A stretch of 64,000 bases of DNA from Vicinamibacterales bacterium (GTDB lineage Bacteria; Acidobacteriota; Vicinamibacteria; Vicinamibacterales; UBA8438). Positions 1 to 64,000 of the stretch are shown piece by piece. How positions within the stretch are numbered: position 1 is the stretch's first letter; every line of letters begins with the position of its first letter. The position numbers were made by a program, and so were the translations under genes. The stretch covers positions 876,182 to 940,181 of the forward strand of contig OZ241896.1 in NCBI GenBank assembly GCA_965203565.1. The letters are read 5' to 3'. The notes below the pieces were generated by a model, which had not been told where the DNA came from, did not search any database, and saw nothing but the letters and a program-made list of their open reading frames with translations.

Positions 1-1868
1 CCGTACTGGAACGTCAGCGTCTTCGTCCCGCTCCCGCCCGCGTAGCCCGCCTGCCGCGTCGCGCTCCCGATCGTCAGCGCCAGCCGGGGCGTCCCCGTCA
101 CCGTCACCGGGACCTGGAAGCCCACCTCCACCGCGATCGTCTCCCCCGCTCCATACGTGTCCCCGCTCGCCGGACGGCTCGAAAGCGCCACCGAGGTCAC
201 CGCCGGCGCCGGCGCCGTCGCCCCGTTCACCTTGTGGGCCGCCTGATTCGTCAGGCCTGCGTGCGCCAACGTCACTGAGCCGCTGAAGGCCACTCTGAAG
301 CCGGCGTTGTTGTGGGCCAGCGCGTTCGCCCCGATGCTCAGCCCGTCCGCGTCCACGTCCGCCGCCTGCACCACGTACGCGAACGTCAGCGTCTTCGTCC
401 CGTTCCCGCCCAGAAACGCCGCCTGCCGCGTCGCGTTCCCGATCGTCAACGCCAACGTCGGAGCCCCTCCTGCATCTATGCTGAGGGAAACCGGGGCGAA
501 CCCCACCGCCACCTCGATCCGCTCCCCCGCCCCGTACGTATCCCCGCTCACCGGCCGGCTCGCGAGCGTCAGGGACACCACCCGCGCCTCCGGCGCCTGG
601 TACCCGTTCACCTTGTGCCCCGCCGCATTCGCAATCGCATGCGTCCCCAGCCCCGGGATGGCGCTGATCGTCCCCCCGTTCAACGCCAGCGCGCCCGCCC
701 CGATGCTGATCCCGTTCGTGTCCGCGTCCTCGAACTGCACCACGTAGGCGAACGTCAGGGTCGCCGTCCCGCTCCCGCCCGCGTAATCCGCCTGCCGCGT
801 CGCGGTCCCGATCGTCAACGCCAACTGCGGACTCCCCGTCACCGTCACCGCCGCCGTGAACGTCACCGCCGCGCGGATCGTCTCGCCCCGCTTGTACGTG
901 TCCCGACTCTGCTGAGTGATTGGATGGGGCGCCGGACTGCTGCTGATCGCCACCGCGCTGACCGTCGGGGTCGCCGCGGTTCCGTCCACCTTGTGGCCCG
1001 CTTGGTTCGCCAGGGCGTGCGTACCCAACGCCAGCGCCGCGTTCGTCATCGCGGCGCTCCGGATCGTCCCGCCGTTGAGGGCCAGCGCGCCCGCCCCGAT
1101 CGCGATCCCGTCGCTGTCCGCATCGGCCGCCAGCACCGTGTAGCGGAACGTCAGCGTCCGCGTCCCGCTGCCGCTCGCGTACTCCGCCTGTCCCGTACTG
1201 GTTCCGATGGTCAGCGCGAGCCGCGGCGTCCCCGTCACCGTCACCGGAATCTGGAACCCCACCTGCGCCGAGATCGTCTCTCCCGCCCCGTACGTCATCC
1301 CGCTCGCCGGACTGCTGGCGATCGTCACCGCACCGACCGCCGGGGCCGTCGCGGCGCCGTTCACCTTGTGGCCCGCTTGATTCGCCAGGGCGTGCGTGCC
1401 CAACGCCAGCGTCGCGTCGGTCATCGCAGCGCTTTGGAGGGTTCCGCCGTTGAGGGTCAGCGCGCTCGCCCCGATCGCGATCCCGTCGCTGTCCGCATCG
1501 GTCGCCAGCACCGTGTAGCGGAACGTCAGCGTCCGCGTCCCGCTCCCGCTCGCGTACTCCGCCTGCCCCGTACCGGTTCCGATGGTGAGCGCGAGCTGCG
1601 GCGTCCCCGTCGCCGTCACCGCGATCGTGAACCCCACCTGCACCGAGATCGTCTCTCCCGCCCCGTACGTCATCCCGCTCGCCGGACTGCTGGCGATCGT
1701 CACCGCACTCACCGCCGGCGCGGTCTGCGAGAAGGCGGGCGGGACCTGCAGCAGGACCAGAAAGGCGAGGACTCCGAGGCGCCGGGCGGACGTTACTCCC
1801 CCCCCCCCCCCCCGAAGATTCCGGAGCCGTTCCAGCGGTCTTTGCGGCCCTGTGGAATACGCGCGCAT
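1..1868 (-). CDS. Secreted tandem-repeat surface protein (Ig-like beta-sandwich repeats); N-terminus complete, C-terminal part continues past the left window edge
   Basis: Absent from ORF track (no stop inside window). Hand translation of the minus strand from ATG 1868..1866: MRAYSTGPQRPLERLRNLRGGGGGVTSARRLGVLAFLVLLQVPPAFSQTAPAVSAVTIASSPASGMTYGAGETISVQVGF... It has a signal-peptide-like hydrophobic core. There are five copies of a ~123-132-aa repeat (..GTPxLALTIG....QAxY..GSGTxTLTFxY.V..DAD.DGI.IGA.AL.LNGGT...LGTHALANQAGHKVNG). The DNA marker GAACGTCAG recurs at 9, 381, 750, 1146 and 1521. The frame is still open at base 1 (..GTKTLTFQY). Confidence 0.7.
   Translation of the reverse strand, partial: MRAYSTGPQRPLERLRNLRGGGGGVTSARRLGVLAFLVLLQVPPAFSQTAPAVSAVTIASSPASGMTYGAGETISVQVGFTIAVTATGTPQLALTIGTGTGQAEYASGSGTRTLTFRYTVLATDADSDGIAIGASALTLNGGTLQSAAMTDATLALGTHALANQAGHKVNGAATAPAVGAVTIASSPASGMTYGAGETISAQVGFQIPVTVTGTPRLALTIGTSTGQAEYASGSGTRTLTFRYTVLAADADSDGIAIGAGALALNGGTIRSAAMTNAALALGTHALANQAGHKVDGTAATPTVSAVAISSSPAPHPITQQSRDTYKRGETIRAAVTFTAAVTVTGSPQLALTIGTATRQADYAGGSGTATLTFAYVVQFEDADTNGISIGAGALALNGGTISAIPGLGTHAIANAAGHKVNGYQAPEARVVSLTLASRPVSGDTYGAGERIEVAVGFAPVSLSIDAGGAPTLALTIGNATRQAAFLGGNGTKTLTFAYVVQAADVDADGLSIGANALAHNNAGFRVAFSGSVTLAHAGLTNQAAHKVNGATAPAPAVTSVALSSRPASGDTYGAGETIAVEVGFQVPVTVTGTPRLALTIGSATRQAGYAGGSGTKTLTFQY
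1798..1813. repeat. 16-nt homopolymeric C tract (poly-G on the coding strand) inside the 5' end of CDS 1..1868
   Basis: Counted directly: C at 1798-1813, flanked by T1797 and G1814. On the minus strand it encodes RGGGGG between ATG 1868 and the signal-peptide core. No ATG/GTG/TTG lies in frame between the tract and the hydrophobic core. Confidence 0.95.
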
Positions 1869-1923
1869 GGGATCGGGAATTATAAGCGCCTGCGATGCCA
1901 GGCCGGACCGCTCCCGCACGTAG

Positions 1924-1954
1924 TCATTTCCAATTCAGAAATGAGCCTGAAGGC
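1924..1954 (-). repeat. 33-nt motif, copy L (inverted relative to copies at 5825-5891 and 45143-45176); possible IS terminal inverted repeat
   Basis: The reverse complement reads CCTTCAGGCTCATTTCTGAATTGGAAATGACTA. Compare CCCTTCAGGCTCATCTGTCGTTGGAAACAACCTC (5825) and CCGTTCAGGCTCATTTGTCGTTGGAAGAGACTC (5858). Confidence 0.55.
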
Positions 1955-2542
1955 GGGCGGTGATCCGCGCCTGTCAGGCGACCGAACCGACGGGTCGAAA
2001 AGGGGTTCGGCGCGGGCCGCGCTCCGGACGGCCCGACCAGGCGATTATCGCTCATCGTCGTGTGAGTGAGGTTGCCCCGATTCTGCGAACGGGTTGACGC
2101 TTTCGGGTTCAGCTCATGCCGTGGTTTTCGGTGGGAGCACCTCCATGATGCAAGCGCTGTGGACCTGTGGGAATCTCGCGGCCTCGGCGCCGGCTCGATC
2201 GCCAGCGGTCGCCCGCGAGATTTCCAACGGACTGTGGGCGCCCCGTATCCCCGATCTTCCGGATGCATCCCGCTGCGGACCGGGCGTCCATAGGCCGGGC
2301 AGGTCCACAGCGCCCGGCGGCGATACGGGGCGCGGTGTGCGGCCAGGCGGCCGGCCGGCGGTCGCAACACCCGGTCTGCTGGCCCTGTCAGGCAGCCGGG
2401 TCGAGGGAGCGAAACAGCCGCTCGCGCGCGAGGTTGAGGGCGCGCGCGGCCTCGTTGTCGCTGCGGGCCGTGGCGACAGCGTCGAGTGGGTCGAAGGTGG
2501 TTCCGGGCTTGAGGCAGGCGGCGGCGGCGGGCAGCGACTTGG

Positions 2543-2700
2543 CAGCCCGTGGTGGAATCCCGCGTCGCACCGAGAGCGGCGAGGCGCCCGCCTGACAAGG
2601 CGTGAGGAGGGCGCATATTGGGCATACGCAACCGACGAACAACGCCGTCAGGCGGGATGCATCGCTGCTCGAATGCAGCGGAGACTTTCACCACGGGCTG
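2543..2700 (+). mobile_element. 158-bp MITE, copy a (inserted in the transposase pseudogene C-terminal region)
   Basis: Termini CAGCCCGTGGTGG...CACCACGGGCTG. Flanking 4-nt repeats are TTGG (2539-2542) and TTGA (2701-2704). Removing the element plus one repeat (162 nt) joins ..TPYERL to KSLPAAA.. in frame. Confidence 0.85.
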
Positions 2701-3305
2701 TTGAGCCTCTCGTAGGGGGTCATGACGTCCGCGGGGCGATAGCGCTTGCGGATCCGGCCCTGGGCATCGACCTGTTCGCGGGGGAAGAAGCAGGGGCGGT
2801 GGAAGTTGAGGTAGGGGGAGAGGACCTGCTGGGTGAAGGCGTTGACCTGCTCGGCGTAGCGGCTGGGGATGTGGCCGTGGCCGAGATGCTTCCGGAGCAC
2901 GGAGCCGTTCTTTGCTCTCGACCAGCGCATTGTCGTTGAGGACCGGGAGCAGGCAGGCGGCGTGGATGCGCTCGACCGAGCCGATGCACTGGAACTGCGT
3001 GACTTCGTCCACCAGATTCAGATGGTGGAGGCCCTTGATGCCGTCCAAATCGCCCTGATGGACCGTATCGACCCGGACCCAGCCGGGCCGTCCGAACGGC
3101 TGCGGGCGGCGGCGTTCCCCAATCGCGACCTGCGCCGGGCGGGTCGGCTGAGGGATCGCCCCGCGGCGCCGGGCATAGGTCGTCGAGCGTCGCAGGTTGT
3201 ACAGGTGGCTGATCAACGACAATTATTTTGGCCGGTCGTCGAGTGGAAATGGCCACGTGAAAAGGGACCCCCCAGCTTCCGTCAACCGGTCAATCGATAG
3301 CTCAC

Positions 3306-3464
3306 CAGCCCGTGGTGGAAACCCCGCGTCGCACCGAGAGCGGCGAAGCGCCCGCCTGACAAGGCGTGAGGAGGGCGCATATTGGGCATACGCAACCGAC
3401 GAACAACGCAGTCAGGCGGGATGCATCGCTGCTCGAATGCAGCGGGGTCTTTCACCACGGGCTG
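3306..3464 (+). mobile_element. 159-bp MITE, copy b (nested inside the HNH element)
   Basis: Same termini as copy a. A perfect 4-nt flanking repeat TCAC lies at 3302-3305 and 3465-3468. Confidence 0.85.
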
Positions 3465-3713
3465 TCACACCGCTGCGCACGAGCACGCTGCGGGTGGTGC
3501 GGGCCTTTCACTTTTTTCGCAGAAAGTACTTGACAGGATTTTTGTCGTCCCCTGCCGGATCTTTGGAACAGCCCTCAGCATGCCCCTCCGGCGGCCTCAG
3601 CCGCCTTCTGAGAGCCGTACGCCCACCGGAAGGTCGAAAAGCATTGAACGGACCGGGAACGGCCGCCTGAGAGCCGTACAAGCGGCTGAAAAACAAGGGG
3701 TTATCATAGGCGC

Positions 3714-4946
3714 ATGCCCCTCGAAACCACACCGGTTCCGGCCCCGTTTTCGCCTTCCGTCCGCCCTGTCCTTCCTCCGACGGCGCGCACCGCTTCCATT
3801 CCGGACCAACCCGATGCCGATCTCAACCGGTTGGCCGACCGGATCGCCGAACTCTCCGCCCGCATCCAGGCCGCCACCTATGCTCTGCTCGTCCTCATCC
3901 AGCAGTTCGACGAGCAGGGCGGCTGGCGGCCGGGCGGCTTCTCCTCCTGCGCCCACTGGCTGAGCTGGCGCACCGGCCTCGCCCCCGGCGCCGCCCGTGA
4001 GAAGGTGCGCGTCGCCCACGCCCTGGCCAAGTTGCCGCTCATCGGCGCCGCGATGCTGGCGCACGACGCAGCGGCGGCGCAGGGGGCGGATCATCCGACG
4101 TACGTTCCCGCGGGAATGTCTTCGGTCGTCCGACCCACAGCAGCCGGCCGCGCTACGGCAATCCGCCAGCCGGGAAGCGACGACGCGGCAGGCATCGGCG
4201 ACCCGCAGGGTGCGGCTGGCGACTCGGTTGACTCGGCGCCGACGGACATCGTATCGACCGGAGGAGAGCACGTTCCCGCGGGAACGCGCCGGCCGACGGG
4301 AGGCTCCGACGGGTCACATCCCGACGCCGCTGCTCGCGTCGCGCATGGTCAGGCGGTGCTGGAGGACGCCGGCGGGCTGCGCGTCTCCGCGGAAACGGCG
4401 CGCCGGCTGGCGTGTGACGCCGGGCGGGTCGTCATGACCCACGGCGTGGCCGGGCAGGTGCTGGACGTCGGCCGGAAGACGCGCACGATCCCGCCGGCGC
4501 TCCGCCGTGCGCTCGCCGCGCGGGATCGGCGTTGCCGCTTCCCAGGTTGCACGGCCCGGCGGTGCGATGCGCATCACGTCCGGCACTGGGCGCACGGCGG
4601 CGCGACCCGGCTCGACAACCTGGTGCAGCTCTGCCGGCGGCATCACCGGGCCGTGCATGAAGGCGGATTGCGGGTGATGCTCGACGACGCAGGCGCGGTC
4701 CGCTTCACGCGGGCGGACGGCCGGCCGCTGCCGGAGGTTCCGGAACCACCGCGCTGGACGGGGGCGGCGCTGGCGCCGGTGGACGCGCGGCTGGCGGCGG
4801 CGGGGATCGCGATCGGGCCAGGTGCGGCGATGCCGGCGTGGACCGGGGAGCGGCTGGATCTCGGCTGGGCGATGCGCGTGCTGTGGCGTCCGCGCGCGAG
4901 TCCGGCCGGGGCCGCGTCGGACGGGCCGCCGCCTCCGCCGGCGTGA
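3714..4946 (+). CDS. HNH endonuclease, DUF222/13E12-repeat-like (410 aa; central region low-complexity, possibly degenerate)
   Basis: ORF track 3714..4946. The N-terminus (LADRIAELSARIQAATYALLVLIQQFDEQGGWRPGGFSSCAHWLSWRTGLAPGAAREKVRVAHALAKLP) is typical of DUF222. The C-terminus carries LDVGRKTRTIPPALRRALAARDRRCRFPGCTARRCDAHHVRHWAHGGATRLDNLVQLCRRHHRAVH (HNH). Confidence 0.8.
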   Translation: MPLETTPVPAPFSPSVRPVLPPTARTASIPDQPDADLNRLADRIAELSARIQAATYALLVLIQQFDEQGGWRPGGFSSCAHWLSWRTGLAPGAAREKVRVAHALAKLPLIGAAMLAHDAAAAQGADHPTYVPAGMSSVVRPTAAGRATAIRQPGSDDAAGIGDPQGAAGDSVDSAPTDIVSTGGEHVPAGTRRPTGGSDGSHPDAAARVAHGQAVLEDAGGLRVSAETARRLACDAGRVVMTHGVAGQVLDVGRKTRTIPPALRRALAARDRRCRFPGCTARRCDAHHVRHWAHGGATRLDNLVQLCRRHHRAVHEGGLRVMLDDAGAVRFTRADGRPLPEVPEPPRWTGAALAPVDARLAAAGIAIGPGAAMPAWTGERLDLGWAMRVLWRPRASPAGAASDGPPPPPA

Positions 4947-5658
4947 CGCAGTGGTGGGACCGGCGCTGCTCGTCCGCGCGCGGAGGGACCGACGTTTCCG
5001 CCGCCGCCGCCCGTGCCCCGCGGGCGCGCCCCCGGCCCGCTGCTGCCCCGAACTCGCCGCTGGCCGCCCTCGTGACCCCCGGACGGTGTCCGCGAGCCGA
5101 GCAGCCGATCTCAATCCATGGTGAGCTGAACCGGCCAGAATAATTGTCGCCAAGCGGCCAAAGTAGTTGACGCTGAACAGGTGGCCGTTGGAGATCCGGG
5201 CCAGGCGCTCGAAGCGGCCGTCGCCGAACAGGCGCCAGGCGCGCGCACAAAGGGCGCGCGTGGCCGGGCCGGACAGCGTGCCGTGCAGCGCGTCCGTCTC
5301 GGCCAGCAACCCGATGTCGGCGCGGGTGTAGCGGCGGGCGAACGGCCGGCGCGGAGCGCCGCGCCGGTCGGTGACCGCGCCGGTGGTCCGGTGTTGGCGC
5401 AGCAGGCGGGTGACCTGCGCCCGTGACAGACCGGTCGCCCGGCTCAGAAAGCGGCGCAGCAGGCCCTTGTCGGGCTTCCCGCACAGGGCGTAGTCGAACC
5501 GTTGCACGGTCGTGGCCACCAACGCGCAGGCGTCGGCGCGGCGGTGCGGTTGCAGGGCGATCCCCGCGCTTCCGGCCAGGAACTCCCGAACCTGATCCAG
5601 GGTCTGCAGGCGGTGCGTGTCGAGTCTCACGATCATCCTCCGATGATCCGCGACTCGG

Positions 5659-5816
5659 CAGCCCGTGGTGGAATCCCGCGTCGCACCGAGAGCGGCGAGG
5701 CGCCCGCCTGACAAGGCGTGAGGAGGGCGCATATTGGGCATACGCAACCGACGAACAACGCCGTCAGGCGGGATGCATCGCTGCTCGAATGCAGCGGAGA
5801 CTTTCACCACGGGCTG
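5659..5816 (+). mobile_element. 158-bp MITE, copy c (between the transposase start and the putative IS end)
   Basis: Nearly identical to copy a. A perfect flanking repeat TCGG lies at 5655-5658 and 5817-5820. Confidence 0.85.
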
Positions 5817-5824
5817 TCGGCCCC

Positions 5825-5891
5825 CCCTTCAGGCTCATCTGTCGTTGGAAACAACCTCCCGTTCAGGCTCATTTGTCGTTGGAAGAGACTC
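5825..5891 (+). repeat. Two tandem copies of the 33-nt motif (R1 5825-5857, R2 5858-5891); possible duplicated IS right end
   Basis: Read directly. They are inverted relative to copy L at 1924-1954, and together they bracket the transposase pseudogene. Confidence 0.55.
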
Positions 5892-5895
5892 ACGT

Positions 5896-5924
5896 TTGAC
5901 CAGCCGATGGCCGCCTACTAGAAT
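5896..5924 (+). promoter_or_regulatory. Sigma70-like promoter for gap operon: TTGACC-N17-TAGAAT
   Basis: TTGACC at 5896-5901, a 17-nt spacer, then TAGAAT at 5919-5924. It lies 67 nt upstream of the gap ATG and immediately follows motif copy R2. Confidence 0.55.
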
Positions 5925-5990
5925 GAAGCGTTTGTGCGCGCCGTCCGCGCGCACGCACAGGAGGCGCCACTTTTTCCGGAGGCGGCAGGC

Positions 5991-6989
5991 ATGTCGATCA
6001 GGGTCGGGATCAACGGGTTCGGCCGCATCGGACGCAACGTGCTGCGGGCGGCGCTCGACGACGACGCGCTCGAGTTCGCGGCGGTGAACGACGTCGCCAG
6101 CCCGGAGACGCTCGCCCACCTGCTGAAGTACGACTCGGTGCTCGGCAACCTGCCCGACGACGTCTCGGTGGACGGCGACGCGATCCGGGTCGGCCGGCGC
6201 TCGTTCAAGGTGCTGCGCCAGCGCGACCCGGCCGCCCTGCCGTGGGGCGACCTCGGCGTGGAGGTCGTGGTCGAATCGACGGGACTGTTCACCAGGCGGG
6301 ACGCCGCCGCCGGGCATCTGGCGGCGGGCGCCCGGAAGGTCGTCGTCACCGCGCCGGCGAAAGACCCGGACCTGACCGTGGTGCTCGGCGTCAACGACGA
6401 CGCCTACGACCCCGCGGCGCATCGGATCGTCTCGAACGCGTCGTGCACCACGAACTGTCTCGCCCCGGTCGCCAAGGTGCTGCACGACGCCTTCGGGCTC
6501 CGCCGCGGGTGGATGACGACGGTGCACGCCTACACGAACGACCAGCGGCTGCTCGACCTCCCGCACAGCGATCTGCGGCGCGCGCGCGCCGCCGCCGTGT
6601 CGATGATCCCGACCACCACCGGCGCCGCGGCGGCCGTCGGCGAGGTGCTGCCGGAGCTCAGGGGCAAGCTCGACGGGATCGCGATGCGCGTCCCGACCCC
6701 CAACGTGTCGGTGGTCGACCTCGTCGCCCAGATCGAGCGTCCCGCGGCCGCGGAGGCGGTGAATCAGGCGTTCGCCGCCGCCGAGGCCGGGCGGATGAAG
6801 GGGATCCTCCACCTGTCGCACGACCCGCTGGTCTCCATCGACTTCCGCGGCGACCCCCATTCGTCGATCGTGGACGCCGCGTACACGCGGGTGATGGACG
6901 GCGACTTCGTCAAGGTCCTCTCCTGGTACGACAACGAGTGGGGATACTCGTCCCGGTGCGTCGATCTCGTGAAGATCCTCGGAGCTTGA
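5991..6989 (+). CDS. gap: Glyceraldehyde-3-phosphate dehydrogenase
   Basis: [22 protein letters not shown]..., [12 protein letters not shown] active site, [14 protein letters not shown] lies 9 nt upstream of ATG 5991 (in frame within track ORF 5934..6989). Confidence 0.93.
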
Positions 6990-7000
6990 CGGCCCGTGGC

Positions 7001-8194
7001 GTGTCCAGGCAGTCGATCCGCGATCTCGACCTGACGGGCAAGCGCGTCCTGATCCGCGTCGACTTCAACGTCCCGATCGCGGACGGCAAGGTCGGCGACG
7101 ACACGCGGATGCGATCGGCGCTGCCCACGCTCCGGTACGCGCTCGGCCGCGGCGCGACGCTCGTGCTCGCATCGCACCTCGGCCGTCCGCAGGGACGGCC
7201 GCAGGCCGCTCTCAGTCTGCGGCCGGTGGCGGACCATCTGTCGGCGCTGCTGGACAGGCCGGTCCGCTTCGCCGCCGACTGCGTGGGCGAGCCGGCGCGC
7301 CGCGCCGTCGCCGCGGCCGGGCCGGGCGGCGTGGCGCTGCTGGAGAACCTGCGGTTCCACGCCGAAGAAGAACGGAACGACCCGGCGTTCGCGGCGGCCC
7401 TCGCGGCGCTCGCGGACGTGTACGTGAACGACGCGTTCGGCGCCGCGCACCGCGCCCACGCCTCGACCGCCGGCGTGGTCGCCCACGTCCGGGACGCCGG
7501 GACCGGACTGCTGATGGACGCCGAGCTGGAGCATCTCGGGTCGCTGCTCGCCGATCCCGCCCGGCCGTTCGTCGCGATCCTCGGGGGCGCGAAGGTGTCC
7601 GGGAAGCTCGACGTCATCGAGAACCTGATCGAGCGCGTCGACGCGCTGCTCGTCGGCGGCGCGATGGCGTACACGTTCCTCCGCCGACGCGGCCTGCCGA
7701 CCGGAGGTTCGCTGGTCGAGCCCGAACTGCTCGACGCGACGCGGCGGGTCGAGGAAGGGGCGCAGGCCCGCGGCGTGGATCTGCAACTGCCGTCCGACCA
7801 CGTCGTGGCGGACCGGATCGAGGCCGGCTCGCCTTGCGAGACGCTGGCCGTGACGGACGCCGCGATCGGCGGCCGGGCGGGCGTGGACGTCGGACCGCGC
7901 ACGCGCGCCGACTACGCCGCCGCTGTCGCGCGGGCGCGCACGGTGGTGTGGAACGGTCCGATGGGGGTGTTCGAGATCGATGCGTTCGCGGCGGGGACGA
8001 TGGCCGTCGCGCGCGCGGTCGCCGAAACGCCGGCGCGGACCGTCGTCGGCGGCGGCGACTCGATCGCCGCCGTCGCCAGGGCCGGCGTGCGGGACCGCAT
8101 CACGCACGTGTCGACCGGCGGGGGCGCGGCGCTGGAGCTGCTCGGCGGGCGGACGCTCCCGGGCGTCGCCGCCCTGCCCGCCCGACGTCGCTGA
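7001..8194 (+). CDS. pgk: Phosphoglycerate kinase
   Basis: Tail of track ORF 6242..8194: VSRQSIRDLDLTGKRVLIRVDFNVP...ASHLGRP...LLENLRFH...GGGDS. The start is GTG 7001; an in-frame TTG at 6986 is also possible. Confidence 0.9.
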   Translation: MSRQSIRDLDLTGKRVLIRVDFNVPIADGKVGDDTRMRSALPTLRYALGRGATLVLASHLGRPQGRPQAALSLRPVADHLSALLDRPVRFAADCVGEPARRAVAAAGPGGVALLENLRFHAEEERNDPAFAAALAALADVYVNDAFGAAHRAHASTAGVVAHVRDAGTGLLMDAELEHLGSLLADPARPFVAILGGAKVSGKLDVIENLIERVDALLVGGAMAYTFLRRRGLPTGGSLVEPELLDATRRVEEGAQARGVDLQLPSDHVVADRIEAGSPCETLAVTDAAIGGRAGVDVGPRTRADYAAAVARARTVVWNGPMGVFEIDAFAAGTMAVARAVAETPARTVVGGGDSIAAVARAGVRDRITHVSTGGGAALELLGGRTLPGVAALPARRR

Positions 8195-8218
8195 CGCCGC
8201 CGCGCGGAGGGAAACGGC

Positions 8219-8986
8219 ATGAGGACGCCTTTCGTCGCCGCCAACTGGAAGATGCACAAGACGGTGCGCGAGGCGCTGGTCTGGGCCGAGACGTTCCGCC
8301 GGCGCATCGAAGCCGTGCGCGGCGTGGAGATCGTGGCGGCGCCGCCGTTCACGGCGCTGCACGCGGTGGCGGCGGCGCTCCGGGGCAGCGCAGTCGGCGT
8401 GGCCGGCCAGGACCTGCATACCGAGCCCGAGGGCGCCTTCACCGGCGCAGTGAGCGGCGGCATGCTGAAGGAGGCCGGGGCCGACTACGTGATCGTCGGG
8501 CACTCGGAGCGCCGGCGGCTCTTCGGCGAAACGGATGCGGCCGTCAACGCGAAAGTGCGCGCCGCGATCGGCGCACGGCTCGTCCCGATCCTGTGCGTCG
8601 GGGAAACGCTGGCCGAGCGCGACGCGGGGAGGACGTTCGAGGTGCTGGACCGGCAGATCGGCGCCGGCCTGGCGAACCTGTCCGCGGCGGAGGCCGAAAC
8701 GCTCGTGGTGGCGTACGAGCCGGTCTGGGCGATCGGCTCCGGCCGCAACGCCGCGCCCGGCCAGGCGCAGGCGGCGCACGCGCACGTCCGGCGACGCCTG
8801 GCCGGGACGCTCGGGGAGGCGAGCGCCGCCGCGCGGCGGATCATCTACGGCGGCAGCGTCAAGCCCGCCAACGCCGGAGCGCTCTCGGCGCAAGCGGACG
8901 TGGACGGCGCCCTGGTCGGCGGCGCGGGCCTCGACGCCGGCGGCTTCGCCGAAATCGTGGCGAGCAGCCGCGCCGCAGCGGTATAA
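8219..8986 (+). CDS. tpiA: Triosephosphate isomerase
   Basis: MRTPFVAANWKMHKT..., GHSERR, AYEPVWAIGSG, YGGSV. Confidence 0.93.
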   Translation: MRTPFVAANWKMHKTVREALVWAETFRRRIEAVRGVEIVAAPPFTALHAVAAALRGSAVGVAGQDLHTEPEGAFTGAVSGGMLKEAGADYVIVGHSERRRLFGETDAAVNAKVRAAIGARLVPILCVGETLAERDAGRTFEVLDRQIGAGLANLSAAEAETLVVAYEPVWAIGSGRNAAPGQAQAAHAHVRRRLAGTLGEASAAARRIIYGGSVKPANAGALSAQADVDGALVGGAGLDAGGFAEIVASSRAAAV

Positions 8987-8995
8987 TCGTCAGCC

Positions 8996-9355
8996 ATGTT
9001 GAGCATCGTCCTGTCGGCGCTGTACGTGCTGGCCTGCCTGCTGCTGGTGGTGGTGGTCCTGCTGCAGCAGGGCAAGGGCGGGGACATCGCCGCCGCCTTC
9101 GGCGGCAGCGGCAGCCAGGCGGCGTTCGGAGCCCGCGCCGGCGCGACGGTGCTGACGCGCGCCACCACCGTGCTCGGCGCCGTCTTCATGGTCGGCGCGA
9201 TGGTGCTCGCCATCATGGGCCAGCGCGGTCCGGCGTCGCTCCTCAGCGGCGTCGAGGGGGCCGACCCGCCGGCCGGCGCGGCGGAGACCGCGCCGGCGGA
9301 GACGGCTCCCGCGGACGCGGCGCCGGCCGGGGAACCGTCGGAAGCGCCCCGGTAG
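8996..9355 (+). CDS. secG: Preprotein translocase subunit SecG
   Basis: LLVVVVLLQQGKGGDIAAAFGGSGSQAAFGARAGATVLTRATTVLGAVFM is typical SecG. The gene sits in the conserved tpiA-secG-tRNA-Leu context. Confidence 0.85.
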   Translation: MLSIVLSALYVLACLLLVVVVLLQQGKGGDIAAAFGGSGSQAAFGARAGATVLTRATTVLGAVFMVGAMVLAIMGQRGPASLLSGVEGADPPAGAAETAPAETAPADAAPAGEPSEAPR

Positions 9356-9376
9356 GCGTCGTCCCCCAACCGGCCA

Positions 9377-9463
9377 GCGGAAGTGGCGGAACCGGCAGAC
9401 GCGCCAGCTTGAGGGGCTGGTGGTGGCGACACCGTGGGGGTTCGAATCCCCCCTTCCGCACCA
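9377..9463 (+). tRNA. tRNA-Leu (anticodon GAG), type II with long variable arm, encoded CCA
   Basis: Acceptor stem GCGGAAG/CTTCCGC. Anticodon stem CCAGC/GCTGG with loop TTGAGGG (GAG, G37). Variable arm TGGTGGCGACACCGT. T arm GGGGG-TTCGAAT-CCCCC, then A-CCA. Confidence 0.9.
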
Positions 9464-9498
9464 ATCTCGCCGAGGCGGCTAAACCCATACCCTGACCG

Positions 9499-10194
9499 TC
9501 AGTCTTCTTTCCAGGGGTTGTTCGCGAAGATCGCCAGCTCCGGCCAGAGCGCGCGCGGGGGCATCCGGAGCGCCGCCATGATCGTCTCCGCGACGTCGGC
9601 GGCGTACAGCTTGTTCGGGTTGTTGCGCCCGGTCCGCCCCATCCAGTCGGTCTGCACCTCGGACGGGCAGACGCAGGTGACGTGCACCCCGTGCGGACGC
9701 AGCTCGGCCTGCCAGCACTGGCTCAGGCCGCGCACCGCCCACTTGCTCGCGGCGTAGACCGTGCCCCCCTTCGCCCCCTTCATGCCGGACGTGGACGCGA
9801 CGTTGAAGACGTAGCCGCGCTGCTGCGCCCTGAGCAGCGGCGCGACGCGGTTCGTCAGATCGACGAGACCGAACACGTTGACGTCGAACAGCGCCCGCAT
9901 CCGATCCACGTCGACGCCGCCGACCTCCGCGAGGTAGCCGACGCCGGCGTTGTTGACCAGCACGTCGATGCCGCCCATCCGCTCGACGCACGCCTCGACC
10001 GTGCGCCGGTTGTCGTCGGCGCGCGCCACGTCCGCGCGCAGGCCGTAGGCGCCGGTTTCGGCCGCCGTCTTCGCGATGCGCGCCTCGTCGCGCCCGGTGA
10101 AGACGACGTCATGCCCCTCCCGGCGCGCGAGGGCGACGAGCGCAGCGCCGATCCCCTGGCTGCCGCCGGTGACGAGAAAGCGTTGCCTGTCCAT
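9499..10194 (-). CDS. Short-chain dehydrogenase/reductase (SDR)
   Basis: MDRQRFLVTGGSQGIGAAL (TGxxxGIG), NNAG, YAASKWAV (YxxxK). The ATG at 10194 was chosen inside the longer track ORF 9499..10302. Confidence 0.85.
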   Translation of the reverse strand: MDRQRFLVTGGSQGIGAALVALARREGHDVVFTGRDEARIAKTAAETGAYGLRADVARADDNRRTVEACVERMGGIDVLVNNAGVGYLAEVGGVDVDRMRALFDVNVFGLVDLTNRVAPLLRAQQRGYVFNVASTSGMKGAKGGTVYAASKWAVRGLSQCWQAELRPHGVHVTCVCPSEVQTDWMGRTGRNNPNKLYAADVAETIMAALRMPPRALWPELAIFANNPWKED

Positions 10195-10345
10195 GGTGAT
10201 GGCTCCTCGGGTTGCGCGGCGGACGGCCGGCCGGAGAAAGGCGTCGCCCGCCGCGTCCGGAGCCACAGTATAAAGGTGGAGCCCCCCGCGGGGCTCCACC
10301 ACCGGACTGCTTGGCCCCGGCAGGCCGCTTGACGTTACGATCAGC

Positions 10346-11275
10346 GTGATGTCCTCTTCCCCTGCGGGCCGGACGGCCGTCGATGCCGCTACGCCGCCGG
10401 CCGGACGGCTGCGCGACTACGTCCGGACGCTGCGCCCGCTCCAATGGGTCAAGAACCTCCTCGTGTTCGCGCCTCTCGTGGCGGCCCACGAGACCCGGCC
10501 GGAGATCTACCTGGCCGCGGCCGGCGTCTTCGCGGCCCTGTCGGCTTGCGCGTCCGGCACGTACGTCCTGAACGATCTGGTCGACCTTCCGTACGACCGC
10601 CGGCACGGCGCGAAACGGCGCCGCCCGCTGGCGGCCGGCGCCGTGGATGCCCGGCCGGTGAGCCTCATCGCCGTCGTGCTCGTGGCGGGCAGCCTCGCCG
10701 CGGCCTTCCGGCTGTCCGAGGCGGCGGGACTGTGCGTCCTGCTGTACCTCGCGGCGACCGTCGTCTACTCGCTGGCGCTGAAACGCCGGAGCTTCATCGA
10801 CGTCGTAACGCTCGCCGGCCTCCTCACCATACGCGTGGTCGCCGGCGGCGCGACGGCCTCCATCGCGCTGTCGCCCTGGTTCCTCGGCTTCTGCATGTTC
10901 CTCTTTCTTGCGCTGGCGATCGTCAAGCGGCAGCGCGAGCTGTACGCGATGGTCGAGGCCGGCCGGGACGCGGCGGCCGGGAGGGCCTACTGCAAGGAGG
11001 ATCTGCCCGTGCTGGCGGCGCTCGCCGCAGCCAGCGGGTTCGCCTCGGTGGTGGTGCTCGCCCTCTACATCTCCAGCCCGGCGGTGAACGAGCTCTACGC
11101 CCGGCCGGAGTTCCTCTGGCTGATCTGCCTGCTGCTGATCTATTGGATGGGGCGCCTGATGCTGCTGGCGGGCCGCGGGACGATCGACGACGACCCGGTG
11201 GCGTTCACGGTGCGCGACCGGGCAAGCTGGCTGACGGCCGCCGGAATAGCGGCCGGGTTCACGGCCGCCCTGTGA
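10346..11275 (+). CDS. UbiA-family prenyl-phosphate phosphoribosyltransferase (decaprenyl-phosphate PRPP transferase-like)
   Basis: Polytopic membrane protein with LRPLQWVKNLLVF and the NDLVDLPYDRRH Asp-rich motif. It is followed by DprE1/DprE2-like genes. Confidence 0.75.
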   Translation: MMSSSPAGRTAVDAATPPAGRLRDYVRTLRPLQWVKNLLVFAPLVAAHETRPEIYLAAAGVFAALSACASGTYVLNDLVDLPYDRRHGAKRRRPLAAGAVDARPVSLIAVVLVAGSLAAAFRLSEAAGLCVLLYLAATVVYSLALKRRSFIDVVTLAGLLTIRVVAGGATASIALSPWFLGFCMFLFLALAIVKRQRELYAMVEAGRDAAAGRAYCKEDLPVLAALAAASGFASVVVLALYISSPAVNELYARPEFLWLICLLLIYWMGRLMLLAGRGTIDDDPVAFTVRDRASWLTAAGIAAGFTAAL

Positions 11276-11294
11276 CCGGCGCGGGACCACCGGC

Positions 11295-12626
11295 ATGAAG
11301 CTGTCCGGTTGGGGGCGGTATCCGGTGATCGACTGCCGCACGGCGCGGCTCCGGCGGGGCGAGGACCTGCCCGCCCTGCTCCGGCCCGGCGCGTCGTTGA
11401 TCGCCCGGGGCAACGGGCGCTCCTACGGCGACGCCGCGCTCAACCCGGATCTCACGCTTTCGATGCTGGCCATGGACCGGATGCGGTCGTTCGACCCCGC
11501 CACCGGCCTGCTGACGTGCGAGGCGGGGACGCTGCTGGCCGACGTCCTGGACGTCTTCACGCCGCGGGGCTGGTTCCCGCCGGTCGTGCCGGGCACGAAG
11601 TTCGTCACCGTCGGCGGCATGGCGGCGGCGGACGTGCACGGCAAGAGCCACCACCGGGACGGCTCGTTCGGCGCGCACGTGGAGTCGTTGACCCTGGCGG
11701 CGGCGGACGGCGCGGTGCGGACGTGCAGCCGCGCCGAGAACGCCGACCTGTTCCGCGCCACGGTCGGCGGCATGGGACTGACCGGCGTCATCCTGTCGGC
11801 GAGCTTCCGGCTCCGGCGGGTCGAGAGCGCGTTCGTCATGGCGGAGACCGTGGCGGCGCGCGACCTCGACGAAACGATGGCCGTGTTCGAAGCGTCCCGG
11901 GACTGGCCGTACAGCGTGGCGTGGGTCGACTGTCTGGCGCGCGGCGCGAAGCTCGGCCGGGGGCTGGTGATGCGCGGAAGGTTCATGGCGCGCCGCGACC
12001 TGCCGGCGCAGCTCGCGCGCAATCCCCTGCGCCCTGCGCCGGCGGGCGGACTGACGGCGCCGTTCGACGCGCCGGGCGCGCTGCTCAACCGGGGCTCGGT
12101 CGGCCTGTTCAACGCCCTCTGCTACCGGCGCGGGCGCGCGCGCGGCGGGCCTCGGCCGGTCCACTTCGACCCGTTCTTCTTTCCGCTCGACCGGATCGAC
12201 GCCTGGAACCGCCTCTACGGGCGCAAGGGGTTCGTCCAGTACCAGTGCGTGCTGCCCAAGGACCGGAGCGCGGCCGGCATGGCCACGCTCCTGGAGCGTA
12301 TCGCTTCGACCGGACAGAGTTCGTTCCTCACGACGCTGAAGCTGTTCGGGCCCGAAGGCGACGGGCTGCTGTCGTTCCCGATGGAGGGGTACACGCTGGC
12401 GCTCGACTTTCCGATGCGCCGGGGGACGCTGGCGCTGCTCGAAGCGCTCGACGGCGTCACCCACCGGCACGGCGGACGCGTCTATCTCGCCAAGGACGCC
12501 CGGTGCGCGCCGGAGCGGCTGCGGCGCGGATATCCCCGCTACGACGCCTTCGCCGCCGTGCGCGCGGAAGCGGCCGGCGCTCCTCCCCGATTCGAATCGG
12601 CGCTCTCGCGCAGGTGCCTGATGTGA
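11295..12626 (+). CDS. FAD-binding oxidase, DprE1-like (polyprenyl-phospho-ribose 2'-oxidase-like)
   Basis: MKLSGWGRYP...ARGNGRSYGDAALNPD...VPGTKFVTVGGMAAADVHGKSHH (FAD-binding PCMH type). The stop overlaps the next start (ATGTGA). Confidence 0.75.
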   Translation: MKLSGWGRYPVIDCRTARLRRGEDLPALLRPGASLIARGNGRSYGDAALNPDLTLSMLAMDRMRSFDPATGLLTCEAGTLLADVLDVFTPRGWFPPVVPGTKFVTVGGMAAADVHGKSHHRDGSFGAHVESLTLAAADGAVRTCSRAENADLFRATVGGMGLTGVILSASFRLRRVESAFVMAETVAARDLDETMAVFEASRDWPYSVAWVDCLARGAKLGRGLVMRGRFMARRDLPAQLARNPLRPAPAGGLTAPFDAPGALLNRGSVGLFNALCYRRGRARGGPRPVHFDPFFFPLDRIDAWNRLYGRKGFVQYQCVLPKDRSAAGMATLLERIASTGQSSFLTTLKLFGPEGDGLLSFPMEGYTLALDFPMRRGTLALLEALDGVTHRHGGRVYLAKDARCAPERLRRGYPRYDAFAAVRAEAAGAPPRFESALSRRCLM

Positions 12627-13420
12627 GCGGACGGCGGTCTCCGCCTGGACGAACCGGAAGCGGAGTCAGGAGCGAGCCGGGCGAGCCGGCGGGCGCGGCG
12701 CTCGTGATCGGGGCCACCTCGGACATCGGCCGCGCCGTCGCGCGCAAGCTGGCGGACGGCGGCTGGTCGCTCCAGCTGGCGGGGCGCGACCTGGCGCAGC
12801 TCGACAGAGAGGCGCGGAACCTCCGCGTGCGCACCGGCGCGGACGTCGCCGCCCACCGGTGCGACGTGCTGGAGGCCGGCGGCGGCGCGGCGCTGCTCGA
12901 CGAGCTGGACCCGTTGCCCGACGTCGCCGTCTGCGTCGTCGGTCTGCTCGGCGATCAGGCGGAAAGCCAGCGGGACGCCGCCGCGGCGGAGCGGGTGATG
13001 CGGACCAACTACGTCGGCCCCGCGCTGCTGCTGGGGGCGGTCGCCGACCGGTTCGAGCGGCGCGGGAGCGGCGTCCTGGTCGGCGTCAGCTCGGTGGCGG
13101 GCGAGCGCGGGCGCGCTTCGAATTACGTCTACGGCTCGGCCAAGGCGGGACTGTCGGCGCTGCTCGGCGGGCTGCGCCACCGGCTGGCGGCGTCCGGGGT
13201 CCACGTGGTCACCGTCAAGCCGGGGTTCGTCCGCACGCGCATGACCGACGGGATGGACCTGCCGGCGCGGCTGACCGCGCAGCCGGAGGAGGTCGCCGCC
13301 GCGGTCGTCGCCGCGGTCCGCCGCCGCCGGGACGTGGTGTACGTCCGCCGGATCTGGCGGCCGATCATGTTCGTCCTGCGCGCCGCGCCCGAACGGATCT
13401 TCAAGCGGATGCAGGTGTGA
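12623..13420 (+). CDS. SDR reductase, DprE2-like
   Basis: Tail of track ORF 11309..13420: ALVIGATSDIGRAVA..., SSVAGERGRASNYVYGSAKAGL (YxxxK). GTG 12623 is coupled to the upstream stop; the start is uncertain. Confidence 0.7.
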   Translation: MSGRRSPPGRTGSGVRSEPGEPAGAALVIGATSDIGRAVARKLADGGWSLQLAGRDLAQLDREARNLRVRTGADVAAHRCDVLEAGGGAALLDELDPLPDVAVCVVGLLGDQAESQRDAAAAERVMRTNYVGPALLLGAVADRFERRGSGVLVGVSSVAGERGRASNYVYGSAKAGLSALLGGLRHRLAASGVHVVTVKPGFVRTRMTDGMDLPARLTAQPEEVAAAVVAAVRRRRDVVYVRRIWRPIMFVLRAAPERIFKRMQV

Positions 13421-13457
13421 TCGTCGTCCGGAAGTCGGACGCGCGCGCCGCGCCCCG

Positions 13458-15290
13458 CTACGGCAGGGCGAACGCCAGCACGTGGTTGGTCGAGACGACG
13501 GCGACGTACTGCTTGCCGTTGACCTGGTACGTCAGGGGGCTGGCGCGGATCGGCCGGTTGTGCTCGTACTGGAACAGCGGGTCGCCGGTCCGGGCGTCGT
13601 AGGCGTACAGTGCGCCGAGGTCGGTTCCCTGCCACACCAAGTCGCCGGCGGTCGCCAGGTTGCCGCTGGCGCCGATCGCCGAGGAGGTCGGCGCAACCTG
13701 CTGCCAGACCAGCTCGCCGCTGATCGGCTCGTAGGCGCTGACCGTGAACATCGGGACCATGTCGTCGCGGATCGGGCCTTCCGCTATCACGTCGAAGTGG
13801 CCGTCGCTCTCGCCGGTCACCAGCGTGTCGCCGACCGGGTTGACGGTGAACGCGATGCCGCCGTCCTTCCCGGTCACGTACAGCAGACCGGTGCGCGGGC
13901 TGAACGAGGGCGGCCCCCAGCTTCCGCCGCCGTGCGCCACGATGTAGAACTCCTTCACCGAGTACGGCGTGTAGATCTGCCGCGCGCGCTGCTTCGCCTC
14001 CGGATCGGTCAGGATCGGGTAGGTGGCGCAGAACGGCGTCATCGGGACGCCGCGCGCGTTGTACGGGATCGGCTGCGTCGGCCAGACCTGCTCGCCCGGC
14101 ACGTCGGTGGCGGTCGGCACCGCCGTCTCCACCATCGGGTTGATCGGCTCGCCCGTCTCCCGGTCCCACAGGTACAGCAGACAGTTCTTGCCGGCCGCCG
14201 CCACGCCCTTCACCGTCCGGCCGTCCCGCGTCGCGTCGAACAGCAGCGGCCCGGTCACGTGGTCCCAGTCCCACAGGTCGTGGTGCACCGCCTGGTAGTG
14301 CCAGACGAGCCGGCCGGTCTCCAGGTCCAGCGCGATCGTCGCGTTCGTGAACAAGTTCATCCCCGGCCGCGCCGAGCCGTCGTAGTCGGGCGACGGGTTG
14401 CCGGAGTTGACGTACAGGAGGCCCAGCTCCGGATCGATCGCCGGCGGGGTCCAGATGCCGCCGCCGACCTTCTGCCCGTCGCCCCACGTGTCCCTGGCGA
14501 TCTCCCAGCCGTCGTCGCGCGGTCCCTGCGGCACGGTGTTGAACACCCACCTGATTTGGCCGGTCTCCGCGTCGGCCGCAATCACCAGCCCGCCCGGAAT
14601 GTGGTTCTCCGACAGCGCCACCCCCGCGTACAGCGCGCCGTCGTGATGGACGGGCGGGGTGGTCAGCCGGTAGCCGAGGCCGTAGGCGTTCACGCCCGGC
14701 GGATAGTCGTCCGGATACTTGAACTCCAGCGCCTCGCTGATGATCTCCAGCCGGCCGCCGGTCCCGAACGACTCGACCATCTCGCCGGTCTTTCCGTCCA
14801 CGGCGTACATCGACGCGCCGCCGAAGGCGTACAGCCGCCCGTCGCCGTACGTCGGGCCGCGGCCGCGCGCCTCCAGGTCGTCCGCCAGGCGCGTGGTCCA
14901 GATCGTCTCGCCGGTGGCGGCGTTCACCGCGAACGCGGTCGAGCCGGCGTTGACGTACATCACCCCGTCGACCACCAGCGGCGTCGCCTGCGTGATGGCG
15001 TTGGCGGCGCCCGCCTCGAACGACCACGCCAGCTCGAGCCGGTCGACGTTCGACGCGTCGATCTCGTCGAGGTCGGCGTACCGGCTGCCCCGGACGTCGA
15101 GGTTGTGCAGCGGCCAGTCGTACTGACCGCCCGCCGTGATGCGCGGGAGCGGCGAATGACGGGTGGTCCGTCCCACCTCCTCCTGGGCCGCTGCGCCGTT
15201 CGTCTCCGCCGCGGCGGCGAGAGTCAGGAGCGCCGCCGCGGCCGAAGCCGCCGCGCGTGTCTTCGTCCGGTTGCAGTCGTCTATGCGCAT
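13458..15290 (-). CDS. PQQ-dependent (quinoprotein) dehydrogenase-like beta-propeller, secreted
   Basis: ATG 15290: MRIDDCNRTKTRAAASAAAALLTLAAAAE (signal). It has repeated W-motif propeller blades (..GETIWTT.., ..GRLVWHYQAVHHDLWDWD.., ..GELVWQQ..). Confidence 0.75.
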   Translation of the reverse strand: MRIDDCNRTKTRAAASAAAALLTLAAAAETNGAAAQEEVGRTTRHSPLPRITAGGQYDWPLHNLDVRGSRYADLDEIDASNVDRLELAWSFEAGAANAITQATPLVVDGVMYVNAGSTAFAVNAATGETIWTTRLADDLEARGRGPTYGDGRLYAFGGASMYAVDGKTGEMVESFGTGGRLEIISEALEFKYPDDYPPGVNAYGLGYRLTTPPVHHDGALYAGVALSENHIPGGLVIAADAETGQIRWVFNTVPQGPRDDGWEIARDTWGDGQKVGGGIWTPPAIDPELGLLYVNSGNPSPDYDGSARPGMNLFTNATIALDLETGRLVWHYQAVHHDLWDWDHVTGPLLFDATRDGRTVKGVAAAGKNCLLYLWDRETGEPINPMVETAVPTATDVPGEQVWPTQPIPYNARGVPMTPFCATYPILTDPEAKQRARQIYTPYSVKEFYIVAHGGGSWGPPSFSPRTGLLYVTGKDGGIAFTVNPVGDTLVTGESDGHFDVIAEGPIRDDMVPMFTVSAYEPISGELVWQQVAPTSSAIGASGNLATAGDLVWQGTDLGALYAYDARTGDPLFQYEHNRPIRASPLTYQVNGKQYVAVVSTNHVLAFALP

Positions 15291-15370
15291 GGTCGTCCGT
15301 TCCGTGTCTGTCGGGGCGGCGATTCGATGGTCAGGTCGTCGATGTCGGAAGCTGTCGGCGGCGCAGCAGG

Positions 15371-16507
15371 TCAGAAGAGCAGCAGGAACGAATCGTCGGG
15401 CCGGACGACGGCGGCCGGGGCGCTGCCGCTCGGCACCGTCGCGCCGGCGCCGCGGCGCCGGGTCGGGCGGCCGTCCGCATCGAAGATCCGCCAGTGCAGC
15501 GCGCCGCCGGCGCGCAGGCCGGGGCCGTCGCCCCACGCCAGCAGGACGTCGCCGCGGCGGTTCGCCGCCACCGCCGGATTCTTCCGCCGAAAGCGCGCCT
15601 CCCCTTCCGGCGCGGCCGGATCGTCCAGCCGGTCTGTCGGCGCCACGTACACCTGGCCGTCCGTCTCCCACGCCACCCGCACGGCGTCCGGCCCCCGGCT
15701 CAGCGTGGTGGTGGTCACCGGGCAGGCTCCGATCCGCCAGTCGTGGACCGGCCGGTCGTCGAACGTCCGGCCCCGGTCGCCGGACGTGAGCAGCCGCTGC
15801 CCGCGCCGCACGTTCTCGCCGGCGCTCCGGTACGAGACGTGCACCGCGCCGGCGCCGTCGGCCAGGGCGGCCATGTTGCAGCATCCGCAGGCGCCCTCGC
15901 CGTCCTTGCTGACGCGGCGGGCCGCGCCGAACGTCTCGCCGCCGTCACGCGACGCCGCCGCGTGCACCGCCCGGTGCGCGTCCTCGCGGCCCCCCGCGTG
16001 CCAGAAGACGAAGACGGCGCCGTCCTTGTCCGCGGCGACCGCCGGCGCCGCCTCGAAGCTGCCGTCGTCCTCCGTCCACAACGTCCGCTGCGGCTCGAAC
16101 CCGTCCCCGTCCGGCAGGCTCCGCGCGTAGAAGATACGGGTCGGGTCGGTCTGGAACCAGACGACGTGGAGCCGGCCGTCCCGCCCCTCCGCCACCTGCC
16201 CGCCGTCGATCGGGCCGACCCCGATCGCCGACCGGGGCCGGCTGTTGACCCGGACCGGCGCGGTCCAGTCCGGCGCGTCCGGCTCCCGCTTCACGTACAG
16301 GACGTCGCCGCCGCTCATCACCCCTTCGAAATAGACCACGTGGACGACGCCGGCGGCGTCGACGACGGCGCGCGGCATCCGTCCGCCCTCCGGGATCCGC
16401 ACCACCTCGACCGCCGCGCCGCCCAGCAGGGCGCGGGCCGACCACCCCCCGGCCACCGCCGCGGCGGCGGCGACGCTCAGCCAGGCCGCCGCGCGCTTCA
16501 TCGGCAT
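15371..16507 (-). CDS. Secreted BNR/sialidase-like beta-propeller protein (function unknown)
   Basis: MPMKRAAAWLSVAAAAAVAG signal, with repeated S-x-D-G-G-x-T-F/W-like blades (ASRDGGETF, TSGDRGRTF). Confidence 0.55.
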   Translation of the reverse strand: MPMKRAAAWLSVAAAAAVAGGWSARALLGGAAVEVVRIPEGGRMPRAVVDAAGVVHVVYFEGVMSGGDVLYVKREPDAPDWTAPVRVNSRPRSAIGVGPIDGGQVAEGRDGRLHVVWFQTDPTRIFYARSLPDGDGFEPQRTLWTEDDGSFEAAPAVAADKDGAVFVFWHAGGREDAHRAVHAAASRDGGETFGAARRVSKDGEGACGCCNMAALADGAGAVHVSYRSAGENVRRGQRLLTSGDRGRTFDDRPVHDWRIGACPVTTTTLSRGPDAVRVAWETDGQVYVAPTDRLDDPAAPEGEARFRRKNPAVAANRRGDVLLAWGDGPGLRAGGALHWRIFDADGRPTRRRGAGATVPSGSAPAAVVRPDDSFLLLF

Positions 16508-16559
16508 ACGCTAACGGGATTCGCGCGGCGGCGCAACAGAATCTCTATACTCGCCGGCG

Positions 16560-18056
16560 ATGCCCCGCGAGCCGAGCCTCGGGCAGGCGCTCGTCCCGGT
16601 CGCCCTGCTGATGGGGCTGCTCGCCCTGTCGGTCGGCCTGTTCGGCGACGAGTCGTCCTCCGGCCCGAACCAGATCGCCCTGATCCTGGGCGCGTCCGCC
16701 GCCATGCTGATCGGCCTGCGGAACGGGCATCGGTGGGCCGACCTCGACGCCCGGATCAACCAGGGCGTCGCCGCCGCGATGGGCGCCATCCTGATCCTGC
16801 TGGTCGTCGGGTCGGTGATCGGGACGTGGATCCTCGCCGGCGTCGTGCCGACGATGATCTATTACGGCCTGCAGATTCTCGCGCCGGCCGTCTTCTATCC
16901 GGCGGCCTGCCTCATCTGCGCCGTCGCCGCGCTGGCCACCGGAAGCTCGTGGACGACGGCCGGGACGATCGGGATCGCGCTGATCGGGATCGCCGCGGCG
17001 CAGGATCTGCATCTGGGCCTCGCCGCCGGCGCCATCATCTCGGGCGCGTACTTCGGCGACAAGATGTCGCCGCTGTCGGACACGACGAACCTCGCGCCGG
17101 CCGTCGCCGGCGCCGAGCTGTTCTCCCACATCCGCCACATGGCGTGGACGACGGCGCCGAGCTTCGCCGCGGCGCTCGCGCTGTTCGGTCTCGCCGGCCT
17201 GTTCGCGCCCGCGCCGGCCGACGCCGCCGATCTCGAATCGCTGCTGCGGGCGCTCGACCGGGAGTTCGCGATCGGCCCGCACCTGCTCGTCCCGGTCGCG
17301 ATCGTCCTGATCCTGGTGGCCAGGAAGACGCCGGCGTTCCCGGCGCTGCTCGTCGGCGCGCTGACCGGGGGCGTCTTCGCGGCGGCGTTCCAGCCGGCGG
17401 CGCTGGCGGCATACGTGGACGAGAGCGGGCCGCCGGCGCTCGTCGCCGTCAAGGGAGTGTGGTCGGCCCTCTACCGCGGCTTCGAGCTCGATTCGGGCGA
17501 CGCCGCGCTCGACGAGCTGCTCTCGCGCGGCGGGATGGGCGGCATGCTGCCGACCGTCTGGCTGATCCTGTCGGCGATGATGTTCGGCGCGGTCATGGAG
17601 GCGACCGGCATGCTGCGGGTCTTCGCGGTCCGCATCCTGCGGGCGGTGCGCGGGACCGGCAGCCTGATATCGGCCACCCTGGCCACGTCGGCCGGGATCA
17701 ACGTCATCGCTTCCGACCAGTACATCTCGATCGTCCTGCCGGGACGGATGTTCCGGGACGCCTACGAGCGGCGGCGGCTCGACCCGAAGAACCTGTCGCG
17801 CTCGCTGGAGGACGCGGGCACGCTGACCTCGGTGCTGGTGCCGTGGAACACGTGCGGCGCGTTCATGGCGCAGACGCTGGGGGTCTCGACCCTGACCTAC
17901 GCGCCGTTCGTCTTCTTCAACCTGCTCAACCCGTTCGTGGCGGCGGCGTACGGCTTCGCGAACGTCGCCGTCGCCCGGCTGCCGGCGGCGGGCGAGGTCA
18001 GCGCGCCGCCGGCGGCGCCGCCCCCCAGTTCTGCACGCACTCGGCCAGCGTCGTGA
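16560..18056 (+). CDS. nhaC: Na+/H+ antiporter NhaC family
   Basis: 498-aa polytopic protein with ..GSSWTTAGTIGIALIGIA.., SGAYFGDKMSPLSDTTNLA, and VPWNTCGAFM. Confidence 0.8.
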   Translation: MPREPSLGQALVPVALLMGLLALSVGLFGDESSSGPNQIALILGASAAMLIGLRNGHRWADLDARINQGVAAAMGAILILLVVGSVIGTWILAGVVPTMIYYGLQILAPAVFYPAACLICAVAALATGSSWTTAGTIGIALIGIAAAQDLHLGLAAGAIISGAYFGDKMSPLSDTTNLAPAVAGAELFSHIRHMAWTTAPSFAAALALFGLAGLFAPAPADAADLESLLRALDREFAIGPHLLVPVAIVLILVARKTPAFPALLVGALTGGVFAAAFQPAALAAYVDESGPPALVAVKGVWSALYRGFELDSGDAALDELLSRGGMGGMLPTVWLILSAMMFGAVMEATGMLRVFAVRILRAVRGTGSLISATLATSAGINVIASDQYISIVLPGRMFRDAYERRRLDPKNLSRSLEDAGTLTSVLVPWNTCGAFMAQTLGVSTLTYAPFVFFNLLNPFVAAAYGFANVAVARLPAAGEVSAPPAAPPPSSARTRPAS

Positions 18057-19494
18057 GCCAGTGGCGCACCTGGGTGAAGACGAGGAACTCGTCGTGCGCC
18101 CGGCGCTGGGCGTTGCGGCCCAGCGCGATCCGGCCCGCCATGTCGCCGAGCAGGCCGCCCAGGCGGACGGCGATCTCCTCCGGGTCTTCCGGGTTCTGCA
18201 CGAGCCGCCCGTCGACGCCGTCCCGGATCTGCTGGCGGATGCCGCACGCCCGGCTGCCCAGCACGGCGGTGTGCTTCCACATCGCCTCGGTCACCGTCAG
18301 ACCGAACCCTTCCTGAATCGAGTTCTGGACGACGACGGACGAGCAGCGCTGCAGCGCGTTGACGATCAGCTCGTTGTTCTTGCGGACCGACATCGGCAGC
18401 GACACCACGGCGACGTCGTTCTGCAGCGCGGGGGGGAGCGCCGCGTACGCCGCCGTCAGCTCCTCCAGCACCTCCTGGGCCTCCGGGTCGTCGGCGACGG
18501 CCGCCGGCTCCGGTCCGGCCAGCACCAGCCGGACCATCTCCAGCCGCCGCTGATGCCGGCCGTCGGCGGGCGGCTGCCGGCTGGCGCGCTCCTTGAGCCG
18601 GACGAAGCCGTCGAGGAGCGGCTTGAACCCCTTCAGCCGGTCCCACCGCGATATCTGCGTCACGATCGGACGGAAGAGGAGCCCGACGCCGCCCGCCTCG
18701 TCGGCCGGCACGAACCGGCCGTCCGGCGTGAGCCGCGTCGCGACCTGCTCGTACTGGAGCGGCACCACCGGATGCTGCTCGGCGACCAGCTTCGCGTTGC
18801 AGAGGATGCCGACGAGCCGCGGGACGAGCAGGTCGCGGTTCTTGTGCCCGAGCGGGTCGATGGCGGGCCGGATCAGCCCGGCGCGGCCGGCGAGGAAGGC
18901 CGGGATGTACTCCGGCGCCGTGAACACCGCCCGGTCGTACCGGTCGGCGTACGGCATCAGGAACTTCCACGCCGCCCGCGTCTGCAGCGACGCGCGGTCC
19001 ATGCCGATGTGGCAGCGGAACACCGCGCGCACGTCCAGGTCGCGCCGCAGGATTGCGCCCGAGCCGAGCGGCTGCGGGTCGTGCATCACCAGGAGGTCGC
19101 CCGGGCGGACGCGCGGGCGGAGCGCGTCGGCGTTCTCCCGGCTCACCGCGTCGTACACCGCCCGGTCGTCCCCCGTCAGCTCCGGATTGCCGGCGCCGTG
19201 GATCAGGTTGTGCAGCCGCTTGGTCAGGGTGAAGAACTCCGGCTTGTCGCTGCCGATCACCACCCACTCCACGTTGACGCCGAGATCCCGCAGGATCGTG
19301 ATCATGCGCGGGAGCATCTCCGCCACTCCGCCGCCGCGGGCGGTCGAGTTGACCATCCAGACGGTGCGCCCCTCCAGCCGGGGGACGAGCGTGCGCGCCT
19401 CCGCGCGCAGGGCGCGGACCGGCTCCGACAGGTGCGTCGCCGCCTCGTAGTCGTCCAGGGTGATCGTTTCGTCTACGGCGACCGTTTCGATCAA
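17998..19494 (-). CDS. treT: Trehalose glycosyltransferring synthase-like GT4 glycosyltransferase
   Basis: TTG 19494 with GGAGGAG upstream. Motifs: LDDYEA..., VNSTARGGGVAEML, FFTLTKRLHNLIHG, MHDPQP, FRCHIG, QNSIQEGFGLTVTEAMWK (matches the TreT sequence as I remember it). Confidence 0.75.
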   Translation of the reverse strand: MIETVAVDETITLDDYEAATHLSEPVRALRAEARTLVPRLEGRTVWMVNSTARGGGVAEMLPRMITILRDLGVNVEWVVIGSDKPEFFTLTKRLHNLIHGAGNPELTGDDRAVYDAVSRENADALRPRVRPGDLLVMHDPQPLGSGAILRRDLDVRAVFRCHIGMDRASLQTRAAWKFLMPYADRYDRAVFTAPEYIPAFLAGRAGLIRPAIDPLGHKNRDLLVPRLVGILCNAKLVAEQHPVVPLQYEQVATRLTPDGRFVPADEAGGVGLLFRPIVTQISRWDRLKGFKPLLDGFVRLKERASRQPPADGRHQRRLEMVRLVLAGPEPAAVADDPEAQEVLEELTAAYAALPPALQNDVAVVSLPMSVRKNNELIVNALQRCSSVVVQNSIQEGFGLTVTEAMWKHTAVLGSRACGIRQQIRDGVDGRLVQNPEDPEEIAVRLGGLLGDMAGRIALGRNAQRRAHDEFLVFTQVRHWLTTLAECVQNWGAAPPAAR

Positions 19495-19625
19495 CGTCTC
19501 CTCCGGGCAGCGGGCTTGCGGACGGAATCGGGGCGCAGGACCGGCGGCGCGCCTGCGCGCACGGATCCCGGCGCTCCGGCGGGGCGGGCAGGCATGAGGG
19601 AATGGGAACCCGGGCCGCCGCGGAG

Positions 19626-20411
19626 CTAGCTGACGACCTCCACGAGTTCGATCCGGACGCCTTCCGGACTCACGACGAACGCTATCTTCAGCTCCTGGCC
19701 GACGGCGTTGGTCACTTCCCGCGGCCCGGACGAAAGCTCCACCCCCTTGCCCTGCAGGTCGGCGACGGCGGCGTCGAGGCTGTCGAAGCTCCATCCGAGG
19801 TGGTCGAGCGCCCGGCCCTCGGTCGGCGCGAGCCCGCCTTCGCGCTGCTGGCCCACGAGCAGCCACAGGCCGCCGTAGCGGAGGCCGGTGAGCCGGCCCT
19901 TCATCCTGTCGGGGACGCCGCCGAACAGGTTTTCGTACCAGGTGAGCGTGGCGGCCGGATCTTCCGACCGCAGATGGATGTGGTGGAAGCCGGGCCACTG
20001 ATGATCCTCGACCACCTCGATCTTCGTTCCCCACGGGTCCTCGACGAACGCCAGCTTGAACAGCCCCTCCACTTCGCGGATCTCCTCGAGGACCTTCACC
20101 CCGGCCGCCTTCCAGCCGGCCATCTTCGCCTCGAGGTCGCGGAACGAGAAGCCGATGTGGTCGACGCCGCTCCCGACGCTGCCGCCGGCCGGCTCCCGGT
20201 CGTTGTAGAAGATGATCTGGATGTCGTCGACCTGGCAGGCGCCTTCCCGGCCGTAGTCCAGGCAGTCCATGTGCTCCCTGTACCACTGCGCCGCGGCCGG
20301 CGCGTCCGTGGCGGTCAGGTGCACGTGGTGGTAGTCGGCGGCGCGGGCGGCCCCGGGGAGGCCGGGCAGCGCGGTTGCGAGCAGCGCGAACGGCAATGCC
20401 TTCCGTGTCAT
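19626..20411 (-). CDS. Secreted two-domain VOC (glyoxalase/dioxygenase fold) protein
   Basis: ATG 20411: MTRKALPFALLATALPGLPGAARA signal. Two repeats of the HH(V/I)HL...DH(I/L)G(F/W)SF pattern. Confidence 0.7.
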   Translation of the reverse strand: MTRKALPFALLATALPGLPGAARAADYHHVHLTATDAPAAAQWYREHMDCLDYGREGACQVDDIQIIFYNDREPAGGSVGSGVDHIGFSFRDLEAKMAGWKAAGVKVLEEIREVEGLFKLAFVEDPWGTKIEVVEDHQWPGFHHIHLRSEDPAATLTWYENLFGGVPDRMKGRLTGLRYGGLWLLVGQQREGGLAPTEGRALDHLGWSFDSLDAAVADLQGKGVELSSGPREVTNAVGQELKIAFVVSPEGVRIELVEVVS

Positions 20412-20491
20412 GGCGTTCCTTCCTTCGGGTCGTGGACGTCGTCGTGGCTCATCGAAAACCCCGCGCATTATATCCGCCGCCGGCCGCCCGT

Positions 20492-21319
20492 CTACCCGAA
20501 GGCGATCCACCAGCCGGCGACGCCGACCAGCACGCCCGACAGGCTGTCGACGGCGTAATGGTACCGGCCGATCACCGTCCCGGCGACGATGCACGCGGCG
20601 GCGGCGAGCAGCGCCGCGCCGGCCGGCGGGGAGGCCGAGCAGACCGCCAGCGCCACCGCCGTCGCCGTGGCGGCGTGTCCGCTGGGAACGGTGTTCACCT
20701 GCACGCTCATCCGGCGCAGCACCGCCTCGTTGAGCCGCCGGACGCCCGGATGGGGCGAGCGCAGCGGACGCTGCCCGGCCAGCGCGCGCGGCGGGCGGGT
20801 CTGGAGCCACGGCAGCGCGCCGTAGCAGCCGAACGCCGCGATCAGCGCCGCGGTCCAGAAGTCGTCGGCCCGCGCCCGCCCGCCGAGCGCGAGGAACAGG
20901 CCGAAACCGGCCGGGACGAACGGGTAGGCGAGCAGGTACGCCAGCTCGAAGCCGGACGCGGCGCTCCGCGGCATGCGCGACGCCAGGCGGCCCAGCCGCC
21001 CGCGTCCGAGCAGCCGCGCGTCGACGTCCAGCAGCCATTGCTCGACGCCGCGCATCGGCCCGCGGTAGAACAGGCCGCACAGCCAGTACCCTTGCAGCAG
21101 GTAGGCGGCGGGCAGCCACGCCCGGAGGACGGCCAGGCTGGGCGACGCCCGAAGCTGGGAGAGCATCAGCGGCAGCGCGATGCAGACGGCGCTGACGAGC
21201 AGCGCGCGCCGGCGCGCGCCGGGCGCGAGCGGCCGGACCCGCGACAGGACCAGCAGACAGGCGAAGAAGCCGCAGACGATCCACTCGCTCGTCCGGATCG
21301 TCCGGAGGTCAAGCATCAT
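20492..21319 (-). CDS. PAP2-family membrane phosphatase
   Basis: Polytopic protein with PSGHAATA and GRYHYAVDSLSG (PAP2 motifs C2/C3). Confidence 0.7.
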   Translation of the reverse strand: MMLDLRTIRTSEWIVCGFFACLLVLSRVRPLAPGARRRALLVSAVCIALPLMLSQLRASPSLAVLRAWLPAAYLLQGYWLCGLFYRGPMRGVEQWLLDVDARLLGRGRLGRLASRMPRSAASGFELAYLLAYPFVPAGFGLFLALGGRARADDFWTAALIAAFGCYGALPWLQTRPPRALAGQRPLRSPHPGVRRLNEAVLRRMSVQVNTVPSGHAATATAVALAVCSASPPAGAALLAAAACIVAGTVIGRYHYAVDSLSGVLVGVAGWWIAFG

Positions 21320-21733
21320 CTGAGCAGGCAGGACAGGGCCGCGCCGGCGGCGACGCGCGCGCCGTCGATCCGCCAGGCGACTGCGCTCGTCATTCGGCGG
21401 GCGTGAGCCGACGCAGCAGTTCCGGCTGTTCTCGTTCGAGCCGGGCGCGGTCCATGCGGCGCAGCAACCGTTCCTGCTCCGGATCGCGCGGCCGGCGTCC
21501 AGCCGCGCGGCCGGGCGGCTCGTCGGCCAGGATCGCCGTCCATCGCTCCTGTTTGCGCCGCCGGACCTCCGCCTGAAACTCGTCGTAGTCGATCATCGCC
21601 GGCTCGCCGTCCGCTCGACGTCCCGCAGGGCGGCCGCTTCCTCCGGCGTGTCGCCGGTCCGACCCCGCAGATAGCTCCAGTCTATCCGGTCCGCGTAGAG
21701 GCGCGCGAGCCGCCGGGTGTCACGACGCGGCCG

Positions 21734-23137
21734 TCAGCCGCGGCGGCGTCCGGCCCGCAGCGCGGCGATCCACGGCGGGGTCAGCCACGAGTTGCCCACC
21801 AGCCGCCCCGACAGGATGGCGACCGCGGCGGCGGTGACGCCGACCAGGTCGAGGACGTGGACGCCGATCGTCAGGACGACGCCGACGGTGGTCAGCTCGA
21901 GCAGCGTGGCCCGCGTGATCGGCGGCGTGCGGCGCGCGTGCACCAGCGTTCCCCGTTGCAGCGAGAGGAGCACGGAGAGCGCCGGGAAGACCGACAGGAT
22001 CCGGATCGGCGGCAGCGCGAACTGCGCCAGCGCCGGGGAGAGGCCGGCGACCCCCTCGAGCCAGATCATGCCCAGCCGGGTGAACGCGATGGCCGACAGG
22101 CCGGCCACGGTGCAGGCGGCCAGCCCGGCGGCGAAGTTCCGGATCCGTCCGAACTGCTCGCACCGGTCGCCGATCAGGGCGACGACGACCTCCAGGTACG
22201 ACAGGCCGATCGCCCGGAAGACGAACGTCACGCCGTGGACCACCGGCAGCACCGCCAGCGATTCGAGCGCGCGCCGGCTCTGGCCCATGAAGAAGGTGGT
22301 CAGCGGCGGAATCGCCAGGGCCAGCACCGACGTGAGCGCCAGCGGGACGTAGAAGCGTACGAGGCCGCCGAACCGGAGGGTCGGCTCGTCGAGGCGGTCC
22401 GCGGCGCGCGCCCGGCCGCGAACCTGGCGCACCGCCTGCGCCGACACGATCCGGGTGACCGCGGCCTCCACCACGACGCCGGCCGACAGGGCGGCCGCGC
22501 CGACCGTCGCGCCGTCTGACGGCAGCAGCCGCCAGGCGGCCAGCGCCGTCAGCGACATCGTGGCCAGCCGGACGCCGGTGCAGGCGGCGACGCGCCGCGT
22601 GAGGCCGCTCCGGATCAGCAGCCCCTGGCGGAAGCGGCGGTAGCCGACCGCCGCCGGCCACGGCAGCAGGCAGGCGAGGCCCTGGTGCGCGAGCCGGGCG
22701 ACGTCGTCCGGCAGGGCGAGCAGGCCGCGGAACAGAGGATCGAAGACGGGCGGCGCGAGGACGGCGAGCTGAACGACGGTGAGCGCGGCGCACAGCCGGT
22801 AGCCGAACCGGCGCAGCGCGGCGTACGACTCCCGGTCCTCGACCAGCGCGGTCGAGGCGCTCAGCAGCATGATGACCGGCGCTTCGATGATGACGGCGAC
22901 GGCGAACGCCACGCCGAACGCGGCGAGGTTGACGGTCGGCTCCGGCAGACGCGCGATGACGGCGGCCAGGTACGGCCCCTCGACCGCCATCATGATCCAG
23001 GTCCCCGCCAGCGGGGCCCAGAACGCGAAGATGCGCCGGTACGTCAGCGGCGCGGCGGGCGCGCCTGAAAATCGAGACCGGATCTCAACTTGCTCTTGAC
23101 CGACCGGTACGGTCGGATATACACTGCGTCGGTTCAA
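21734..23137 (-). CDS. MATE/MOP-superfamily-like polytopic transporter
   Basis: About 12 predicted hydrophobic spans (..FAFWAPLAGTWIMMAVEGPYLAAVIARL..). The start is placed at in-frame TTG 23137 because the track start ATG 23275 lies inside a promoter -10 and upstream of an intrinsic terminator. The start is uncertain. Confidence 0.55.
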   Translation of the reverse strand: MNRRSVYPTVPVGQEQVEIRSRFSGAPAAPLTYRRIFAFWAPLAGTWIMMAVEGPYLAAVIARLPEPTVNLAAFGVAFAVAVIIEAPVIMLLSASTALVEDRESYAALRRFGYRLCAALTVVQLAVLAPPVFDPLFRGLLALPDDVARLAHQGLACLLPWPAAVGYRRFRQGLLIRSGLTRRVAACTGVRLATMSLTALAAWRLLPSDGATVGAAALSAGVVVEAAVTRIVSAQAVRQVRGRARAADRLDEPTLRFGGLVRFYVPLALTSVLALAIPPLTTFFMGQSRRALESLAVLPVVHGVTFVFRAIGLSYLEVVVALIGDRCEQFGRIRNFAAGLAACTVAGLSAIAFTRLGMIWLEGVAGLSPALAQFALPPIRILSVFPALSVLLSLQRGTLVHARRTPPITRATLLELTTVGVVLTIGVHVLDLVGVTAAAVAILSGRLVGNSWLTPPWIAALRAGRRRG

Positions 23138-23170
23138 TTGAGATTGGATCTCATTCCGATCTCGTCGTCC

Positions 23171-23209
23171 AAAAAAAGGCCCGCCCGGTGGTGGTTCACC
23201 GGGCGGGCC
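23171..23209 (-). terminator. Intrinsic terminator on minus strand (13-bp GC stem + U7) in the 5' leader of 21734..23137
   Basis: Minus strand reads GGCCCGCCCGGTG-AACCAC-CACCGGGCGGGCC-TTTTTTT (stem 23178-23190/23197-23209, T-run 23171-23177). Confidence 0.65.
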
Positions 23210-23273
23210 GCTGAACGCCCGGCCGCCGGTTCGCACCGGCCGCGCCAAGCGCCCAGACGTGTCGAACGCGTCC

Positions 23274-23302
23274 ATTGTAGGAGCGAGGCGTCAGGCGCGC
23301 AA
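23274..23302 (-). promoter_or_regulatory. Sigma70-like promoter on minus strand: TTGCGC-N17-TACAAT
   Basis: -35 at 23302..23297 and -10 at 23279..23274, with a 17-nt spacer. It lies about 60-95 nt upstream of the terminator. Confidence 0.45.
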
Positions 23303-23329
23303 CACCGGGCGGACTTCCGGAGGGTGGTC

Positions 23330-24688
23330 ATGACAGTGGTGATGCGTTTCCTGACGTGCGCAGTCCTGGCGTCCGTGCTCGCGGGGACCGGGCCGGCCGC
23401 CGCGGCGGCGGCGCCGCAGGGCGGCGGAAGCTCCGGTCCGTCGGAGCCGGCGGCGGCGGAGCCGGAGGGCGGCGCGGCGGAAGCCGCCGGGGAGTCGGCC
23501 GAAGCGGAGCAGCAGGCCGACGTCGAAGAACTCGAGCGCCGGCTCGAGCTGCTGGCCGAAGAGGTCGAGCGGCTGCGGAGCGGCGAGCCGGAGATCGAGC
23601 TGACCGACGACCGGACCCGCGCGCTCGGACTGGCGCCGTCGGCCGCGGCGACGTACCGGCGGGGGGCCGGCGTGTCGATCGCCGGCTACGGCGAGATGCT
23701 GTTCGAGAACTACGCTTCCGACAGGACCTCGCAGTTCGACTACCTGCGGGCGATCCTGTACGCGGGGTACCGGTTCAACGACAAGTTCCTCTTCAACTCC
23801 GAGATCGAGGTCGAGCACGCGAAGGAGATCTTCGTCGAGTTCGCGTACGTCGACTATCTGGCGACCGACAACTTCGGGGTGCGGGCCGGGATGCTGCTGG
23901 TCCCGATGGGGCTGGTCAACGAGTTCCACGAGCCGACCGTCTTCCTCGGCGCCGAGCGTCCGGTGACGGAGCGGAGCATCATCCCGTCGACGTGGCGGGA
24001 GAACGGCGGCGGCGTCTACTACGCGGACGACCGGATCTCGATGCGCGCCTACGTCGTCAACGGGTTCAACGGCCTGGCGTTCTCGTCGAGCGGCGTACGC
24101 GGCGGGCGGCAGAAGGGCGGCAAGGCGAAGTCGACCGACATGGCGATCACGGGCCGGTTCGACTACACGCCGACGCCCGGCGTCTTCTTCGGCGCCAGCT
24201 TCTACACCGGCGGGTCCGGCCAGGGCGAAGTCGTGGTCGACGACGTCGAGTACGGCGTCCGGACCAGCATCTTCGACGTGCACGCCCAGGCGCAGGTGCG
24301 CGGCTTCGATGTCCGCGGCCTGTTCGCGCAGGCGAACCTGGCCGACACCGATCGGCTGAACCAGCTGCTCGGCCTGACCGGGTCGAACGGGGTCGGCGAA
24401 ACGCTGCGGGGCGGCTACGTCCAGATCGGCTACGACCTGCTGTCGCAGGTCCCGGAGGCGGCCGGCGTCGGCCTCACGCCGTACGTCCGCTGGGAGAAGG
24501 TCGACACGCAGGCGGCGGTCGCGGCCGGCTTCACGCGGAGCCCGTCGAAGAACAACACGTACACCACGTTCGGCGTCGAGCTCAAGCCGATACCGGGCAT
24601 CGTCGTCAAGGTCGACCATATGTGGGTCTCCAACGCCGCCGACAGCGGCGTCAACCAGTTCAACGTCAACGTCGGGTACGCCTTCTAG
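23330..24688 (+). CDS. Outer-membrane beta-barrel porin with N-terminal coiled-coil
   Basis: ATG 23330 with GGAGGG upstream. MTVVMRFLTCAVLASVLAGTGPAAA signal, EELERRLELLAEEVERLRSG coiled coil, alternating beta-strand pattern, and a C-terminal ..NVNVGYAF (terminal Phe). Confidence 0.7.
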   Translation: MTVVMRFLTCAVLASVLAGTGPAAAAAAPQGGGSSGPSEPAAAEPEGGAAEAAGESAEAEQQADVEELERRLELLAEEVERLRSGEPEIELTDDRTRALGLAPSAAATYRRGAGVSIAGYGEMLFENYASDRTSQFDYLRAILYAGYRFNDKFLFNSEIEVEHAKEIFVEFAYVDYLATDNFGVRAGMLLVPMGLVNEFHEPTVFLGAERPVTERSIIPSTWRENGGGVYYADDRISMRAYVVNGFNGLAFSSSGVRGGRQKGGKAKSTDMAITGRFDYTPTPGVFFGASFYTGGSGQGEVVVDDVEYGVRTSIFDVHAQAQVRGFDVRGLFAQANLADTDRLNQLLGLTGSNGVGETLRGGYVQIGYDLLSQVPEAAGVGLTPYVRWEKVDTQAAVAAGFTRSPSKNNTYTTFGVELKPIPGIVVKVDHMWVSNAADSGVNQFNVNVGYAF

Positions 24689-24691
24689 TTC

Positions 24692-25267
24692 ATGCAGCAT
24701 CGGCCGGCCGGGGAGCGGGTGGGGCGCGCCGCGGGCGCGGTCGGCGTCTGGCTCGCCCTCGCGTCCGCCGCGGCCGCGGCGCAGTCGGGCCTCGTCACGC
24801 GCGAGGAGGCGCTGGCGGCGATCTTCGCCGGCGCGGAGATCGCCGCGGACCGCGTCTACCTGACGGCGGAGCAGGCCGAACGGGTCGCCGAGCTGTCGCG
24901 CGCCGAGGCGCCGACCCGGATCTACGCCCGCTACGTCGCCAGGCGCGCCGGCGCCGTCGTGGGCCGGGCCTACGTCGATACGCACGTCGTGCGGACCAAG
25001 CGGGAAAGCCTGCTCGTGTCGCTGACGCCGGACGGCCGCGTCCGCCGGATCGACGTGACGGCGTTCCTCGAGCCGCCGGAGTACACCCCGCCCGAACCGT
25101 GGGTCCGCCAGTACGTCGACCGGCCGCTCAGCGACGATCTGGCGGTCCAGCGCGCGATCCGCCCGATCGCCGGCGCGACGCTGACGGGGCATGCGGTCAA
25201 CGCCGCCGTGCGGCGCGTGCTGGCGCTCGACCGCGTGCTCGAAGCGGACCGGAAGGCGGGACGCTGA
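24692..25267 (+). CDS. Exported FMN-binding domain protein (ApbE flavinylation substrate)
   Basis: Signal peptide, plus an FMN_bind-type motif RPIAGATLTGHAV (xGAT[S/T] flavinylation threonine context). Confidence 0.7.
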   Translation: MQHRPAGERVGRAAGAVGVWLALASAAAAAQSGLVTREEALAAIFAGAEIAADRVYLTAEQAERVAELSRAEAPTRIYARYVARRAGAVVGRAYVDTHVVRTKRESLLVSLTPDGRVRRIDVTAFLEPPEYTPPEPWVRQYVDRPLSDDLAVQRAIRPIAGATLTGHAVNAAVRRVLALDRVLEADRKAGR

Positions 25268-25268
25268 G

Positions 25269-26834
25269 ATGGTTTCCTCCGACACGCGCATGCGCGTGAT
25301 GCTGGGCGCGATGGTCTGGTGGGAGCGCTGGGCGTTCAACGCCCTGCACGGCGTGGTCGCCGTGACCGGCGCCGCGTACCTCTACATGAAGCTGGCGCTG
25401 GTCTCCGACGACCCGTTCGCGGTCGTCAACCACCCGTGGCAACCGGCGATGCTCTCGACCCACGTGATCGCGGCCCCTTTCTTCGTCGCCTGCTTCGGCA
25501 TGCTGTTCCGGTCGCACACCCTGCGGAAGCTCCTCTCGCCGAACGCGTCCAACCGCCGGACCGGCTGGACGTCGCTGCTCAGCTTCGCCGCCATGGCGAT
25601 CAGCGGCTACCTCATCCAGATTGCGCCGACCGCCGCGCTGATCGACGCCGCCATCTGGACGCACGTGGCGACCAGCCTGCTGTTCGCAGTCGGGTACGGC
25701 GCCCACCTCGTCGTCGGCTGGCGCATCAGGAGTCCGGAGCCGGCCGCGCCCCGCCGTCCCGCGTCCCGGCCGGCGGCGCCCGCCGCGCTCGGCGCGCTGC
25801 TGGCGCTGGCCGGTCCGGTCACCGGGTCGGCGGACGCGCAGCCGGCCTCTCCGGTCCGCGTCGAGCGCACGGTGCTGCTGATGGGCGCGCCGGCGAGGTT
25901 CGTGACCGAAGCGCCCGATCGCGCCGCGGGTCTGGCGAAGCTGGAGCGGATGGTCCGCGTCGTCGAGGCGACGGAAGCCGATCTCAGCACCTGGCGGGAC
26001 GACAGCGCCCTGAGCCGCCTGAACCGGCGGCCGGTCGGGGCGCCGGCCCCGGCGGCGCCCGCGGTATGCGATCTGCTGGACCGGCTGTCGGCGTGGCATG
26101 ACGCCACCGGCGGAGCGTTCGACCCGGCCGTGGGACGGCTGGTGGACGCCTGGGGGCTTCGGGGACGCGGCCGGCGGCCGGACGCCGCGGCGCTGCGGTC
26201 GGCGGCGGCCGGCGCCGGCTTGCGCCACCTCCGGATCGACCGAAACCCGGGATTCGACCGGGCGCCGTGCGCCGTCACGCGCCGCGCGGCGGTGACGCTT
26301 GACGCCGGCGGATTCGGCAAGGGAGAAGCGCTCGACCGCGTGCGGCGGGCCGAGGCGGATCGTCCGGACGCCTGGCTGATCGACTTCGGCGGGCAGGTGG
26401 CGGTGTCGGGCGCGCCGGCCGGCGGCGGGGTGTGGCCGGTCGCCGTCGCCCATCCCGCGCGGCGCGGCGAGCCGGCGCTGGAGCTGCGGCTGGACGCCGG
26501 ATCGCTCGCCACCAGCGGCGGCTCGGAGCGGGACCTGACCCCGGACGGCGGCCCCCGGATCGGCCACGTCCTCGACCCGCGCACCGGGCGGCCGGTCAGC
26601 CGGGCGGCGTCGGTGACCGTCTGGCGCCGGAGCGCCTTCGAAGCCGACGTGCTCTCGACCGCGCTCTACGTGATGGGGCCGGAACGCGGACTGGCCTGGG
26701 CCCGCGCCCGCGGCGTCGCCGCCTGCTTCCTCATCCCCGACGCCGCGGCGGGCGGCGTCTCGCTGCGCGCGACGCCCGCCTTCGACGCGCGGTTCGCACT
26801 GCTCCGCGGCGCCGAATCCGCGCCCGCGTCCTGA
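25269..26834 (+). CDS. apbE: Fusion: N-terminal 4-TM His-rich membrane domain (DUF4405/cytochrome-b-like) + C-terminal ApbE FAD:protein FMN transferase
   Basis: ATG 25269 lies directly after the upstream stop. The N-terminal TM helices carry conserved His residues (NALHGVV, STHVIAAPFF, WTHVATSLLF, GAHLVVGW). The C-terminal part has ..DPAVGRLVDAWG.., LDAGGFGKGEALD, and SGGSERD (ApbE). Confidence 0.7.
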   Translation: MVSSDTRMRVMLGAMVWWERWAFNALHGVVAVTGAAYLYMKLALVSDDPFAVVNHPWQPAMLSTHVIAAPFFVACFGMLFRSHTLRKLLSPNASNRRTGWTSLLSFAAMAISGYLIQIAPTAALIDAAIWTHVATSLLFAVGYGAHLVVGWRIRSPEPAAPRRPASRPAAPAALGALLALAGPVTGSADAQPASPVRVERTVLLMGAPARFVTEAPDRAAGLAKLERMVRVVEATEADLSTWRDDSALSRLNRRPVGAPAPAAPAVCDLLDRLSAWHDATGGAFDPAVGRLVDAWGLRGRGRRPDAAALRSAAAGAGLRHLRIDRNPGFDRAPCAVTRRAAVTLDAGGFGKGEALDRVRRAEADRPDAWLIDFGGQVAVSGAPAGGGVWPVAVAHPARRGEPALELRLDAGSLATSGGSERDLTPDGGPRIGHVLDPRTGRPVSRAASVTVWRRSAFEADVLSTALYVMGPERGLAWARARGVAACFLIPDAAAGGVSLRATPAFDARFALLRGAESAPAS

Positions 26835-26893
26835 CGCGCGGCGCCGCAACGTGCCCGCCCTGCGACGCAACCCCCGAGTGCGGCGACCGGCCG

Positions 26894-27775
26894 CTACTGC
26901 TCGTTCTTCCGCTCGCCGCCGCGCGGAGTTTCGCCGCGGGCCGCCGCTTGCCGGCCCAGCTCGACGCTGCGCCGAAAGGCGGCCAGCACCGCCTTCGAGA
27001 TGACGGTGCGGAACGCGCCTTTCTCCAGCTGGTACAGCGCGTCGGCGCTCGTCCCGCCCGGCGAGGTCACCCTGTTGCGCATCTCCGCCGGGTGCGCCGT
27101 CGAGCGCTCGGCGAAGCAGGCGGCGCCGCGGATCGTCTGCACCACCAGCTCGCGCGCCTCGGCCCGCGAGAAACCGAGGTGGACGGCCGCGTCGATCAGC
27201 GCCTCCATCAGCAGAAAGACGTAGGCCGGGCCGGTCCCGCTGACGGCGGTCGCCATGTCGAGGAAACGTTCGGCGTCGACGTGCAGCTGGCGTCCGAGCG
27301 CCTCGACGATCGTCCGGGCCTGCTCGCGCTGCGCCGGCGAGACTTCCGGCGTGGCGGTCCACACCGTCATCCCCTCGCCGACCTGCGCCGGCGTGTTCGG
27401 CATCGTCCGCACGATTGCGCGATGCCCGAGCCCGGCCGCAAGCGACTCTATCGCGGCGCCGGCCACGATCGACAGCACCAGCGCGTCCGGCCGGATCCCT
27501 CCGCCGACTTCGGCGAACACCGCCGGCAGCACCTGCGGCTTGACGGCCAGCACCACCACCGCCCCTTCCCGCGCCGCCGCCCGGTTGTCAGAGGTGGTGC
27601 GGATGCGAAACCGGTCCCGCAGCTCCGCCAGCCGTTCCTGATGCCTGTCGCTCGCCGTGATCCGCTCCGGATCGATCCGGCGCCGCGACAGCAGGCCGCC
27701 GATCATCGCTTCGCCCATCGCCCCGGCGCCGATGAACGCGATCCGGACGTCCTCGAGTGCCTGCCTGTCGTTCAC
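26894..27775 (-). CDS. proC: Pyrroline-5-carboxylate reductase
   Basis: IAFIGAGAMGEAMIGGL, VLAVKPQ, RTMPNTPA, SPGGTS. GTG 27775 is preceded by GGAGAGG; the track start 27799 is also possible. Confidence 0.88.
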   Translation of the reverse strand: MNDRQALEDVRIAFIGAGAMGEAMIGGLLSRRRIDPERITASDRHQERLAELRDRFRIRTTSDNRAAAREGAVVVLAVKPQVLPAVFAEVGGGIRPDALVLSIVAGAAIESLAAGLGHRAIVRTMPNTPAQVGEGMTVWTATPEVSPAQREQARTIVEALGRQLHVDAERFLDMATAVSGTGPAYVFLLMEALIDAAVHLGFSRAEARELVVQTIRGAACFAERSTAHPAEMRNRVTSPGGTSADALYQLEKGAFRTVISKAVLAAFRRSVELGRQAAARGETPRGGERKNEQ

Positions 27776-27828
27776 GATCGCCTCTCCGGAGGCCCGCAAC
27801 GCCGTCGGGCCGCGAGTATTCTAGTGCG

Positions 27829-28920
27829 GTGGATCCGCTCGCGCATACGCTGGTGGGCGCCAGCTTGGCCCGGACGCGGCTTGGACGTCGGTCGGCCTGC
27901 GCGACGCCGACGGCGATCCTCGGGGCGAACGCGCCTGACGTCGACGCGGTCACGATGCTGATCGACCGCGATCTGTCGCTCGGCTTCCGGCGCGGATGGA
28001 CGCACGGCGTGCTGGCGGCGGCCGTTCTGCCGCTGCTGCTGGCGGGGCTGGTCTGGGTCGCGGATCGGGTGATCGCCCGGGCGCGGGGACAGCCGCCGCG
28101 CGCCCGGGCCGGCCCGCTGCTCGCCCTGTCGTTCGCCGCGGTGGCGACCCATCCGGCGCTCGACTGGCTCAACACGTACGGCGTCCGCCTGCTGATGCCG
28201 TTCGACGGCCGGTGGTTCTACGGCGACGCCCTGTTCATCATCGACCCGTGGGTCTGGCTGCTGGCCGGGACGGCGGTGGTGGCGGCGCATTCGCGGTCGG
28301 CCGCCAGCGTCTCGGCCTGGATGGTGCTGGGAGCGGTCCTGACCGGTCTCGTCACGGTGGTCGGCGACGCGCAGCTTGCGGCGATACTGGTCTGGCTGGC
28401 CGGCGTCGCGGCGATTGCGGGGGTGGGCGCGCGCGGCGTCGCGTCCCGGTGGAACGGCCGGCTGGCCGCCGTCTGCCTGGCGTGCGCCGCCGCCTACATG
28501 GCGGCGATGGTGGCCGGCTCCCGGATAGCGGAGCGTCAGGTCGCCGGCTGGCTGGCCGCGCGCGACGCCGCGTTCGTCGACGTCATGGCCGGCCCGCTTC
28601 CCGCCCGGCCGCTCGCCCGCGACGTGGTCGTGGCCGACGGCGGCCACTACCATTTCCTCGAGGTCGACTGGCTCCGCGCCGACTCGATACGGGTGAGCGA
28701 CGCCGCGATCGACCGCGGCCCCCGCGGCCCGATCGTCGACGCGGCCCTGGCGCACGCGCCGGGAACCCGGCGCTGGCTGCGCTTCCCGGCGTTCACGGTG
28801 GAGCCGATCGCCGGCGGACACCGCGTCACCATCCGGGACGTCCGCTACTCGCGCCGCCCGGGGGTGGATTTCCCCAACGTCGTCGTCGAGCTCGACCACG
28901 ACCTGCGCCGCATTCCGTAG
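27829..28920 (+). CDS. Membrane-bound metal-dependent hydrolase, YdjM/DUF457-like
   Basis: GTG 27829: VDPLAHTLVGASLA...GWTHGVLAA. It has several TM segments. The family call is tentative. Confidence 0.5.
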   Translation: MDPLAHTLVGASLARTRLGRRSACATPTAILGANAPDVDAVTMLIDRDLSLGFRRGWTHGVLAAAVLPLLLAGLVWVADRVIARARGQPPRARAGPLLALSFAAVATHPALDWLNTYGVRLLMPFDGRWFYGDALFIIDPWVWLLAGTAVVAAHSRSAASVSAWMVLGAVLTGLVTVVGDAQLAAILVWLAGVAAIAGVGARGVASRWNGRLAAVCLACAAAYMAAMVAGSRIAERQVAGWLAARDAAFVDVMAGPLPARPLARDVVVADGGHYHFLEVDWLRADSIRVSDAAIDRGPRGPIVDAALAHAPGTRRWLRFPAFTVEPIAGGHRVTIRDVRYSRRPGVDFPNVVVELDHDLRRIP

Positions 28921-29017
28921 CGCGCCGCGGCGAAGCCCACGCCGAGAGTCCTTGCCGCGGGCCGGCAGGTTTCCGCGTGGGCCGTCGCCGTCCGACTTTG
29001 CCGCCGCCGCCGCCGCG

Positions 29018-29518
29018 TCAGTCGTCGCCGGTCAGCTCCCGCGGCCGCCACAGGCCGACGAGCGCGCCGCGGGTGGACGCGCTCAGCTCGGACCACGCGT
29101 CGATCGGGAGCCGGACCTGCGCCAGCGCGGCGGTCGGCAGGATCTCGGCGGCGCCGGTGAGCCGCGCGACGAGCTCCTCCAGACCGGGGTTGTGCCCGAC
29201 GACGAGCAGCCGCGCAGCCCCGCCGCCGAGACCGCCCGCGACCGCGGCGACCGTCTCCGGCCGGGCCAGGTACAGCCGGCGGTCGAGCCGCACGGCGCCG
29301 CCGTAACCGGAACGGTCCGCCGCCCGGTCGGCCGTGGTCCGCGCCCGGACCGCCGTCGAGCTGACGATCAGGTCGGGCGTCAGGCCGCGCCGGCGCAGGA
29401 GCGTTCCCATCCGGGGCGCGTCGCGCGCGCCGCGCGGGCTCAGCGGCCGGTCGTGGTCGTCCAGGGCGGGCTGCTTCCAGCTCGACTTCGCGTGGCGCAG
29501 AATCAGGAGCGTCTTCAT
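29018..29518 (-). CDS. sixA: Histidine phosphatase (SixA-type)
   Basis: MKTLLILRHAKS...LSPRG...VVGHNPG. Confidence 0.75.
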   Translation of the reverse strand: MKTLLILRHAKSSWKQPALDDHDRPLSPRGARDAPRMGTLLRRRGLTPDLIVSSTAVRARTTADRAADRSGYGGAVRLDRRLYLARPETVAAVAGGLGGGAARLLVVGHNPGLEELVARLTGAAEILPTAALAQVRLPIDAWSELSASTRGALVGLWRPRELTGDD

Positions 29519-29547
29519 GCGCGCCTCACTCGGAATAGAATGAACCC

Positions 29548-29790
29548 GTGCTGCTCGTCCAACTGCTCGACCTGTACTCGCTCGTCGTCCTCGGCGCCGT
29601 CCTGATCTCCTGGTTCCAGCTTCCGCCGTCGAACCCGGTGGCGACGTTCCTGCACACGCTGACCGAGCCGCTGCTCGGGCCGATCCGCCGGCTGCTGCCC
29701 GACCTGGGCGGGCTCGACTTCTCGCCGCTCGTGCTGCTGTTCGGCCTCCGCATGCTGCGCGGCCTGCTGCTCGCGAGCGCCGTCGGCTAG
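29548..29790 (+). CDS. yggT: YggT family membrane protein
   Basis: 80 aa, with ..LISWF...NP...L..LTEPLLGPIRRLLP..GGLDFSPLVLL. Confidence 0.75.
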   Translation: MLLVQLLDLYSLVVLGAVLISWFQLPPSNPVATFLHTLTEPLLGPIRRLLPDLGGLDFSPLVLLFGLRMLRGLLLASAVG

Positions 29791-29820
29791 TCGCGTGAAC
29801 CGCATTATCCTGCGAATGCG

Positions 29821-31866
29821 GTGAAGCCGCCCATGCCGCTCCCCGCGCCGGCCGCGGCGGCGCTGCTCGCCGCGCTGACGGCTCTTCCCCCGAGCGCCTT
29901 CGCCGCCCAGCCGCCTCCGGCCGGACCCGACGCGCCCGGCCGGGCGCGGTCGCTCCGCAACGCCAACTACTCGATCGACGTGCGGCTCGACGCCGGGGAG
30001 CGGCGGCTCGTCGGCCGGGAGGTGCTGACGTGGCGTAACGTCTCGTCCATCGAGACGTCGGAGCTCCGCTTCCATCTCTACTACAACGCCTGGAGGAACA
30101 CGGAATCGACCTGGATGCGGGAGCGCCGGCGCGGGCGCGGCGGCGACCTGCACGAACGCCCCGAGGAAGACTGGGGGTGGATTGACGTCACCGCCCTCCG
30201 CCTGCTCGGCGCCGGCGGCGCCCCGCCGATCGACCTGACTTCCCGCCTGTTCCACGACGCCCCGGACGACGGGAACCCCCACGACGAGACGGTGCTGGTG
30301 GCGCCGCTGCCGCAGCCGGTCGTCCCGGACGAGACCATCCGCGTCGAGATCGAATGGACCTCGCGAATCCCCCGCGCGTTCGCCCGCACCGGCGCAACCG
30401 GCGACTACTTCTTCATCGCGCAGTGGTTCCCGAAGATCGGAGTGCTGGACGACGCCGGGTGGCATTGCCGCCAGTTCCACGCCGCCACCGAGTTCTTCGC
30501 CGACTACGGCGTGTACGACGTGCGGATCACCGTCCCGGCCGGCTGGGTCGTCGGCGCCACGGGGGTGGAGCGCAGCGTGATCGACGACGGCGGCGGCGCC
30601 GCGACGCACCGTTACCGCCAGGCGGACGTCCACGACTTCGCCTGGACCGCCAGCCCCGACTTCCTCGAGCGGCGCGCGCGGTTCGAGCATCCTACGCTGT
30701 CCGACGTGGAGATCCGGCTGCTCCTCCAGCCCGAGCACGCCGGTCAGGCGGACCGCCTTTTCGAAGCGACGCGGCAGGCGCTGCGCCACTTCGGGGAGTG
30801 GTTCGGGGCGTACCCGTACGAGCAGCTCACGGTGGTCGACCCCGCCTGGCGGAGCCGCACCGGCGGGATGGAGTACCCCACGCTGTTCACCTCCGTCACG
30901 CGCTGGCTCGCCCCGGCCGACGTGGCGCTGCCGGAGGACGTCACCGTCCACGAAGCCGGACACCAGCTCTGGTACGGCGTGGTCGGCAGCAACGAGTTCG
31001 AGCACGCCTGGATCGACGAAGGGATCACCACGTTCGCCACGGCGCGCGCCCTCGACGCCTTCTTCACGGAGCACTACCGGTCGACGCGGCTGTTCGGCCG
31101 GTTCGTGCCGTGGGTCTTCCGGGACCTCCCGTGGTCGCGCGCGTTCGACGGGAACCGGATGGCGGGGTACCGCCGCGCCGCGCGGATGGACGCGCCGGCG
31201 CTGCCGACCTGGCGGCAGTGGCCCGGCACGGCCCGGCACATCACGTACGCCAAGACGGCGCTCTGGCTGCACACGCTGGAGCGGCATCTCGGCTGGCCGG
31301 CGCTGCGGCAGGGGCTGGCCGCGTTCCACGACCGCTGGCGGTACGGCCACCCGGCGCCGGACGACCTGTTCCGGAGCATCAGCGACGCGGCCGGACGCGA
31401 CCTCCGCTGGTTCTTCGACCAGGTCCACGGCACGGCCAACGTCTTCGACTACGGCGTGCAGGCGCTGACGAGCCGCCGGGCCGACTCCCGCGGGATGTTC
31501 GACGAGGACGGCGGACGCCTCCGTTTCGCGCAGCGCTCCGGCGGGAGCCGGTACGAGACGACCGTCGTCGTCCGCCGGTACGGCGAGGGGATCTTCCCGG
31601 TGGAGGTGCTGACCGAGTTCGACGACGGCCACGCGGAGCGGCATCGGTGGGACGGCGCAGCCCGGTGGAAGGCGTTCACCTACACCCGCGAGGCCAGGGC
31701 GACGCGCGCGTTCGTCGACCCGGACCGCACCCTGCTGCTCGACGTGAACCGGACGAACAACAGCCGCGCGCTGACGCCGCAGGCGGGACGGGCGGCCGGC
31801 CGGTGGAGCTTGAAGTGGCTGGTCTGGCTGCAGGACCTGCTGCTCACCTACGGGTTCTTCACGTGA
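29821..31866 (+). CDS. Secreted M1-family zinc metallopeptidase
   Basis: Signal peptide, plus HEAGHQLWYGVVGSNEFEHAWIDEG (HExxH-x18-E). Confidence 0.85.
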   Translation: MKPPMPLPAPAAAALLAALTALPPSAFAAQPPPAGPDAPGRARSLRNANYSIDVRLDAGERRLVGREVLTWRNVSSIETSELRFHLYYNAWRNTESTWMRERRRGRGGDLHERPEEDWGWIDVTALRLLGAGGAPPIDLTSRLFHDAPDDGNPHDETVLVAPLPQPVVPDETIRVEIEWTSRIPRAFARTGATGDYFFIAQWFPKIGVLDDAGWHCRQFHAATEFFADYGVYDVRITVPAGWVVGATGVERSVIDDGGGAATHRYRQADVHDFAWTASPDFLERRARFEHPTLSDVEIRLLLQPEHAGQADRLFEATRQALRHFGEWFGAYPYEQLTVVDPAWRSRTGGMEYPTLFTSVTRWLAPADVALPEDVTVHEAGHQLWYGVVGSNEFEHAWIDEGITTFATARALDAFFTEHYRSTRLFGRFVPWVFRDLPWSRAFDGNRMAGYRRAARMDAPALPTWRQWPGTARHITYAKTALWLHTLERHLGWPALRQGLAAFHDRWRYGHPAPDDLFRSISDAAGRDLRWFFDQVHGTANVFDYGVQALTSRRADSRGMFDEDGGRLRFAQRSGGSRYETTVVVRRYGEGIFPVEVLTEFDDGHAERHRWDGAARWKAFTYTREARATRAFVDPDRTLLLDVNRTNNSRALTPQAGRAAGRWSLKWLVWLQDLLLTYGFFT

Positions 31867-32891
31867 CAGCCGCCCTGCTCGACGGATGCCGGCGGGTCGC
31901 CGCCGCCCCGGCCGTCGTGGCCGGCGCCTGGCTGACGACGCTGCTGGCCGCGGCGCCGTTCGCCGCCGCGCTGCACGGCGAGATCGCCGAGCACCTCGGC
32001 GCCAGCGTGGCCGGGGAGCGGATGGCCGCCGGCGTCGACCGGGTCTGGTGGGACGAGTTCGGCGCGGACGCCGGCGGACTCGGGAAGACGTTCACCCCGA
32101 CGGTCATCGGGTTCGCCGCGCCGCTGAGCAACCTGAGCGCCTTCGTCGACGGCGAAGGTCCGCCGCTCGCGCTCGTGACCGCCGTCGTCGGCTACCTCGC
32201 CGTCTGGACCTTCCTCGCCGGCGGGCTGCTCGACCGGCTCGCGCGCGCGCGCCGCGTCGCCGGTCCGGCGTTCTTCGCGGCGTGCGGCGCGCACTTCTTC
32301 CGGTTCTGCCGCCTCGCCGTCTTCGCCGGCCTGATCTACTGGGCGCTGTTCGATCTGCTGCACGACTGGCTGTTCGACGATCTGTACGCCGCCGCGGTCC
32401 GCGACGTCACCGTCGAGCGCACAGGGTTCCTCTGGCGGCTGGGGGCGTACGCCCTGTTCGGCGCCGTCCTGCTCCCCGTCAACCTGGTGTTCGACTACGC
32501 GAGGATACGCACCGTGGTGGAGGACCGCCGCAGCGCGATAGGCGCGCTCCTCGCGGCGTGGCGCTTCGTGCGCCGCCGGCCGGGCGCGACGGCCGGGCTG
32601 TACGGCCTGAACGCGGGGCTGTTCCTGCTCGTCCTGCTCGTCTACGCCGCCGTCGCGCCGAGCGCCGGCGCGCCGACCTGGGCGGCCCTGCTCGCCGGCC
32701 AGGCGTACGTGGCGGCGCGCGCCGGGGCCAAGCTGATCTTCTACGCGTCGCAGACCGCCTACTTCCAGAGCCAGCTCGCCCACGCCGGCTACGTGGCGGC
32801 GCCGCTCCCCGCCCGGCCGGAGTCGCCGGCGGCGGAGGCGATCACCGGGTCGGGGGGTGGAGGGGCTTCGGTCGGGGGCCGTTTCATCTGA
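31863..32891 (+). CDS. Polytopic membrane protein, unknown function
   Basis: GTG 31863 overlaps the peptidase stop (GTGA). This is the tail of track ORF 30354..32891, with several hydrophobic spans. Confidence 0.5.
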   Translation: MTAALLDGCRRVAAAPAVVAGAWLTTLLAAAPFAAALHGEIAEHLGASVAGERMAAGVDRVWWDEFGADAGGLGKTFTPTVIGFAAPLSNLSAFVDGEGPPLALVTAVVGYLAVWTFLAGGLLDRLARARRVAGPAFFAACGAHFFRFCRLAVFAGLIYWALFDLLHDWLFDDLYAAAVRDVTVERTGFLWRLGAYALFGAVLLPVNLVFDYARIRTVVEDRRSAIGALLAAWRFVRRRPGATAGLYGLNAGLFLLVLLVYAAVAPSAGAPTWAALLAGQAYVAARAGAKLIFYASQTAYFQSQLAHAGYVAAPLPARPESPAAEAITGSGGGGASVGGRFI

Positions 32892-32914
32892 GGCGCACAC
32901 CGCTTTCGAAGACG

Positions 32915-33640
32915 TCAACGACCGGACGCGCCATTCGCGACGGCCTCCGAGATGTGAGATCGAAGCCGCGCCTCCATGTTTTCCTTGCCGATCTCCCTCA
33001 TTGAAGCGTCGAAGCGCTCGTCGCCGACCAAAGTGAAAAATCTCGGCCCGAGGCGCCCGGCCGTACTTCGCAAGCCCAACTCCTCGATTCCAGAGGCCAG
33101 GATCGCATTCCTGACGGCCTGAGTGAGCCTGCTGAGAGGTCCGACGTTCTCCGGGGACACCGAGCCGACGAAAACGTAGCGCTTTTCGACCTTCGGACGC
33201 ATGTCGAGCACTTCGTCAACGCAAGCCTTGACGTCGCGCCCCGACCGTCTGCGGAGCTGAACGACCTGTCGAACCTCCTTGCTGCTGAGACCGTCAGCAA
33301 GCACCGCCTCGGCGACGGCGCGTTGATCGCAGGCATCCTCCAGTCTCGCCAGCTCGACGGCCGACGTGAAGCCGACGAAGCTTCTTCCCGAACCCCAATC
33401 GACCCGGCGGCGGATATCATCGGGCAGATCCAGAACGCGCAGAAACCGCCCGATGCACCCGGAGTCAATCTGAACGGCCTTCGCGCACTCCTTCAGCGAA
33501 ATACTTTCCGCGCACGCCTTCCGAAGAAGTGAGCCTACTTCGATCGGTGACAGAGGACGGTTTTTCTTGTGGGTTCCGTAGCCCACGGACATGCGCAGTC
33601 TTCCAAGCTCAAGGGCGCTCAAACCGACTGGCGTTCGCAT
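32915..33640 (-). CDS. ParB-type HTH DNA-binding protein lacking the N-terminal ParB/Srx domain
   Basis: Strong SD (GGGAGGAAG) before ATG 33640. PLSPIEVGSLLRKACAESISLKECAKAVQIDSGCIGRFLRVLDLPDDIRRRV...LSSKEVRQVV aligns by eye with the ParB HTH/LSxRExE segment. No GxxRxxA box lies upstream. Confidence 0.6.
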   Translation of the reverse strand: MRTPVGLSALELGRLRMSVGYGTHKKNRPLSPIEVGSLLRKACAESISLKECAKAVQIDSGCIGRFLRVLDLPDDIRRRVDWGSGRSFVGFTSAVELARLEDACDQRAVAEAVLADGLSSKEVRQVVQLRRRSGRDVKACVDEVLDMRPKVEKRYVFVGSVSPENVGPLSRLTQAVRNAILASGIEELGLRSTAGRLGPRFFTLVGDERFDASMREIGKENMEARLRSHISEAVANGASGR

Positions 33641-33720
33641 CTTCCTCCCTGGCGAACCGCTGGAATGCCGCGCGCGTGTCTTGCGTCACCGGCGCGATGA
33701 TCTGTACCATCTTCACGAAC

Positions 33721-33999
33721 ATGGAGCATGGACGCACCAGCGAACTGTTGCGGCTCACTTTCACGCCGTCGCAATGGGCGGCCATTCAGCGGCAGCTTGA
33801 CGCCGCCCGCTGCAACCGCCATACCGCATGGCTGGCGGACGACATCCAATCCGCGCTGGCGATTGGTCAAGAGTTCCCTCGCCGTTGCTCCGTCGCCGGT
33901 TGCGGCAGCCGGAATCTCATCAAGTTCGCCCGGATGGACGGCGAGAATACAGTCAGGGCGTTTTGCTCCGCATGCGCGCGGGTCGAGTTCGGGCGATAG
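33721..33999 (+). CDS. Small RHH-like + zinc-ribbon protein (hypothetical regulator)
   Basis: MEHGRTSELLRLTFTPSQWAAIQRQLDAA (strand-helix typical of RHH), then CSVAGC...CSAC. No clear SD; the alternative ATG at 33697 is possible. Confidence 0.35.
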   Translation: MEHGRTSELLRLTFTPSQWAAIQRQLDAARCNRHTAWLADDIQSALAIGQEFPRRCSVAGCGSRNLIKFARMDGENTVRAFCSACARVEFGR

Positions 34000-34026
34000 G
34001 TGCAACGACCGCAAGCAGAAACGCCA

Positions 34027-35793
34027 TCAATAGGCCGGGCGCAAGTACCGTTCGCCGCTCCACTCCGGAACCTGCTGGTTCTGTTTCAGACGCATCCGCT
34101 GAACTTGCAGGGCCGAGTAGCAGTTGTCCAGATCAGCCACGGGCTGCACGACGCCCGGCAGGCTCGCCGACGCCTCCAGCGTGAAACGGTCGGCTATCGG
34201 TTGCTGCATGGCGTCCCGGTACGCAGCTTTCCACCAATTCAGAATTCGGTCCTGCGCGAAACGCAGCAACCGATCGGCGGGCAGCCGGTCGCGTTTCTCG
34301 TTTTGATTGACCGCTCGGTGGGCGGGCATCAGGTTCCAGAGATCCCCGCACGGCCAGATCGTCCACGGAAAGCAATGATCGATGTCGAGAGCGCCTTCCG
34401 ACAGCCGCTTGCCGCTCCACACGCAATGGAGAGGGCCTGCAGCGAGCAGACGTTCCGCCTGCGCCCGTGCGATGCTCACGTCGCGCGTCGGCTCCGACCA
34501 GGTCATGGCGGCCGCCATCCGGGCATCGTCTATCGAGCGGCCCTGCCGCTCGCCGTACGATTTCATCAACCGAACCCACTCCGCGATCAATGCGGGTTCT
34601 ATCCAGGCGCTGAAGCGTTGAACAGCCGCCCACAGGCGCTCGGGCACATGCATCGAACCGAAGCTGGCGAGGTATTCCTCGTCCAGTCTGACATGCGCGG
34701 GCCGGCCGGCGGCAGGTCTGTTCGTCGGACCGTGAACGGAGAGGATCGGCCGTGCGCTGTTGGGGTAGGTCATATATCGTGCGGGCATCGTCGCGATGGT
34801 CCGGGATGCGTCCTTGACGGCTTGATGGAGTGCGGCGGCGGCGGTTCCGGAGAACTGCATGCCGACCCGAAGATCGTGGTCTGACGTCGCGTCGAGCTTC
34901 CGGAAGGCGCTCTTGGCGAAGCCCAAGCGGTCGTAGCCGCGGTTGGTCGGGCTCTGAGGCAGGTCCGCACGCAGCAACGGCTTGTAGAGGCGAATCCACG
35001 TCAGGGCGACCAACCCCATCGGTACGGCGATCTGGTCGCCGTCGTCCGCCTGCGAAAGGCCTGCGGCTCCGTCCGCAATGCGGCAGAGCACGCGGAGCAG
35101 CGCCAGCTTGTAAGTGGAGTTCTTGTCGTCGTTGAGCGTGACGTGACGGAGCAGCGGCAACGCCCCGGCGCCGTCGTCCGGCAGACGGACGGCGATCTGC
35201 GTCCAGCGGATCTCGCGCCTGCCCGCCGCGTCGTCGTTCATAGTCTCGCGTTCGATGAACGCTCCGTGGTCCCGGGCGAGCTTCCGGATCTCCTCGGCGG
35301 ACACCGAATGGAATCCGCGTCCTTCTTCGGCCGGACCGCGCTTCAGCGTGACTGCGAGAAGACCGCCCGGCTTGAGGATGGTCATCAGCTTCCGGAACGC
35401 CCTTGCCCGGTCGGTGGGCGCGACATGCATCCAGACTGCGCTGAGCAGGATGACGTCGAAGGAGAGGCCGCTCCGGAACGTGCGTGCGAGAGCGGGCAGC
35501 GAATCGGCGATCCACTGGATCGGACGCTCCGCATGCCGTTCTCGGGCCATTACCAGCATGCGGGACGCCGGTTCGACCGCTACGACTTCGTACCCCCTGT
35601 CCGACAGCCACGCCGCATCGCGGCCGCTGCCGGCGCCTACGTCAAGGATGGCCGCTGGCGCGGACGGCAGAAGGTCGGTCAGCCAGCCGTGCACTCGCTC
35701 GGACGACACTGCTTCGTATCGTTCCGATATCCGACCGGCGTTGGCGTCGTACCAGGATGTCGTCGCGGCCATGCCAGGCTCGTGTGGAGCCAT
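34027..35793 (-). CDS. Fusion protein: class-I SAM methyltransferase + helical/winged-helix-like middle region + C-terminal HNH nuclease
   Basis: Single 588-aa ORF. ILDVGAGSGRDAAWL, ILLSAVWMHV and LKPGGLL indicate an MTase. STYKLALLRVLCRIADG...LYKPLL forms the middle region. LDIDHCFPWTIWPCGDLWNLMPAHRAVNQNEKRD (aa ~468-502, nt ~34280-34430) is the HNH motif. Confidence 0.75.
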   Translation of the reverse strand: MAPHEPGMAATTSWYDANAGRISERYEAVSSERVHGWLTDLLPSAPAAILDVGAGSGRDAAWLSDRGYEVVAVEPASRMLVMARERHAERPIQWIADSLPALARTFRSGLSFDVILLSAVWMHVAPTDRARAFRKLMTILKPGGLLAVTLKRGPAEEGRGFHSVSAEEIRKLARDHGAFIERETMNDDAAGRREIRWTQIAVRLPDDGAGALPLLRHVTLNDDKNSTYKLALLRVLCRIADGAAGLSQADDGDQIAVPMGLVALTWIRLYKPLLRADLPQSPTNRGYDRLGFAKSAFRKLDATSDHDLRVGMQFSGTAAAALHQAVKDASRTIATMPARYMTYPNSARPILSVHGPTNRPAAGRPAHVRLDEEYLASFGSMHVPERLWAAVQRFSAWIEPALIAEWVRLMKSYGERQGRSIDDARMAAAMTWSEPTRDVSIARAQAERLLAAGPLHCVWSGKRLSEGALDIDHCFPWTIWPCGDLWNLMPAHRAVNQNEKRDRLPADRLLRFAQDRILNWWKAAYRDAMQQPIADRFTLEASASLPGVVQPVADLDNCYSALQVQRMRLKQNQQVPEWSGERYLRPAY

Positions 35794-35883
35794 GGCATCG
35801 TAGGTGCTTCCGTCAGCCGCGTCAACAATTGCGGGGATCGGATTTCCACCGAGAGTCGTTCGACGGTCGATGTACCCGTTTGG

Positions 35884-37038
35884 TCATGTGAAAACCGCTT
35901 CCGGTTCGATACCCACCGCGGCCAGCAGGGCGAGTCGGCCGGCCTCGCAGATGCGGTCCTTCCGCCAGATGTCTTCGATCATCTCCATCTCTCCCAGGAG
36001 CAGGAGCGTTTCGCCGATCTGCTCTTCCAGATTCCTCAGCCGGTCGAGGATCTTTTGCCGGACCTCCAGCGTGAACGGACCGAACACCCGCGTTCCGTCG
36101 TCTCGGCGCTTCGCCCTCCCGTCGCGGCGGACGGGGAGGCGGTTGCGGTTGTCCTCGCGCAGCTCCAGCAGCCACTCCCGGAAGTCGGCCAGCGCCTCCA
36201 GCTTGTCTTCGTCCTCGTGGCCGGCGTCGATCAGGCCGCGCATGCTCTTGTCCTTCTGCACGACGGTGCAGGTCCAGCAGCCGAAGCGGGGCGACGTGGT
36301 TCCGCAGGAAGGGGCGTCCTCCTTGCTCAGCACCAGCGGGCATTCGCCGCCGCCGGCGTTGCGGTAGAGCGTCATCAGGTCGCGGTGCGAACCGCCCCAC
36401 GGCGGCCGGCGCTGCATCAGGATCTTCCAGACGTCGTCGTCGCCCAGGTCGGCGAGCGGCGCGAACATGCGGCAGTGCTCTATCGCGTCGTGCGGGTTCA
36501 TCCCGGTCGCGGTGACGCCGCGCCGGTCCATCGCGCGCCCCCGATGTTGCGACTCGCTCCGGCGCGTGCCGATCAGCAGCACGGCGCGGCCGTGGGTCAG
36601 GACCAGCCGTTCGATCAGGCGGTTGGTCGGGAGGATCTTCATCCGGTCGGTGCACCAGCGGAAGTTGCGCGTCGGGGGGATGTACCCCCGGCCGATCACG
36701 TTGACCCAGAACGTCTGGTCGATGCACGGCTCGGTGATCTTCACGGTGACCGGCAGACCGGCGGCGCGGGCGGCGGCGCGGATGACGTCGAGACTCCGCC
36801 GCAGGTGGCCGATGACCAGCGGCGATTCGACCAGGGTGTCGTTGGAGACGACGTAGATCGGCCGGCGGCGCTCGGATCCGGCCGCCGCCGCGGCCTCCCA
36901 GACGAGCTGCAGGAGGAGCGTCGAATCCTTGCCGCCGGAATAGGCGACGATCCAGGGCTCGGCGTCGTCCCGGGTGAACTCGGTCCGGATCGTGTCGCGG
37001 ACCGCGGCCAGGCGTGCCGGCAGATCGCTGATGCTCAT
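35884..37038 (-). CDS. dndC: DndC/SspD-family PP-loop ATP pyrophosphatase (DNA phosphorothioation sulfurtransferase-like)
   Basis: [17 protein letters not shown] (PP-loop), [33 protein letters not shown] cysteine cluster. The start overlaps the dndA stop by 4 nt. Confidence 0.8.
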
Positions 37039-38303
37039 CGGGCGCGCACTCCTCGTTCAGGTTGCGGGGCTCCGGGAACATAGGAAGAGCAAGGCTCGTG
37101 CCACTCCGGAGAAAGTTCGCGCAACTCGGCGACCGCTTCGCGGACCCGGCGCGCGGCGTAATCGATCTCGTCCGCCGTCGTGAACCGGCCGAAGCTGAAC
37201 CGGACCGAGCTGTGGGCCGCGTCGTCGCCGAGACCGAGCGCGCGCAGCACGTGCGACGGTTCGACGCGCGCCGACGTGCAGGCCGATCCGGACGACAGGG
37301 CGACGTCCGGGAGCGCCATCATGAGCGACTCGCTCTCGACGCACGGGAAACGCAGGTTGACGATGCCGGGAACGGATTGCGTGCGGTCGCCGTTCACCGC
37401 GACCTGCGCGACGTCTCGAAGCCGGTCCAGGAAACGCCGCTCCAGGGCGGCGGCGCGCGCCGCCTCGCGGCCGAGCCGTGTGCGGATCAGCCGCGCCGCC
37501 TCGCCCATTCCGACGATCTGATGCGTCGGCAGCGTGCCTGAACGCAGTCCCCGCTCCTGTCCTCCGCCATGGATCTGCGGTTGCAGGTCCGCCTGTCGCC
37601 GCCGGCGGACGTAGAGGGCCCCCACGCCCTTCGGGCCGTACATCTTGTGTCCGCTGAGCGACACGAAGTCGGCGTGCTGGCGCTCCACGTCCAGGGGCAG
37701 GCGGGCGGCGCTCTGCGCGGCGTCGACGTGAAACGGGACGCCGCGGCCGCGCGCCGTCCGGCCGATCGTCTCGACGTCGGTGACGGCGCCGATCTCGTTG
37801 TTGACGTGCATCAGCGACAGCAGGATCGTGTCGTCGCGAAGAGCCGACAGCACCCGATCCGGCGAGATCAGGCCGTCGTTTCCCGGCTCGATGCGGGTGA
37901 TCTCGAAACCGCTGCGTTCAAGGCGCAGGCAGGGGTCGAGGACCGCCTTGTGCTCGATGGCCGAGGTGACGACGTGCGCGCCCCGGCCGGCTTGGGCGGC
38001 GACCCCCTTGATGGCGAGGTTGTTCGACTCGGTGGCGCCCGAGGTCCAGACGATCTCGCGCGGGTCGGCGTTGATCAGCTCCGCCACCTGGACGCGGGCC
38101 TGCTCGACCGCCTCCTCCGCCTCTCGGCCGAAGCTGTGCAGCCGCGACGCGGCGTTGCCGAACGCGCCGTCCGGCCCGAGGTAGCGGGTCATCGCCGCGA
38201 CGACGGCCGGGTCGGCCGGCGTGGTCGCCGCGTAGTCCAGGTAGACCGGCGTCTTCACCGAAAGGGCCTCGCGGCCCGCGGGACGGGCCGATCGGACCGG
38301 CAT
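37035..38303 (-). CDS. dndA: Cysteine desulfurase (IscS/DndA type)
   Basis: [33 protein letters not shown] (PLP Lys), SSGSACTS (active Cys). An alternative start is GTG 38258. Confidence 0.85.
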
Positions 38304-38380
38304 CTTCGCGTAATGATACCCGGAACCGGCCGGGCGCCGGCGTCCCGGTGATACACTGAAATCGTGAAGCGCCTTCGACG

Positions 38381-39703
38381 ATGATCCGGGTTGTCGGCGG
38401 CGGGTTGGCCGGCTGCGAGGCGGCCTGGCGGATCGCCTCGCGCGGGTTGCCGGTCACGCTCCACGAGATGCGGCCGGTGCGGTCGACGCCGGTCCACAAG
38501 ACCGACCGCCTGGCCGAGCTGGTCTGCAGCAACTCGTTCCGCGGCGCGGCGATCGAGAACGCCGTCGGCCTGCTGAAGGAGGAGATGCGCCGGCTCGGCT
38601 CGCTGATCATGCGGGTGGCCGACGCGACGCGCGTGCCCGCGGGCGGAGCGCTGGCGGTCGACCGCGAACGCTTCGCCTGCGGCGTGACCGGCGCCATCGA
38701 GCGGCATCCCCTCGTCCGCGTCGTGCGCGAGGAAGTCCCCCGCATTCCCCCCGCCGAAGGCATCGAGTCGCCGGTCGTCATCGCCACCGGTCCGCTCACG
38801 TCCGAGGCCCTGTCGGCCGAGATCGCCGCGCTGGTCGGCCAGGACCACCTGTACTTCTACGACGCGATCAGCCCGGTGGTGTCGGCCGGGTCGATCGACC
38901 GGTCGAAGGCGTTCCGGGCGTCGCGGTGGGACGAATCGTCGGAAGGGGACTATCTCAACTGTCCGCTCGACCGAAAGGAGTACGAGAGGTTGCACGCCGC
39001 GCTGGCGGCGGCCGAGCTTGCGGAGGTGCGCGACTTCGACCGCGCGCGTTTCTTCGAAGGGTGCCTGCCGGTCGAGGTGATGGCCCGCCGCGGGCCGGAG
39101 ACGCTGCGTTTCGGCCCGATGAAACCGGTCGGGCTGACCGACCCGGCGACCGGCCGCCGCCCGTACGCCGTCGTGCAGTTGCGGCAGGACGACCTGGCGG
39201 CGGACCATTACAGCCTCGTCGGGTTCCAGACGCAGCTCAAGTGGGGCGAACAGCGTCGCGTGCTGCAAATGATCCCGGGTCTCGAACGGGGCGAGTTCGT
39301 GCGGTACGGCATGATTCACCGCAACACCTACGTCAACGCGCCGGCCGTGCTGCTCGACACCTGGCAGACGCGCGTGCGCCCCGATCTGCTGTTCGCGGGC
39401 CAGATGTCCGGCGTGGAGGGATACGTGGAGTCGGCCGCCTCGGGGCTGATGGCCGGCATCAACGCGGCGGCGCTGGCGCAGGGGCTTCCGGCGGCCGCCC
39501 CGCCCCGCACCACGGCGCTGGGCGCGCTGGCGCACTACGTCTCGCATGCCGCTCCGGCCGACTATCAGCCGACGAACATGACGTTCGGCCTGATTCCGCC
39601 GCCGGAGCGTCCGCCGCGCAGCCGCCGCGAGCGCCGGCGGAAGCTGGCCGAACGGGCGCTCTGCGATCTGGCGGGCTGGCGCGCCGCCGCGGCGCACGCG
39701 TGA
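38381..39703 (+). CDS. trmFO: Methylenetetrahydrofolate--tRNA-(uracil-5-)-methyltransferase
   Basis: [19 protein letters not shown]...[12 protein letters not shown]...[18 protein letters not shown]. Confidence 0.88.
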
Positions 39704-40617
39704 TGGAAGAACATCTCCAGTCGTTCCTCGAGTATCTGCGGTACAACCGCAACGCCTCGGCCCACACCGTGGCGGCGTACCGAAGCGACCTCTCGCAACT
39801 GCTGACGTTTCTCGGCGAGCGGGTGCGCCCGCGCCGCGTGCGGCCGGCCGATCTCGACCACCGCAGCATCCGGGCGTTCCTGGGCGAGCTGCACCGGCGC
39901 GGCGACTCGGGAGCCTCCTCCGCCCGGCGGCTGGCCGCCATACGGTCGTTCGGCCGCTATCTGCGCCGGAACGGGCGGATCGATCGGGATCCCGGCGCGA
40001 CGATCGCAGCGCCCCGCGTCCACCGCAGGATGCCCGCCCATCTCGACGTCGTCGAGATGCGGGAGCTGCTCGAATCGCCGGACGACGCGACGCCGCTCGG
40101 CCGGCGCGACCGCGCCATCCTGGAGCTGTTCTACGCGTCGGGCCTGCGCCTGAGCGAGCTCGTCGGCCTGAACCTCGAGGACGTCAACCTGCCGGACCGG
40201 ATGGTTCGCGTCCGCGGCAAGGGCGGCAAGCAGCGCATCCTGCCGTTCAACCGGACCGCGGCCGCCGCCATGCGCCGCTACCTCGAGGACCGGCGGGCGC
40301 TGCGGCCGCCGCCGGGCGCGCGGGCCGCGCGGGCCGTGGACGACGCGCTGTTCCTCAACTACCGCGGCGACCGGCTCTCGGCGCGCAGCGTCGACCGTCT
40401 CGTGCGCCGGTACGTCCTGCGGACGAGCGCGGCGACCGGCGTCAGCCCGCATGCGCTCAGGCATTCGTTCGCCACGCACCTGCTCGAGCGCGGCGCCGAC
40501 CTCCGCGCCATCCAGGAGCTGCTCGGCCACTCGCGGGTCAGTACGACCCAGCGCTACACCCACGTGAACGCCGCGCAACTGACCAAGCTGTACCGAGCGA
40601 CGCACCCGCGCGCGTAG
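39703..40617 (+). CDS. xerC: Tyrosine recombinase XerC/XerD family
   Basis: ATG 39703 overlaps the trmFO stop (TGATG). ..AHTVAAYRSDL.., RDRAILELFYASGLRLSELVGL, HALRHSFATHLL, LGHSRVSTTQRYTH. Confidence 0.85.
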   Translation: MEEHLQSFLEYLRYNRNASAHTVAAYRSDLSQLLTFLGERVRPRRVRPADLDHRSIRAFLGELHRRGDSGASSARRLAAIRSFGRYLRRNGRIDRDPGATIAAPRVHRRMPAHLDVVEMRELLESPDDATPLGRRDRAILELFYASGLRLSELVGLNLEDVNLPDRMVRVRGKGGKQRILPFNRTAAAAMRRYLEDRRALRPPPGARAARAVDDALFLNYRGDRLSARSVDRLVRRYVLRTSAATGVSPHALRHSFATHLLERGADLRAIQELLGHSRVSTTQRYTHVNAAQLTKLYRATHPRA

Positions 40618-40647
40618 CCGGCGGCGGCGAGAGGGGCGGCTGTCAGG

Positions 40648-42627
40648 TCAGCCGTCGTGCTTTCTGACCTGCTGCGCCAGCTCGTCGGCTTCCTGCTGGA
40701 GCGCTTCCCACTGGTTCATCAGGTCGCCGACCTCCCACATGAGGGTCTGGCGCCGGTCGATCCGCGCCTTTGCGCTCGCTTCGTCCCGGTAGAAGGCGGG
40801 GTCCGCCATGTCGGCCTCGAGGTCCCGCACCGACCGCTCGCGCTCGCCGATGCGGCGCTCCAGCTCCGCGACCCGGTCGCGCAGCGTCCGGAGCCGGCGC
40901 TCGAGACGGCGGGCGTCGCTTCGGAGCCGCCGATCCTCCGCACCCGGGCGGCGCTTCGCCGGCGGCGCGGGGCGGGGCGTCCGATCCGCCCGGCGGCGGT
41001 CCCGGGCCGCCGCCGGGCGCGACCGCTGCGCGACGCTCCACCGGAACTCTTCGTACGTCCCCGGGTACAGGACCGCGTCGCCGCCGCCGATCTCCAGCAC
41101 CCTGGTCGCGAGGCGATCGACGAAGTACCGGTCGTGGGAGACGAAAATCAGCGTGCCGCCGTAGTCGGACAGCGCGTCGAGGAGGACGTCGGTCGAGTCG
41201 ATGTCGAGGTGGTTCGTCGGCTCGTCGAGCAGGAGCGTGTTGGAGGGATGCAGCAGCATCCGGGCGACCGCGAGCCGCGTCCGCTCGCCTCCGGACAGCA
41301 CCCCCACCCGCTTGCGCACGTCGTCGCCTTCGAAGAGGAACCCGCCCAGGATGTTCCGGATGGCCGGGACCATCTCTATCGGCGAGTCGGACGCCAGCGT
41401 CTCGTGCACGGTCAGCGCCGGGTTCAGCCGGGCCGCTTCGTCCTGCGCGAAGTACTGCTTGACCACCTGCGGGCCTTCCACGCGCACGCCGCGGTCCGGC
41501 GCCTCCACGCCGCCCAGCAGGCGCATCAGCGTCGACTTGCCCGCGCCGTTCGGGCCCACGAGGGCGATGCGGTCGCCGCGCTCGACGTGCACGTTCACGC
41601 CGTCGAACACGCGCTGCGCGCCGTACGCCTTGCACGCGCCGCGCAGCTCCAGCACCGTCCGGCCGCTTCTGGCGCTCGGCGGGAAGGCGAAGCGGACGCG
41701 CTTCCGTTCGGGCGGCGCCTCGATCGGCGTGATCTTCTCGAGCATCTTCAGCCGGCTCTGGACCTGGGCGGCCTTCGTGGCCTGGTACCGGAAGCGGTCG
41801 ATGAACGTCCGCATGCGCGCGACCTCTTCGTCCTGGCGCTGCTTGCGGGCGCGGAGGCGCGCGAGACGCGCGTCGCGTTCGACCAGGTACGCGCTGTAGC
41901 CGCCCGGATAGGTGGTCAGCGTCCGGAGGTTGATCTCCGCGATCGACGTCACGACGCGGTCGAGGAAGAAACGGTCGTGCGAGACCAGCACGACCGCATG
42001 CGGATAGCCGACGAGGTAGTCCTCCAGCCAGTTGCGGGCTTCCAGATCGAGGTGGTTGGTCGGCTCGTCCATCAGCAGCAGTCCCGGCCTGCGCAGCAGC
42101 AGCTTCGCGAGGGCGATGCGCATCTGCCAGCCGCCGGAGAACTCCTCGGTGAGGCGCGGCAGGTCGGTTTCGGAGAAGCCGAGCCCGCGCAGGACCGCGG
42201 TCACCCGCGCCTCGACGTCCCAGCCGCCCTGATGCTGGAACGCGTCCTGCAACTCGGCGTAACGGGCGAGCATCGATTCGTGCTTCGCGGAATCGGCGTC
42301 GGACTCGCCCATGCGGACCTCGATCTCCTCCATCTCCGCCCGCAGGGCCAGCAGCTCGTGAAAGGCGGCGCACGTTTCTTCGAGCAGCGAGCGGCCGGCA
42401 TGGACGACGCCGTCCTGGGGCAGGTAGCCCACGGTCAGATCGGCCGGCCGCGCCACCGCGCCGGCGTCGGGCTGTTCGCGCCCGGCCATCAGCCGGAGCA
42501 GCGTCGTCTTGCCTGCGCCGTTCGGTCCGCACAGACCGACCCGCTCGCCCGGCCGCACCCGCCAGGTGACGTTTTCGAACAGCACGCGCGCGCCGAAGGC
42601 CTTGTGGATGGACGAGAGCTGCATCAT
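40648..42627 (-). CDS. ABC-F family ATPase (two ABC domains + C-terminal coiled coil)
   Basis: ATG 42627: MMQLSSIHKAFG... Motifs: GPNGAGKTTLL, LSGGWQMR, GPNGAGKSTLM, LSGGERTR. The N-terminal 49 aa of the track ORF are the translated MITE copy d. Confidence 0.88.
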   Translation of the reverse strand: MMQLSSIHKAFGARVLFENVTWRVRPGERVGLCGPNGAGKTTLLRLMAGREQPDAGAVARPADLTVGYLPQDGVVHAGRSLLEETCAAFHELLALRAEMEEIEVRMGESDADSAKHESMLARYAELQDAFQHQGGWDVEARVTAVLRGLGFSETDLPRLTEEFSGGWQMRIALAKLLLRRPGLLLMDEPTNHLDLEARNWLEDYLVGYPHAVVLVSHDRFFLDRVVTSIAEINLRTLTTYPGGYSAYLVERDARLARLRARKQRQDEEVARMRTFIDRFRYQATKAAQVQSRLKMLEKITPIEAPPERKRVRFAFPPSARSGRTVLELRGACKAYGAQRVFDGVNVHVERGDRIALVGPNGAGKSTLMRLLGGVEAPDRGVRVEGPQVVKQYFAQDEAARLNPALTVHETLASDSPIEMVPAIRNILGGFLFEGDDVRKRVGVLSGGERTRLAVARMLLHPSNTLLLDEPTNHLDIDSTDVLLDALSDYGGTLIFVSHDRYFVDRLATRVLEIGGGDAVLYPGTYEEFRWSVAQRSRPAAARDRRRADRTPRPAPPAKRRPGAEDRRLRSDARRLERRLRTLRDRVAELERRIGERERSVRDLEADMADPAFYRDEASAKARIDRRQTLMWEVGDLMNQWEALQQEADELAQQVRKHDG

Positions 42628-42675
42628 CGCGGCGGCGGCCGGACGCCGGTGATTCTGACACGCGGCGCGGCTCGA

Positions 42676-42833
42676 CAGCCCGTGGCGGAGGTCCCCGCTG
42701 CATTCGAGCGGCGATGCATCCCGCCTGACTGCGTTGTTCGTCGGTTGCGTATGCCCAATATGCGCCCTCCTCACGCCTTGTCAGCCGGGCGCCTCACCGC
42801 TCTCGGCGCGACGCGGGACTCCACCACGGGCTG
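42676..42833 (-). mobile_element. 158-bp MITE, copy d (reverse orientation), 49 nt upstream of the ABC-F start
   Basis: The reverse complement aligns over its full length with copies a-c and e. The flanks are TCGA (42672-42675) and TCCGA (42834-42838). Confidence 0.8.
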
Positions 42834-42915
42834 TCCGAGAGCGGGACCGGCAGACTTCCGCCGCCCTTCGTTCGTCATAAGCTATGACAGCCTCGCCGCC
42901 CCGGCGCAGGAGCCG

Positions 42916-43539
42916 ATGCACAAGACCGACGAGGAGCTGGTCCGGATAGCCTCGCGCGGCGACACCGACGCGTTCAACGAGCTGGTGGCGCGGTGGGAGC
43001 GCCCGATCTACGCGCTCGCCTGCCGCACGCTGGGACGGGACGAGGACGCCCGCGACGTCTGTCAGGAAGCGTTCCTGCGCGCGTTTCGCGGCCTCAAGCG
43101 GTTCAAGGGCGAGGCGAAGTTCTCGTCCTGGCTGTACCGGATCGCTCTCAACCTCTGTCACGACTGGCTCCGGCGCCACCGGCGCGTCGGGTTCGTCCAG
43201 CCGCCGGAGGACGGCGATCCGGGCGGCCGCGCCGCGGTGGATCCGATCAACGAAACCGCCGAGGACGTGATCGTCCGCCGCGATCTGAGCCGGGCGGTCG
43301 CGAAGGGGATGGCGATGCTGCCGCCCGAACAGCGGACGGCCATCGTGCTCAAGGAGTATCACGGCTTCACGTTCCGGGAAATCGCCGAACTCGAAGCGTG
43401 CCCGCTCAGCACGGTCAAGACCCGGTTGTACCAGGGACTGAGCGTACTGCGGAAGCACCTCGAGCGGGAAGGGGTGCGGGCGCCGCTGGCGGCCCGTTCA
43501 AGGTATTCTTCGTATCCGCGGCTGGCGCGGGAGTCCTGA
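42916..43539 (+). CDS. ECF (group IV) sigma-70 factor
   Basis: AGGAG before ATG 42916. DAFNELVARWERPIY..., FSSWLYRIALNLCHDWLRR (region 2), YHGFTFREIAELEACPLSTVKTRLYQG (region 4). Confidence 0.88.
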   Translation: MHKTDEELVRIASRGDTDAFNELVARWERPIYALACRTLGRDEDARDVCQEAFLRAFRGLKRFKGEAKFSSWLYRIALNLCHDWLRRHRRVGFVQPPEDGDPGGRAAVDPINETAEDVIVRRDLSRAVAKGMAMLPPEQRTAIVLKEYHGFTFREIAELEACPLSTVKTRLYQGLSVLRKHLEREGVRAPLAARSRYSSYPRLARES

Positions 43540-44330
43540 TGGAGAACGCACCTCGCTGCACCGCCCGGGACCACGGGGCGCTCGTCGCGTACCTCTACGA
43601 CGAGTGCGATCCGGTCGAGCGGGCGCAGGTGGAGGCCCACCTGGCGGTCTGCGTCCGGTGCGCCGACGAAGCGGCGGCGTTTCGATCGGTGCGCGGCGCC
43701 CTGGGCGCCTGGGAGTCGCCGCAGCCGGCGCTCGGCTTCAGGGTGGTGTCCGACCGGGACCGCACCGCCGCGTCGTGGCGGAGGCTCGCGCCGCGTCCCG
43801 GATGGGGTCTGGCGGCGGCCGCCGGGATGGTGCTGGCGGCCGGGGTCCTGCTTGGCGGCGTCGAGGTGCGGTACGGTGACGACGTCTTCGTGTTCCGCGC
43901 CGGACTGGTGGACTACGTACGCTCGCTGGCGGCGCCGTCCGCGCCGGCGCCGCCCGGCGCCGGGGATCGCACCGCGGCGGCGTCCGCCGGGCCGGCCGCC
44001 GCCGAGCGGCCGTGGCGCGCCGATCTGGCGGCGCTCGGGAACCAGTTGCGCCGCGAGCTGGCGCCGGCCGCGGGCGGGCCCGGGCGCGCGTCGCCCCTGG
44101 CGCTCGGGCCGGAGACGAGGCTCGCCGGAGACCGCGACGCGCTTCTGCGGCAGGTTCGCGGCCTGATCGCGCAGAGCGAGCGCCGGCAGCAGCAGGAGCG
44201 GGCGCTGTGGCTCACGGAGTTCGCCCAGGAGCTCGACGTGCAGCGCAGCGCCGACCAGCAGCGGTTGCAGCAGGAGCTCGGAGCGCTCGACGGGGTCGCC
44301 GACTACCTCGTGCGGGTCTCGCAGCCGTAA
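43539..44330 (+). CDS. Anti-sigma factor, zf-HC2 type, single TM
   Basis: The start overlaps the sigma stop (TGATG). HLAVCVRCADE (Hx3Cx2C), with TM segment WGLAAAAGMVLAAGVLLGGV. Confidence 0.8.
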   Translation: MENAPRCTARDHGALVAYLYDECDPVERAQVEAHLAVCVRCADEAAAFRSVRGALGAWESPQPALGFRVVSDRDRTAASWRRLAPRPGWGLAAAAGMVLAAGVLLGGVEVRYGDDVFVFRAGLVDYVRSLAAPSAPAPPGAGDRTAAASAGPAAAERPWRADLAALGNQLRRELAPAAGGPGRASPLALGPETRLAGDRDALLRQVRGLIAQSERRQQQERALWLTEFAQELDVQRSADQQRLQQELGALDGVADYLVRVSQP

Positions 44331-44337
44331 TTGATAG

Positions 44338-45129
44338 ATGGACGCCGCCGGCCGCAACGTTCGCCCGTTCCTGGCCGCCGCGCTGCTGCTGGCGCATTCC
44401 GCCCAGGCGCAGCCGTCCGGCCGGGGGCCGGACGCAGCCGTGGGCGGGGTCGTCGAGCAGCAGGTGCTCCTCGTCGAGCAGGCGCTCGAGCAGGCGGTGA
44501 GCCGCGGCGTGACCGCCGTGGAGCAGCGGTTCCCGTCCGTGCCGCCCGGACTGCTCTTCTTCGCCGGGTCGATCCGGGCCCGCGGGTTCGTCCTGGACGA
44601 TTACGGCCTGTTCTTCGACGTCGAGCATCCGGTGGTGCGGCGGAGCATCGTGTGGTCCATGCGCGTCCTCGACCGGCTCGACGCCGACCGGGCGCATGCG
44701 CTGGCGGGCGTTCGGCGCCGGATGCTCGCGCGGCCGGACGTCCCCGGCCGGGCGGTCCGGCGCGCCGCGGAGCAGCGGGCCCGGATGGCCTCGGCCGACC
44801 CGGTCCCGGCCGCTTCCGCCGACCGGCCGGCGATCCCGCCGGGCGGCGCGCCGCCGGTTCCCCAGGCTGCGGATCCGGAAGCGCTCTACCGCGCTGCGCT
44901 CGCGAACGCCCTGACGGACGCGCTGATCCGATACGGCGGATCGATGCAGGCGGGGGCGCTCGGCGGCGTCGAATGGGTGACGGTCGCCGCGCGGGACGGC
45001 CGCGGCCTCGGCGTGCGTCCGGGCGACCGGCGCACGTTGCAGATCCGGGTCCGGGGCGACGACCTCACCGCCCTCCGCGGCGGCCGCATCTCCCCGGAAG
45101 AGGCGCAGGCCCGCATCGAGACCCGATGA
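44338..45129 (+). CDS. Secreted hypothetical protein, third gene of ECF operon
   Basis: MDAAGRNVRPFLAAALLLAHSAQAQ signal. No recognisable domain. Confidence 0.5.
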   Translation: MDAAGRNVRPFLAAALLLAHSAQAQPSGRGPDAAVGGVVEQQVLLVEQALEQAVSRGVTAVEQRFPSVPPGLLFFAGSIRARGFVLDDYGLFFDVEHPVVRRSIVWSMRVLDRLDADRAHALAGVRRRMLARPDVPGRAVRRAAEQRARMASADPVPAASADRPAIPPGGAPPVPQAADPEALYRAALANALTDALIRYGGSMQAGALGGVEWVTVAARDGRGLGVRPGDRRTLQIRVRGDDLTALRGGRISPEEAQARIETR

Positions 45130-45142
45130 TCCGCGACACGGT

Positions 45143-45176
45143 CCCGTTCAGGCTCATCTGCCGTTGGAAGAGACTC
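45143..45176 (+). repeat. Solo copy (S) of the 33-nt motif
   Basis: CCCGTTCAGGCTCATCTGCCGTTGGAAGAGACTC is nearly identical to R2 (5858-5891). It is followed by TTGACG (45183-45188)-N18-TATCGT. Confidence 0.6.
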
Positions 45177-45223
45177 TATTCGTTGACGGGACGCACAGGC
45201 TTCGGCTATCGTACCGGAACGGG

Positions 45224-45529
45224 ATGGCGGCAGGAGATTTCGTTCACGCCGCGGCGGGCCGGAGCCGTTCCGGCTGGCGCGTATCGATAGCCGCCCTGGC
45301 GATCGCGCTGATCGGCGCTGCGTCCACAGCGGCCGGCTGGCACGAGGAGCACGCCGGCGCGCAGGACTGCGCCGCCTGCCATTTCGGATGTCAGCCTGCC
45401 GCTGACCTCGCAGGTTCCATCTCGGTCGGCCCGGTCTCGCGTCCGGCGGCGTTTGCGCCGGAGCTCCGCGCCGGCTGGAGCGCGCCCGGCCGTTTCTCTC
45501 GCCTTCCCGCCCGCGCCCCGCCCGTCTGA
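45224..45529 (+). CDS. Small membrane-anchored protein with a CxxCH motif (hypothetical)
   Basis: MAAGDFVHAAAGRSRSGWRVSIAALAIALIGAASTAAGWHEEHAGAQDCAACHFG... This is the in-frame part of track ORF 45164..45529. Confidence 0.3.
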   Translation: MAAGDFVHAAAGRSRSGWRVSIAALAIALIGAASTAAGWHEEHAGAQDCAACHFGCQPAADLAGSISVGPVSRPAAFAPELRAGWSAPGRFSRLPARAPPV

Positions 45530-45810
45530 TTCCCGTCACGTTGTCTCCGTCGGTCGTGCAGCGACAGCCAGTGTGCATGGGGCGCGTCCGCGCGCAGGCG
45601 CCGCGAACGGCGTCGCCGGGCGGCGTCAGCCCTTTTTGGCGACGCGGATCGCCTGCTCGTCGCCGCTCGACCTTGGTCGAATGCATTGCAAGGTTGCACA
45701 AGGCGCTGTGCGCCTCCTCCGCCGCGCTCCGGTCCCTTCGGGTGACTCGTCGCTCGCGCCGCTGCGGGGCGGCTCCGTCCGGCCAGCTGCACGCTGTGAA
45801 GTTCCCTTCA

Positions 45811-45967
45811 CAGCCCGTGGTGGAACCCCGCGTCGCGCCGAGAGCGGTGAGGCGCCCGGCTGACAAGGCGTGAGGAGGGCGCATATTGGGCATACGCAAC
45901 CGACGAACAACGCCGTCAGGCGGGATGCATCGCCGCTCGAATGCAGCGGGGCTTTCACCACGGGCTG
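45811..45967 (+). mobile_element. 157-bp MITE, copy e, ~100 nt upstream of the giant gene start
   Basis: A perfect flanking repeat TTCA lies at 45807-45810 and 45968-45971. Confidence 0.85.
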
Positions 45968-45994
45968 TTCAGCCCCATGCTGACCCCGGTCCAG

Positions 45995-46011
45995 CCCCCC
46001 CCCCCCCCCCC
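45995..46011. repeat. 17-nt homopolymeric C tract, 34-55 nt upstream of the giant CDS start
   Basis: Counted directly. An in-frame TGA at 46018-46020 shows the tract is outside the giant CDS. Confidence 0.95.
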
Positions 46012-46065
46012 GGACGCTGACGCCTCGCCGCCGACCGCCGCCCCGTGCCGTCGCCTCTTCAGCCC

Positions 46066-49000
46066 GTGAGACCGCTTCGCGCCGCAAGATTCGTCGTCGG
46101 GCTGCTGACCGCCGCCGTCTCGTGGACGTTCGCCGTCGACGCCGCCGCGCAGGACGGGGCGCCGACCCTCTCCATCGATTCGCCGCGCGTCGCCGAGGGC
46201 CACAGCGGCTCCACCTCCCTGACCTTCACGGTGACGCTCGCTCCGGCGAGCCACAAGACGGTCACGGCGCCCTACGCGGACTCCCGGACCGGCACCGCCA
46301 CGGCCGGCGCCGACTACAACGCGCTCGCTCCGGGAACCCTGACCTTCACCGCGGGGGAAACGAGCAAGACCATCACCGTGTCCGTGATCGGCGATACGGC
46401 GGCCGAGTCGGACGAAACCGTGGTGGTGGCGCTGGGCAAGGCCGACGGCGCCGCGGTCGGAACCGCGGCCGGAACCGGGACGATCGCCGACGACGACACG
46501 GCTCCGGCGCTCTCCATCGATTCGCCGCGCGTCAACGAAGGCGACGAGGGCGCGGTGAACCTCACCTTCACGGTGACGCTCGCCCCGACGAGCACGAAGG
46601 AGGTGACCGTCGGATACGCCGAGGGCGCCGGCGGCACCGCCACGGCCGGCGCCGACTACAACGCGCTCGCCCCGGGAACCCTGACCTTCGCCGCGGGGGA
46701 CGCCAGGAAGACGGTCACCGTCTCGGTGATTCCGGACACGAAGGCCGAACCGAACGAAACCGTGGTGGTGACGCTGTCGAAGCCGGAGAACGCGACCATC
46801 GCCCGCGCGACCGGAACCGGGACGATCACCGACGACGACGCAGCCCGCCCGTCGCTCTCGATCGCGGGAGCGACGGTCACGGAAGGAACCGGGGGTTCGA
46901 CGGATCTGACCTTCACCGTGACGCTGAGCGCGGCCAGTGCGGCCGGGGTCACCGTGGACTACGCCACCGGGACCGGCGGTACGGCGGTCTCCGGAACGGA
47001 CTACACGGCCGTTTCCGGGACGCTGACCTTCACCGCGAACGACACCACCGAAACCCTTTCCGTCCCGGTCACGACCGACGCGACGGACGAAAACGACGAA
47101 ACGGTGACGGTAATCCTGTCGAACCCGGTGAACGCGACGATCTCCACCGCCTCCGGCGTCGGGACCATCACGGACGACGACGCCCCTCCGACGGTGTCCA
47201 TCGCCTCGGCGCGCGCGGCCGAGGGAGACAGCGGCTCGAACGACCTGGAGTTCACCGTGTCGCTCGGCGCCGTGAGCGGCCGCGAGATCACCGTGGACTA
47301 CGCCACCGGGACCGGCGGCACGGCGGTCTCCGGAACGGACTACACGGCCGTTTCCGGGACGCTGACCTTCGCCGCGGGCGTGACGAATCGAACGGTCACG
47401 GTCGCCACCATCGGCGACACCACCGACGAACCGAACGAAACGGTCGTCGTGGCGCTCCGCAACGCGGTGAACGCCTCGCTCGGCGCCGCCACCGCCACCG
47501 GAACGATCACCGACGACGACGACCCGCCCACGGTGACGCTCTCGCTGTCGTCGGGCTCGATCTCGGAGGCCTCCGGCACGACGGCGGTCTCGGCGACGCT
47601 GAGCCACGCATCGAGCGCAGCGACGACGATCGCCATCCCCGCCCGGTCGCTGGCCTGGACGGTTCCCGCGGATGCGTCCATCACCATCCCCGCGGGCGCG
47701 ACCGCGAACAGCGCGGACACGGTGACCCTCACCGCCATAGACAACACCTCCGACGAGCCGGACCGGAGGTACACGGTCACCGGTTCGGCGAGCAACGCGA
47801 TAGGCGCGGGCGCGGTGACCGGCGCCGCCCTCACCATCACCGACGACGACCCGAGCCCCGGCGGCCAGTGCGCGTCGGAGGGGGTCGACCTGCAGTTCGC
47901 GGTGTCTCCGGGGACGATCGCCGAAAACGGCGGGACCGCCACCGTAACGGTGAAGGCGCTCGCCCCCGACCTCGCCGTCGTCCAGGTGCTGTTCGGCTTC
48001 TCCGGAGCGACGCAAGGTACGCATTTCACGGTGACCGGGAGCGGGACCGCCCAGTCCGGCGTCGGCTGGCTGCTGGGCGTCCCGGGGGGCGCCGCGAGAA
48101 CCACCTCGACCTTCACGGTCACGGCGCAGGACAACAGCGATTTCGAGACCCGCACGCTGCGGATGGACATCGCTGTCCTGAACGTCGCCGGCTGTTCCTT
48201 CCCGTCGCAGGAAGTCGTCATCCGGGACGACGACGCCGCGCTGGTGACCTCCGCCGTCAGCGGCCAGGCGACGGAGGCGGGCGGCGCCGCCACCTTCACC
48301 GTGCGGCTGGCGAGCCGTCCCACGGCGAGCGTGTCGGTGGCGCTGTCGAGCGCCGACTCCGGCGAAGGGACCGTCAGCCCGACGAACCTCACCTTCACGC
48401 GCACGAACTGGAACTCACCGCAGACGGTCACGGTGACCGGAGTGGACGACGACTTCCACGACGGCGATCGGAGGTACGCCGTGCGCCTCGGCCGGCCCGC
48501 GACCACCGATGCCGGATACGGCCGGCTCGGCCCGCGGGAAGTGTCCGTCAGCACGACCGACGACGAGTCGCCGCCGCGGGTGACCCTGTCGGTGTCCCCG
48601 AGTTCCGTTTCGGAGAACGGCGGAACGGCGCGGGTCTCGGCGACCCTCGGCGTGGCCTCGGAGGCCGCGACCACGATCACGATCTCCCCGGTGTCCGGCG
48701 CCTACACCGTCGGAAGCGACGCGACGATCACCATACCCGCCGGCGCCACCGCGAACGCCGCCGACACGGTGACGGTGACCGCGGTGGACAACGGCGCGGA
48801 CGAGGTGGACCGGACGCCGATAGTGACCGGGACCGCCTCCAACCCGCTCGGCGTCGGCGCGGTCACCGGCGCCGTCCTCACGCTGACCGACGACGACGGA
48901 GCGCCGACGGTGATTCTGTCCGTCTCGCCGGCGCGCATCTCCGAAGCCGGGGGGACGGCGACGATCCGGGCGGCGCTGTCGAGCGCCTTTTCCTCGGACA

Positions 49001-52000
49001 TCGAAGTGTCCGTCTCCGGACTTCTCGGTGTCTACCGGGTCCCCGACACAGCGATCGTCATCCGGGCCGGTTCGACGACCAGCGAGAACACGTTGACCCT
49101 CACCGCGGCGAACAACCCGACCGACGCCCCCGACCGCGCGCTCGTGATTTCCGGGCGCGCCCGTTACACCACCGACTCCGGCGCCGCGGCGACGGCGGCC
49201 GTGCGCCCGGCGTCGCTGACCATCGTGGACGACGATCTGCCTTCGGGCTCTTCCCCGATCTTCATCAATGCCCGCGGGCAGAGGACCAGCGAGAGCAGCG
49301 CCGGGACCGGAACGACCTTCGCCATCGGGTTCCACGTCATCCTCTCCCACCCCGCCCGCAGCGAGGGCGTCACCGTGGACTACGCGGTGACTTCCGGCAC
49401 CGCGACCGCAGGCCAGGACTACCGCGCGGGACGCGACTTCGCGAACGTCCTGCGCGGCGGCGGCACGGTCCTGGGCGGCACGCTGACCTTCGCCGCCGGC
49501 GAGCAGCGGAAGTGGATCTACCTGGAGGGGCTGAAGGACGGAGTGACCGAACCGGTCGAGACGGTGGTCGTGGGGCTCAGTAACGCGACGAACGCGACGA
49601 TCGGACAGGCGACGATCCGCTCGACGATTTCGGACGGCGCGCTGCCGCCGTACCTGACGATCTCTCCGGTGCATCAGTACACCGGCGAAGGCGGCGTCAT
49701 GCGGTTCTCGGTGACGATGGATTCGCTGGCTTCCGGGACGGTCACCGTGGACTACGCCGACGCCGGCACGGGCACGGCGACATCCGGATCGGACTACACG
49801 GCGGTGACCTCCGGGACCCTGACGATGGGCAGTCTGGTCGAGTACATCCAGGTGCAGACGCTGAACGACACGGTGGACGAAGAGAACCACGAGACGTTCG
49901 TCCTGCGGTTGAGCAACGCGACGAACGCCACCTTCACCGACAACGCCGCCACGACGACCGGAACCGGCATCATCGTGGACGACGACGCCCCGCCGACCGT
50001 CTCCATCGACTCGCCCACCGTCGCCGAAGGCGACAGCGGACGCCGGAACCTCGACTTCACGGTGACCCTGGGGTCGGCCAGCGGGCGCACGGTCGAGGCC
50101 ACATACCGGGACGTCGCCGGGACCGCGGACACCCGCGACTATGTGGAAGTTCGCGGAACCCTGACCTTCGCGCCGGGGGAAACGAGCAAGACGGTGTCCG
50201 TCCCCGTGAAGGGAGACACGACGGACGAAGAAGACGAGACCCTGGACCTGCTTCTGACCAGCAACCACCTCACGCTCACCGCGTCGTCGCGGCGCGCGAC
50301 GGGAACGATCACGGACGACGACGACGAACCGCAACTGGGCATCTCCGCCGGGAGCGTCACCGAAGGGGACGACGGCTCGACGACGCTGACCTTCACCGTG
50401 AGCCTGAGCGCGGCGAGCGGGAAGTCGGTCACCGTGGAGTACGAGGACGCGGGCACGGGAACGGCGGCTTCCGGCGCGGACTATACCGCGCTCCCGGCGG
50501 GAACGCTCACTTTCGCCGCCGGCGAAACGAGCAAGACCGTGACGGTTTCCGTTACCGGAGACGAGACCGACGAACCGAACGAGACCGTCGTCCTCGAACT
50601 CAGCGATCCCGTGAACGCGACGATCTCGACGGCGTCCGCCTCCGGCACGATCACCGATGACGACGATGCCGCGACGGTGACGCTTTCGCTCTCCCCGGAT
50701 TCCCTCGCGGAAGGCGGCCGGGACGAGGTGAGCACGGTTACGGCGACGCTGGACCGCGCGACCGGCCGGGAGACGGTGGTCACGGTGTCCGCGGCGGCGG
50801 GGACGAACGCCGCCGCTTCCGACTTCCGGCTGAGTTCGAACACCGAACTCCGGATCGCCGCCGGCGCGACCTCGAGCACCGGCACGGTGACCATCACCGC
50901 GGTGGACAACGCCGCCGATCAACCGACGAGGAGCGTCACCGTGTCCGGTTCGGCGGCGAGCGACCTCGAAATCCGGGATCCGTCCGCGGTGACGCTGACG
51001 ATCACCGACGACGACCCGGCGCCGACGGCGGCGATCGACTCGCCGAGCGTCACCGAGGGCGACGACGGCGACACGGCGCTGCTGGGGTTCACCGTGAGTC
51101 TCAGCGCGGCGAGCGGCAAGACCGTCGAAGTCGCCTACGGCGAAGACGCCACCGAGAGCACGGCCGAATCAGGGACGGACTACACGGCCGTGGGGAGCGG
51201 CAAGGTCACCTTCACCCCCGGGGAGACCAAGAAGACGATAGCGGTATCGGTTACCGGAGACGAGCTGGACGAAGACGACGAGACCGTTTCGATCAAGTTG
51301 ACGAGCGCGAAGGAGGCGACGATCAACACCTCCGGCGACTCCGGCACGGGCACGATCACCGACGACGACGACGAGCCGTCACTCTCGATCTCCTCCCCGA
51401 GCGTGAGCGAAGGCGACAGCGGCGCCACCGACCTGGCCTTCACCGTGACCCTGGACGCGGCCAGCGGGCGGCGGATCACCGTCGCCTACGCGGACGCCGG
51501 GACGGGATCGGCCCGGAGCGGAACGGACTACGCCGCGATCAGCGGCGGCGCCCTGACCTTCGCGGCCGGCGAAACGAGCAAGACGGTGACGGTGTCGGTG
51601 CGGGGGGACACGGCCGACGAGCCGAACGAGACGGTGGTGGTGGCCCTGAGCAGCCCCACGAACGCGACGGTGTCGGCCACGGCGGGCCGCGGCACAGGGA
51701 CGATCACCGACGACGACGACGCGCCGACGGTGACGCTGGCGCTGTCCCGGACATCGATAGCGGAGAGCGGGGCGACCAACTCGGCGACGGTGACCGCGAG
51801 CCTGGACCGGGCGTCGTCCGAGGACACGACGGTGACGGTGTCGGCGGCGGCGGGGGCGGCCACGGCGGCGACGGACTTCACGCTGAGCGCCAGCCCGACG
51901 CTGACCATCGCGGCCGGCAGCACGAGCAGCAGCGGGACGGTCACGGTGACCGCGGTGGACAACACGCGGGACGAGGCGGACAAGAGCGTGACCGTGTCCG

Positions 52001-55000
52001 GTTCGGCGACCAACAGCCAGGGGATCACGCAGCCTTCGGCGGTGACGCTGGCGATCACCGACGACGACGATGCGCCGACGCTGTCGATCGACGCGCCGAG
52101 CGTGGCGGAGGGAAACAGCGGCTCGGCGGACCTGACGTTCACGGTGAGTCTGGACGCGGCCAGCGGGAAGGAGATCACCGTCGCGTACGCGGAGGGTACG
52201 GGCGGCACGGCGACGTCGGGCGCCGACTACACGGCGCCGAGCGGCGGGACGCTGACGTTCGCGGCGGGAGAGACGAGCAAGACGGTGACGGTCTCGGTGC
52301 GGGGGGACACGACCGACGAGCCGAACGAGACGGTGGTGGTGGCCCTGAGCAGCCCGACCAACGCAACCGTGTCGGCCACGGCGGGCAGCGGCGCCGGGAC
52401 GATCACGGACGACGACGATGCGCCGACGGTGACCCTGGTGCTGTCGCGGAGTTCGATAGCGGAGAGCGGGGCGGCCAACTCGACGACGGTGACCGCGAGC
52501 CTGGACCACCCTTCGTCGTCGGCGACGACCATCACGGTGGCGGCGGCGGCGGGAGCGGCCACGGCGGCGACGGACTTCGCGCTGAGCAGCAACACGACGC
52601 TGACGATCGCGGCCGGCGGCACGACCAGCAGCGGGACGGTGACGGTCACCGCGGGGGACAACACGCGGGACGACCCGGACAAGAGCGTGACGGTGTCGGG
52701 TACGGCGACCAACGCGCAGGGGATCACGCAGCCGGCGGCGGTGACGCTGACGATCACCGACGACGACGACGCGCCGACGGTGACCCTGGCGCTGTCGCGG
52801 AGTTCGATAGCGGAGAGCGGCGCGACCAACGCGGCGACGGTGACCGCGAGTCTGGACCGGGCGTCAAGTCAGCAGACGACGGTGACGGTTTCCGCGGCGC
52901 CGGGCGCGAACGCGGCGAACGGCGACTTCAGCCTGAGCGCCAGCCCGACGCTCACCATCGCGGCGGGGGCGACGAGCAGCAGCGGGACGGTGACGGTCAC
53001 GGCGGTGGACAACACGCGGGACCAGGTCGACAAGAGCGTGACGGTGTCGGGTTCGGCGGCGAACTCGCAGGGAATCACGCAGCCGTCGTCGGTGACGCTG
53101 ACGATCACCGACGACGACGGGGCGCCGACGCTGTCGATCGACGCGCCGAGCGTGACGGAGGGCGACAGCGGCTCGGCGAACCTGACGTTCACGGTGAGTC
53201 TGCGTCCGGCCAGCGGCCGGCAGGTGACGGTGAACTACGCGGAGGGAACGGGCGGCACGGCGACGTCGGGTACGGACTACACGGCGCTGAGCGGCGGGAT
53301 GCTGACGTTCGCGGCGGGGGAGACGAGCAAGACGGTGACGGTGCAGGTGCGGGGGGACACGACCGACGAGCCGAACGAGACGGTGGTGGTGGCCCTGAGT
53401 GGGGCAACGAATGCGACGGTGTCGGCCACGGCAGGCCGCGGCACAGGGACGATCACCGACGACGACGACGCGCCGAAGGTGACCCTGGCGCTGTCGCGGA
53501 CCTCGATCGCGGAGAGCGGCGCGACCAACGCGGCGACCGTGACCGCGAGCCTGGATCGGGCATCGTCCGCATCGACGACGGTGACGGTTTCGGCGGCGCC
53601 GGGGGCGGCCACGGCGGCGGGAGACTTCAGCCTGAGCAGCAACACGACGCTGACGATCGCGGCGGGCAGCACGAGCAGCAGCGGAACGGTGACGGTGACG
53701 GCGGTGGACAACACGCGGGACCAGGTCAACAAGAGCGTGACGGTGTCGGGTTCGGCGGCGAACTCGCAGGGAATCACGCAGCCGTCGTCGGTGACGCTGA
53801 CGATCACCGACGACGACGGGGCGCCGACGCTGTCGATCGACGCGCCGAGCGTGACGGAGGGCGACAGCGGTTCGGCGAACCTGACGTTCACGGTGAGTCT
53901 GAGTCCGGCCAGCGGCCGGCAGGTGACGGTGAACTACGCGGAGGGAACGGGCGGCACGGCGACGGCGGGAACGGACTACACGGCGCTGAGCGGCGGGATG
54001 CTGACGTTCGCGGCGGGGGAGACGAGCAAGACGGTGACGGTGCAGGTGCGGGGGGACACGACCGACGAGCCGAACGAGACGGTGGTGGTGGCCCTGAGCA
54101 GCCCGACCAACGCGACGGTGTCGAGCACCGCCGGCACGGGGACGGGGACGATCACCGACGACGACGACGCGCCGACGGTGACCCTGGCGCTGTCGCGGAC
54201 CTCGATCGCGGAGAGCGGCGCGACCAACGCGGCGACCGTGACCGCGAGCCTGGATCGGGCATCGTCCGCATCGACGACGGTGACGGTTTCGGCGGCGCCG
54301 GGGGCGGCCACGGCGGCGGGAGACTTCAGCCTGAGCAGCAACACGACGCTGACGATCGCGGCTGGCGCAACGAGCAGCACGGGGTCGGTGTCGGTGACGG
54401 CGGTGGACAACACGCAGGACGCGGCGAACAAGAGCGTAACCGTGTCCGGTTCGGCGACCAACTCGCAGGGAATCACGCAGCCGGCGGCGGTGACGCTGAC
54501 GATCACCGACGACGACGGGGCGCCGACGCTGTCGATCGACGCGCCGAGCGTGACGGAAGGCGACAGCGGCTCGGCGAACCTGACGTTCACGGTGAGTCTG
54601 AGTCCGGCCAGCGGCCGGCAGGTGACGGTGAACTACGCGGAGGGAACGGGCGGCACGGCGACGTCGGGTACGGACTACACGGCGCTGAGTGGCGGGATGC
54701 TGACGTTCGCGGCGGGGGACACGAGCAAGACGGTCACGGTCTCGGTGCGGGGGGACACGACCGACGAGCCGAACGAGACGGTGGTGGTGGCCCTGAGCAG
54801 CCCGACCAACGCGACGGTGTCGGCCACGGCAGGCCGCGGCACGGGGACGATCAACGACGACGACGCGACGCCGAAGGTGACGCTGGCGCTGTCGCGGACT
54901 TCGATCACCGAGAGCGGCGCGACCAACGCGGCGACGGTGACTGCGAGTCTGGATCGGGCATCGTCCGCATCGACGACGGTGACGGTTTCGGCGGCGGCCG

Positions 55001-58000
55001 GTGCGAACGCGGCGGCCGGGGACTTCCGGTTGAGCAGCAATGCGACGCTCACCATTGCAGCCGGGAGCACGAGCAGCAGCGGGACGGTCACGGTCACCGC
55101 GGTGGACAACTCCACCGACGAGGCGGACAAGAGCGTGACGGTGTCGGGTTCGGCGACCAACTCGCAGGGAATCACGCAGCCGGCGGCGGTGACGCTGACG
55201 ATCACCGACGACGACGATGCGCCCACGCTGTCGATCGACGCGCCGAGCGTGACGGAGGGCGACAGCGGCTCGGCGAACCTGACGTTCACGGTGAGTCTGA
55301 GTCCGGCCAGCGGCCGGCAGGTGACGGTGAACTACGCGGAGGGAACGGGCGGCACGGCGACGTCGGGTACGGACTACACGGCGCTGAGCGGCGGGATGCT
55401 GACGTTCGCGGCGGGGGACACGAGCAAGACGGTGACGGTGCAGGTGCGTGGGGACACGACCGACGAGCCGCACCAGACGGTGGTGGTGCAGTTGAGCGGG
55501 CCGACGAACGCGAGCCTTGCGACGGCTTCCGGAACGGGAACGATCCGGGACGACGACGCCTTGCCGTCGCTGTCGGTCAGTTCACCGAGCGTGACGGAGG
55601 GGGACAGCGGAACGAAGAACCTGACGTTCACGGTGACGTTGAGCGCGGCGAGCGAGAAGCGTGTCCGTACGGTGTTCGCGCTGACGGGGGGCACGGCGAC
55701 GCTGGGCACGGACTACACGACGACGCTGGGGAGGAACCCGCCCCGGTCGTCGCTGGTGTTCTCGGCGGGTCAGACGAGCCGGTCGGTGTCGGTGACGGTG
55801 CGGGGGGACACGACGGACGAGCCGGACGAGACGGTGGTGGCGCGGCTGTCCGGTGCGCAGAACGCGGTGATCGGGACGGGAACGGGGACAGGGACGATCA
55901 CGAACGACGATGCGGCGCCGACGGTGACGGCGAATGCGGGATCGGACCAGACGGTGGACGAGGGCGACTCGGTGAGCCTGTCGGGAAGCGGTTCGGGTCC
56001 TGCCGGCGAGGCGCTGAGCTACGCGTGGCGTCAGACGGGGGGCAGTCCGAGCGTGACGCTGACGGGTTCGGCGACGGCGACGCCGAGCTTCACGGCGCCG
56101 AACCTGACGTCGAACGCGACGTTGACGTTCACGCTGACAGTGACGGCGGGCGGTTCGAGCGCGACGGACGCGGTGGCCATCACGGTCCGGGCGGACAACG
56201 ACGGTCCGACGGCGAACGCGGGACAGGACCAGACGGTGGACGCGGGGGACACGGTGAACCTGTCGGGGAGCGGCTCGGACCCTGAGAACGAGGCGCTGAG
56301 CTATTCGTGGAGTCAGACGGGGGGCAGCCCGAACGTGAGTCTGACGGGGTCGGCGACGGCGACGCCGAGCTTCACGGCGCCGTCGGGTCTGACGTCGGAC
56401 GCGGTTCTGACGTTCACGCTGACGGTGACGGCGGGGGGCGCGAGCGCGACGGACACGGTGGCGATCACGGTCGAGGCGCCGGCCGCATTGCCGACGTTGT
56501 CGATCGATTCGCCGAGTGTGAACGAGGGGGACAGCGGCTCGGCGAACCTGACGTTCACGGTGACGTTGAGCGCGGCGAGCGCCAGCCAGGTGACGGTGGC
56601 GTATGCGGATGCGGGGACGGGGACGGCGACGTCGGGCACGGACTACACGGCGCTGCCTTCGGGGACGTTGACGTTCTCGGCGGGGGATACGAGCAAGACG
56701 ATCACGGTGTCGGTGACGGGGGACACGACGTACGAGTCCAACGAGACGGTGGTGGTGCAGTTGAGCAGTCCGACGAACGCGACGGTGTCGTCGTCTGCGG
56801 GGAGCGGGACGGGGACGATCCGGGACGACGAGCGGCCGATGCTGTCGGTGAATTCGCCGAGCGTGACGGAGGGGGACAGCGGCTCGACGAACCTGACGTT
56901 CACGGTGAGCCTGAACCCGGCGAGCGGGCGGAACGTTGCGGTGGTGTTCGGGATCACGGGGGGCACGGCGACGTCGGGTACGGACTACACGACGTCGCTG
57001 CAGAACAACCGGTTGCGTCTGCGCTTCCGGCCGGGGGAGACGAGCAAGTCGGTGTCGGTGTCGGTGCGTGGGGACACGCTCGACGAGCCGGACGAGACGG
57101 TGGTGGCGCAGTTGAGCGGGGTCTCCCTTGGCGCGGAGATCGGGACGGGAACCGGGACCGGGACGATCACGGACGACGACGACGCGCCGCCGGTGTCGAT
57201 CGGCTCGGCCAGCGTGACGGAGGGGAACAGCGGCTCGACGGATCTGACGTTCACGGTGAGTCTGGACGCGGCGAGCGGCAAGCAGGTGACGGTGAACTAC
57301 GCGGACGCGGGTACGGGGACGGCGACGTCGGGCGCGGACTACGCGGCGCTGAGTGCGGGTCGGTTGACGTTCGCGGCGGGGGAGACGAGCAAGTCGGTGT
57401 CGGTGTCGGTGCGTGGGGACACGACGGACGAGCCGGACGAGACGGTGGTGGTGCAGTTGAGCGGGGCGACGAACGCGGCGGTGTCGTCGTCTGCGGGGAG
57501 CGGGACGGGGACGATCACGGACGACGACGCGGCGCCGTTTCTGCGGACCGGCCCGGCGCGCGTGGCGGAGGGGGACAGCGGTCCGGCCTCGCTGACCTTC
57601 ACGTTGACGCTGGTGTCGGCGAGCGGGAAGTCGGTGTCGGTGGCGTATGCGGACGCGGGGACGGGGACGGCGACGAGCGGTACGGACTACGCGGCGCTGA
57701 GTGCGGGGACGTTGACGTTTGCGGCGGGTGAGACGAGCAAGACGCTCACGGTGTCGGTGACGGGGGACACGGCGACCGAGCCGAACGAGACGGTGGTGGT
57801 GTCGCTGAGCAGTCTGACGAACGCGAGGTTCCTGACGTCGAGCATGGCCAGGCTGACGGGGACGATCACGAACGACGACAGCTTCCCGACGGCGAATGCG
57901 GGACCGGACCAGACGGTGGACGAGGGCGACACGGTGAGCCTGTCGGGGAGCGGTTCGGACGCTGACGGCTCCCCGCTGAGCTATGCGTGGAGCCAGACGG

Positions 58001-61000
58001 GGGGCAGTCCGAGCGTGACGTTGACGGGTTCGACGACGGCGACGCCGAGCTTCACGGCTCCGAACCTGACGTCGGACGCGACGCTGACGTTCACGCTGAC
58101 GGTGACGGCGGACTTCGAAGGCGCGGCGGACGCGGTGGAGATCACGATCCGGGCGGACAACGACGGTCCGACGGCGAACGCGGGACCGGACCAGACGGTG
58201 GACGAGGGGGACACGGTGAACCTGTCGGGGACCGGCTCGGACCCCGAAGGCGATCCGGTGAGCTACTCGTGGAGCCAGACGGGGGGCAGTCCGAACGTGA
58301 CGTTGACGGGTTCGACGACGGCGACGCCGAGCTTCACGGCGCCGTCGGGTCTGACGTCGGACGCGGTTCTGACGTTCACGCTGACGGTGACGGCGGGGGG
58401 CGCGAGCGCGACGGACACGGTGGCGGTCACGGTCCAGGCGCCGACGCCGGCCGCATTGCCGTCGCTGTCGATCGATTCGCCGAGCGTGACGGAGGGGGAC
58501 AGCGGGACGGCGTCTCTGACGTTCACGGTGACGTTGAGCGCGGCGAGCGGCAGTGCGGTGACGGTGGGGTATGCGGACGCGGGTACGGGGACGGCGACGT
58601 CGGGCACGGACTACACGGCGCTGCCTTCGGGGACGTTGACGTTTGCGGCGGGCGAGACGAGCAAGACGGTGACGGTGCTGGTGCGTGGGGACACGACGGA
58701 CGAGGCGCACCAGACGGTGGTGGTGCAGTTGAGCGGGGCGACGAACGCGAGCATTTCGACGGCGTCCGGGACGGGGACGATCCGGGACGACGACGCCTTG
58801 CCGTCGCTGTCGGTGAACTCTCCGAGCGTGACGGAGGGGGACAGCGGAACGAAGAACCTGACGTTCACGGTGACGTTGAGCGCGGCGAGCGAGAAGCGTG
58901 TCCGTACGGTGTTCGCGCTGACGGGGGGCACGGCGACGCTGGGGACGGACTACACGACGACGCTGCTGAGGAACCGGTCGTCGCTGGTGTTCTCGGCGGG
59001 GGATACGAGCAAGTCGGTGTCGGTGTCGGTGCGTGGGGACACGACGGACGAGCCGGACGAGACGGTGGTGGCGCGATTGAGCGGCCCGCAGAACGCGGTG
59101 GTCGGGACGGGAACGGGGACGGGAACGATCACGGACGACGACGACGCGCCGACGGTGTCGATCGGTTCGGCGAGCGCGACGGAGGGGAACAGCGGGACGA
59201 CGGATCTGACGTTCACGGTGAGCCTGTCTGCGGCGAGCGGGAAGTCGGTGTCGGTGGCGTATGCGGATGCGGGGACGGGGACGGCGACGAGCGGTGCGGA
59301 CTACACGGCGCTGAGCGCGGGTCGGGTGACGTTCTCGGCGGGGGATACGAGCAAGGCGGTGACGGTGTCGGTGCGGGGAGACACGACGGACGAGCCGAAC
59401 GAGACGGTGGTGGTCACCCTGAGCAGCCCGACGAACACGAGCATCTCGACGGCGTCCGGGACGGGGACGATCACGGACGACGACGCGGCTCCGACGGTGA
59501 CGCTGGCGCTGTCGCGGAGTGCGATAGCGGAGAGCGGGACGACGAACTCGACGGCGGTGACGGCCCGCTTGAACCATGCGTCGAGCGCGGCGACGACGGT
59601 GACGGTGTCGGCGGCTGCGAGCACGAACGCGGTGAGCGGGGACTTCTCGCTGAGCAGCAACCGCACGCTGACGATAGCGGCGGGTTCGACGAGCAGCACG
59701 GGCGTGGTGACGGTGACGGCGGTGGACAACACGCAGGTTGCGGCGAACAAGAGCGTGACGGTGTCGGGTTCGGCGACGAACAGCCAGGGGATTGTGCAGC
59801 CGTCGTCGGTGACGCTGACGATCACGGAAGACGAACTGACGGTGAACGCGGGACAGGACCAGACGGTGACGGAGGGCGCCGGGGTGAGCCTGTCGGGGAG
59901 CGGTTCGGACCCTGAGAACCGTCCGTTGAGCTACTCGTGGAGCCAGACGGGGGGCAGTCCGAGCGTGACGCTGACGGGTTCGACGACGGCGACGCCGAGC
60001 TTCACGGCGCCGAACCTGACGTCGGACGCGACGCTGACGTTCACGCTGACGGTGACGGCGGGGGGCGCGAGCGGCACGGACACGGTGGCGGTCACGGTCC
60101 AGGCGGACAACGACGATCCGACGGCGAACGCGGGACAGGACCAGACGGTGACCGAGGGGGACACGGTGAACCTGTCGGGGAGCGGTTCGGATCCCGAGGG
60201 CGAGACGCTGAGCTACTCGTGGAGCCAGACGGGGGGCAGCCCGAACGTGACGTTGACGGGTTCGACGACGGCGACGCCGAGCTTCACGGCTCCGGAACTG
60301 AAGGCGAACGCGGTTCTGACGTTCACGCTGACGGTGACGGCGGGGGGCGCCAGCGCGACGGACTCGGTGGCGGTCACGGTCCAGGCGGACGACGACGGCC
60401 TGACGGTGGACGCGGGAGCGGACCAGACGGTGGACGCGGGGGACACGGTGAACCTGTCGGGGAGCGGCTCGGACCCCGAGGGCGATCCGGTGAGCTACTC
60501 GTGGAGCCAGACGGGGGGCAGCCCGAACGTGACGTTGACGGGTTCGACGACGGCGACGCCGAGCTTCACGGCGCCGAGCGTGACGGCGGACGCGACGCTG
60601 ACGTTCCGGCTGCTGGTCCGGGCGGGCAGCGACAGCGCGGCGGACACGGTCGACGTCACCGTCCGGGCGGCGGCATTGCCGACGCTGTCGATCGATTCCC
60701 CGAGCGTGAACGAGGGGGACAGCGGCTCGGCGAACCTGACGTTCACGGTGACGTTGAGCGCGGCGAGCGCCAGCCAGGTGACGGTGGCGTATGCGGACGC
60801 GGGGACGGGAACGGCGACGAGCGGGACGGACTACACGGCGCTGCCTTCGGGGACGTTGACGTTCTCGGCGGGGGATACGAGCAAGACGATCACGGTGTCG
60901 GTGACGGGGGACACGACGTACGAGTCCAACGAGACGGTGGTGGTGCAGTTGAGCAGTCCGACGAACGCGACGGTGTCGTCGTCTGCGGGGAGCGGGACGG

Positions 61001-64000
61001 GGACGATCCGGGACGACGAGCGGCCGATGCTGTCGGTGAATTCTCCGAGCGTGACGGAGGGAGACAGCGGCTCGACGAACCTGACGTTCACGGTGAGCCT
61101 GAACCCGGCGAGCGGGCGGAACGTTGCGGTGGTGTTCGGGATCACGGGGGGGACGGCGACGTCGGGCACGGACTACACGACGTCGCTGCAGAACAACCGG
61201 TTGCGTCTGCGCTTCCGGCCGGGGGAGACGAGCAAGTCGGTGTCGGTGTCGGTGCGGGGGGACACGCTCGACGAGCCGGACGAGACGGTGGTGGCGCAGT
61301 TGAGCGGGGTTTCCCTTGGCGCGGAGATCGGGACGGGAACCGGGACGGGGACGATCACGGACGACGACGACGCGCCGACGGTGTCTATCGGTTCGGCCAG
61401 CGTGACGGAGGGGAACAGCGGCTCGACGGATCTGACGTTCACGGTGAGCCTGGACGCGGCGAGCGGCAAGCAGGTGACGGTGAACTACGCGGACGCGGCG
61501 AGCGGCACGGCGACGAGCGGTGTGGACTATACGGCGCTGAGTGCGGGTCGGTTGACGTTCGCGGCGGGGGAGACGAGCAAGTCGGTGTCGGTGTCGGTGC
61601 GTGGGGACACGACGGACGAGCCGGACGAGACGGTGGTGGTGCAGTTGAGCGGGGCGACGAACGCGGCGGTGTCGTCGTCTGCGGGGCGCGGGACGGGGAC
61701 GATCACGGACGACGACGCGGCGCCGTTTCTGCGGACCGGCCCGGCGCGCGTGGCGGAGGGGGACGGCGGCTCGGCCTCGCTGACCTTCACGTTGACGCTG
61801 GTGTCGGCGAGCGGGAAGTCGGTGTCGGTGGCGTATGCGGACGCGGGGACGGGGACGGCGACGAGCGGTACGGACTACGCGGCGCTGAGTGCGGGGACGT
61901 TGACGTTTGCGGCGGGTGAGACGAGCAAGACGCTCACGGTGTCGGTGACGGGGGACACGGCGACCGAGCCGAACGAGACGGTGGTGGTGTCGCTGAGCAG
62001 TCTGACGAACGCGAGGTTCCTGACGGCGAGCATGGCGAGCGTGACGGGGACGATCACGAACGACGACAGCTTCCCGACGGCGAATGCGGGACCGGACCAG
62101 ACGGTGGACGAGGGCGACACGGTGAACCTGTCGGGGAGCGGTTCGGACGCTGACGGCTCCCCGCTGAGCTATGCGTGGAGCCAGACGGGGGGCAGTCCGA
62201 GCGTGACGCTGACGGGTTCGACGACGGCGACGCCGAGCTTCACGGCTCCGAACCTGACGTCGGACGCGACGCTGACGTTCACGCTGACGGTGACGGCGGA
62301 CTTCGAAGGCACGGCGGACGCGGTGGAGATCACGATCCGGGCGGACAACGACGGTCCGACGGCGAATGCGGGAGTGGACCAGACGGTGGACGAGGGGGAC
62401 ACGGTGAACCTGTCGGGGAGCGGTTCGGACCCCGAGAACGAGGCGCTGAGCTACTCGTGGAGCCAGACGGGGGGCAGTCCGAACGTGAGTCTGACGGGGT
62501 CGGCGACGGCGACGCCGAGCTTCACGGCGCCGTCGGGTCTGACGTCGGACGTGACGTTGACGTTCACGCTGACGGTGACGGCGGGCGGGGCGAGCGCAAC
62601 GGACACGGTGGACGTCACGGTCGAGGCGGCGGTTTTGCCGACGCTGTCGGTCGATTCTCCGAGCGTGACGGAGGGGGACAGCGGCTCGACGAACCTGACG
62701 TTCACGGTGAGTCTGAGCCCGGCGAGCACGCGGCAAGTCAACGTGGTGTTCGGGATCACGGGGGGTACGGCGACGGCGGGTACGGACTACACGACGTCGC
62801 TGCAGAACAACCGGTTGCGGCTGCGCTTCCGGCCGGGGGAAACGCGCAAGACGGTGTCGGTGTCGGTGCGGGGGGACACGCTCGACGAGCCGGACGAGAC
62901 GGTGGTGGCGCGGTTGAGCGGGGTTTCCTTTGACGCGCAGATCGGGACGGGCGCCGGGACGGGGACGATCACGGACGACGACGACGCGCCGACGGTGTCG
63001 ATCGGTTCGGCCAGCGTGACGGAGGGGAACAGCGGCTCGACGGATCTGACGTTCACGGTGAGCCTGTCTGCGGCGAGCGGCAAGCAGGTGACGGTGAACT
63101 ACGCGGACGCGGGGACGGGGACGGCGACGAGCGGTGTGGACTACGCGGCGCTGAGTGCGGGGCGGTTGACGTTCGCGGCGGGGGAGACGAGCAAGTCGGT
63201 GACGGTGTCGGTGCGTGGGGACACGCTCGACGAGCCGGACGAGACGGTGGTGGTGCAGTTGAGCGGGGCGACGAACGCGGCGGTGTCGTCGTCTGCGGGG
63301 AGCGGGACGGGGACGATCACGGACGACGACGCGGCGCCGCTGCTGCGGACCGGCCCGGCGAGCGTGACGGAGGGGGACAGCGGCCCGGCCTCGCTGACCT
63401 TCACGTTGACGCTGCTGGCGGCGAGCGGCAAGCCGGTGACGGTGGCGTATGCGGATGCGGGCACGGGGACGGCGACGAGCGGCACGGACTACACGGCGCT
63501 GAGTGCGGGGACGTTGACGTTCGCGGCGGGGGAGACGAGCAAGACGCTCACGGTGTCGGTGACGGGGGACACGGAGGCCGAGACGAACGAGACGGTGGTG
63601 GTGTCGCTGAGCAGTCTGACGAACGCGAGGTTCCTGACGGCGAGCATGGCCAGGCTGACGGGGACGATCACGGACGACGACAGCTTCCCGACGGCGAATG
63701 CGGGAGCGGACCAGACGGTGGACGAGGGGGACACGGTGAACCTGTCGGGGAGCGGTTCGGACCCTGACGGCGATCCGGTGAGCTATGCGTGGAGCCAGTC
63801 GGGCGGCAGCCCGGCGGTGACTTTGACGGGGGCGACGACGGCGACGCCGAGCTTCACGGCGCCGAACCTGACGTCGGACGCGGTTCTGACGTTCACGCTG
63901 ACGGTGACGGCGAACTTCGAAGGCGCGACGGACACGGTGGACGTCACCGTCCGGGCGGACAACGACGGCCCGACGGCGAACGCGGGACAGGACCAGACGG
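46066..64000 (+). CDS. Giant secreted Calx-beta / PKD-like multi-repeat protein (>5,978 aa, 3' end beyond window)
   Basis: Absent from ORF track (no stop in window). GTG 46066 (alternative GTG 46045): MRPLRAARFVVGLLTAAVSWTFAVDAAAQDGAPTLSIDSPRVAEGHSGSTSLTFTVTLAPASHKTVTAPYADSRTGTATAGADYNALAPGTLTFTAGETSKTITVSVIGDTAAESDETVVVAL..GTIADDD (canonical Calx-beta). I hand-checked frame 1 as open at 47521-48240 and 49141-49740, and it is still in frame at 63961 (NDGPTANAGQDQT). There are roughly fifty ~95-120-aa beta-sandwich modules. Confidence 0.85.
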   Translation, partial: MRPLRAARFVVGLLTAAVSWTFAVDAAAQDGAPTLSIDSPRVAEGHSGSTSLTFTVTLAPASHKTVTAPYADSRTGTATAGADYNALAPGTLTFTAGETSKTITVSVIGDTAAESDETVVVALGKADGAAVGTAAGTGTIADDDTAPALSIDSPRVNEGDEGAVNLTFTVTLAPTSTKEVTVGYAEGAGGTATAGADYNALAPGTLTFAAGDARKTVTVSVIPDTKAEPNETVVVTLSKPENATIARATGTGTITDDDAARPSLSIAGATVTEGTGGSTDLTFTVTLSAASAAGVTVDYATGTGGTAVSGTDYTAVSGTLTFTANDTTETLSVPVTTDATDENDETVTVILSNPVNATISTASGVGTITDDDAPPTVSIASARAAEGDSGSNDLEFTVSLGAVSGREITVDYATGTGGTAVSGTDYTAVSGTLTFAAGVTNRTVTVATIGDTTDEPNETVVVALRNAVNASLGAATATGTITDDDDPPTVTLSLSSGSISEASGTTAVSATLSHASSAATTIAIPARSLAWTVPADASITIPAGATANSADTVTLTAIDNTSDEPDRRYTVTGSASNAIGAGAVTGAALTITDDDPSPGGQCASEGVDLQFAVSPGTIAENGGTATVTVKALAPDLAVVQVLFGFSGATQGTHFTVTGSGTAQSGVGWLLGVPGGAARTTSTFTVTAQDNSDFETRTLRMDIAVLNVAGCSFPSQEVVIRDDDAALVTSAVSGQATEAGGAATFTVRLASRPTASVSVALSSADSGEGTVSPTNLTFTRTNWNSPQTVTVTGVDDDFHDGDRRYAVRLGRPATTDAGYGRLGPREVSVSTTDDESPPRVTLSVSPSSVSENGGTARVSATLGVASEAATTITISPVSGAYTVGSDATITIPAGATANAADTVTVTAVDNGADEVDRTPIVTGTASNPLGVGAVTGAVLTLTDDDGAPTVILSVSPARISEAGGTATIRAALSSAFSSDIEVSVSGLLGVYRVPDTAIVIRAGSTTSENTLTLTAANNPTDAPDRALVISGRARYTTDSGAAATAAVRPASLTIVDDDLPSGSSPIFINARGQRTSESSAGTGTTFAIGFHVILSHPARSEGVTVDYAVTSGTATAGQDYRAGRDFANVLRGGGTVLGGTLTFAAGEQRKWIYLEGLKDGVTEPVETVVVGLSNATNATIGQATIRSTISDGALPPYLTISPVHQYTGEGGVMRFSVTMDSLASGTVTVDYADAGTGTATSGSDYTAVTSGTLTMGSLVEYIQVQTLNDTVDEENHETFVLRLSNATNATFTDNAATTTGTGIIVDDDAPPTVSIDSPTVAEGDSGRRNLDFTVTLGSASGRTVEATYRDVAGTADTRDYVEVRGTLTFAPGETSKTVSVPVKGDTTDEEDETLDLLLTSNHLTLTASSRRATGTITDDDDEPQLGISAGSVTEGDDGSTTLTFTVSLSAASGKSVTVEYEDAGTGTAASGADYTALPAGTLTFAAGETSKTVTVSVTGDETDEPNETVVLELSDPVNATISTASASGTITDDDDAATVTLSLSPDSLAEGGRDEVSTVTATLDRATGRETVVTVSAAAGTNAAASDFRLSSNTELRIAAGATSSTGTVTITAVDNAADQPTRSVTVSGSAASDLEIRDPSAVTLTITDDDPAPTAAIDSPSVTEGDDGDTALLGFTVSLSAASGKTVEVAYGEDATESTAESGTDYTAVGSGKVTFTPGETKKTIAVSVTGDELDEDDETVSIKLTSAKEATINTSGDSGTGTITDDDDEPSLSISSPSVSEGDSGATDLAFTVTLDAASGRRITVAYADAGTGSARSGTDYAAISGGALTFAAGETSKTVTVSVRGDTADEPNETVVVALSSPTNATVSATAGRGTGTITDDDDAPTVTLALSRTSIAESGATNSATVTASLDRASSEDTTVTVSAAAGAATAATDFTLSASPTLTIAAGSTSSSGTVTVTAVDNTRDEADKSVTVSGSATNSQGITQPSAVTLAITDDDDAPTLSIDAPSVAEGNSGSADLTFTVSLDAASGKEITVAYAEGTGGTATSGADYTAPSGGTLTFAAGETSKTVTVSVRGDTTDEPNETVVVALSSPTNATVSATAGSGAGTITDDDDAPTVTLVLSRSSIAESGAANSTTVTASLDHPSSSATTITVAAAAGAATAATDFALSSNTTLTIAAGGTTSSGTVTVTAGDNTRDDPDKSVTVSGTATNAQGITQPAAVTLTITDDDDAPTVTLALSRSSIAESGATNAATVTASLDRASSQQTTVTVSAAPGANAANGDFSLSASPTLTIAAGATSSSGTVTVTAVDNTRDQVDKSVTVSGSAANSQGITQPSSVTLTITDDDGAPTLSIDAPSVTEGDSGSANLTFTVSLRPASGRQVTVNYAEGTGGTATSGTDYTALSGGMLTFAAGETSKTVTVQVRGDTTDEPNETVVVALSGATNATVSATAGRGTGTITDDDDAPKVTLALSRTSIAESGATNAATVTASLDRASSASTTVTVSAAPGAATAAGDFSLSSNTTLTIAAGSTSSSGTVTVTAVDNTRDQVNKSVTVSGSAANSQGITQPSSVTLTITDDDGAPTLSIDAPSVTEGDSGSANLTFTVSLSPASGRQVTVNYAEGTGGTATAGTDYTALSGGMLTFAAGETSKTVTVQVRGDTTDEPNETVVVALSSPTNATVSSTAGTGTGTITDDDDAPTVTLALSRTSIAESGATNAATVTASLDRASSASTTVTVSAAPGAATAAGDFSLSSNTTLTIAAGATSSTGSVSVTAVDNTQDAANKSVTVSGSATNSQGITQPAAVTLTITDDDGAPTLSIDAPSVTEGDSGSANLTFTVSLSPASGRQVTVNYAEGTGGTATSGTDYTALSGGMLTFAAGDTSKTVTVSVRGDTTDEPNETVVVALSSPTNATVSATAGRGTGTINDDDATPKVTLALSRTSITESGATNAATVTASLDRASSASTTVTVSAAAGANAAAGDFRLSSNATLTIAAGSTSSSGTVTVTAVDNSTDEADKSVTVSGSATNSQGITQPAAVTLTITDDDDAPTLSIDAPSVTEGDSGSANLTFTVSLSPASGRQVTVNYAEGTGGTATSGTDYTALSGGMLTFAAGDTSKTVTVQVRGDTTDEPHQTVVVQLSGPTNASLATASGTGTIRDDDALPSLSVSSPSVTEGDSGTKNLTFTVTLSAASEKRVRTVFALTGGTATLGTDYTTTLGRNPPRSSLVFSAGQTSRSVSVTVRGDTTDEPDETVVARLSGAQNAVIGTGTGTGTITNDDAAPTVTANAGSDQTVDEGDSVSLSGSGSGPAGEALSYAWRQTGGSPSVTLTGSATATPSFTAPNLTSNATLTFTLTVTAGGSSATDAVAITVRADNDGPTANAGQDQTVDAGDTVNLSGSGSDPENEALSYSWSQTGGSPNVSLTGSATATPSFTAPSGLTSDAVLTFTLTVTAGGASATDTVAITVEAPAALPTLSIDSPSVNEGDSGSANLTFTVTLSAASASQVTVAYADAGTGTATSGTDYTALPSGTLTFSAGDTSKTITVSVTGDTTYESNETVVVQLSSPTNATVSSSAGSGTGTIRDDERPMLSVNSPSVTEGDSGSTNLTFTVSLNPASGRNVAVVFGITGGTATSGTDYTTSLQNNRLRLRFRPGETSKSVSVSVRGDTLDEPDETVVAQLSGVSLGAEIGTGTGTGTITDDDDAPPVSIGSASVTEGNSGSTDLTFTVSLDAASGKQVTVNYADAGTGTATSGADYAALSAGRLTFAAGETSKSVSVSVRGDTTDEPDETVVVQLSGATNAAVSSSAGSGTGTITDDDAAPFLRTGPARVAEGDSGPASLTFTLTLVSASGKSVSVAYADAGTGTATSGTDYAALSAGTLTFAAGETSKTLTVSVTGDTATEPNETVVVSLSSLTNARFLTSSMARLTGTITNDDSFPTANAGPDQTVDEGDTVSLSGSGSDADGSPLSYAWSQTGGSPSVTLTGSTTATPSFTAPNLTSDATLTFTLTVTADFEGAADAVEITIRADNDGPTANAGPDQTVDEGDTVNLSGTGSDPEGDPVSYSWSQTGGSPNVTLTGSTTATPSFTAPSGLTSDAVLTFTLTVTAGGASATDTVAVTVQAPTPAALPSLSIDSPSVTEGDSGTASLTFTVTLSAASGSAVTVGYADAGTGTATSGTDYTALPSGTLTFAAGETSKTVTVLVRGDTTDEAHQTVVVQLSGATNASISTASGTGTIRDDDALPSLSVNSPSVTEGDSGTKNLTFTVTLSAASEKRVRTVFALTGGTATLGTDYTTTLLRNRSSLVFSAGDTSKSVSVSVRGDTTDEPDETVVARLSGPQNAVVGTGTGTGTITDDDDAPTVSIGSASATEGNSGTTDLTFTVSLSAASGKSVSVAYADAGTGTATSGADYTALSAGRVTFSAGDTSKAVTVSVRGDTTDEPNETVVVTLSSPTNTSISTASGTGTITDDDAAPTVTLALSRSAIAESGTTNSTAVTARLNHASSAATTVTVSAAASTNAVSGDFSLSSNRTLTIAAGSTSSTGVVTVTAVDNTQVAANKSVTVSGSATNSQGIVQPSSVTLTITEDELTVNAGQDQTVTEGAGVSLSGSGSDPENRPLSYSWSQTGGSPSVTLTGSTTATPSFTAPNLTSDATLTFTLTVTAGGASGTDTVAVTVQADNDDPTANAGQDQTVTEGDTVNLSGSGSDPEGETLSYSWSQTGGSPNVTLTGSTTATPSFTAPELKANAVLTFTLTVTAGGASATDSVAVTVQADDDGLTVDAGADQTVDAGDTVNLSGSGSDPEGDPVSYSWSQTGGSPNVTLTGSTTATPSFTAPSVTADATLTFRLLVRAGSDSAADTVDVTVRAAALPTLSIDSPSVNEGDSGSANLTFTVTLSAASASQVTVAYADAGTGTATSGTDYTALPSGTLTFSAGDTSKTITVSVTGDTTYESNETVVVQLSSPTNATVSSSAGSGTGTIRDDERPMLSVNSPSVTEGDSGSTNLTFTVSLNPASGRNVAVVFGITGGTATSGTDYTTSLQNNRLRLRFRPGETSKSVSVSVRGDTLDEPDETVVAQLSGVSLGAEIGTGTGTGTITDDDDAPTVSIGSASVTEGNSGSTDLTFTVSLDAASGKQVTVNYADAASGTATSGVDYTALSAGRLTFAAGETSKSVSVSVRGDTTDEPDETVVVQLSGATNAAVSSSAGRGTGTITDDDAAPFLRTGPARVAEGDGGSASLTFTLTLVSASGKSVSVAYADAGTGTATSGTDYAALSAGTLTFAAGETSKTLTVSVTGDTATEPNETVVVSLSSLTNARFLTASMASVTGTITNDDSFPTANAGPDQTVDEGDTVNLSGSGSDADGSPLSYAWSQTGGSPSVTLTGSTTATPSFTAPNLTSDATLTFTLTVTADFEGTADAVEITIRADNDGPTANAGVDQTVDEGDTVNLSGSGSDPENEALSYSWSQTGGSPNVSLTGSATATPSFTAPSGLTSDVTLTFTLTVTAGGASATDTVDVTVEAAVLPTLSVDSPSVTEGDSGSTNLTFTVSLSPASTRQVNVVFGITGGTATAGTDYTTSLQNNRLRLRFRPGETRKTVSVSVRGDTLDEPDETVVARLSGVSFDAQIGTGAGTGTITDDDDAPTVSIGSASVTEGNSGSTDLTFTVSLSAASGKQVTVNYADAGTGTATSGVDYAALSAGRLTFAAGETSKSVTVSVRGDTLDEPDETVVVQLSGATNAAVSSSAGSGTGTITDDDAAPLLRTGPASVTEGDSGPASLTFTLTLLAASGKPVTVAYADAGTGTATSGTDYTALSAGTLTFAAGETSKTLTVSVTGDTEAETNETVVVSLSSLTNARFLTASMARLTGTITDDDSFPTANAGADQTVDEGDTVNLSGSGSDPDGDPVSYAWSQSGGSPAVTLTGATTATPSFTAPNLTSDAVLTFTLTVTANFEGATDTVDVTVRADNDGPTANAGQDQT
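53131..55560 (+). repeat. Intragenic tandem array, 699-bp (233-aa) unit = Calx-beta + non-canonical B module; about 3.5 near-identical copies
   Basis: CTGTCGATCGACGCGCCGAGCGTG recurs at 53131, 53830, 54529 and 55228 (exactly 699 nt apart). More diverged A/B pairs extend back to ~50.3 kb (e.g. 52081). Confidence 0.85.
55918..56478 (+). other. PKD/REJ-like Ig-fold module pair inside giant CDS
   Basis: ..PTVTANAGSDQTVDEGDSVSLSGSGSGPAGEALSYAWRQTGGSPSVTLTGSATATPSFTAPNLTSNATLTFTLTVTAGGSSATDAVAITV.. occurs twice. Confidence 0.65.
56480..58260 (+). repeat. Intragenic ~1.8-kb segment (4 Calx-beta + 1 PKD-like) duplicated 4,188 nt downstream
   Basis: Antisense track ORFs 56985..57281, 57339..57602, 57687..57932 and 57981..58214 reappear at +4188 with 0-3 aa differences. 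Confidence 0.8.
57883..58450 (+). other. PKD/REJ-like module pair inside giant CDS
   Basis: Same motif (FPTANAGPDQTVDEGDTVSLSGSGSDADGSPLSYAWSQTGGSP...). Confidence 0.65.
59836..60668 (+). other. PKD/REJ-like module triplet inside giant CDS
   Basis: Three consecutive copies of the A(N/D)AGxDQTVxxGxxVxLSGSGSDPExxxLSYSWSQTGGSP motif. Confidence 0.65.
60668..62448 (+). repeat. Second copy of the ~1.8-kb intragenic segment
   Basis: See 56480-58260. A third, more diverged partial copy starts about 1,614 nt further on (61173 vs 62787). Confidence 0.8.
62071..62630 (+). other. PKD/REJ-like module pair inside giant CDS
   Basis: Same motif; part of the +4188 duplicate. Confidence 0.65.
63685..64000 (+). 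other. PKD/REJ-like modules inside giant CDS, continuing past the window end
   Basis: FPTANAGADQTVDEGDTVNLSGSGSDPDGDPVSYAWSQSGGSPAVTLTG...; a second module starts at ~63964. Confidence 0.6.

Follow-up and report, generated by a model that had tools for sequence, protein, structure and literature searches.

Phase variation that arises by slippage at homopolymers is characteristic of pathogens adapted to a host. The locus described here raises the question of whether a switch of this kind could also exist in an uncultured bacterium: a gene encoding a giant repeat protein carries a run of 16 G close to its 5′ end, and a sequence-only reading had proposed that the gain or loss of a single G turns that gene on or off. 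Any answer depends on whether the run is real, whether its length decides if protein can be made, and whether the arrangement is kept in related genomes.

Two long G/C runs and the genes they head

The window (the whole stretch of DNA that was analysed, 64 kb in length) has a G+C content of 71.6%. A first-order Markov model predicts about 2e-4 runs of at least 16 G and about 2e-5 runs of at least 16 C per 64 kb; two such runs were observed, a G16 (tract 1) and a C17 (tract 2), and the longest G/C run elsewhere in the window is at most 7 nt. Tract 1 is genuine and far beyond chance. Both runs are longer than base composition predicts, which is one of the marks of a contingency locus, and both head genes for giant secreted repeat proteins. 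The features around tract 1 are the following:

1..1868, minus strand: gene 1, its 5′ 622 codons, with five tandem repeats of about 125 aa (an uncharacterised Ig-like domain); it is cut by the left edge of the window
1725..1796, minus strand: signal-peptide-like segment VTSARRLGVLAFLVLLQVPPAFSQ, directly 3′ of tract 1; predicted mature start TAPAV
1798..1813, minus strand: tract 1, G16 on the coding strand (C16 on the plus strand), read directly from the sequence; codons 19-24 of the ORF that starts at ATG 1868
1866..1868, minus strand: ATG, the likeliest translation start of the window allele; the gene frame is reached from it only at 13, 16 or 19 G
1879..1884, minus strand: TATAAT, a -10-like hexamer ending 10 nt 5′ of ATG 1868; a putative promoter for a leaderless or very-short-leader mRNA
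1917..1919, minus strand: alternative in-frame GTG start, 17 codons 5′ of ATG 1868

When the sequence was re-read, the placement of G16 at 1813..1798 within the ATG-1868 ORF and the open frame at 16 G both held, codons 19-24 translating as R-G-G-G-G-G. The N-terminus of the product then runs through MRAYSTGPQRPLERLRNLRGGGGGVTSARRLGVLAFLVLLQVPPAFSQ, followed by TAPAV and the tandem repeats of about 125 aa; homologues have equivalent junctions at the end of the signal peptide (...AQ followed by T(A)P(A/T)V), and the predicted N-terminal peptides are MRAYSTGPQRPLER and NLRGGGGGVTSAR. The 622 codons are intact and of coding type (GC3 of 0.89), and L004, an independent contig of the same strain assembled from long reads, extends the gene at least 5.8 kb past the window. 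Searches of gene 1 against Pfam, NCBIfam and PDB sequences gave no credible match; the sole Pfam row, Toprim at 24.4 bits, came with no matched stretch and was dismissed. An AlphaFold2 model of the repeat is all-beta with a pLDDT of 96, and its matches to Ig-like folds are weak. The family to which gene 1 belongs has 19,014 cluster representatives, mostly giant proteins. Several predictions place such products at the cell surface or in contact with a host: gene 1 combines a signal peptide with tandem Ig-like beta-sandwich repeats, gene 2 (downstream of tract 2) has Calx-beta repeats (Pfam, E = 3e-59), and one homologous locus ends in an autotransporter domain. The product of gene 1, a giant secreted Ig-like repeat protein, is probably a surface adhesin. 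Upstream of the gene lie insertion-sequence remnants and MITE copies.

Start codon, reading frame and tract length at gene 1

The consequences of a change in tract length depend on where translation starts. The frame of ATG 1868 is closed upstream by a stop at 1937, and within it GTG 1919-1917 is also available, so the claim that ATG 1868 is the only in-frame start upstream of the signal peptide was wrong. The other two upstream phases lack a start codon and are blocked by a stop at 1882 or at 1926. Between tract 1 and the hydrophobic core of the signal peptide there is no ATG, GTG or TTG; on this point a frame scan bore out the sequence-only reading. When tract length was varied in silico, an upstream start stayed in frame only at 13, 16 and 19 G. 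Because tract 1 sits in the only usable reading frame, the protein of the window allele could be made at 16 G (or at 13 or 19) and not at 15, 17 or 18. The tract is therefore placed such that a change in its length would alter expression, another mark of contingency loci; the prior probability of finding it in frame by chance is about 1 in 3.

ATG 1868 is a credible start, judged from its sequence context, because the TATAAT 10 nt upstream fits a leaderless-type pattern found at other genes of the window: of 20 other gene starts, 6 are preceded by a TAnnnT hexamer that ends 4-9 nt away, where 0.13 would be expected (P ~2e-9). Both TATAAT and ATG 1868 are kept in a sister strain, which is represented by Illumina contigs from two different samples (L026 and L028) that carry a tract at the orthologous position. 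A consensus promoter scan of 1600-2300 gave nothing, including no -35/-10 pair at the TATAAT.

The sister strain nevertheless differs from the window in the property that matters for frame switching. Its ATG frame runs into a TAG at codon 4, and its canonical starts (GTG, TTG and GTG) lie downstream of the tract, which places the tract in an untranslated leader. The 52+ nt between the tract and these starts are absent from the window, which also has GTA where the sister strain has GTG. Given that the sister-strain frame is closed and its starts lie beyond the tract, frame switching is not a conserved function; and since nearly all homologues share the leader arrangement, the in-frame ON/OFF form is specific to the window allele. 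The proposal that a +1 or -1 change abolishes the protein consequently stands for the window allele, with its three usable lengths, and fails as a description of a conserved arrangement.

Tract lengths differ between assembled copies. Tract 1 measures 16 nt in the window; L004 has 18, and both L026 and L028 have 20, although these are consensus assemblies, not reads, and such assemblies handle long homopolymers badly. L004, a 2x contig (the entry L023 is the same contig), has flanks identical to those of the window on both sides of tract 1 and differs from it only by seven insertions; its G18 was considered as an "OFF" allele and dropped, the contig's only differences being homopolymer insertions. 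L026 breaks off 2 nt past the tract; in L028 a scaffold gap opens 5 nt past it. At tract 2 the window reads CCAG-C17 and a strain about 98% identical (L001) reads CCA-C15-T, and two further loci, upstream of genes that are 88.8% identical, have C15 (L015) and C17 (L020); these too are consensus assemblies and prone to homopolymer error. Illumina variants (L021 and L022) of the tract at one homologous locus, L007, were set aside as evidence of polymorphism because they are too error-prone. Neither the exact flanks of tract 1 nor those of tract 2 had a hit when JGI metagenomes were scanned. Look-ups of neighbouring proteins (HNH, the 80-aa ORF, TPI cluster representatives and a MazE paralogue) led to further copies of tract 1 only in L004 and the sister strain, and the P0249 MazE loci proved unrelated.

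Taken with the gene structure, these observations are compatible with a simple sequence of events in the window allele. Replication slippage would shift G16 by one or more bases at high frequency; the promoter with TATAAT at 1884-1879 would start the mRNA at or just before ATG 1868; and the lengths that keep the frame would alternate with those that break it, giving a heritable, reversible ON/OFF switch. We hold with moderate confidence that G16 is a hypermutable homopolymer of this sort, a contingency-type simple-sequence repeat in the 5′ control region of gene 1. The earlier proposal of phase-variable expression thus survives in part: the tract is real, it stands at the 5′ end of a giant secreted gene, its length is 16, 18 or 20 between assemblies and one length class in three is translatable, whereas its coding position is not conserved.

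Tracts at tract 2 and at homologous giant genes

Tract 2 shows the arrangement that prevails elsewhere. Its surroundings are the following:

45977..46069, plus strand: upstream ORF in which tract 2 is translated as poly-proline (MLTPVQPPPPPP...); its TGA overlaps the GTG of gene 2 (GTGA)
45995..46011, plus strand: tract 2, a coding-strand C17 that lies 54 nt 5′ of the GTG start of gene 2
46066..64000, plus strand: gene 2, for a giant protein of Calx-beta repeats; over 5,970 codons fall within the window, whose right end cuts the gene; signal peptide VRPLRAARFVVGLLTAAVSWTFAVDAAAQ

An in-frame TGA at 46018-46020 separates tract 2 from the ORF of gene 2. Translational coupling through the upstream ORF was considered and rejected as a general explanation: a similar ORF exists at L006, where it ends 1 nt before the start, the corresponding ORF of L001 would stop 46 nt earlier, and a poly-proline ORF is found only at tract 2 and L006.

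Homologous loci, collected with a single-protein query, show the same association. Eight homologous giant genes from other phyla have G/C tracts of 11-26 nt just 5′ of their starts; among homologous giant ORFs in genome MAGs, C11-C26 runs occur at 6 of about 10 visible 5′ ends, and further loci have C16 (L006) and G15 (L007). In the 447 kb examined, all G/C runs of at least 10 nt (15/15, representing 10 independent loci) lie at giant-gene starts. The genomes concerned are Acidobacteriota-like or belong to Longimicrobiales, Latescibacterota, Dehalococcoidia and Alphaproteobacteria, and the homologous tract-bearing genes span at least five named lineages besides that of the window. Among 150 giant family members, Gly/Pro runs occur about three times as often within the first 100 residues as in the background (P0406, for example, has MARILRGGGGGGTRESPGG... 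ahead of its signal peptide). At tract 2 and at nearly all homologues the tract lies in an untranslated leader, 1-54 nt 5′ of the start codon, a distance that suggests a leader rather than a promoter-spacer position; a canonical start lies downstream of the tract at tract 2 and at 8/8 homologous loci, so the tracts cannot owe their retention across lineages to reading-frame switching. In-frame upstream starts at the observed length are likewise not enriched (6/10 loci, with 5.0 expected).

Little else is shared. No common flanking motif or consistent -10/-35 element was found across the tract loci, and the other loci have no TAnnnT in the stretch from tract to start, a TAAATC in L012 being the one possible exception. 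RNA folding at the tract leaders gave nothing special (z-scores of +2.9 and -0.9), and Rfam had no match in the tract region. At four loci a "TA" stands directly 5′ of the C-run, two or three of these being related alphaproteobacterial loci.

Since the other tracts sit in untranslated leaders, their ancestral, common role was presumably a length-dependent modulation of transcription or translation initiation, and the frame-dependent switch of the window allele would be a secondary consequence. A possible, if unlikely, alternative sees the tract as an element of the leader or promoter acting by structure or composition (as a G-quadruplex, i-motif, R-loop or site bound by a poly(C)/poly(G)-binding factor) and not by changes of length; the window allele would then be a rearranged one that has lost its native start, ATG 1868 would be coincidental, and gene 1 might be silent or decaying. 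A pure G run needs at least 15 nt to form an intramolecular quadruplex, and 10 of 11 tract lengths seen reach that value, yet pure long homopolymers are intrinsically unstable and a purely structural role should have let interruptions accumulate, while the tracts are uninterrupted at 10 loci and differ in length between the assemblies of orthologues. The untranslated position of the tract in the sister strain, at tract 2 and at all eight homologous loci suits a structural element, as does the lack of enrichment of in-frame upstream starts; the coding strand carries G at 2 loci and C at 8, which argues against any single strand-specific structure. Rearrangement of the window allele is suggested by the absence of the 52+ nt that hold the sister-strain start codons, by GTA in place of GTG and by the mobile-element remains upstream, but decay sits poorly with 622 intact codons at a GC3 of 0.89, and coincidence with an ATG that has the typical leaderless promoter geometry of the genome.

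A broader idea, which we consider doubtful, is that the poly-C/G run of 15-26 nt is a conserved 5′-leader module that moves together with giant Ig-like/Calx-beta adhesin genes among unrelated phyla, probably associated with sponges. It would exert a frame-independent control as yet undescribed in bacteria (reiterative transcription, or a block by a G-quadruplex, i-motif or R-loop whose effect is tuned by length), with the in-frame form of the window as one evolutionary offshoot. Were this so, symbiont populations would hold a graded mix of adhesin expression states.

Slippage, host setting and known systems

Slippage could also take place in RNA. Transcriptional slippage becomes efficient once a run exceeds the 8-9-bp RNA-DNA hybrid; it is known at the poly-A runs of insect endosymbionts and is programmed in dnaX and mxiE, the runs being of A/T. 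RNA polymerase slipping on G16 might yield mRNAs with varied numbers of G and a fixed in-frame fraction, so that the tract would be a constitutive attenuator (a rheostat) and not a heritable switch. The tract resembles those systems in being a run longer than the hybrid inside a coding region of an apparently host-associated bacterium, and lengths of 15-26 nt exceed the 7-13 nt usual in classical contingency loci; it differs in being a G run, known from DNA, whereas slippage is best documented for A/T. We think this explanation improbable; it leaves the retention of frame-neutral leader tracts in homologues unexplained. It can moreover coexist with switching at the DNA level and need not replace it: a 16-nt run being longer than the hybrid, polymerase slippage could blur a strict ON/OFF pattern. 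Least credible by far is an artefact of sequencing or assembly (for example poly-G read tails from two-colour chemistry, or a chimeric join), a condition that the sequence-only reading had named as fatal to its proposal: Illumina contigs do break or have gaps at such tracts (L022, L026 and L028) and some copies have differing flanks (L021), but tract 1 recurs with both flanks in the window and L004, the orthologous site has a tract in two sister-strain assemblies, tract 2 is present in a different strain (L001), and eight more loci from other organisms and projects have tracts at the matching relative position, which effectively refutes it.

Returning to the contingency-type switch, its biological setting also seems to differ from the one first assumed. 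The genome had been described as of environmental type; it looks host-associated rather than free-living, to judge by the mix of taxa and one bin name, and no confirmation of a sponge origin for the OZ-numbered MAGs was found in the literature. Nor did the literature searched contain a description of phase variation by homopolymer slippage in uncultured symbionts of sponge-type microbiomes. The sequence evidence points to a slippage-prone switch of a known kind in organisms for which none had been described; across several phyla, long C/G runs go with the starts of adhesin-like genes that are giant and laterally shared. Symbionts may thus diversify their surfaces stochastically, as pathogens do, which would bear on host recognition, phage escape and colonisation. 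There are practical consequences as well: such tracts break short-read contigs exactly at giant adhesin-like genes, and gene callers place starts around them inconsistently.

Three further known systems offer points of comparison. In Helicobacter pylori a T-tract in the sabA promoter is reported to act as a "rheostat" (PMC4081817): a homopolymer 5′ of an adhesin gene tunes expression by its length and leaves the frame untouched, which makes it a plausible model for the leader tracts. It is, however, a T-tract in an AT-rich genome that reportedly works through promoter geometry and DNA bending, and a run of G or C only is physically different. Neisseria, Haemophilus and Campylobacter supply the classical contingency loci, in which poly-G/C tracts lie in 5′ coding regions (PMC5084427, PMC6321876, PMC3723659). 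The likeness to the window allele is close, since the homopolymer occupies the first codons of a surface-protein ORF (as in the autotransporters NalP and MspA) and a +1 or -1 change breaks the frame. Those tracts, however, are usually 7-13 nt long, occur in pathogens of low or medium G+C and have been validated by deep sequencing and phenotype, whereas tract 1 measures 16-20 nt and its coding position is peculiar to one allele, with a leader tract in the sister strain and homologues.

The closest parallel is Bordetella. Its genome has 67% G+C and carries C/G tracts both in fim promoters, where they measure 7-22 nt, and within the tcfA, bapC and BB3110 coding regions, where they measure 9-17 nt (PMC1891110); they are polymorphic among strains and among species, and C-stretches of changed length alter transcript levels (Gogol et al. 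2007, PMC1891110). With this precedent of C/G tracts that control surface proteins, the view that such a tract is unusual for a high-GC genome was overstated. The loci described here resemble those of Bordetella (fim2/fim3/fimX, tcfA, bapC and BB3110) in having a high-G+C host and pure C/G runs that stand upstream of, or in the 5′ portion of, genes encoding adhesins or autotransporters of the cell envelope. They differ in belonging to uncultured organisms, that of the window being probably an acidobacterium, and in encoding giant Ig-like/Calx-beta repeat proteins (2,500 to >5,900 aa) instead of fimbrial subunits. The fim geometry, in which the C-stretch lies between the BvgA "fim box" and the -10 and by its length sets how the promoter is spaced, is also different: no fim box activator site is recognisable here, the TATAAT of gene 1 stands on the upstream side of its tract, and 1-54 nt separate most tracts from the start. 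On this evidence, the best reading of the locus is a contingency-type homopolymer switch at gene 1, most like the C/G tracts of Bordetella.

Tract length and reading frame in gene 1

The following features lie at the 5′ end of gene 1, the giant Ig-like repeat protein gene at the left end of the window.

1813 to 1798, minus strand: tract 1, G16 (C16 on the plus strand)
1868-1866, minus strand: ATG, most likely start of gene 1 in the window allele, opening the frame through tract 1
1919, minus strand: GTG, second in-frame upstream start of gene 1, seen in the rebuild with 12-21 G

The frame from ATG 1868 reads MRAYSTGPQRPLERLRNLRGGGGGVTSARRLGVLAFLVLLQVPPAFSQ, continues as tandem units of about 125 aa, and is still open at the left end of the window. 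G+C content is 71.6%, and a first-order model of the 64-kb window expects at most 2e-4 runs of 16 nt or longer; all homopolymers besides two long runs are 7 nt or shorter. When the region was rebuilt in silico with 12-21 G, an upstream start was in frame only at 13, 16 and 19 G, and the other two phases had stops at 1882 or 1926 with no start codon within. The reading frame of the window allele depends on the length of tract 1. The sequence-only reading was right that G16 is in frame with ATG 1868, that the stretch from the tract to the hydrophobic core contains no ATG, GTG or TTG, and that a change of +1 or −1 would abolish the protein (15 and 17 G leave no in-frame start); it had taken ATG 1868 as the only in-frame start, but GTG 1919 is in frame as well.

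That tract 1 is an assembly artefact, as the same reading had allowed, is excluded. An independent long-read contig of the same strain (L004, labelled 2x coverage) matches window 1-5015 with 0 mismatches and has the tract with identical flanks, as G18. It differs from the window solely by seven homopolymer insertions, including +2 in tract 1, so it proves that the tract exists but is unreliable as to length.

Many window genes have, in place of a Shine-Dalgarno sequence, a TAnnnT hexamer just 5′ of the start: it ends 4-9 nt before the start at 6 of 20 gene starts in the window, against 0.13 expected (P ~2e-9), a pattern suggestive of widespread leaderless mRNAs in the genome. Starts with the pattern include 5934, 16560, 29821, 3714, 10346 and 38303. 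In gene 1 a TATAAT ends 10 nt before ATG 1868, and this spacing would fit a leaderless or near-leaderless mRNA with a 5′-terminal AUG as start; a consensus promoter scan around the gene 1 start gave no match.

The orthologous site in a sister strain

Two contigs of a sister strain (L026 and L028, from two other samples, found via a triosephosphate isomerase, TPI, 96% identical) end in the orthologous 5′ region. In their alignment with the window (A3), the TATAAT and ATG are conserved and the tract is in the same place, as G20 in both. The sequence-only reading had proposed comparing related assemblies, and the assembled lengths differ (16 in the window, 18 in L004, about 20 in L026 and L028), with the L004 value unreliable and the 20 approximate, since no more than 5 nt from the tract each Illumina contig is broken or gapped.

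Codon 4 is TAG in the sister strain and TAT in the window, and the sister strain's equivalent AUG would yield a 3-codon peptide only. On the 3′ side of the tract, the sister strain has at least 52 extra nt with in-frame GTG, TTG and GTG, followed by the same signal peptide QSVRRLGVLAFLILLWVPPAFSQ. Because of the TAG and these downstream starts, its tract lies in an untranslated leader, between the promoter-like TATAAT and the normal start. The window lacks the segment of at least 52 nt, an arrangement confirmed by L004, and has GTA at the position of the last GTG, which leaves the upstream ATG or GTG as the sole possible start. Just 5′ of the tract, A3 shows a 20-nt insertion and a 7-nt duplication, AATCTTC, in the sister strain. 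In L028 (261-274, minus strand) the two direct copies, AATCTTC AATCTTC, lie right against the G tract, with the 20-nt indel close by; this leader is indel-prone around the tract.

Homopolymers at other giant repeat genes

The other long run precedes gene 2, a giant Calx-beta gene at the right end.

45995-46011, plus strand: tract 2, C17, the only other long run in the window

It lies 54 nt upstream of GTG 46066, which begins a frame that exceeds 5,970 codons and has not closed at the right end; the encoded protein carries a signal peptide and Calx-beta repeats (E = 3e-59). An in-frame TGA (46018-46020) separates tract and ORF, so tract 2 is untranslated in the gene 2 frame. The two giant genes for secreted repeat proteins thus each have one of the two long homopolymers of the 64-kb window at the 5′ end. 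At the tract 2 site, strain L001 (about 98% identical) reads CCA-C15-T. An upstream ORF (45977-46069, plus strand) reads tract 2 as poly-proline and stops at the gene 2 start (GTGA); in locus L006 (4862-4999) another reads a C tract as poly-proline and ends 1 nt before the start (TGAtGTG), with a strong AGGAGG. These ORFs could provide tract-length-dependent translational coupling; such an ORF is not general across loci and is broken in L001.

For the gene 1 repeat (alignment A1), searches of Pfam, NCBIfam and PDB sequences found nothing credible, the sole Pfam row being a marginal Toprim (24.4 bits, no matched stretch). One unit was modelled by AlphaFold2 as all-beta (pLDDT 96), with weak Ig-like structural matches (sulfite-oxidase C-terminal domain, nanobodies, FN3; all E >=0.02). 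A profile search found 19,014 cluster representatives, 4,700 at E 1e-30 or better, most of 1,000-7,900 aa with up to 39 repeats. The repeat belongs to a large, uncurated domain family found in giant, Ig-like repeat proteins; the gene 1 protein, whose gene extends at least 5.8 kb past the window (L004), may be an adhesin.

Two more loci emerged when proteins were searched with the first 223 residues and genomic contexts were looked up. L006 has a homologue of 41% identity, whose start follows C16 by 24 nt, in a gene cluster ending in an autotransporter domain; L007 has G15 1 nt upstream of ATG, and a second paralogue there is preceded by GGGAGGGGGGAGGGGGGGG-ATTC-ATG. A scan of species-representative genomes gave 12 loci, all in MAGs of diverse lineages; at 6 of about 10 visible 5′ ends of homologous giant ORFs (1,900-4,000 aa), poly-C lies on the coding strand just 5′ of the start and signal peptide.

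Poly-C tracts at homologous gene starts in species-representative genomes
L010, Longimicrobiales: C20
L012, Latescibacterota: C21
L013, Alphaproteobacteria: C26
L014, Dehalococcoidia: C11
L015, Alphaproteobacteria: C15
L020, Alphaproteobacteria: C17

Between L015 and L020 the flanks are related and the genes 88.8% identical, and the tracts measure 15 versus 17. In the 447 kb examined, all 15 G/C runs of at least 10 nt (10 independent loci) are at such gene starts. Gly/Pro runs in the first 100 residues are about 3x background among 150 giant family representatives, and one member, P0406 (MARILRGGGGGGTRESPGG...signal peptide), is built like gene 1 of the window. Across phyla, giant genes for secreted repeat proteins are closely associated at their 5′ ends with a long, uninterrupted homopolymer whose length apparently varies between strains.

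The closest paralogue/orthologue (76% aa identity; L005 2710-2730, L008 ~9850) is without a pure tract. About 150 nt upstream of its start is an interrupted C-rich run (CCCCCCTCCTCCCTCCC in L005, CCCCCCTCCTCCCCTCCC in L008) that may represent a degenerate former tract; between these two 99%-identical assemblies its length differs by a single C. TA directly precedes poly-C in L012, L013, L015 and L020 (four loci, not all independent), and TACT is at window 1792-1797 (plus strand); the TA may be −10-like with transcription starting inside the run, which would allow reiterative transcription. From 9922, the giant genes of L016 (Nitrospirales) and L017 (Alphaproteobacteria) are 81% DNA identical over 11.5 kb; identity starts exactly at the mature N-terminus and upstream regions are unrelated, to be explained by gene transfer across phyla or by a binning error.

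The window also contains mobile DNA.

2543-2700, 3302-3464, 5659-5816, 42676-42834 (reverse) and 45807-45967: five copies of a MITE-like element, ~160 bp, 94-100% identical
2100-5820: mobile-DNA patch between gene 1 and gap, with an rve-type integrase remnant, a DUF222-HNH gene (3714-4946) and three MITE copies

The element has terminal inverted repeats CAGCCCGTGGTG...CACCACGGGCTG and no Rfam match. Its copy at 45807-45967 ends 27 nt upstream of tract 2, with TTCA possibly duplicated; L001 lacks this copy, which makes the insertion polymorphic. At the site of the patch a MazE-PIN pair is present instead in the sister strains, and an IS-end sequence (2151-2322) shares 84% identity with one found where the homologous gene of locus L008 has its 3′ end. 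The window carries gap-pgk-tpi-secG, its nearest named TPI homologues being from Acidobacteria and Vicinamibacterales MAGs (64-71% identity). Lineages with homologues include Latescibacterota, Gemmatimonadota, Dehalococcoidia, Nitrospirales, Binatia, Spirochaetaceae and a bin named COS4, a mix resembling the sponge microbiomes of one study, in which attachment proteins are enriched and laterally transferred (PMC8163846); the window organism may be host-associated. Cross-phylum recurrence adds to the interest of the tract, as does its testability on existing long-read data.

Possible roles of the tract and known systems

Replication slippage probably varies tract length within populations, with expression following. 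We give an even chance to a contingency-type switch in which tract length would generally set expression from the leader; since the window allele lacks the segment with the downstream start, control there would have become translational ON/OFF. Reading-frame switching as the conserved role was rejected: the tract is in the leader in the sister strain and homologues, and in-frame upstream starts number 6 against 5.0 expected at 10 loci. The phase-variable expression proposed from sequence alone is partly supported, in that the frame of the window allele depends on tract length.

Rather unlikely, at about one chance in four, is a structural role for the tract in the leader (as G-quadruplex, i-motif or R-loop), the window allele being damaged and its in-frame ATG luck: 10 of 11 tract lengths are at least 15 nt. 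An RNA-structure role found no support: RNA folds of tract regions showed no special structure (z-scores +2.9 and −0.9), Rfam had no match there, and no shared flanking motif was found across loci. RNA-level polymerase slippage, which could blur or replace the switch, is improbable.

For the contingency-type switch, the closest known system is the C/G tracts of Bordetella (67% G+C): 7-22 nt in the fim2, fim3 and fimX promoters and 9-17 nt inside tcfA, bapC and BB3110, polymorphic between strains and species, with C-stretch length affecting transcript abundance (PMC1891110). The claim that such a tract is unusual for a high-GC genome was therefore overstated. Gene 1 differs from the fim type in that the tract follows its −10-like element instead of preceding it, and an activator box was not seen. 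In silico, tract 1 has three features of a contingency locus, namely composition, placement and predicted gene class, and the logic of the window allele is that of the 5′-coding tracts of Neisseria and Campylobacter (PMC5084427, PMC6321876, PMC3723659).

Follow-up and report, generated by a model that had tools for sequence, protein, structure and literature searches.

The window analysed here, a 64-kb stretch of a Vicinamibacterales genome, contains five copies (a to e) of a repeat of 157-159 bp whose pairwise identity ranges from 92.5 to 100%, copies a and c being 100% identical. Three of these copies lie inside a decayed insertion sequence (IS), the fourth in a divergent intergenic region, and the fifth upstream of a giant gene:

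1923-5890, minus strand: decayed IS of the rve type (PF00665), host element that carries copies a, b and c, flanked by the 5-bp duplication CACGT (1918-1922 and 5891-5895)
2543-2700, plus strand: copy a, inside the pseudogenised rve transposase gene, with the imperfect flanks TTGG (2539-2542) and TTGA (2701-2704)
3306-3464, plus strand: copy b, 159 bp, within a 1,968-bp insert, with a perfect TCAC/TCAC duplication
5659-5816, plus strand: copy c, in the left-end region of the rve-type IS, with a perfect TCGG/TCGG duplication
42676-42833, minus strand: copy d, in the ABC-F / ECF sigma-factor divergent intergenic region, with the imperfect flanks TCGA/TCCGA
45811-45967, plus strand: copy e, 157 bp, with a perfect TTCA/TTCA duplication

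The coordinates and strands of the five copies had been proposed in a first-pass annotation of this DNA and were reproduced exactly by alignment; the 4-nt flanking repeats were the same on rechecking, and the termini proposed for the element were confirmed as CAGCCCGTGGTGG...CCACCACGGGCTG. Exact matches to a 31-mer from the core number five in the window (0 expected), and an nhmmer search over the 64 kb recovered no copies beyond the five. Copy b is located 250 nt upstream of a DUF222-HNH gene in the same orientation, and copy c 16 nt upstream of the Shine-Dalgarno sequence of the rve gene, with the gap gene beginning 117 nt downstream. Copy d is found 48 nt from the start of the ABC-F gene, and copy e precedes the giant gene, which runs from 46045 onwards, by ~77 nt; each is co-oriented with the gene concerned.

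Each copy consists of two arms of ~55 bp, which are ~80% complementary to each other, flanking a core of 48 bp. The termini, CAGCCCGTGGTG...CACCACGGGCTG, form part of ~55-nt complementary arms of the kind expected of terminal inverted repeats (TIRs), and similarity to the inverted repeats of a ~1.5-kb IS, described below, is confined to the outermost ~18 bp of these arms (CAGCCCGTGG-YR-AAAGTC).

Mobility of this element is demonstrated directly by uninterrupted sites in relatives for copies a, c and d. The homologue used for DNA comparison of the host transposase gene (P0002, contig L052) is uninterrupted at the insertion point of copy a. In-silico excision of copy a together with one repeat yields ..MTPYERLKSLP.., which aligns gap-free with intact homologous transposases (the closest being P0001) across the MTPYERL-KSLP junction, in keeping with the earlier proposal that removal of this copy restores the reading frame. 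At the site of copy c, four intact IS copies (L053-L056) read GGGGGCCGGGTCGCGG, while the window reads GGCCGA-MITE-CCGAGTCGCGG. Copy d is present in a contig from the same species (L060, ABC-F 99% identical), and the orthologous spacer in a relative of 82% identity (L061) lacks it. The element can serve as a marker of strain-level insertion polymorphism. The occurrence of three copies within 3.3 kb and the identity of copies a and c are also what would be expected if the copies had arisen by local duplication or gene conversion in an IS graveyard, with no transposition involved; this origin is extremely improbable, as the 4-bp duplication differs from copy to copy and the flanks are unrelated, 40 kb separates d and e from the other three, homologues of the element are found at unrelated loci in many genomes, and the empty sites are precise.

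Screening of two public collections, the first of which was scanned for a 22-mer from the MITE core, added 29 full-length copies from other genomes (34 in total), all of them in Vicinamibacterales-type Acidobacteria represented by metagenome-assembled genomes (MAGs) and metagenomes. Family members range from 152 to 197 bp, and the dispersed copies outside the window come from 8 MAGs and some 37 contigs of metagenomes. Plasmid and phage collections gave no match to the MITE, nor did IMG/VR when scanned with the right-arm pattern; a scan of IMG/VR with the 18-nt terminus returned 7 contigs, of which at least three correspond to the starts of unrelated elements and the others look like chance. 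A literature search found no MITE family described for Acidobacteria.

The 4-bp flanking repeats seen in the window persist across the 34 copies. A perfect 4-nt repeat flanks 14 of them, compared with 9.7% of permuted pairs, and the flanks agree at three or more of the four positions in 23 of 34, while perfect repeats of 5-8 nt were found in none (0/34). The left flank is CTAG in 11 copies of this survey and CCAG in five, and the preferred target is CTAG, with the consensus C-Y-R-G; all copies in the window occupy non-CTAG targets (TTGA, TCAC, TCGG, TCGA and TTCA). CTAG is nearly missing from this genome, where 165 sites would be expected and 5 exist, three of them overlapping stop codons. This scarcity and the overlap with stop codons make the family a useful case of a target preference that steers insertions to gene ends.

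A search for an autonomous IS with the same termini was successful in related metagenomes. The candidate (L058, positions 2058-3545 of a metagenome contig) has 1,488 bp, is flanked by a CTAG/CTAG duplication and ends in CAGCCTGTGGCAAAAGTC...GACTTCTTCCACGGGCTG (pattern CAGCCYGTGG..AAAGTC), with inverted repeats of ~18 bp and a direct repeat of 4 bp. Two deletion derivatives were identified, one of 596 bp with a CCAG/CCAG duplication (L054, 9289-9884) and one of 776 bp (L059, 136-911). The IS and its derivatives share termini, length of the target-site duplication (TSD) and CTAG-type target with the MITE, and an IS end and the MITE occur together on a further contig (L046). Up to 17 of 18 bases match between the MITE end and the IS end, the likeness being limited to the termini; because the internal 120 bp of the MITE are unrelated to the L058-type IS, the MITE is not a simple deletion derivative of it. 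No copies of this IS were found in the 64-kb window.

The sole full-length L058-type IS recovered carries a frameshift in its transposase gene, which may be a homopolymer error of long-read sequencing. With the frameshift repaired, the transposase has 459 aa and contains DUF772 (PF05598), DDE_Tnp_1 (PF01609) and DDE_Tnp_1_6 (PF13751) domains according to Pfam. Its best NCBIfam model is IS1182 (NF033551, E = 3.7e-54), at 184 bits, and as this score is below the NCBI curated cut-off of 270, the family label is to be read as closest to IS1182 and not as membership. A second model, IS5_4, reaches 104 bits (cut-off 140). ISPse1, an IS1182-family element of Paracoccus seriniphilus, has 1,653 bp, 16-bp inverted repeats and a 4-bp direct repeat (PMC3281130, Table 2). 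The L058 IS resembles this family in its size, inverted repeats, 4-bp duplication and DUF772 and DDE domains, and departs from it in the sub-threshold score of its transposase, whereas the MITE that shares its termini, TSD length and target is non-coding, has an unrelated interior and carries an inverted repeat that the arms extend to ~55 bp. IS5, of the IS5 group in the IS5 family, produces 4-bp duplications at YTAR/CTAG targets. The system described here is similar to IS5 in TSD length, CTAG-type target, related superfamily (DUF772 and DDE_Tnp_1) and second-best model, but IS5 models score below the IS1182 model and the termini begin with CAG instead of GG/GA.

Two other elements were considered as partners and rejected. 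The rve-type IS that hosts copies a, b and c ends in a repeated motif, TTCCAACGACAGATGAGCCTGAA; because these ends (a repeated AGTCTCTTCCAACGACAGATGAGCCTGAA, with a TSD of 5 bp) bear no relation to those of the MITE, it is the host and not the partner. An NCBIfam scan of its transposase assigned no family. An IS66-family element located beside mini-copies (L054, L057) was discarded as well, the mini-MITE being inside a repeated unit and the IS not being bounded by MITE termini.

As a long imperfect palindrome that folds on both strands and is mostly intergenic, the element also recalls REP/BIME-type repeats and the palindromic elements derived from IS200/IS605 (PATEs), whose mobilisation, as single-stranded DNA, would depend on a tyrosine (Y1/RAYT) transposase. 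Y1 transposition, however, makes no duplication and needs a fixed 5' target sequence; PATEs insert 3' of a fixed tetra- or pentanucleotide and have hairpin ends that are asymmetric. Here, variable 4-bp direct duplications flank both ends, the left flanks varying and being duplicated on the right; the ends are symmetric, a DDE-type IS has the same termini, TSD and target, and no Y1/RAYT gene was seen beside any copy in an unsystematic look at the neighbours. REP/BIME elements with RAYT transposases are likewise palindromic, repeated and extragenic, but REPs measure 20-40 bp (PMC3733652), carry GTAG/CGTC tags and produce no duplication, while the MITE, at 158 bp, is far larger, bears 4-bp duplications, has no such tag and has a DDE-type partner. 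An origin of this kind is contradicted by the TSD data, and its probability is negligible.

Small by the prokaryotic MITE standard of under about 300-500 bp, non-coding, bounded by TIRs, with a TSD of fixed length, dispersed polymorphic copies and an IS with matching TIRs and TSD, the five repeats are, with high confidence, copies of a MITE, a parasitic DNA transposon, of soil Acidobacteria, whose mobilisation most likely depends on an IS1182-like transposase encoded at another locus. The three independent empty sites, the identity of copies a and c, the 4-bp TSD survey and the common termini of the IS and its two deletion derivatives also bear out the suggestion of the first-pass annotation that the element is non-autonomous and active or recently active. 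It is presumably an L058-type transposase that moves this MITE. The transposase, supplied in trans, would bind both termini, make a staggered cut of 4 nt in the target and place the element there, and repair of the stagger would generate the 4-bp duplication, CTAG (C-Y-R-G) being the favoured target; the long complementary arms could assist end pairing, or might become homogenised by repair in the hairpin form.

It is well supported that this is an ordinary kind of mobile element, a new family of a known type, and current understanding of transposition is unchanged by these results. Correia elements of Neisseria, ERIC/IRU of enterobacteria and Nezha of cyanobacteria are small (100-250 bp), TIR-bounded, non-coding and mostly intergenic, and Correia and Nezha elements duplicate TA. 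Classical bacterial MITEs can form a long hairpin, and some have promoter elements or influence how adjacent genes are expressed (see also the review PMC10969869). The family described here has no sequence relationship to these elements, and differs from them in its TSD, its partner family and its acidobacterial host. It provides the Vicinamibacterales, abundant and mostly uncultured soil Acidobacteria, with a defined MITE family, including its termini, target rule and likely IS1182-like partner.

On both strands a single hairpin spans the full length of the element (-97.5 and -93.4 kcal/mol; z = -8.8 and -8.1), and across the family 95.6% of cells are paired in this hairpin. Differences between the stems of the window copies had been read as partly compensatory, a reading confirmed on 33 distinct copies: 22 pairs show changes on both sides, compared with 8.0 +/- 1.7 in shuffles (0/500) and 5-11 in slid controls. 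Covarying pairs of the core flank conserved tandem G.A/A.G positions, and folding of the alignment gives a somewhat lower energy for the plus strand (-38.4 kcal/mol) than for the minus strand (-26.4 kcal/mol). These observations would fit a structured RNA, such as an mRNA-stabilising or processing hairpin, kept by selection on forward-strand folding. We consider this improbable for several reasons. Wobble-type mismatches favour neither strand if plus and minus are analysed in the same way (union 125 on the plus and 165 on the minus strand; intersection 11 and 11). A real internal promoter would transcribe only the right arm, and the downstream genes (HNH, GAPDH, ABC-F and the giant protein) are unrelated in function. 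DNA-level processes, for example intrastrand repair within a hairpin or the need for end synapsis, can also preserve complementary arms.

No Rfam relative was found either: at the gathering threshold the single hit in the window is a tRNA at 9377-9460, with no match to the MITE, and a permissive search in E-value mode, with two variants as queries, returned only generic long-hairpin hits to miRNA precursors of plants, whose 15-31 bits are far below the gathering values of 70-268. An apparent forward-strand asymmetry of G:U pairs (119 vs 23 on pairs derived from the plus strand) is mirrored on pairs derived from the minus strand (17 vs 153) and is an artefact of the method. Accordingly, of the earlier idea of a structured RNA, the pairing stands, being kept by covariation, while the notion that G:T pairs are tolerated solely in the forward-strand RNA does not, since the bias vanishes once the reverse strand is folded alike and nothing in it favours RNA over DNA.

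The core contains a sigma-70-like match, CTGACA-16-CATATT, that reads out through the right arm:

2592-2619, plus strand: motif in copy a
3356-3383, plus strand: motif in copy b
5708-5735, plus strand: motif in copy c
42757-42784, minus strand: motif in copy d, reading towards ABC-F
45860-45887, plus strand: motif in copy e

With promoter rules assumed for Acidobacteria, the motif has 9 of 12 consensus matches (0.0 expected in shuffles). Every copy in the window has it at offset 50/51, 20 of the 34 copies overall carry it, and it never occurs on the reverse strand. According to a home-made gene caller based on GC3, applied to small and partly related samples, the downstream gene is co-oriented with the MITE in a ratio of 20:8 (13:3 for motif-bearing copies and 7:5 for the others), whereas the orientation of the upstream gene is unbiased (14:13). 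The core is also the most conserved non-terminal part of the MITE, a conservation that is inflated because the first collection scan required a core 22-mer.

One explanation is that the MITE has been co-opted, its core acting as an outward promoter, so that each insertion would be a mobile promoter or 5'-UTR module whose orientation is retained by selection. The motif and the orientation ratios make this a possible but less likely reading: the promoter is a consensus match under assumed rules, the divergent subfamilies lack the final T of the -10 hexamer, the gene calls and samples are as just described, and gap has a better promoter of its own between copy c and the gene. Outward transcription from the core motif, if it occurs, would account for the tendency of retained copies to face the downstream gene, and the family would then be another example of promoter dispersal by a MITE. 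A broader proposal, that the MITE is not simply a parasite but a mobile regulatory cassette with an outward-firing core promoter, arms kept complementary by selection and a downstream-driving orientation retained in Vicinamibacterales, so that every transposition would place a promoter or 5' leader ahead of a gene, appears rather doubtful.

The annotation had further suggested that the element can donate a translation start or alter 5' regions. The latter is plausible from the conserved outward promoter-like motif and the orientation bias; the former was rejected. The sequence GGAGGG-N6-TTG is indeed present in all five window copies, but across the family only about one copy in two retains GGAGGG and 21 of 33 retain TTG, and ORFs that start inside the element are non-coding by their GC3 (0.56-0.65, compared with 0.83-0.94 in real genes). 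The MITE family accounts for several annotation problems of the window, namely spurious ORFs, the split transposase gene and the inflated intergenic spacers.

Our analyses support the main reading of the first-pass annotation, that the 158-bp foldback element is a mobile, non-autonomous MITE generating 4-bp duplications, and place it on direct evidence. They add a likely partner IS closest to IS1182, a CTAG-type target rule, a host range, size variants, a strand-neutral covariation and a promoter-like core with an orientation bias, and they abandon the forward-strand RNA argument and the idea of a donated translation start. Alignment of the window copies reproduced the coordinates and strands first assigned to them, and all five pairs of 4-nt flanks agreed.

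2543-2700, + strand: MITE copy a, flanks TTGG/TTGA
3306-3464, + strand: MITE copy b, flanks TCAC/TCAC
5659-5816, + strand: MITE copy c, flanks TCGG/TCGG
42676-42833, - strand: MITE copy d, flanks TCGA/TCCGA
45811-45967, + strand: MITE copy e, flanks TTCA/TTCA

These copies are alignable end to end, while their flanking DNA is not. The 31-nt core has exactly five occurrences in the window versus zero expected, and a profile search of the window returned no copies beyond a-e. Pairwise identity is 92.5-96.2%, except for a and c, which are 100% identical. Whichever strand is folded, each copy forms one long hairpin (-97.5 kcal/mol with z = -8.8, and -93.4 kcal/mol with z = -8.1, versus shuffles).

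Three empty sites, those of copies a, c and d, establish that the MITE is mobile. Copy a interrupts a minus-strand gene for a decayed rve-type transposase; in silico deletion of this copy plus one flank repeat restored ..MTPYERLKSLPAAAACLKPG.., and the resulting protein aligned without gaps to partners of 414-416 aa in a seven-way alignment. The homologous DNA at L052 is uninterrupted at this point (...GAGAAGCTCCAGTCGCTG...), and the earlier proposal that excision restores the transposase reading frame is borne out. Another genome harbours four intact copies of this IS (L053-L056); they are empty at the copy-c site and read GGGGGCCGGGTCGCGGATCATCGG, versus GGGGGCCGA[158 bp]CCGAGTCGCGGATCATCGG in the window, i.e. 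an insertion with TCGG duplicated. Copy d is present in the same-species contig L060 (ABC-F 99% identical). In L061, a relative with 82% identity, the orthologous spacer between the ABC-F and sigma-factor genes lacks it, and both sides of the site are conserved.

Copies a, b and c lie within one host element.

1923-5890, - strand: decayed rve-type (PF00665) IS, 5-bp duplication CACGT at 1918-1922 and 5891-5895
3210-5177: 1,968-bp insert in the rve transposase gene, 8-bp perfect duplication CAGGTGGC at 3202-3209 and 5178-5185

This host IS has the ends AGTC..TTCC, two 23-nt repeats TTCCAACGACAGATGAGCCTGAA at its left end, and a transposase gene that has lost 47 internal codons and contains a frameshift; its intact copies at L053-L056 show 5-bp TSDs. 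Three insertions are nested in it: MITE a, MITE c and the 1,968-bp insert. The latter is bounded by inverted repeats of ~27 nt, the motif occurring twice at its right end. It contains MITE b and a DUF222-HNH endonuclease gene (3714-4946) but no recognisable transposase, and may represent a further type of non-autonomous mobile element. A solitary rve-IS end motif CCCGTTCAGGCTCATCTGCCGTTGGAAGAGACTCT at 45140-45175, right after a gene ending at 45129, is a solo IS end or a remnant.

A 22-nt core-word scan of one genome per species identified 10 loci, one or two per genome, and every host was a MAG of Vicinamibacterales, Vicinamibacteria or Acidobacteria. A scan of metagenomes used a right-arm pattern that does not involve the core and gave 41 further loci, two of which resemble chance hits. 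The subsequent profile search yielded 36 full-length copies (152-197 nt), and the flanks of 34 of these are distinct; the plasmid and phage collections searched gave no MITE match. Some copies vary in size through small additional hairpins in one or the other arm or through an insert of 85 nt (L007, L012, L013, L025), and mini-forms of 52-80 nt also occur (L018, L054/L057). In the ~80-nt mini-MITE at L054 7233-7303 and L057 3662-3739 the left terminus CCGCCCGTGG is fused directly to the right half; its position inside a repeated unit with an IS66-family transposase gene indicates that copying of that IS carried it along. At L023 (~298-374), a 5'-truncated copy begins in the core at TATTCGACCGAG yet has CTAG on both sides, and may reflect a chance deletion or hint at an unusual insertion route.

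Of the 34 copies, 14 are flanked by perfect 4-nt direct repeats and in 23 at least three of the four positions agree, while none has a perfect repeat of 5-8 nt; permuted left/right flank pairs match perfectly at 4 nt in only 9.7%. On the left side, 11 copies are flanked by CTAG and 5 by CCAG, and the target consensus is C-Y-R-G. Non-palindromic flanks (TCAC, TCGG, TTCA, GTGG, CTGG) establish a 4-bp duplication rather than TA within a longer inverted repeat. CTAG is all but missing from the window, with 5 sites where base composition predicts 165 and a first-order model 48. Three of these sites overlap stop codons (19626, 24685, 29787), and 6/34 copies abut a gene end at distance 0, so that target preference steers insertions to gene ends. 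All five window copies use second-choice sites. The CTAG at 5918 falls within the gap promoter.

As to the transposase source, a 596-bp element adjoins the host IS at L054 (9289-9884), bounded by CAGCCCGTGGAAGAAGTC and GACTTTACCACGGGCTG with CCAG/CCAG flanks, and encodes a 141-aa DDE transposase fragment. Homologues of this fragment led to a full IS of 1,488 bp at L058 (2058-3545), with CTAG/CTAG flanks, termini CAGCCTGTGGCAAAAGTC...GACTTCTTCCACGGGCTG and two overlapping ORFs which, after repair of a single frameshift, give one 459-aa protein with DUF772, DDE_Tnp_1 and DDE_Tnp_1_6 domains. The protein scores highest against the NCBIfam model of the IS1182 family (184 bits, E = 3.7e-54, short of the curated cut-off of 270) and next against IS5_4 (104 bits). 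Another deletion derivative, 776 bp long, lies at L059 (136-911), and on contig L046 a MITE occurs together with an IS end. Reverse-complemented, the right end of the MITE reads CAGCCCGTGGTGAAAGTC and agrees with the IS left end, CAGCCCGTGGTAAAAGTC, at 17/18 positions, and likeness to the IS right end extends ~30 nt; the other ~120 nt of the MITE show no relation to the IS. ISPse1, a described IS1182-family element, has 16-bp IRs and a 4-bp direct repeat (PMC3281130). From the termini, duplication length and target in common, we infer that the L058-type lineage, of which the 64-kb window holds no copy, most likely supplies the MITE transposase. The 18-nt terminus CAGCCCGTGGTGAAAGTC also opens elements with unrelated interiors on IMG/VR viral contigs, preceded by TAG or TGG.

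L062, 5048, - strand: element with the 18-nt terminus
L063, 9902, + strand: element with the 18-nt terminus
L068, 14275, - strand: element with the 18-nt terminus

The L063 and L068 loci have the element in common with different flanks, and the terminus family therefore seems wider than the MITE.

The element displays every defining feature of a prokaryotic MITE. Its behaviour is like that of the hairpin-forming MITEs Correia, ERIC and Nezha, from which it differs in TSD and partner family and to which it has no sequence relationship. No Rfam family matched at gathering score, and permissive mode returned only plant miRNA-precursor hairpins (15-31 bits versus cut-offs of 70-268). The element is neither a REP/BIME nor an IS200/IS605-type element, since both of these transpose without a duplication and REPs measure 20-40 bp. 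In the searchable literature we found no description of an Acidobacteria MITE family.

The consensus fold of 33 distinct copies comprises 47 pairs, with 95.6% of cells paired. Both-sided changes affect 22 pairs versus 8.0 +/- 1.7 in column shuffles (0/500 reach 22) and 5-11 in control structures slid by 1-3 columns. Covariation extends into the core, where columns 86-143 pair as U:A in 16 copies and as C:G in 15, columns 89-140 pair as G:C in 18 and as C:G in 11, and both pairs flank conserved G.A/A.G positions. Complementarity is thus actively maintained. The data fit RNA-level selection and DNA-level causes alike. G:T pairs had initially been taken as the mark of a forward-strand RNA. That bias cancels once both strands are treated symmetrically: the pairs predicted from + contain 119 G:U versus 23 A:C, those from - are the mirror image (153 versus 17), and the counts are 125 (+) versus 165 (-) for the union of pairs and 11 versus 11 for the intersection. 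The covariation is real but strand-neutral, and foldback-aided end synapsis, or repair within the extruded hairpin, are candidate DNA-level causes.

All five window copies carry CTGACA-16-CATATT in the core, directed outward via the right arm (9/12 consensus positions; 0.0 expected in shuffles of these GC-rich regions); the motif recurs in 20/34 copies and never on the reverse strand. By rough calls from a GC3-based gene caller, the downstream gene is co-oriented with the element in 20 cases and opposed in 8 (13:3 for motif-bearing copies, 7:5 for motif-less ones), and upstream genes show no bias (14:13). Copies b, c, d and e face the HNH, gap, ABC-F and giant genes, respectively. The consensus match and these small, partly related samples are suggestive of an outward promoter. 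The gap gene has its own stronger match, TTGACC-17-TAGAAT (5896-5924; sigma-70-type, 10/12), between the host-IS end and the gap-pgk-tpi-secG operon (5934-9355). The Shine-Dalgarno and TTG start once attributed to the element are not conserved (TTG in 21/33 copies, GGAGGG in about half), and ORFs opened by its TTG have a GC3 of 0.56-0.65 versus 0.83-0.94 in real genes.

Elsewhere in the window, positions 32000-36000 have a G+C content of 65-68% versus about 72-75% outside this stretch, with no confident GC3-type gene calls at ~32.9-35.9 kb, and may be foreign DNA. Two giant repeat-rich genes, one on the minus strand ending near 1919 and the other starting near 46045 and running off the window after at least 5,985 codons, each have a long homopolymer at, or immediately before, their 5' end, C16 (1798-1813) and C17 (45995-46011), and these tracts may act as slipped-strand phase-variation switches.

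Follow-up and report, generated by a model that had tools for sequence, protein, structure and literature searches.

A DUF222-HNH gene as probable cargo of a non-autonomous IS21-family derivative in a Vicinamibacterales genome

Organization of the locus and its target site

The window analyzed here is a 64,000-nucleotide stretch of a 3,949,503-bp contig of a Vicinamibacterales bacterium. Within it lies an insertion sequence, IS-H (1922–5890, minus strand; TIR AGTCATTTCCAA...), which is bounded by a 5-bp duplication, CACGT, at 1917–1921 and 5891–5895. The rve-type transposase gene of IS-H has its start at position 5636 (minus strand), and a Polaromonas plasmid has a homolog, a 432-aa rve-domain "integrase." The window's IS-H gene is dead: it contains the HNH element described below and a MITE (2543–2700), and it has an internal deletion and a frameshift near 2930.

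The HNH element is a discrete unit of 1,970 bp (3210–5179) with ends of the form 5'-TG...CA-3', starting TGATCAACG and finishing ...GAACA, as in every related copy. An earlier note on this DNA had reported a flanking direct repeat, inverted repeats, restoration of the host reading frame upon deletion and a DUF222-HNH gene; all four are present, with small errors in coordinates and one re-reading, and the discreteness of the element also stood, although not its length of 1,967 bp. The inverted repeats CGACAATTATTTTGGCCGG (3217–3235) and CCGGCCAGAATAATTGTCG (5131–5149, minus strand) match at 18 of 19 positions, as claimed, but the right partner had been placed at 5130–5148; in a repeat search this pair grows to 31 nt at 81%. 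What had been regarded as a second, degenerate copy at the right does exist, but it is the real right end of the element. This outer terminal repeat, CGGCCAAAGTAGTTGACGCTGAACA (5155–5179, minus strand), has a terminus that is kept in L009, L024, L047, L051, L064, L148, and L151, and the element is therefore assigned to 3210–5179. Compared terminus to terminus, the outer repeat and the left end agree at 20 of 25 positions (18 among the first 23, together with the common terminal CA). The right end has two repeats, the outer one and the inner one at 5131–5149, a second IstA-type site, and the left end has one that is clear. No match to the 22-nt left end occurred in 100 shuffles of the window.

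The direct repeat, CAGGTGGC, is located at 3202–3209 and 5178–5185, the second copy having been assigned previously to 5177–5184. It had been read as an 8-bp target-site duplication, but the true duplication is the 6-bp GGTGGC that abuts the element at 3204–3209 and 5180–5185, and it looks 8 bp long because the adjoining CA is the conserved end of the element. The probability that chance would put a 6-bp repeat directly next to ends set independently from other copies is about 1 in 4,096. Cutting out 3210–5185 (1,976 bp), rather than 3210–5184, produces a single open frame in the host transposase (...FERLARISNGHLYNLRRSTTYARRRG...), in keeping with the earlier claim that the frame is rejoined. 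The footprint had also been described as a clean pair of empty and filled sites, and an uninterrupted site was indeed found in the related contig L066, where the host transposase gene reads through the insertion point (...ARISNGHLYNLRRSTTY...; DNA ...TACAGGTGACCGTTGG..., protein ...ARISNGHLYNLRRSTTYARRRG...) with one GGTGAC there.

The DUF222-HNH gene and its cassette

The sole gene within the element is the ORF at 3714–4946 (plus strand, 410 aa), whose identification as a DUF222-HNH gene is borne out by Pfam matches above cut-off for both DUF222 (PF02720, 47.3 bits, cut-off 24.4) and HNH (PF01844, 27.2 bits, cut-off 21.4). The DUF222 match is broken in two by an internal deletion, an in-frame loss that leaves the gene ~155 codons shorter than the intact 565-aa form; residues 1–111 and 284–565 of P0002 (565 aa) align to the window, and the HNH motif is kept. 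An intact HNH gene was found in L064 and L151.

Between the left terminus and the ORF four segments can be distinguished, all read on the plus strand. The IS21-family left arm (3210–3243), consisting of the TIR TGATCAACGACAATTATTTTGGCCGG and 8 nt (TCGTCGAG), is identical to those of the full-length IstA/IstB elements L024, L051, L007, and L147. Next comes an "A repeat," (G)TGGAAATGGCCACGTGAAAAGGGACCCCCC, with a spacer (3243–3305); the repeat forms the left boundary of the HNH cassette and also precedes the cassettes in L147 and L065. It is followed by a secondary MITE of 159 bp (3306–3464; TIR CAGCCCGTGGTGGAA, 4-bp duplication TCAC) that both L064 and L151 lack at this position. The fourth segment (3465–3713), with a TTGACA box and two CTGAGAGCCGTAC repeats, is 84–96% identical in five contigs (L064, L065, L066, L147, and L151), and the 60 nt before the ATG are conserved; the TTGACA box was missed by a sigma-70 promoter scan. 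Downstream of the ORF, the 3' tail of the cassette (4947–5005, plus strand) joins IS21 sequence in a CCGCCGCCGCC run, as indicated by a three-way divergence of flanks: the composite, L152, and L065 are alike up to ...GACGTTTCCGCCGCCG and then have three different flanks.

At least seven DUF222-HNH paralogs are encoded on the contig that carries the window (P0001, P0003, P0008, P0009, P0243, P0255, and P0265), and the copies look mosaic, which is compatible with frequent recombination. Close copies of the HNH cassette without any IS21 ends are present in L065, L066, L147, L149, and L152, those in L149 and L152 being situated beside ordinary genes. A metagenome scan with the HNH protein returned only relatives whose best segments are 34–67% identical, and the composite did not turn up again. 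No known RNA (e.g., HEARO or omega RNA) was detected beside the HNH gene in an Rfam search of 1900–5950, at the gathering threshold and at E <= 1; the sole match over this region, to an miRNA inside the MITE, was attributed to chance.

Relationship to the IS21 family

A genome-wide scan with the core of the inverted repeat identified 62 loci, many of them in Vicinamibacterales MAGs. IstA adjoins the repeat in 18 of these, IstB in 18 and an HNH gene in none. The repeats match a known DDE family, IS21, the result that the earlier note had named as decisive, and this contradicts transposition driven by the HNH protein. Two complete IS21-family elements, L024 (2193–5224) and L051 (2068–5112), have the same left end as the window and right ends that are one or two bases off the window's, with the two-repeat layout that is present in all full-length copies. 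The full-length elements in L024, L051, and L147 encode IstA and IstB above the NCBIfam cut-offs; in L051, for example, IstA scores 184 bits as an IS21 family transposase (cut-off 160) and IstB 210 bits as the helper (cut-off 200), with 160 bits for Pfam IstB_IS21.

The window element matches these full-length elements only at 3209–3243 and 4999–5179, so that its IS21 sequence amounts to 34 bp on the left side and ~180 bp on the right, where both repeats are kept. Its segment at 4999–5130 (plus strand) is a remnant of the istB 3' end with the region downstream of it (92–93% identical to L024 4512–4620, L051 4393–4489, and L047), of which the last istB codons, ~100 bp, are left. A foreign cassette of ~1.75 kb, comprising the DUF222-HNH gene and its own upstream region, replaces istA and almost all of istB. 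Based on the fact that istA is gone and only the 3' end of istB is left, the element is not an autonomous member of the family. It has in common with IS21 termini that agree nearly base for base, the 5'-TG...CA-3' ends and the two right-end repeats, and it differs in its foreign interior, without istA, so that it cannot move itself. The target duplications of the relatives are 5–6 bp (TTCGT, CGGAC, GGAGG, and ATCGCC), and the 6 bp of the window element fit the family range of 4–8 bp (ISfinder).

Searches with tblastn located no IstA or IstB gene in the window, and none of the best 120 IstA relatives is on the 3.95-Mb contig that carries it. Assembly ERZ25068358 contains one of each kind, a composite in L151 and a full IS21 in L147, on separate contigs.

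A kinship of the element ends with those of IS-H was also considered, as both have the 9-mer CAACGACAA, at 4 nt and 12 nt from the respective termini. This was treated as chance because the offsets differ, there is no other similarity, and the IS21 match was found.

Other copies of the composite

The copies in the window, L063, L148, and L151 are at the same site and have the same GGTGGC. In L151, IS-H with the HNH element is at another chromosomal site and has a different IS-H duplication. In L064 (1691–3961) the composite recurs in an unrelated context, with identical internal junctions but with an intact HNH gene and no MITE. This copy has no target duplication, sits in rearranged IS debris and abuts a truncated IS21 istA; the full signature of duplication and empty site is therefore confined to one insertion. 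The composites have in common a derived base that lies 6 nt from the right terminus (GACGCTGAACA/GACACTGAACA, vs. GCCGAACA/GTTGAACA in full-length elements), too near the end of the element for recombination to have transferred it.

Origin and mobility of the composite

We consider it highly probable that 3210–5179 is a non-autonomous IS21-family derivative of the mobile insertion cassette (MIC) type, with the HNH gene as cargo. This agrees with one of two possibilities raised in the earlier note, that a non-autonomous inverted-repeat element had captured the gene, as the repeats are those of IS21 and IstA and IstB are encoded by full-length copies elsewhere. The full-length relatives would supply in trans the two proteins that recognize the ends, the DDE transposase IstA and the AAA+ helper IstB, and these would have put the cassette into the IS-H transposase gene, generating GGTGGC as a 6-bp duplication. 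As cargo, the HNH protein would take no part in the insertion step. Judged from its sequence, the composite may be mobile through such mobilization in trans, and its mobility might be lowered or abolished by having a single clear IstA-type repeat at the left end. Later, the window copy gained the MITE and lost the ~155 codons of the DUF222 region, a loss which implies that this copy is decaying. Cargo between IS21 ends, together with an IS-H that has itself moved, implies that the HNH gene spreads by nested hitchhiking.

MICs, or transporter ISs, are a category defined by ISfinder/ISsaga (PMC3129680). The window element is like them in having IS ends around a passenger gene, no transposase within and a target duplication outside, and in its presumed mobilization in trans by the cognate IS. 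The prototype is MIC231 from Bacillus cereus, which derives from IS231 (IS4 family), whereas the window element derives from IS21. The window element also differs from MICs in that its cargo is a selfish-looking HNH gene and in sitting inside another IS, which has moved as well. For annotation, the consequence is that cargo other than a transposase can lie between IS21 ends in Vicinamibacterales MAGs.

It is unlikely, in our estimation, that a full IS21 entered IS-H and that its istAB was swapped on the spot for the HNH cassette, by nested insertion followed by deletion, so that the composite itself never transposed and the other copies arose through IS-H transposition and recombination. Such a history would suit the fact that the copies in the window, L063, L148, and L151 all come from one insertion event, that the sole independent copy, in L064, is without a duplication beside a truncated istA, and that the right junction is in CCGCCGCCGCC microhomology, which is typical of illegitimate recombination. 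However, L064 is an identical composite, with both termini and the derived base, in an unrelated flank, and recombination with a resident IS21 could not have carried sequence so near the terminus. The composite must also have formed once somewhere, and this exact site is no likelier than others.

Very improbable, to our minds, is a homing-like process in which the DUF222-HNH protein would cut intact IS copies and repair by gene conversion from an HNH-bearing copy would replace their transposase genes. This would explain why the cassette stands in place of transposase sequence inside several IS backbones, of which there are three: the IS21 composite, L147 and the IS-H in L066. In the first two, little or nothing of the transposase gene is left beside the cassette and both IS ends remain; in L066 only the C-terminal part of the gene is replaced, and of the two IS ends just the left one was located. 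In Mycobacterium tuberculosis, the REP13E12 (DUF222-HNH) loci are among the commonest gene-conversion tracts (PMC13061034). However, the IS21 composite offers no more than 34 bp of flanking homology on the left, and the cassette is also found beside ordinary genes (L149 and L152). In addition, no special mechanism is needed for nested insertions and deletions to build up in IS-rich regions, and we know of no cleavage site or activity for a DUF222-HNH protein.

The other possibility raised in the earlier note, that the DUF222-HNH enzyme moves the element with classical hallmarks and that the inverted repeats and duplication are its own, can be virtually dismissed: the HNH ORF is the only gene in the element, but the repeats belong to IstA/IstB elements, neither IS21 inverted repeats nor nearby IstA or IstB were found at any of 80 loci whose DUF222-HNH genes are more distant, 33 DUF222-HNH loci with usable flanks had no flanking inverted repeats above control (an average of 22.4 bits for the best inverted repeat and likewise for the best direct-repeat control), and the gene of the window copy is internally deleted.

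An attractive idea, that of self-transposing DUF222-HNH genes with their own inverted repeats and target duplications, is thereby removed. With the IS21-derived cassette there is instead a documented route to multiple copies, in which the gene is transposase-less IS21 cargo inside a second moving IS. The REP13E12 repeats of M. tuberculosis have the same DUF222 and HNH pair as the window gene and are likewise multicopy, in a different phylum from the Acidobacteriota host here. REP13E12 "lacks defined biological function" (PMC13061034) and has no defined route of spreading; the window gene shows at least one, riding on IS ends.

The cassette as a unit, the A repeats and the MITE

More tentatively, and with rather low probability, the DUF222-HNH cassette may be a discrete unit of ~2.3–2.6 kb, and DUF222-HNH genes may be parasites of ISs. 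The unit is bounded on the left by two (G)TGGAAATGGC...GAAAAGGGACCCCC repeats, and its right edge is ~60 nt past the stop codon; L065 has two units head to tail, and the unit is found within three unrelated IS backbones, namely IS21, IS-H and "IS-A" (with A-repeat ends). If this is so, and the pattern is not IS-graveyard decay, the cassette would take IS ends via nuclease-triggered gene conversion or serial cassette formation, and the remaining intact IS copies would be used for DUF222-HNH transport. This would be a concrete mode of spreading for the long-unexplained multicopy families of the REP13E12 type. The recurrence of the cassette in IS backbones is accordingly a lead for REP13E12-type repeats, while it may be a product of IS-graveyard decay.

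The A repeat, which is probably the end of a second IS, is present as two tandem units 5' of the HNH cassettes in L147 (3281–3334) and L065 (7021–7075), and an inverted A repeat at L147 5733–5679 adjoins a truncated IstA-like start. It had no match in a scan of viral contigs. With regard to its ancestry, neither a possible inverted match to the IS21 leader in L023/L025 nor a tIS model for L147 gave a consistent picture. The transposase of a full-length element bounded by A repeats would start MSQWAEIRHMHLVEGV.

The MITE is present in five copies in the window, with a length of 159 bp at 3306–3464 and 158 bp at the region's other two, and it folds as a hairpin (z = -10.4).

Ends and IS21 Origin of the Element

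The sequence CAGGTGGC is present twice in the window (3202-3209 and 5178-5185), and just inside it the inverted repeat CGACAATTATTTTGGCCGG (3217-3235) pairs with CCGGCCAGAATAATTGTCG (5131-5149), a pairing that a repeat search extended to 31 nt at 81%. The 22-nt left end did not occur in 100 shuffles of the window. An earlier note had described both features, and both stand, although the right-hand coordinates were given one base too low and the target duplication is shorter than the 8 bp claimed. The true ends, as set by other copies, are TGATCAACG... at 3210 and ...CTGAACA at 5179, and the element is 1,970 bp long with a 6-bp target duplication, GGTGGC, the extra CA being the conserved element terminus. 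Because other copies define these ends, we assigned 5155-5179, formerly regarded as a second degenerate copy, as the actual terminal repeat and 5131-5149 as an inner second repeat.

A scan with the repeat core CGACAATTATTYTGGCCGG, using one genome per species, returned 62 loci, many in Vicinamibacterales MAGs and some in other phyla. IstA adjoins the repeat in 18 of these and IstB in 18, while a DUF222-HNH gene was found beside it in none of the 62. Two full-length copies, L024 (2193-5224) and L051 (2068-5112), share the left end of the window element and, at the right end, its two-repeat layout, with one or two bases different. Between these ends are a ~480-aa ORF (524 aa as called) and a 310-aa ORF, the larger matching the NCBIfam IS21 family transposase (184 bits, cut-off 160) and the smaller the NCBIfam IstB helper ATPase (210 bits, cut-off 200) as well as Pfam IstB_IS21. 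Target duplications of four relatives, read by joining neighboring 8-kb blocks, are 5-6 bp (TTCGT, CGGAC, GGAGG, and ATCGCC). The ends, TG...CA termini, doubled right-end repeat and 6-bp duplication of the window element are therefore those of this IS21 group, but it encodes neither IstA nor IstB and is thus an IS21 derivative rather than an autonomous member. The full-length copies also carry ~550 bp more between istB and their right end (L024 4447-4772, L051 4447-4946). This additional stretch, which is missing from the window element and from L032, contains an inverted duplication of ~170 bp and a further small dispersed repeat that recurs in L047, L049, L053, and L060.

The HNH Gene as a Passenger

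The earlier note left two explanations for an HNH gene within such ends. The first, that the gene transposes by itself with its own inverted repeats and target duplications, fails on a comparison set of 80 metagenome loci with DUF222-HNH relatives at 34-67% identity (best segment), none of which has the window element's repeats or a neighboring gene for IstA, IstB or the IS-H transposase. Flanks were usable in 33 loci, where the best inverted repeat spanning the gene scores 22.4 bits on average, equal to the direct-repeat control. These two comparisons rule out such hallmarks as a general property of DUF222-HNH genes. The second, capture of the gene by an inverted-repeat element, is upheld: the repeats are the ends of IS21 copies encoding IstA and IstB, and the HNH gene is carried as a passenger. 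Close copies of the same cassette occur without IS21 ends in L065, L066, L147, L149, and L152. Our literature search found no paper linking DUF222-HNH genes with IS21 ends.

By BLAST, the window element matches the full-length IS21 copies only at 3209-3243 and at 4999-5179, the latter comprising the right end and the final codons of istB; nothing similar to IstA or IstB was detected within the 64-kb window. The interior (3243-5005) consists of a short A repeat and spacer (3243-3305), a 159-bp MITE (3306-3464), the conserved upstream region of the HNH gene (3465-3713), the DUF222-HNH ORF (3714-4946, Pfam above cut-off) and a 60-nt 3' tail. The ORF encodes 410 aa, whereas close relatives have 565 aa; the in-frame loss covers residues 112-283 of the intact protein. 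Among the features of the upstream region, which is kept across contexts, are a TTGACA box (3530-3535) and a pair of CTGAGAGCCGTAC repeats at a spacing of 59 nt. The last 60 nt before the ATG are nearly invariant, with TATCAT 6 nt from the start codon, a proximity that could reflect a leaderless transcript.

Insertion Into IS-H and Other Copies of the Composite

The composite interrupts the transposase gene of a host insertion sequence, IS-H (1922-5890; TIR AGTCATTTCCAA..., duplication CACGT), whose right end has a doubled repeat, TTCAGGCTCATYTGTCGTTGGAA. Its rve-type transposase has a 45% identical homolog, a 432-aa rve-domain protein, on a Polaromonas plasmid, and both proteins score under the IS481 and IS3 family cut-offs. 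The IS-H gene is dead: besides the HNH element it has a MITE inserted at 2543-2700, and an internal deletion has shifted its frame. As the earlier note had proposed an empty-site/filled-site footprint, deletion of 3210-5185 rejoins a single frame in this minus-strand gene (...FERLARISNGHLYNLRRSTTYARRRG...), and in L066, a contig from another metagenome, the same gene is unbroken across the insertion point (DNA ...TACAGGTGACCGTTGG..., protein ...ARISNGHLYNLRRSTTYARRRG...). The L066 site is a genuine empty site.

The same composite is present in a different metagenome (L064, 1691-3961), sharing the IS21 left arm, A repeat, upstream region, istB-remnant junction and both right repeats. This copy lacks the MITE, has the 565-aa HNH gene intact, and lies in flanks unrelated to those of the window, with no duplication and a truncated istA adjoining. 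The orthologous gap-pgk-tpi-secG locus of another sample, L148, shares the right junction and has one further deletion. L151 has the composite at the identical position within IS-H, but this IS-H copy (1235-5640) is at a different chromosomal site, before an HpcH/HpaI aldolase gene, and has the 5-bp duplication CCGGC/CTGGC versus CACGT in the window. Therefore IS-H moved after being hit by the composite: despite its dead transposase, it was mobilized in trans together with the cargo nested in it. A derived base 6 nt from the right terminus is common to all composite copies, which argues that transposition, rather than recombination between resident IS21 copies, copied the whole composite along with its termini.

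The HNH Cassette in Different IS Backbones

The cassette edges recur across contexts. The left edge consists of one or two units of (G)TGGAAATGGC...GAAAAGGGACCCCC, the A repeat (window 3243-3272; two tandem units at L147 3281-3334 and L065 7021-7075), and the right edge is ...GACGTTTCCGCCGCCG, ~60 nt past the stop, beyond which the composite, L152 and L065 run into three different flanks. In L065 (4587-7410) a second, truncated cassette, represented by its left edge and upstream region, follows ~10 nt beyond the right edge of the first; the two are head-to-tail, and upstream of them lie an IS-H left end and IS21 3' fragments. In L147 the cassette is flanked by inverted A-repeat pairs (3281-3334, 5679-5733), the right-hand pair being followed by an IstA-like ORF start, MSQWAEIRHMHLVEGVAK, truncated by fusion to the HNH 3' end. 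The A repeats are probably the ends of a second IS, of which no full-length copy was found. In L066 the cassette takes the place of the C-terminal part of the IS-H transposase, and the IS-H left end then follows. Based on the placements in the composite, L147 and L066, the cassette is therefore inside three different IS backbones, where it replaces the transposase gene wholly or in part. Nested insertions and deletions of the ordinary kind, in DNA rich in ISs, could account for this pattern. So could targeted takeover, for example through gene conversion set off by a nuclease; in M. tuberculosis, REP13E12 loci are hotspots of gene conversion, and they still "lack defined biological function" (PMC13061034).

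MITE Copies and Other Repeats

Five MITE copies are present in the window (2543-2700, 3306-3464, 5659-5816, 42676-42833 on the minus strand, and 45811-45967), with further copies in L064, L065, L066, L147, and L151. The MITE is 157-159 bp, with TIR CAGCCCGTGGTGGAA and 4-bp duplications (TCAC, TCGG, TTCA, TTGG/TTGA) always preceded by C, and it folds into one long hairpin (z = -10.4) with no match in Rfam. Empty sites were found in L064 for the 3306 copy and in L148 for the 5659 copy, and in L151 a MITE occupies the site matching 5659-5816 in the opposite orientation. Long poly-C tracts of 14-18 nt lie shortly after the MITE at 45811-45967 (~45995-46012) and just outside the IS-H left end (1800-1813), and a solo IS-H end is present at 45140-45176, in which the right-end copy lies at ~45147-45169. 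Window positions 1-1730, within a long gene, contain diverged tandem repeats (77-83% identical, offsets ~400-900 bp), visible as multiple off-diagonal BLAST matches against the related locus L063.
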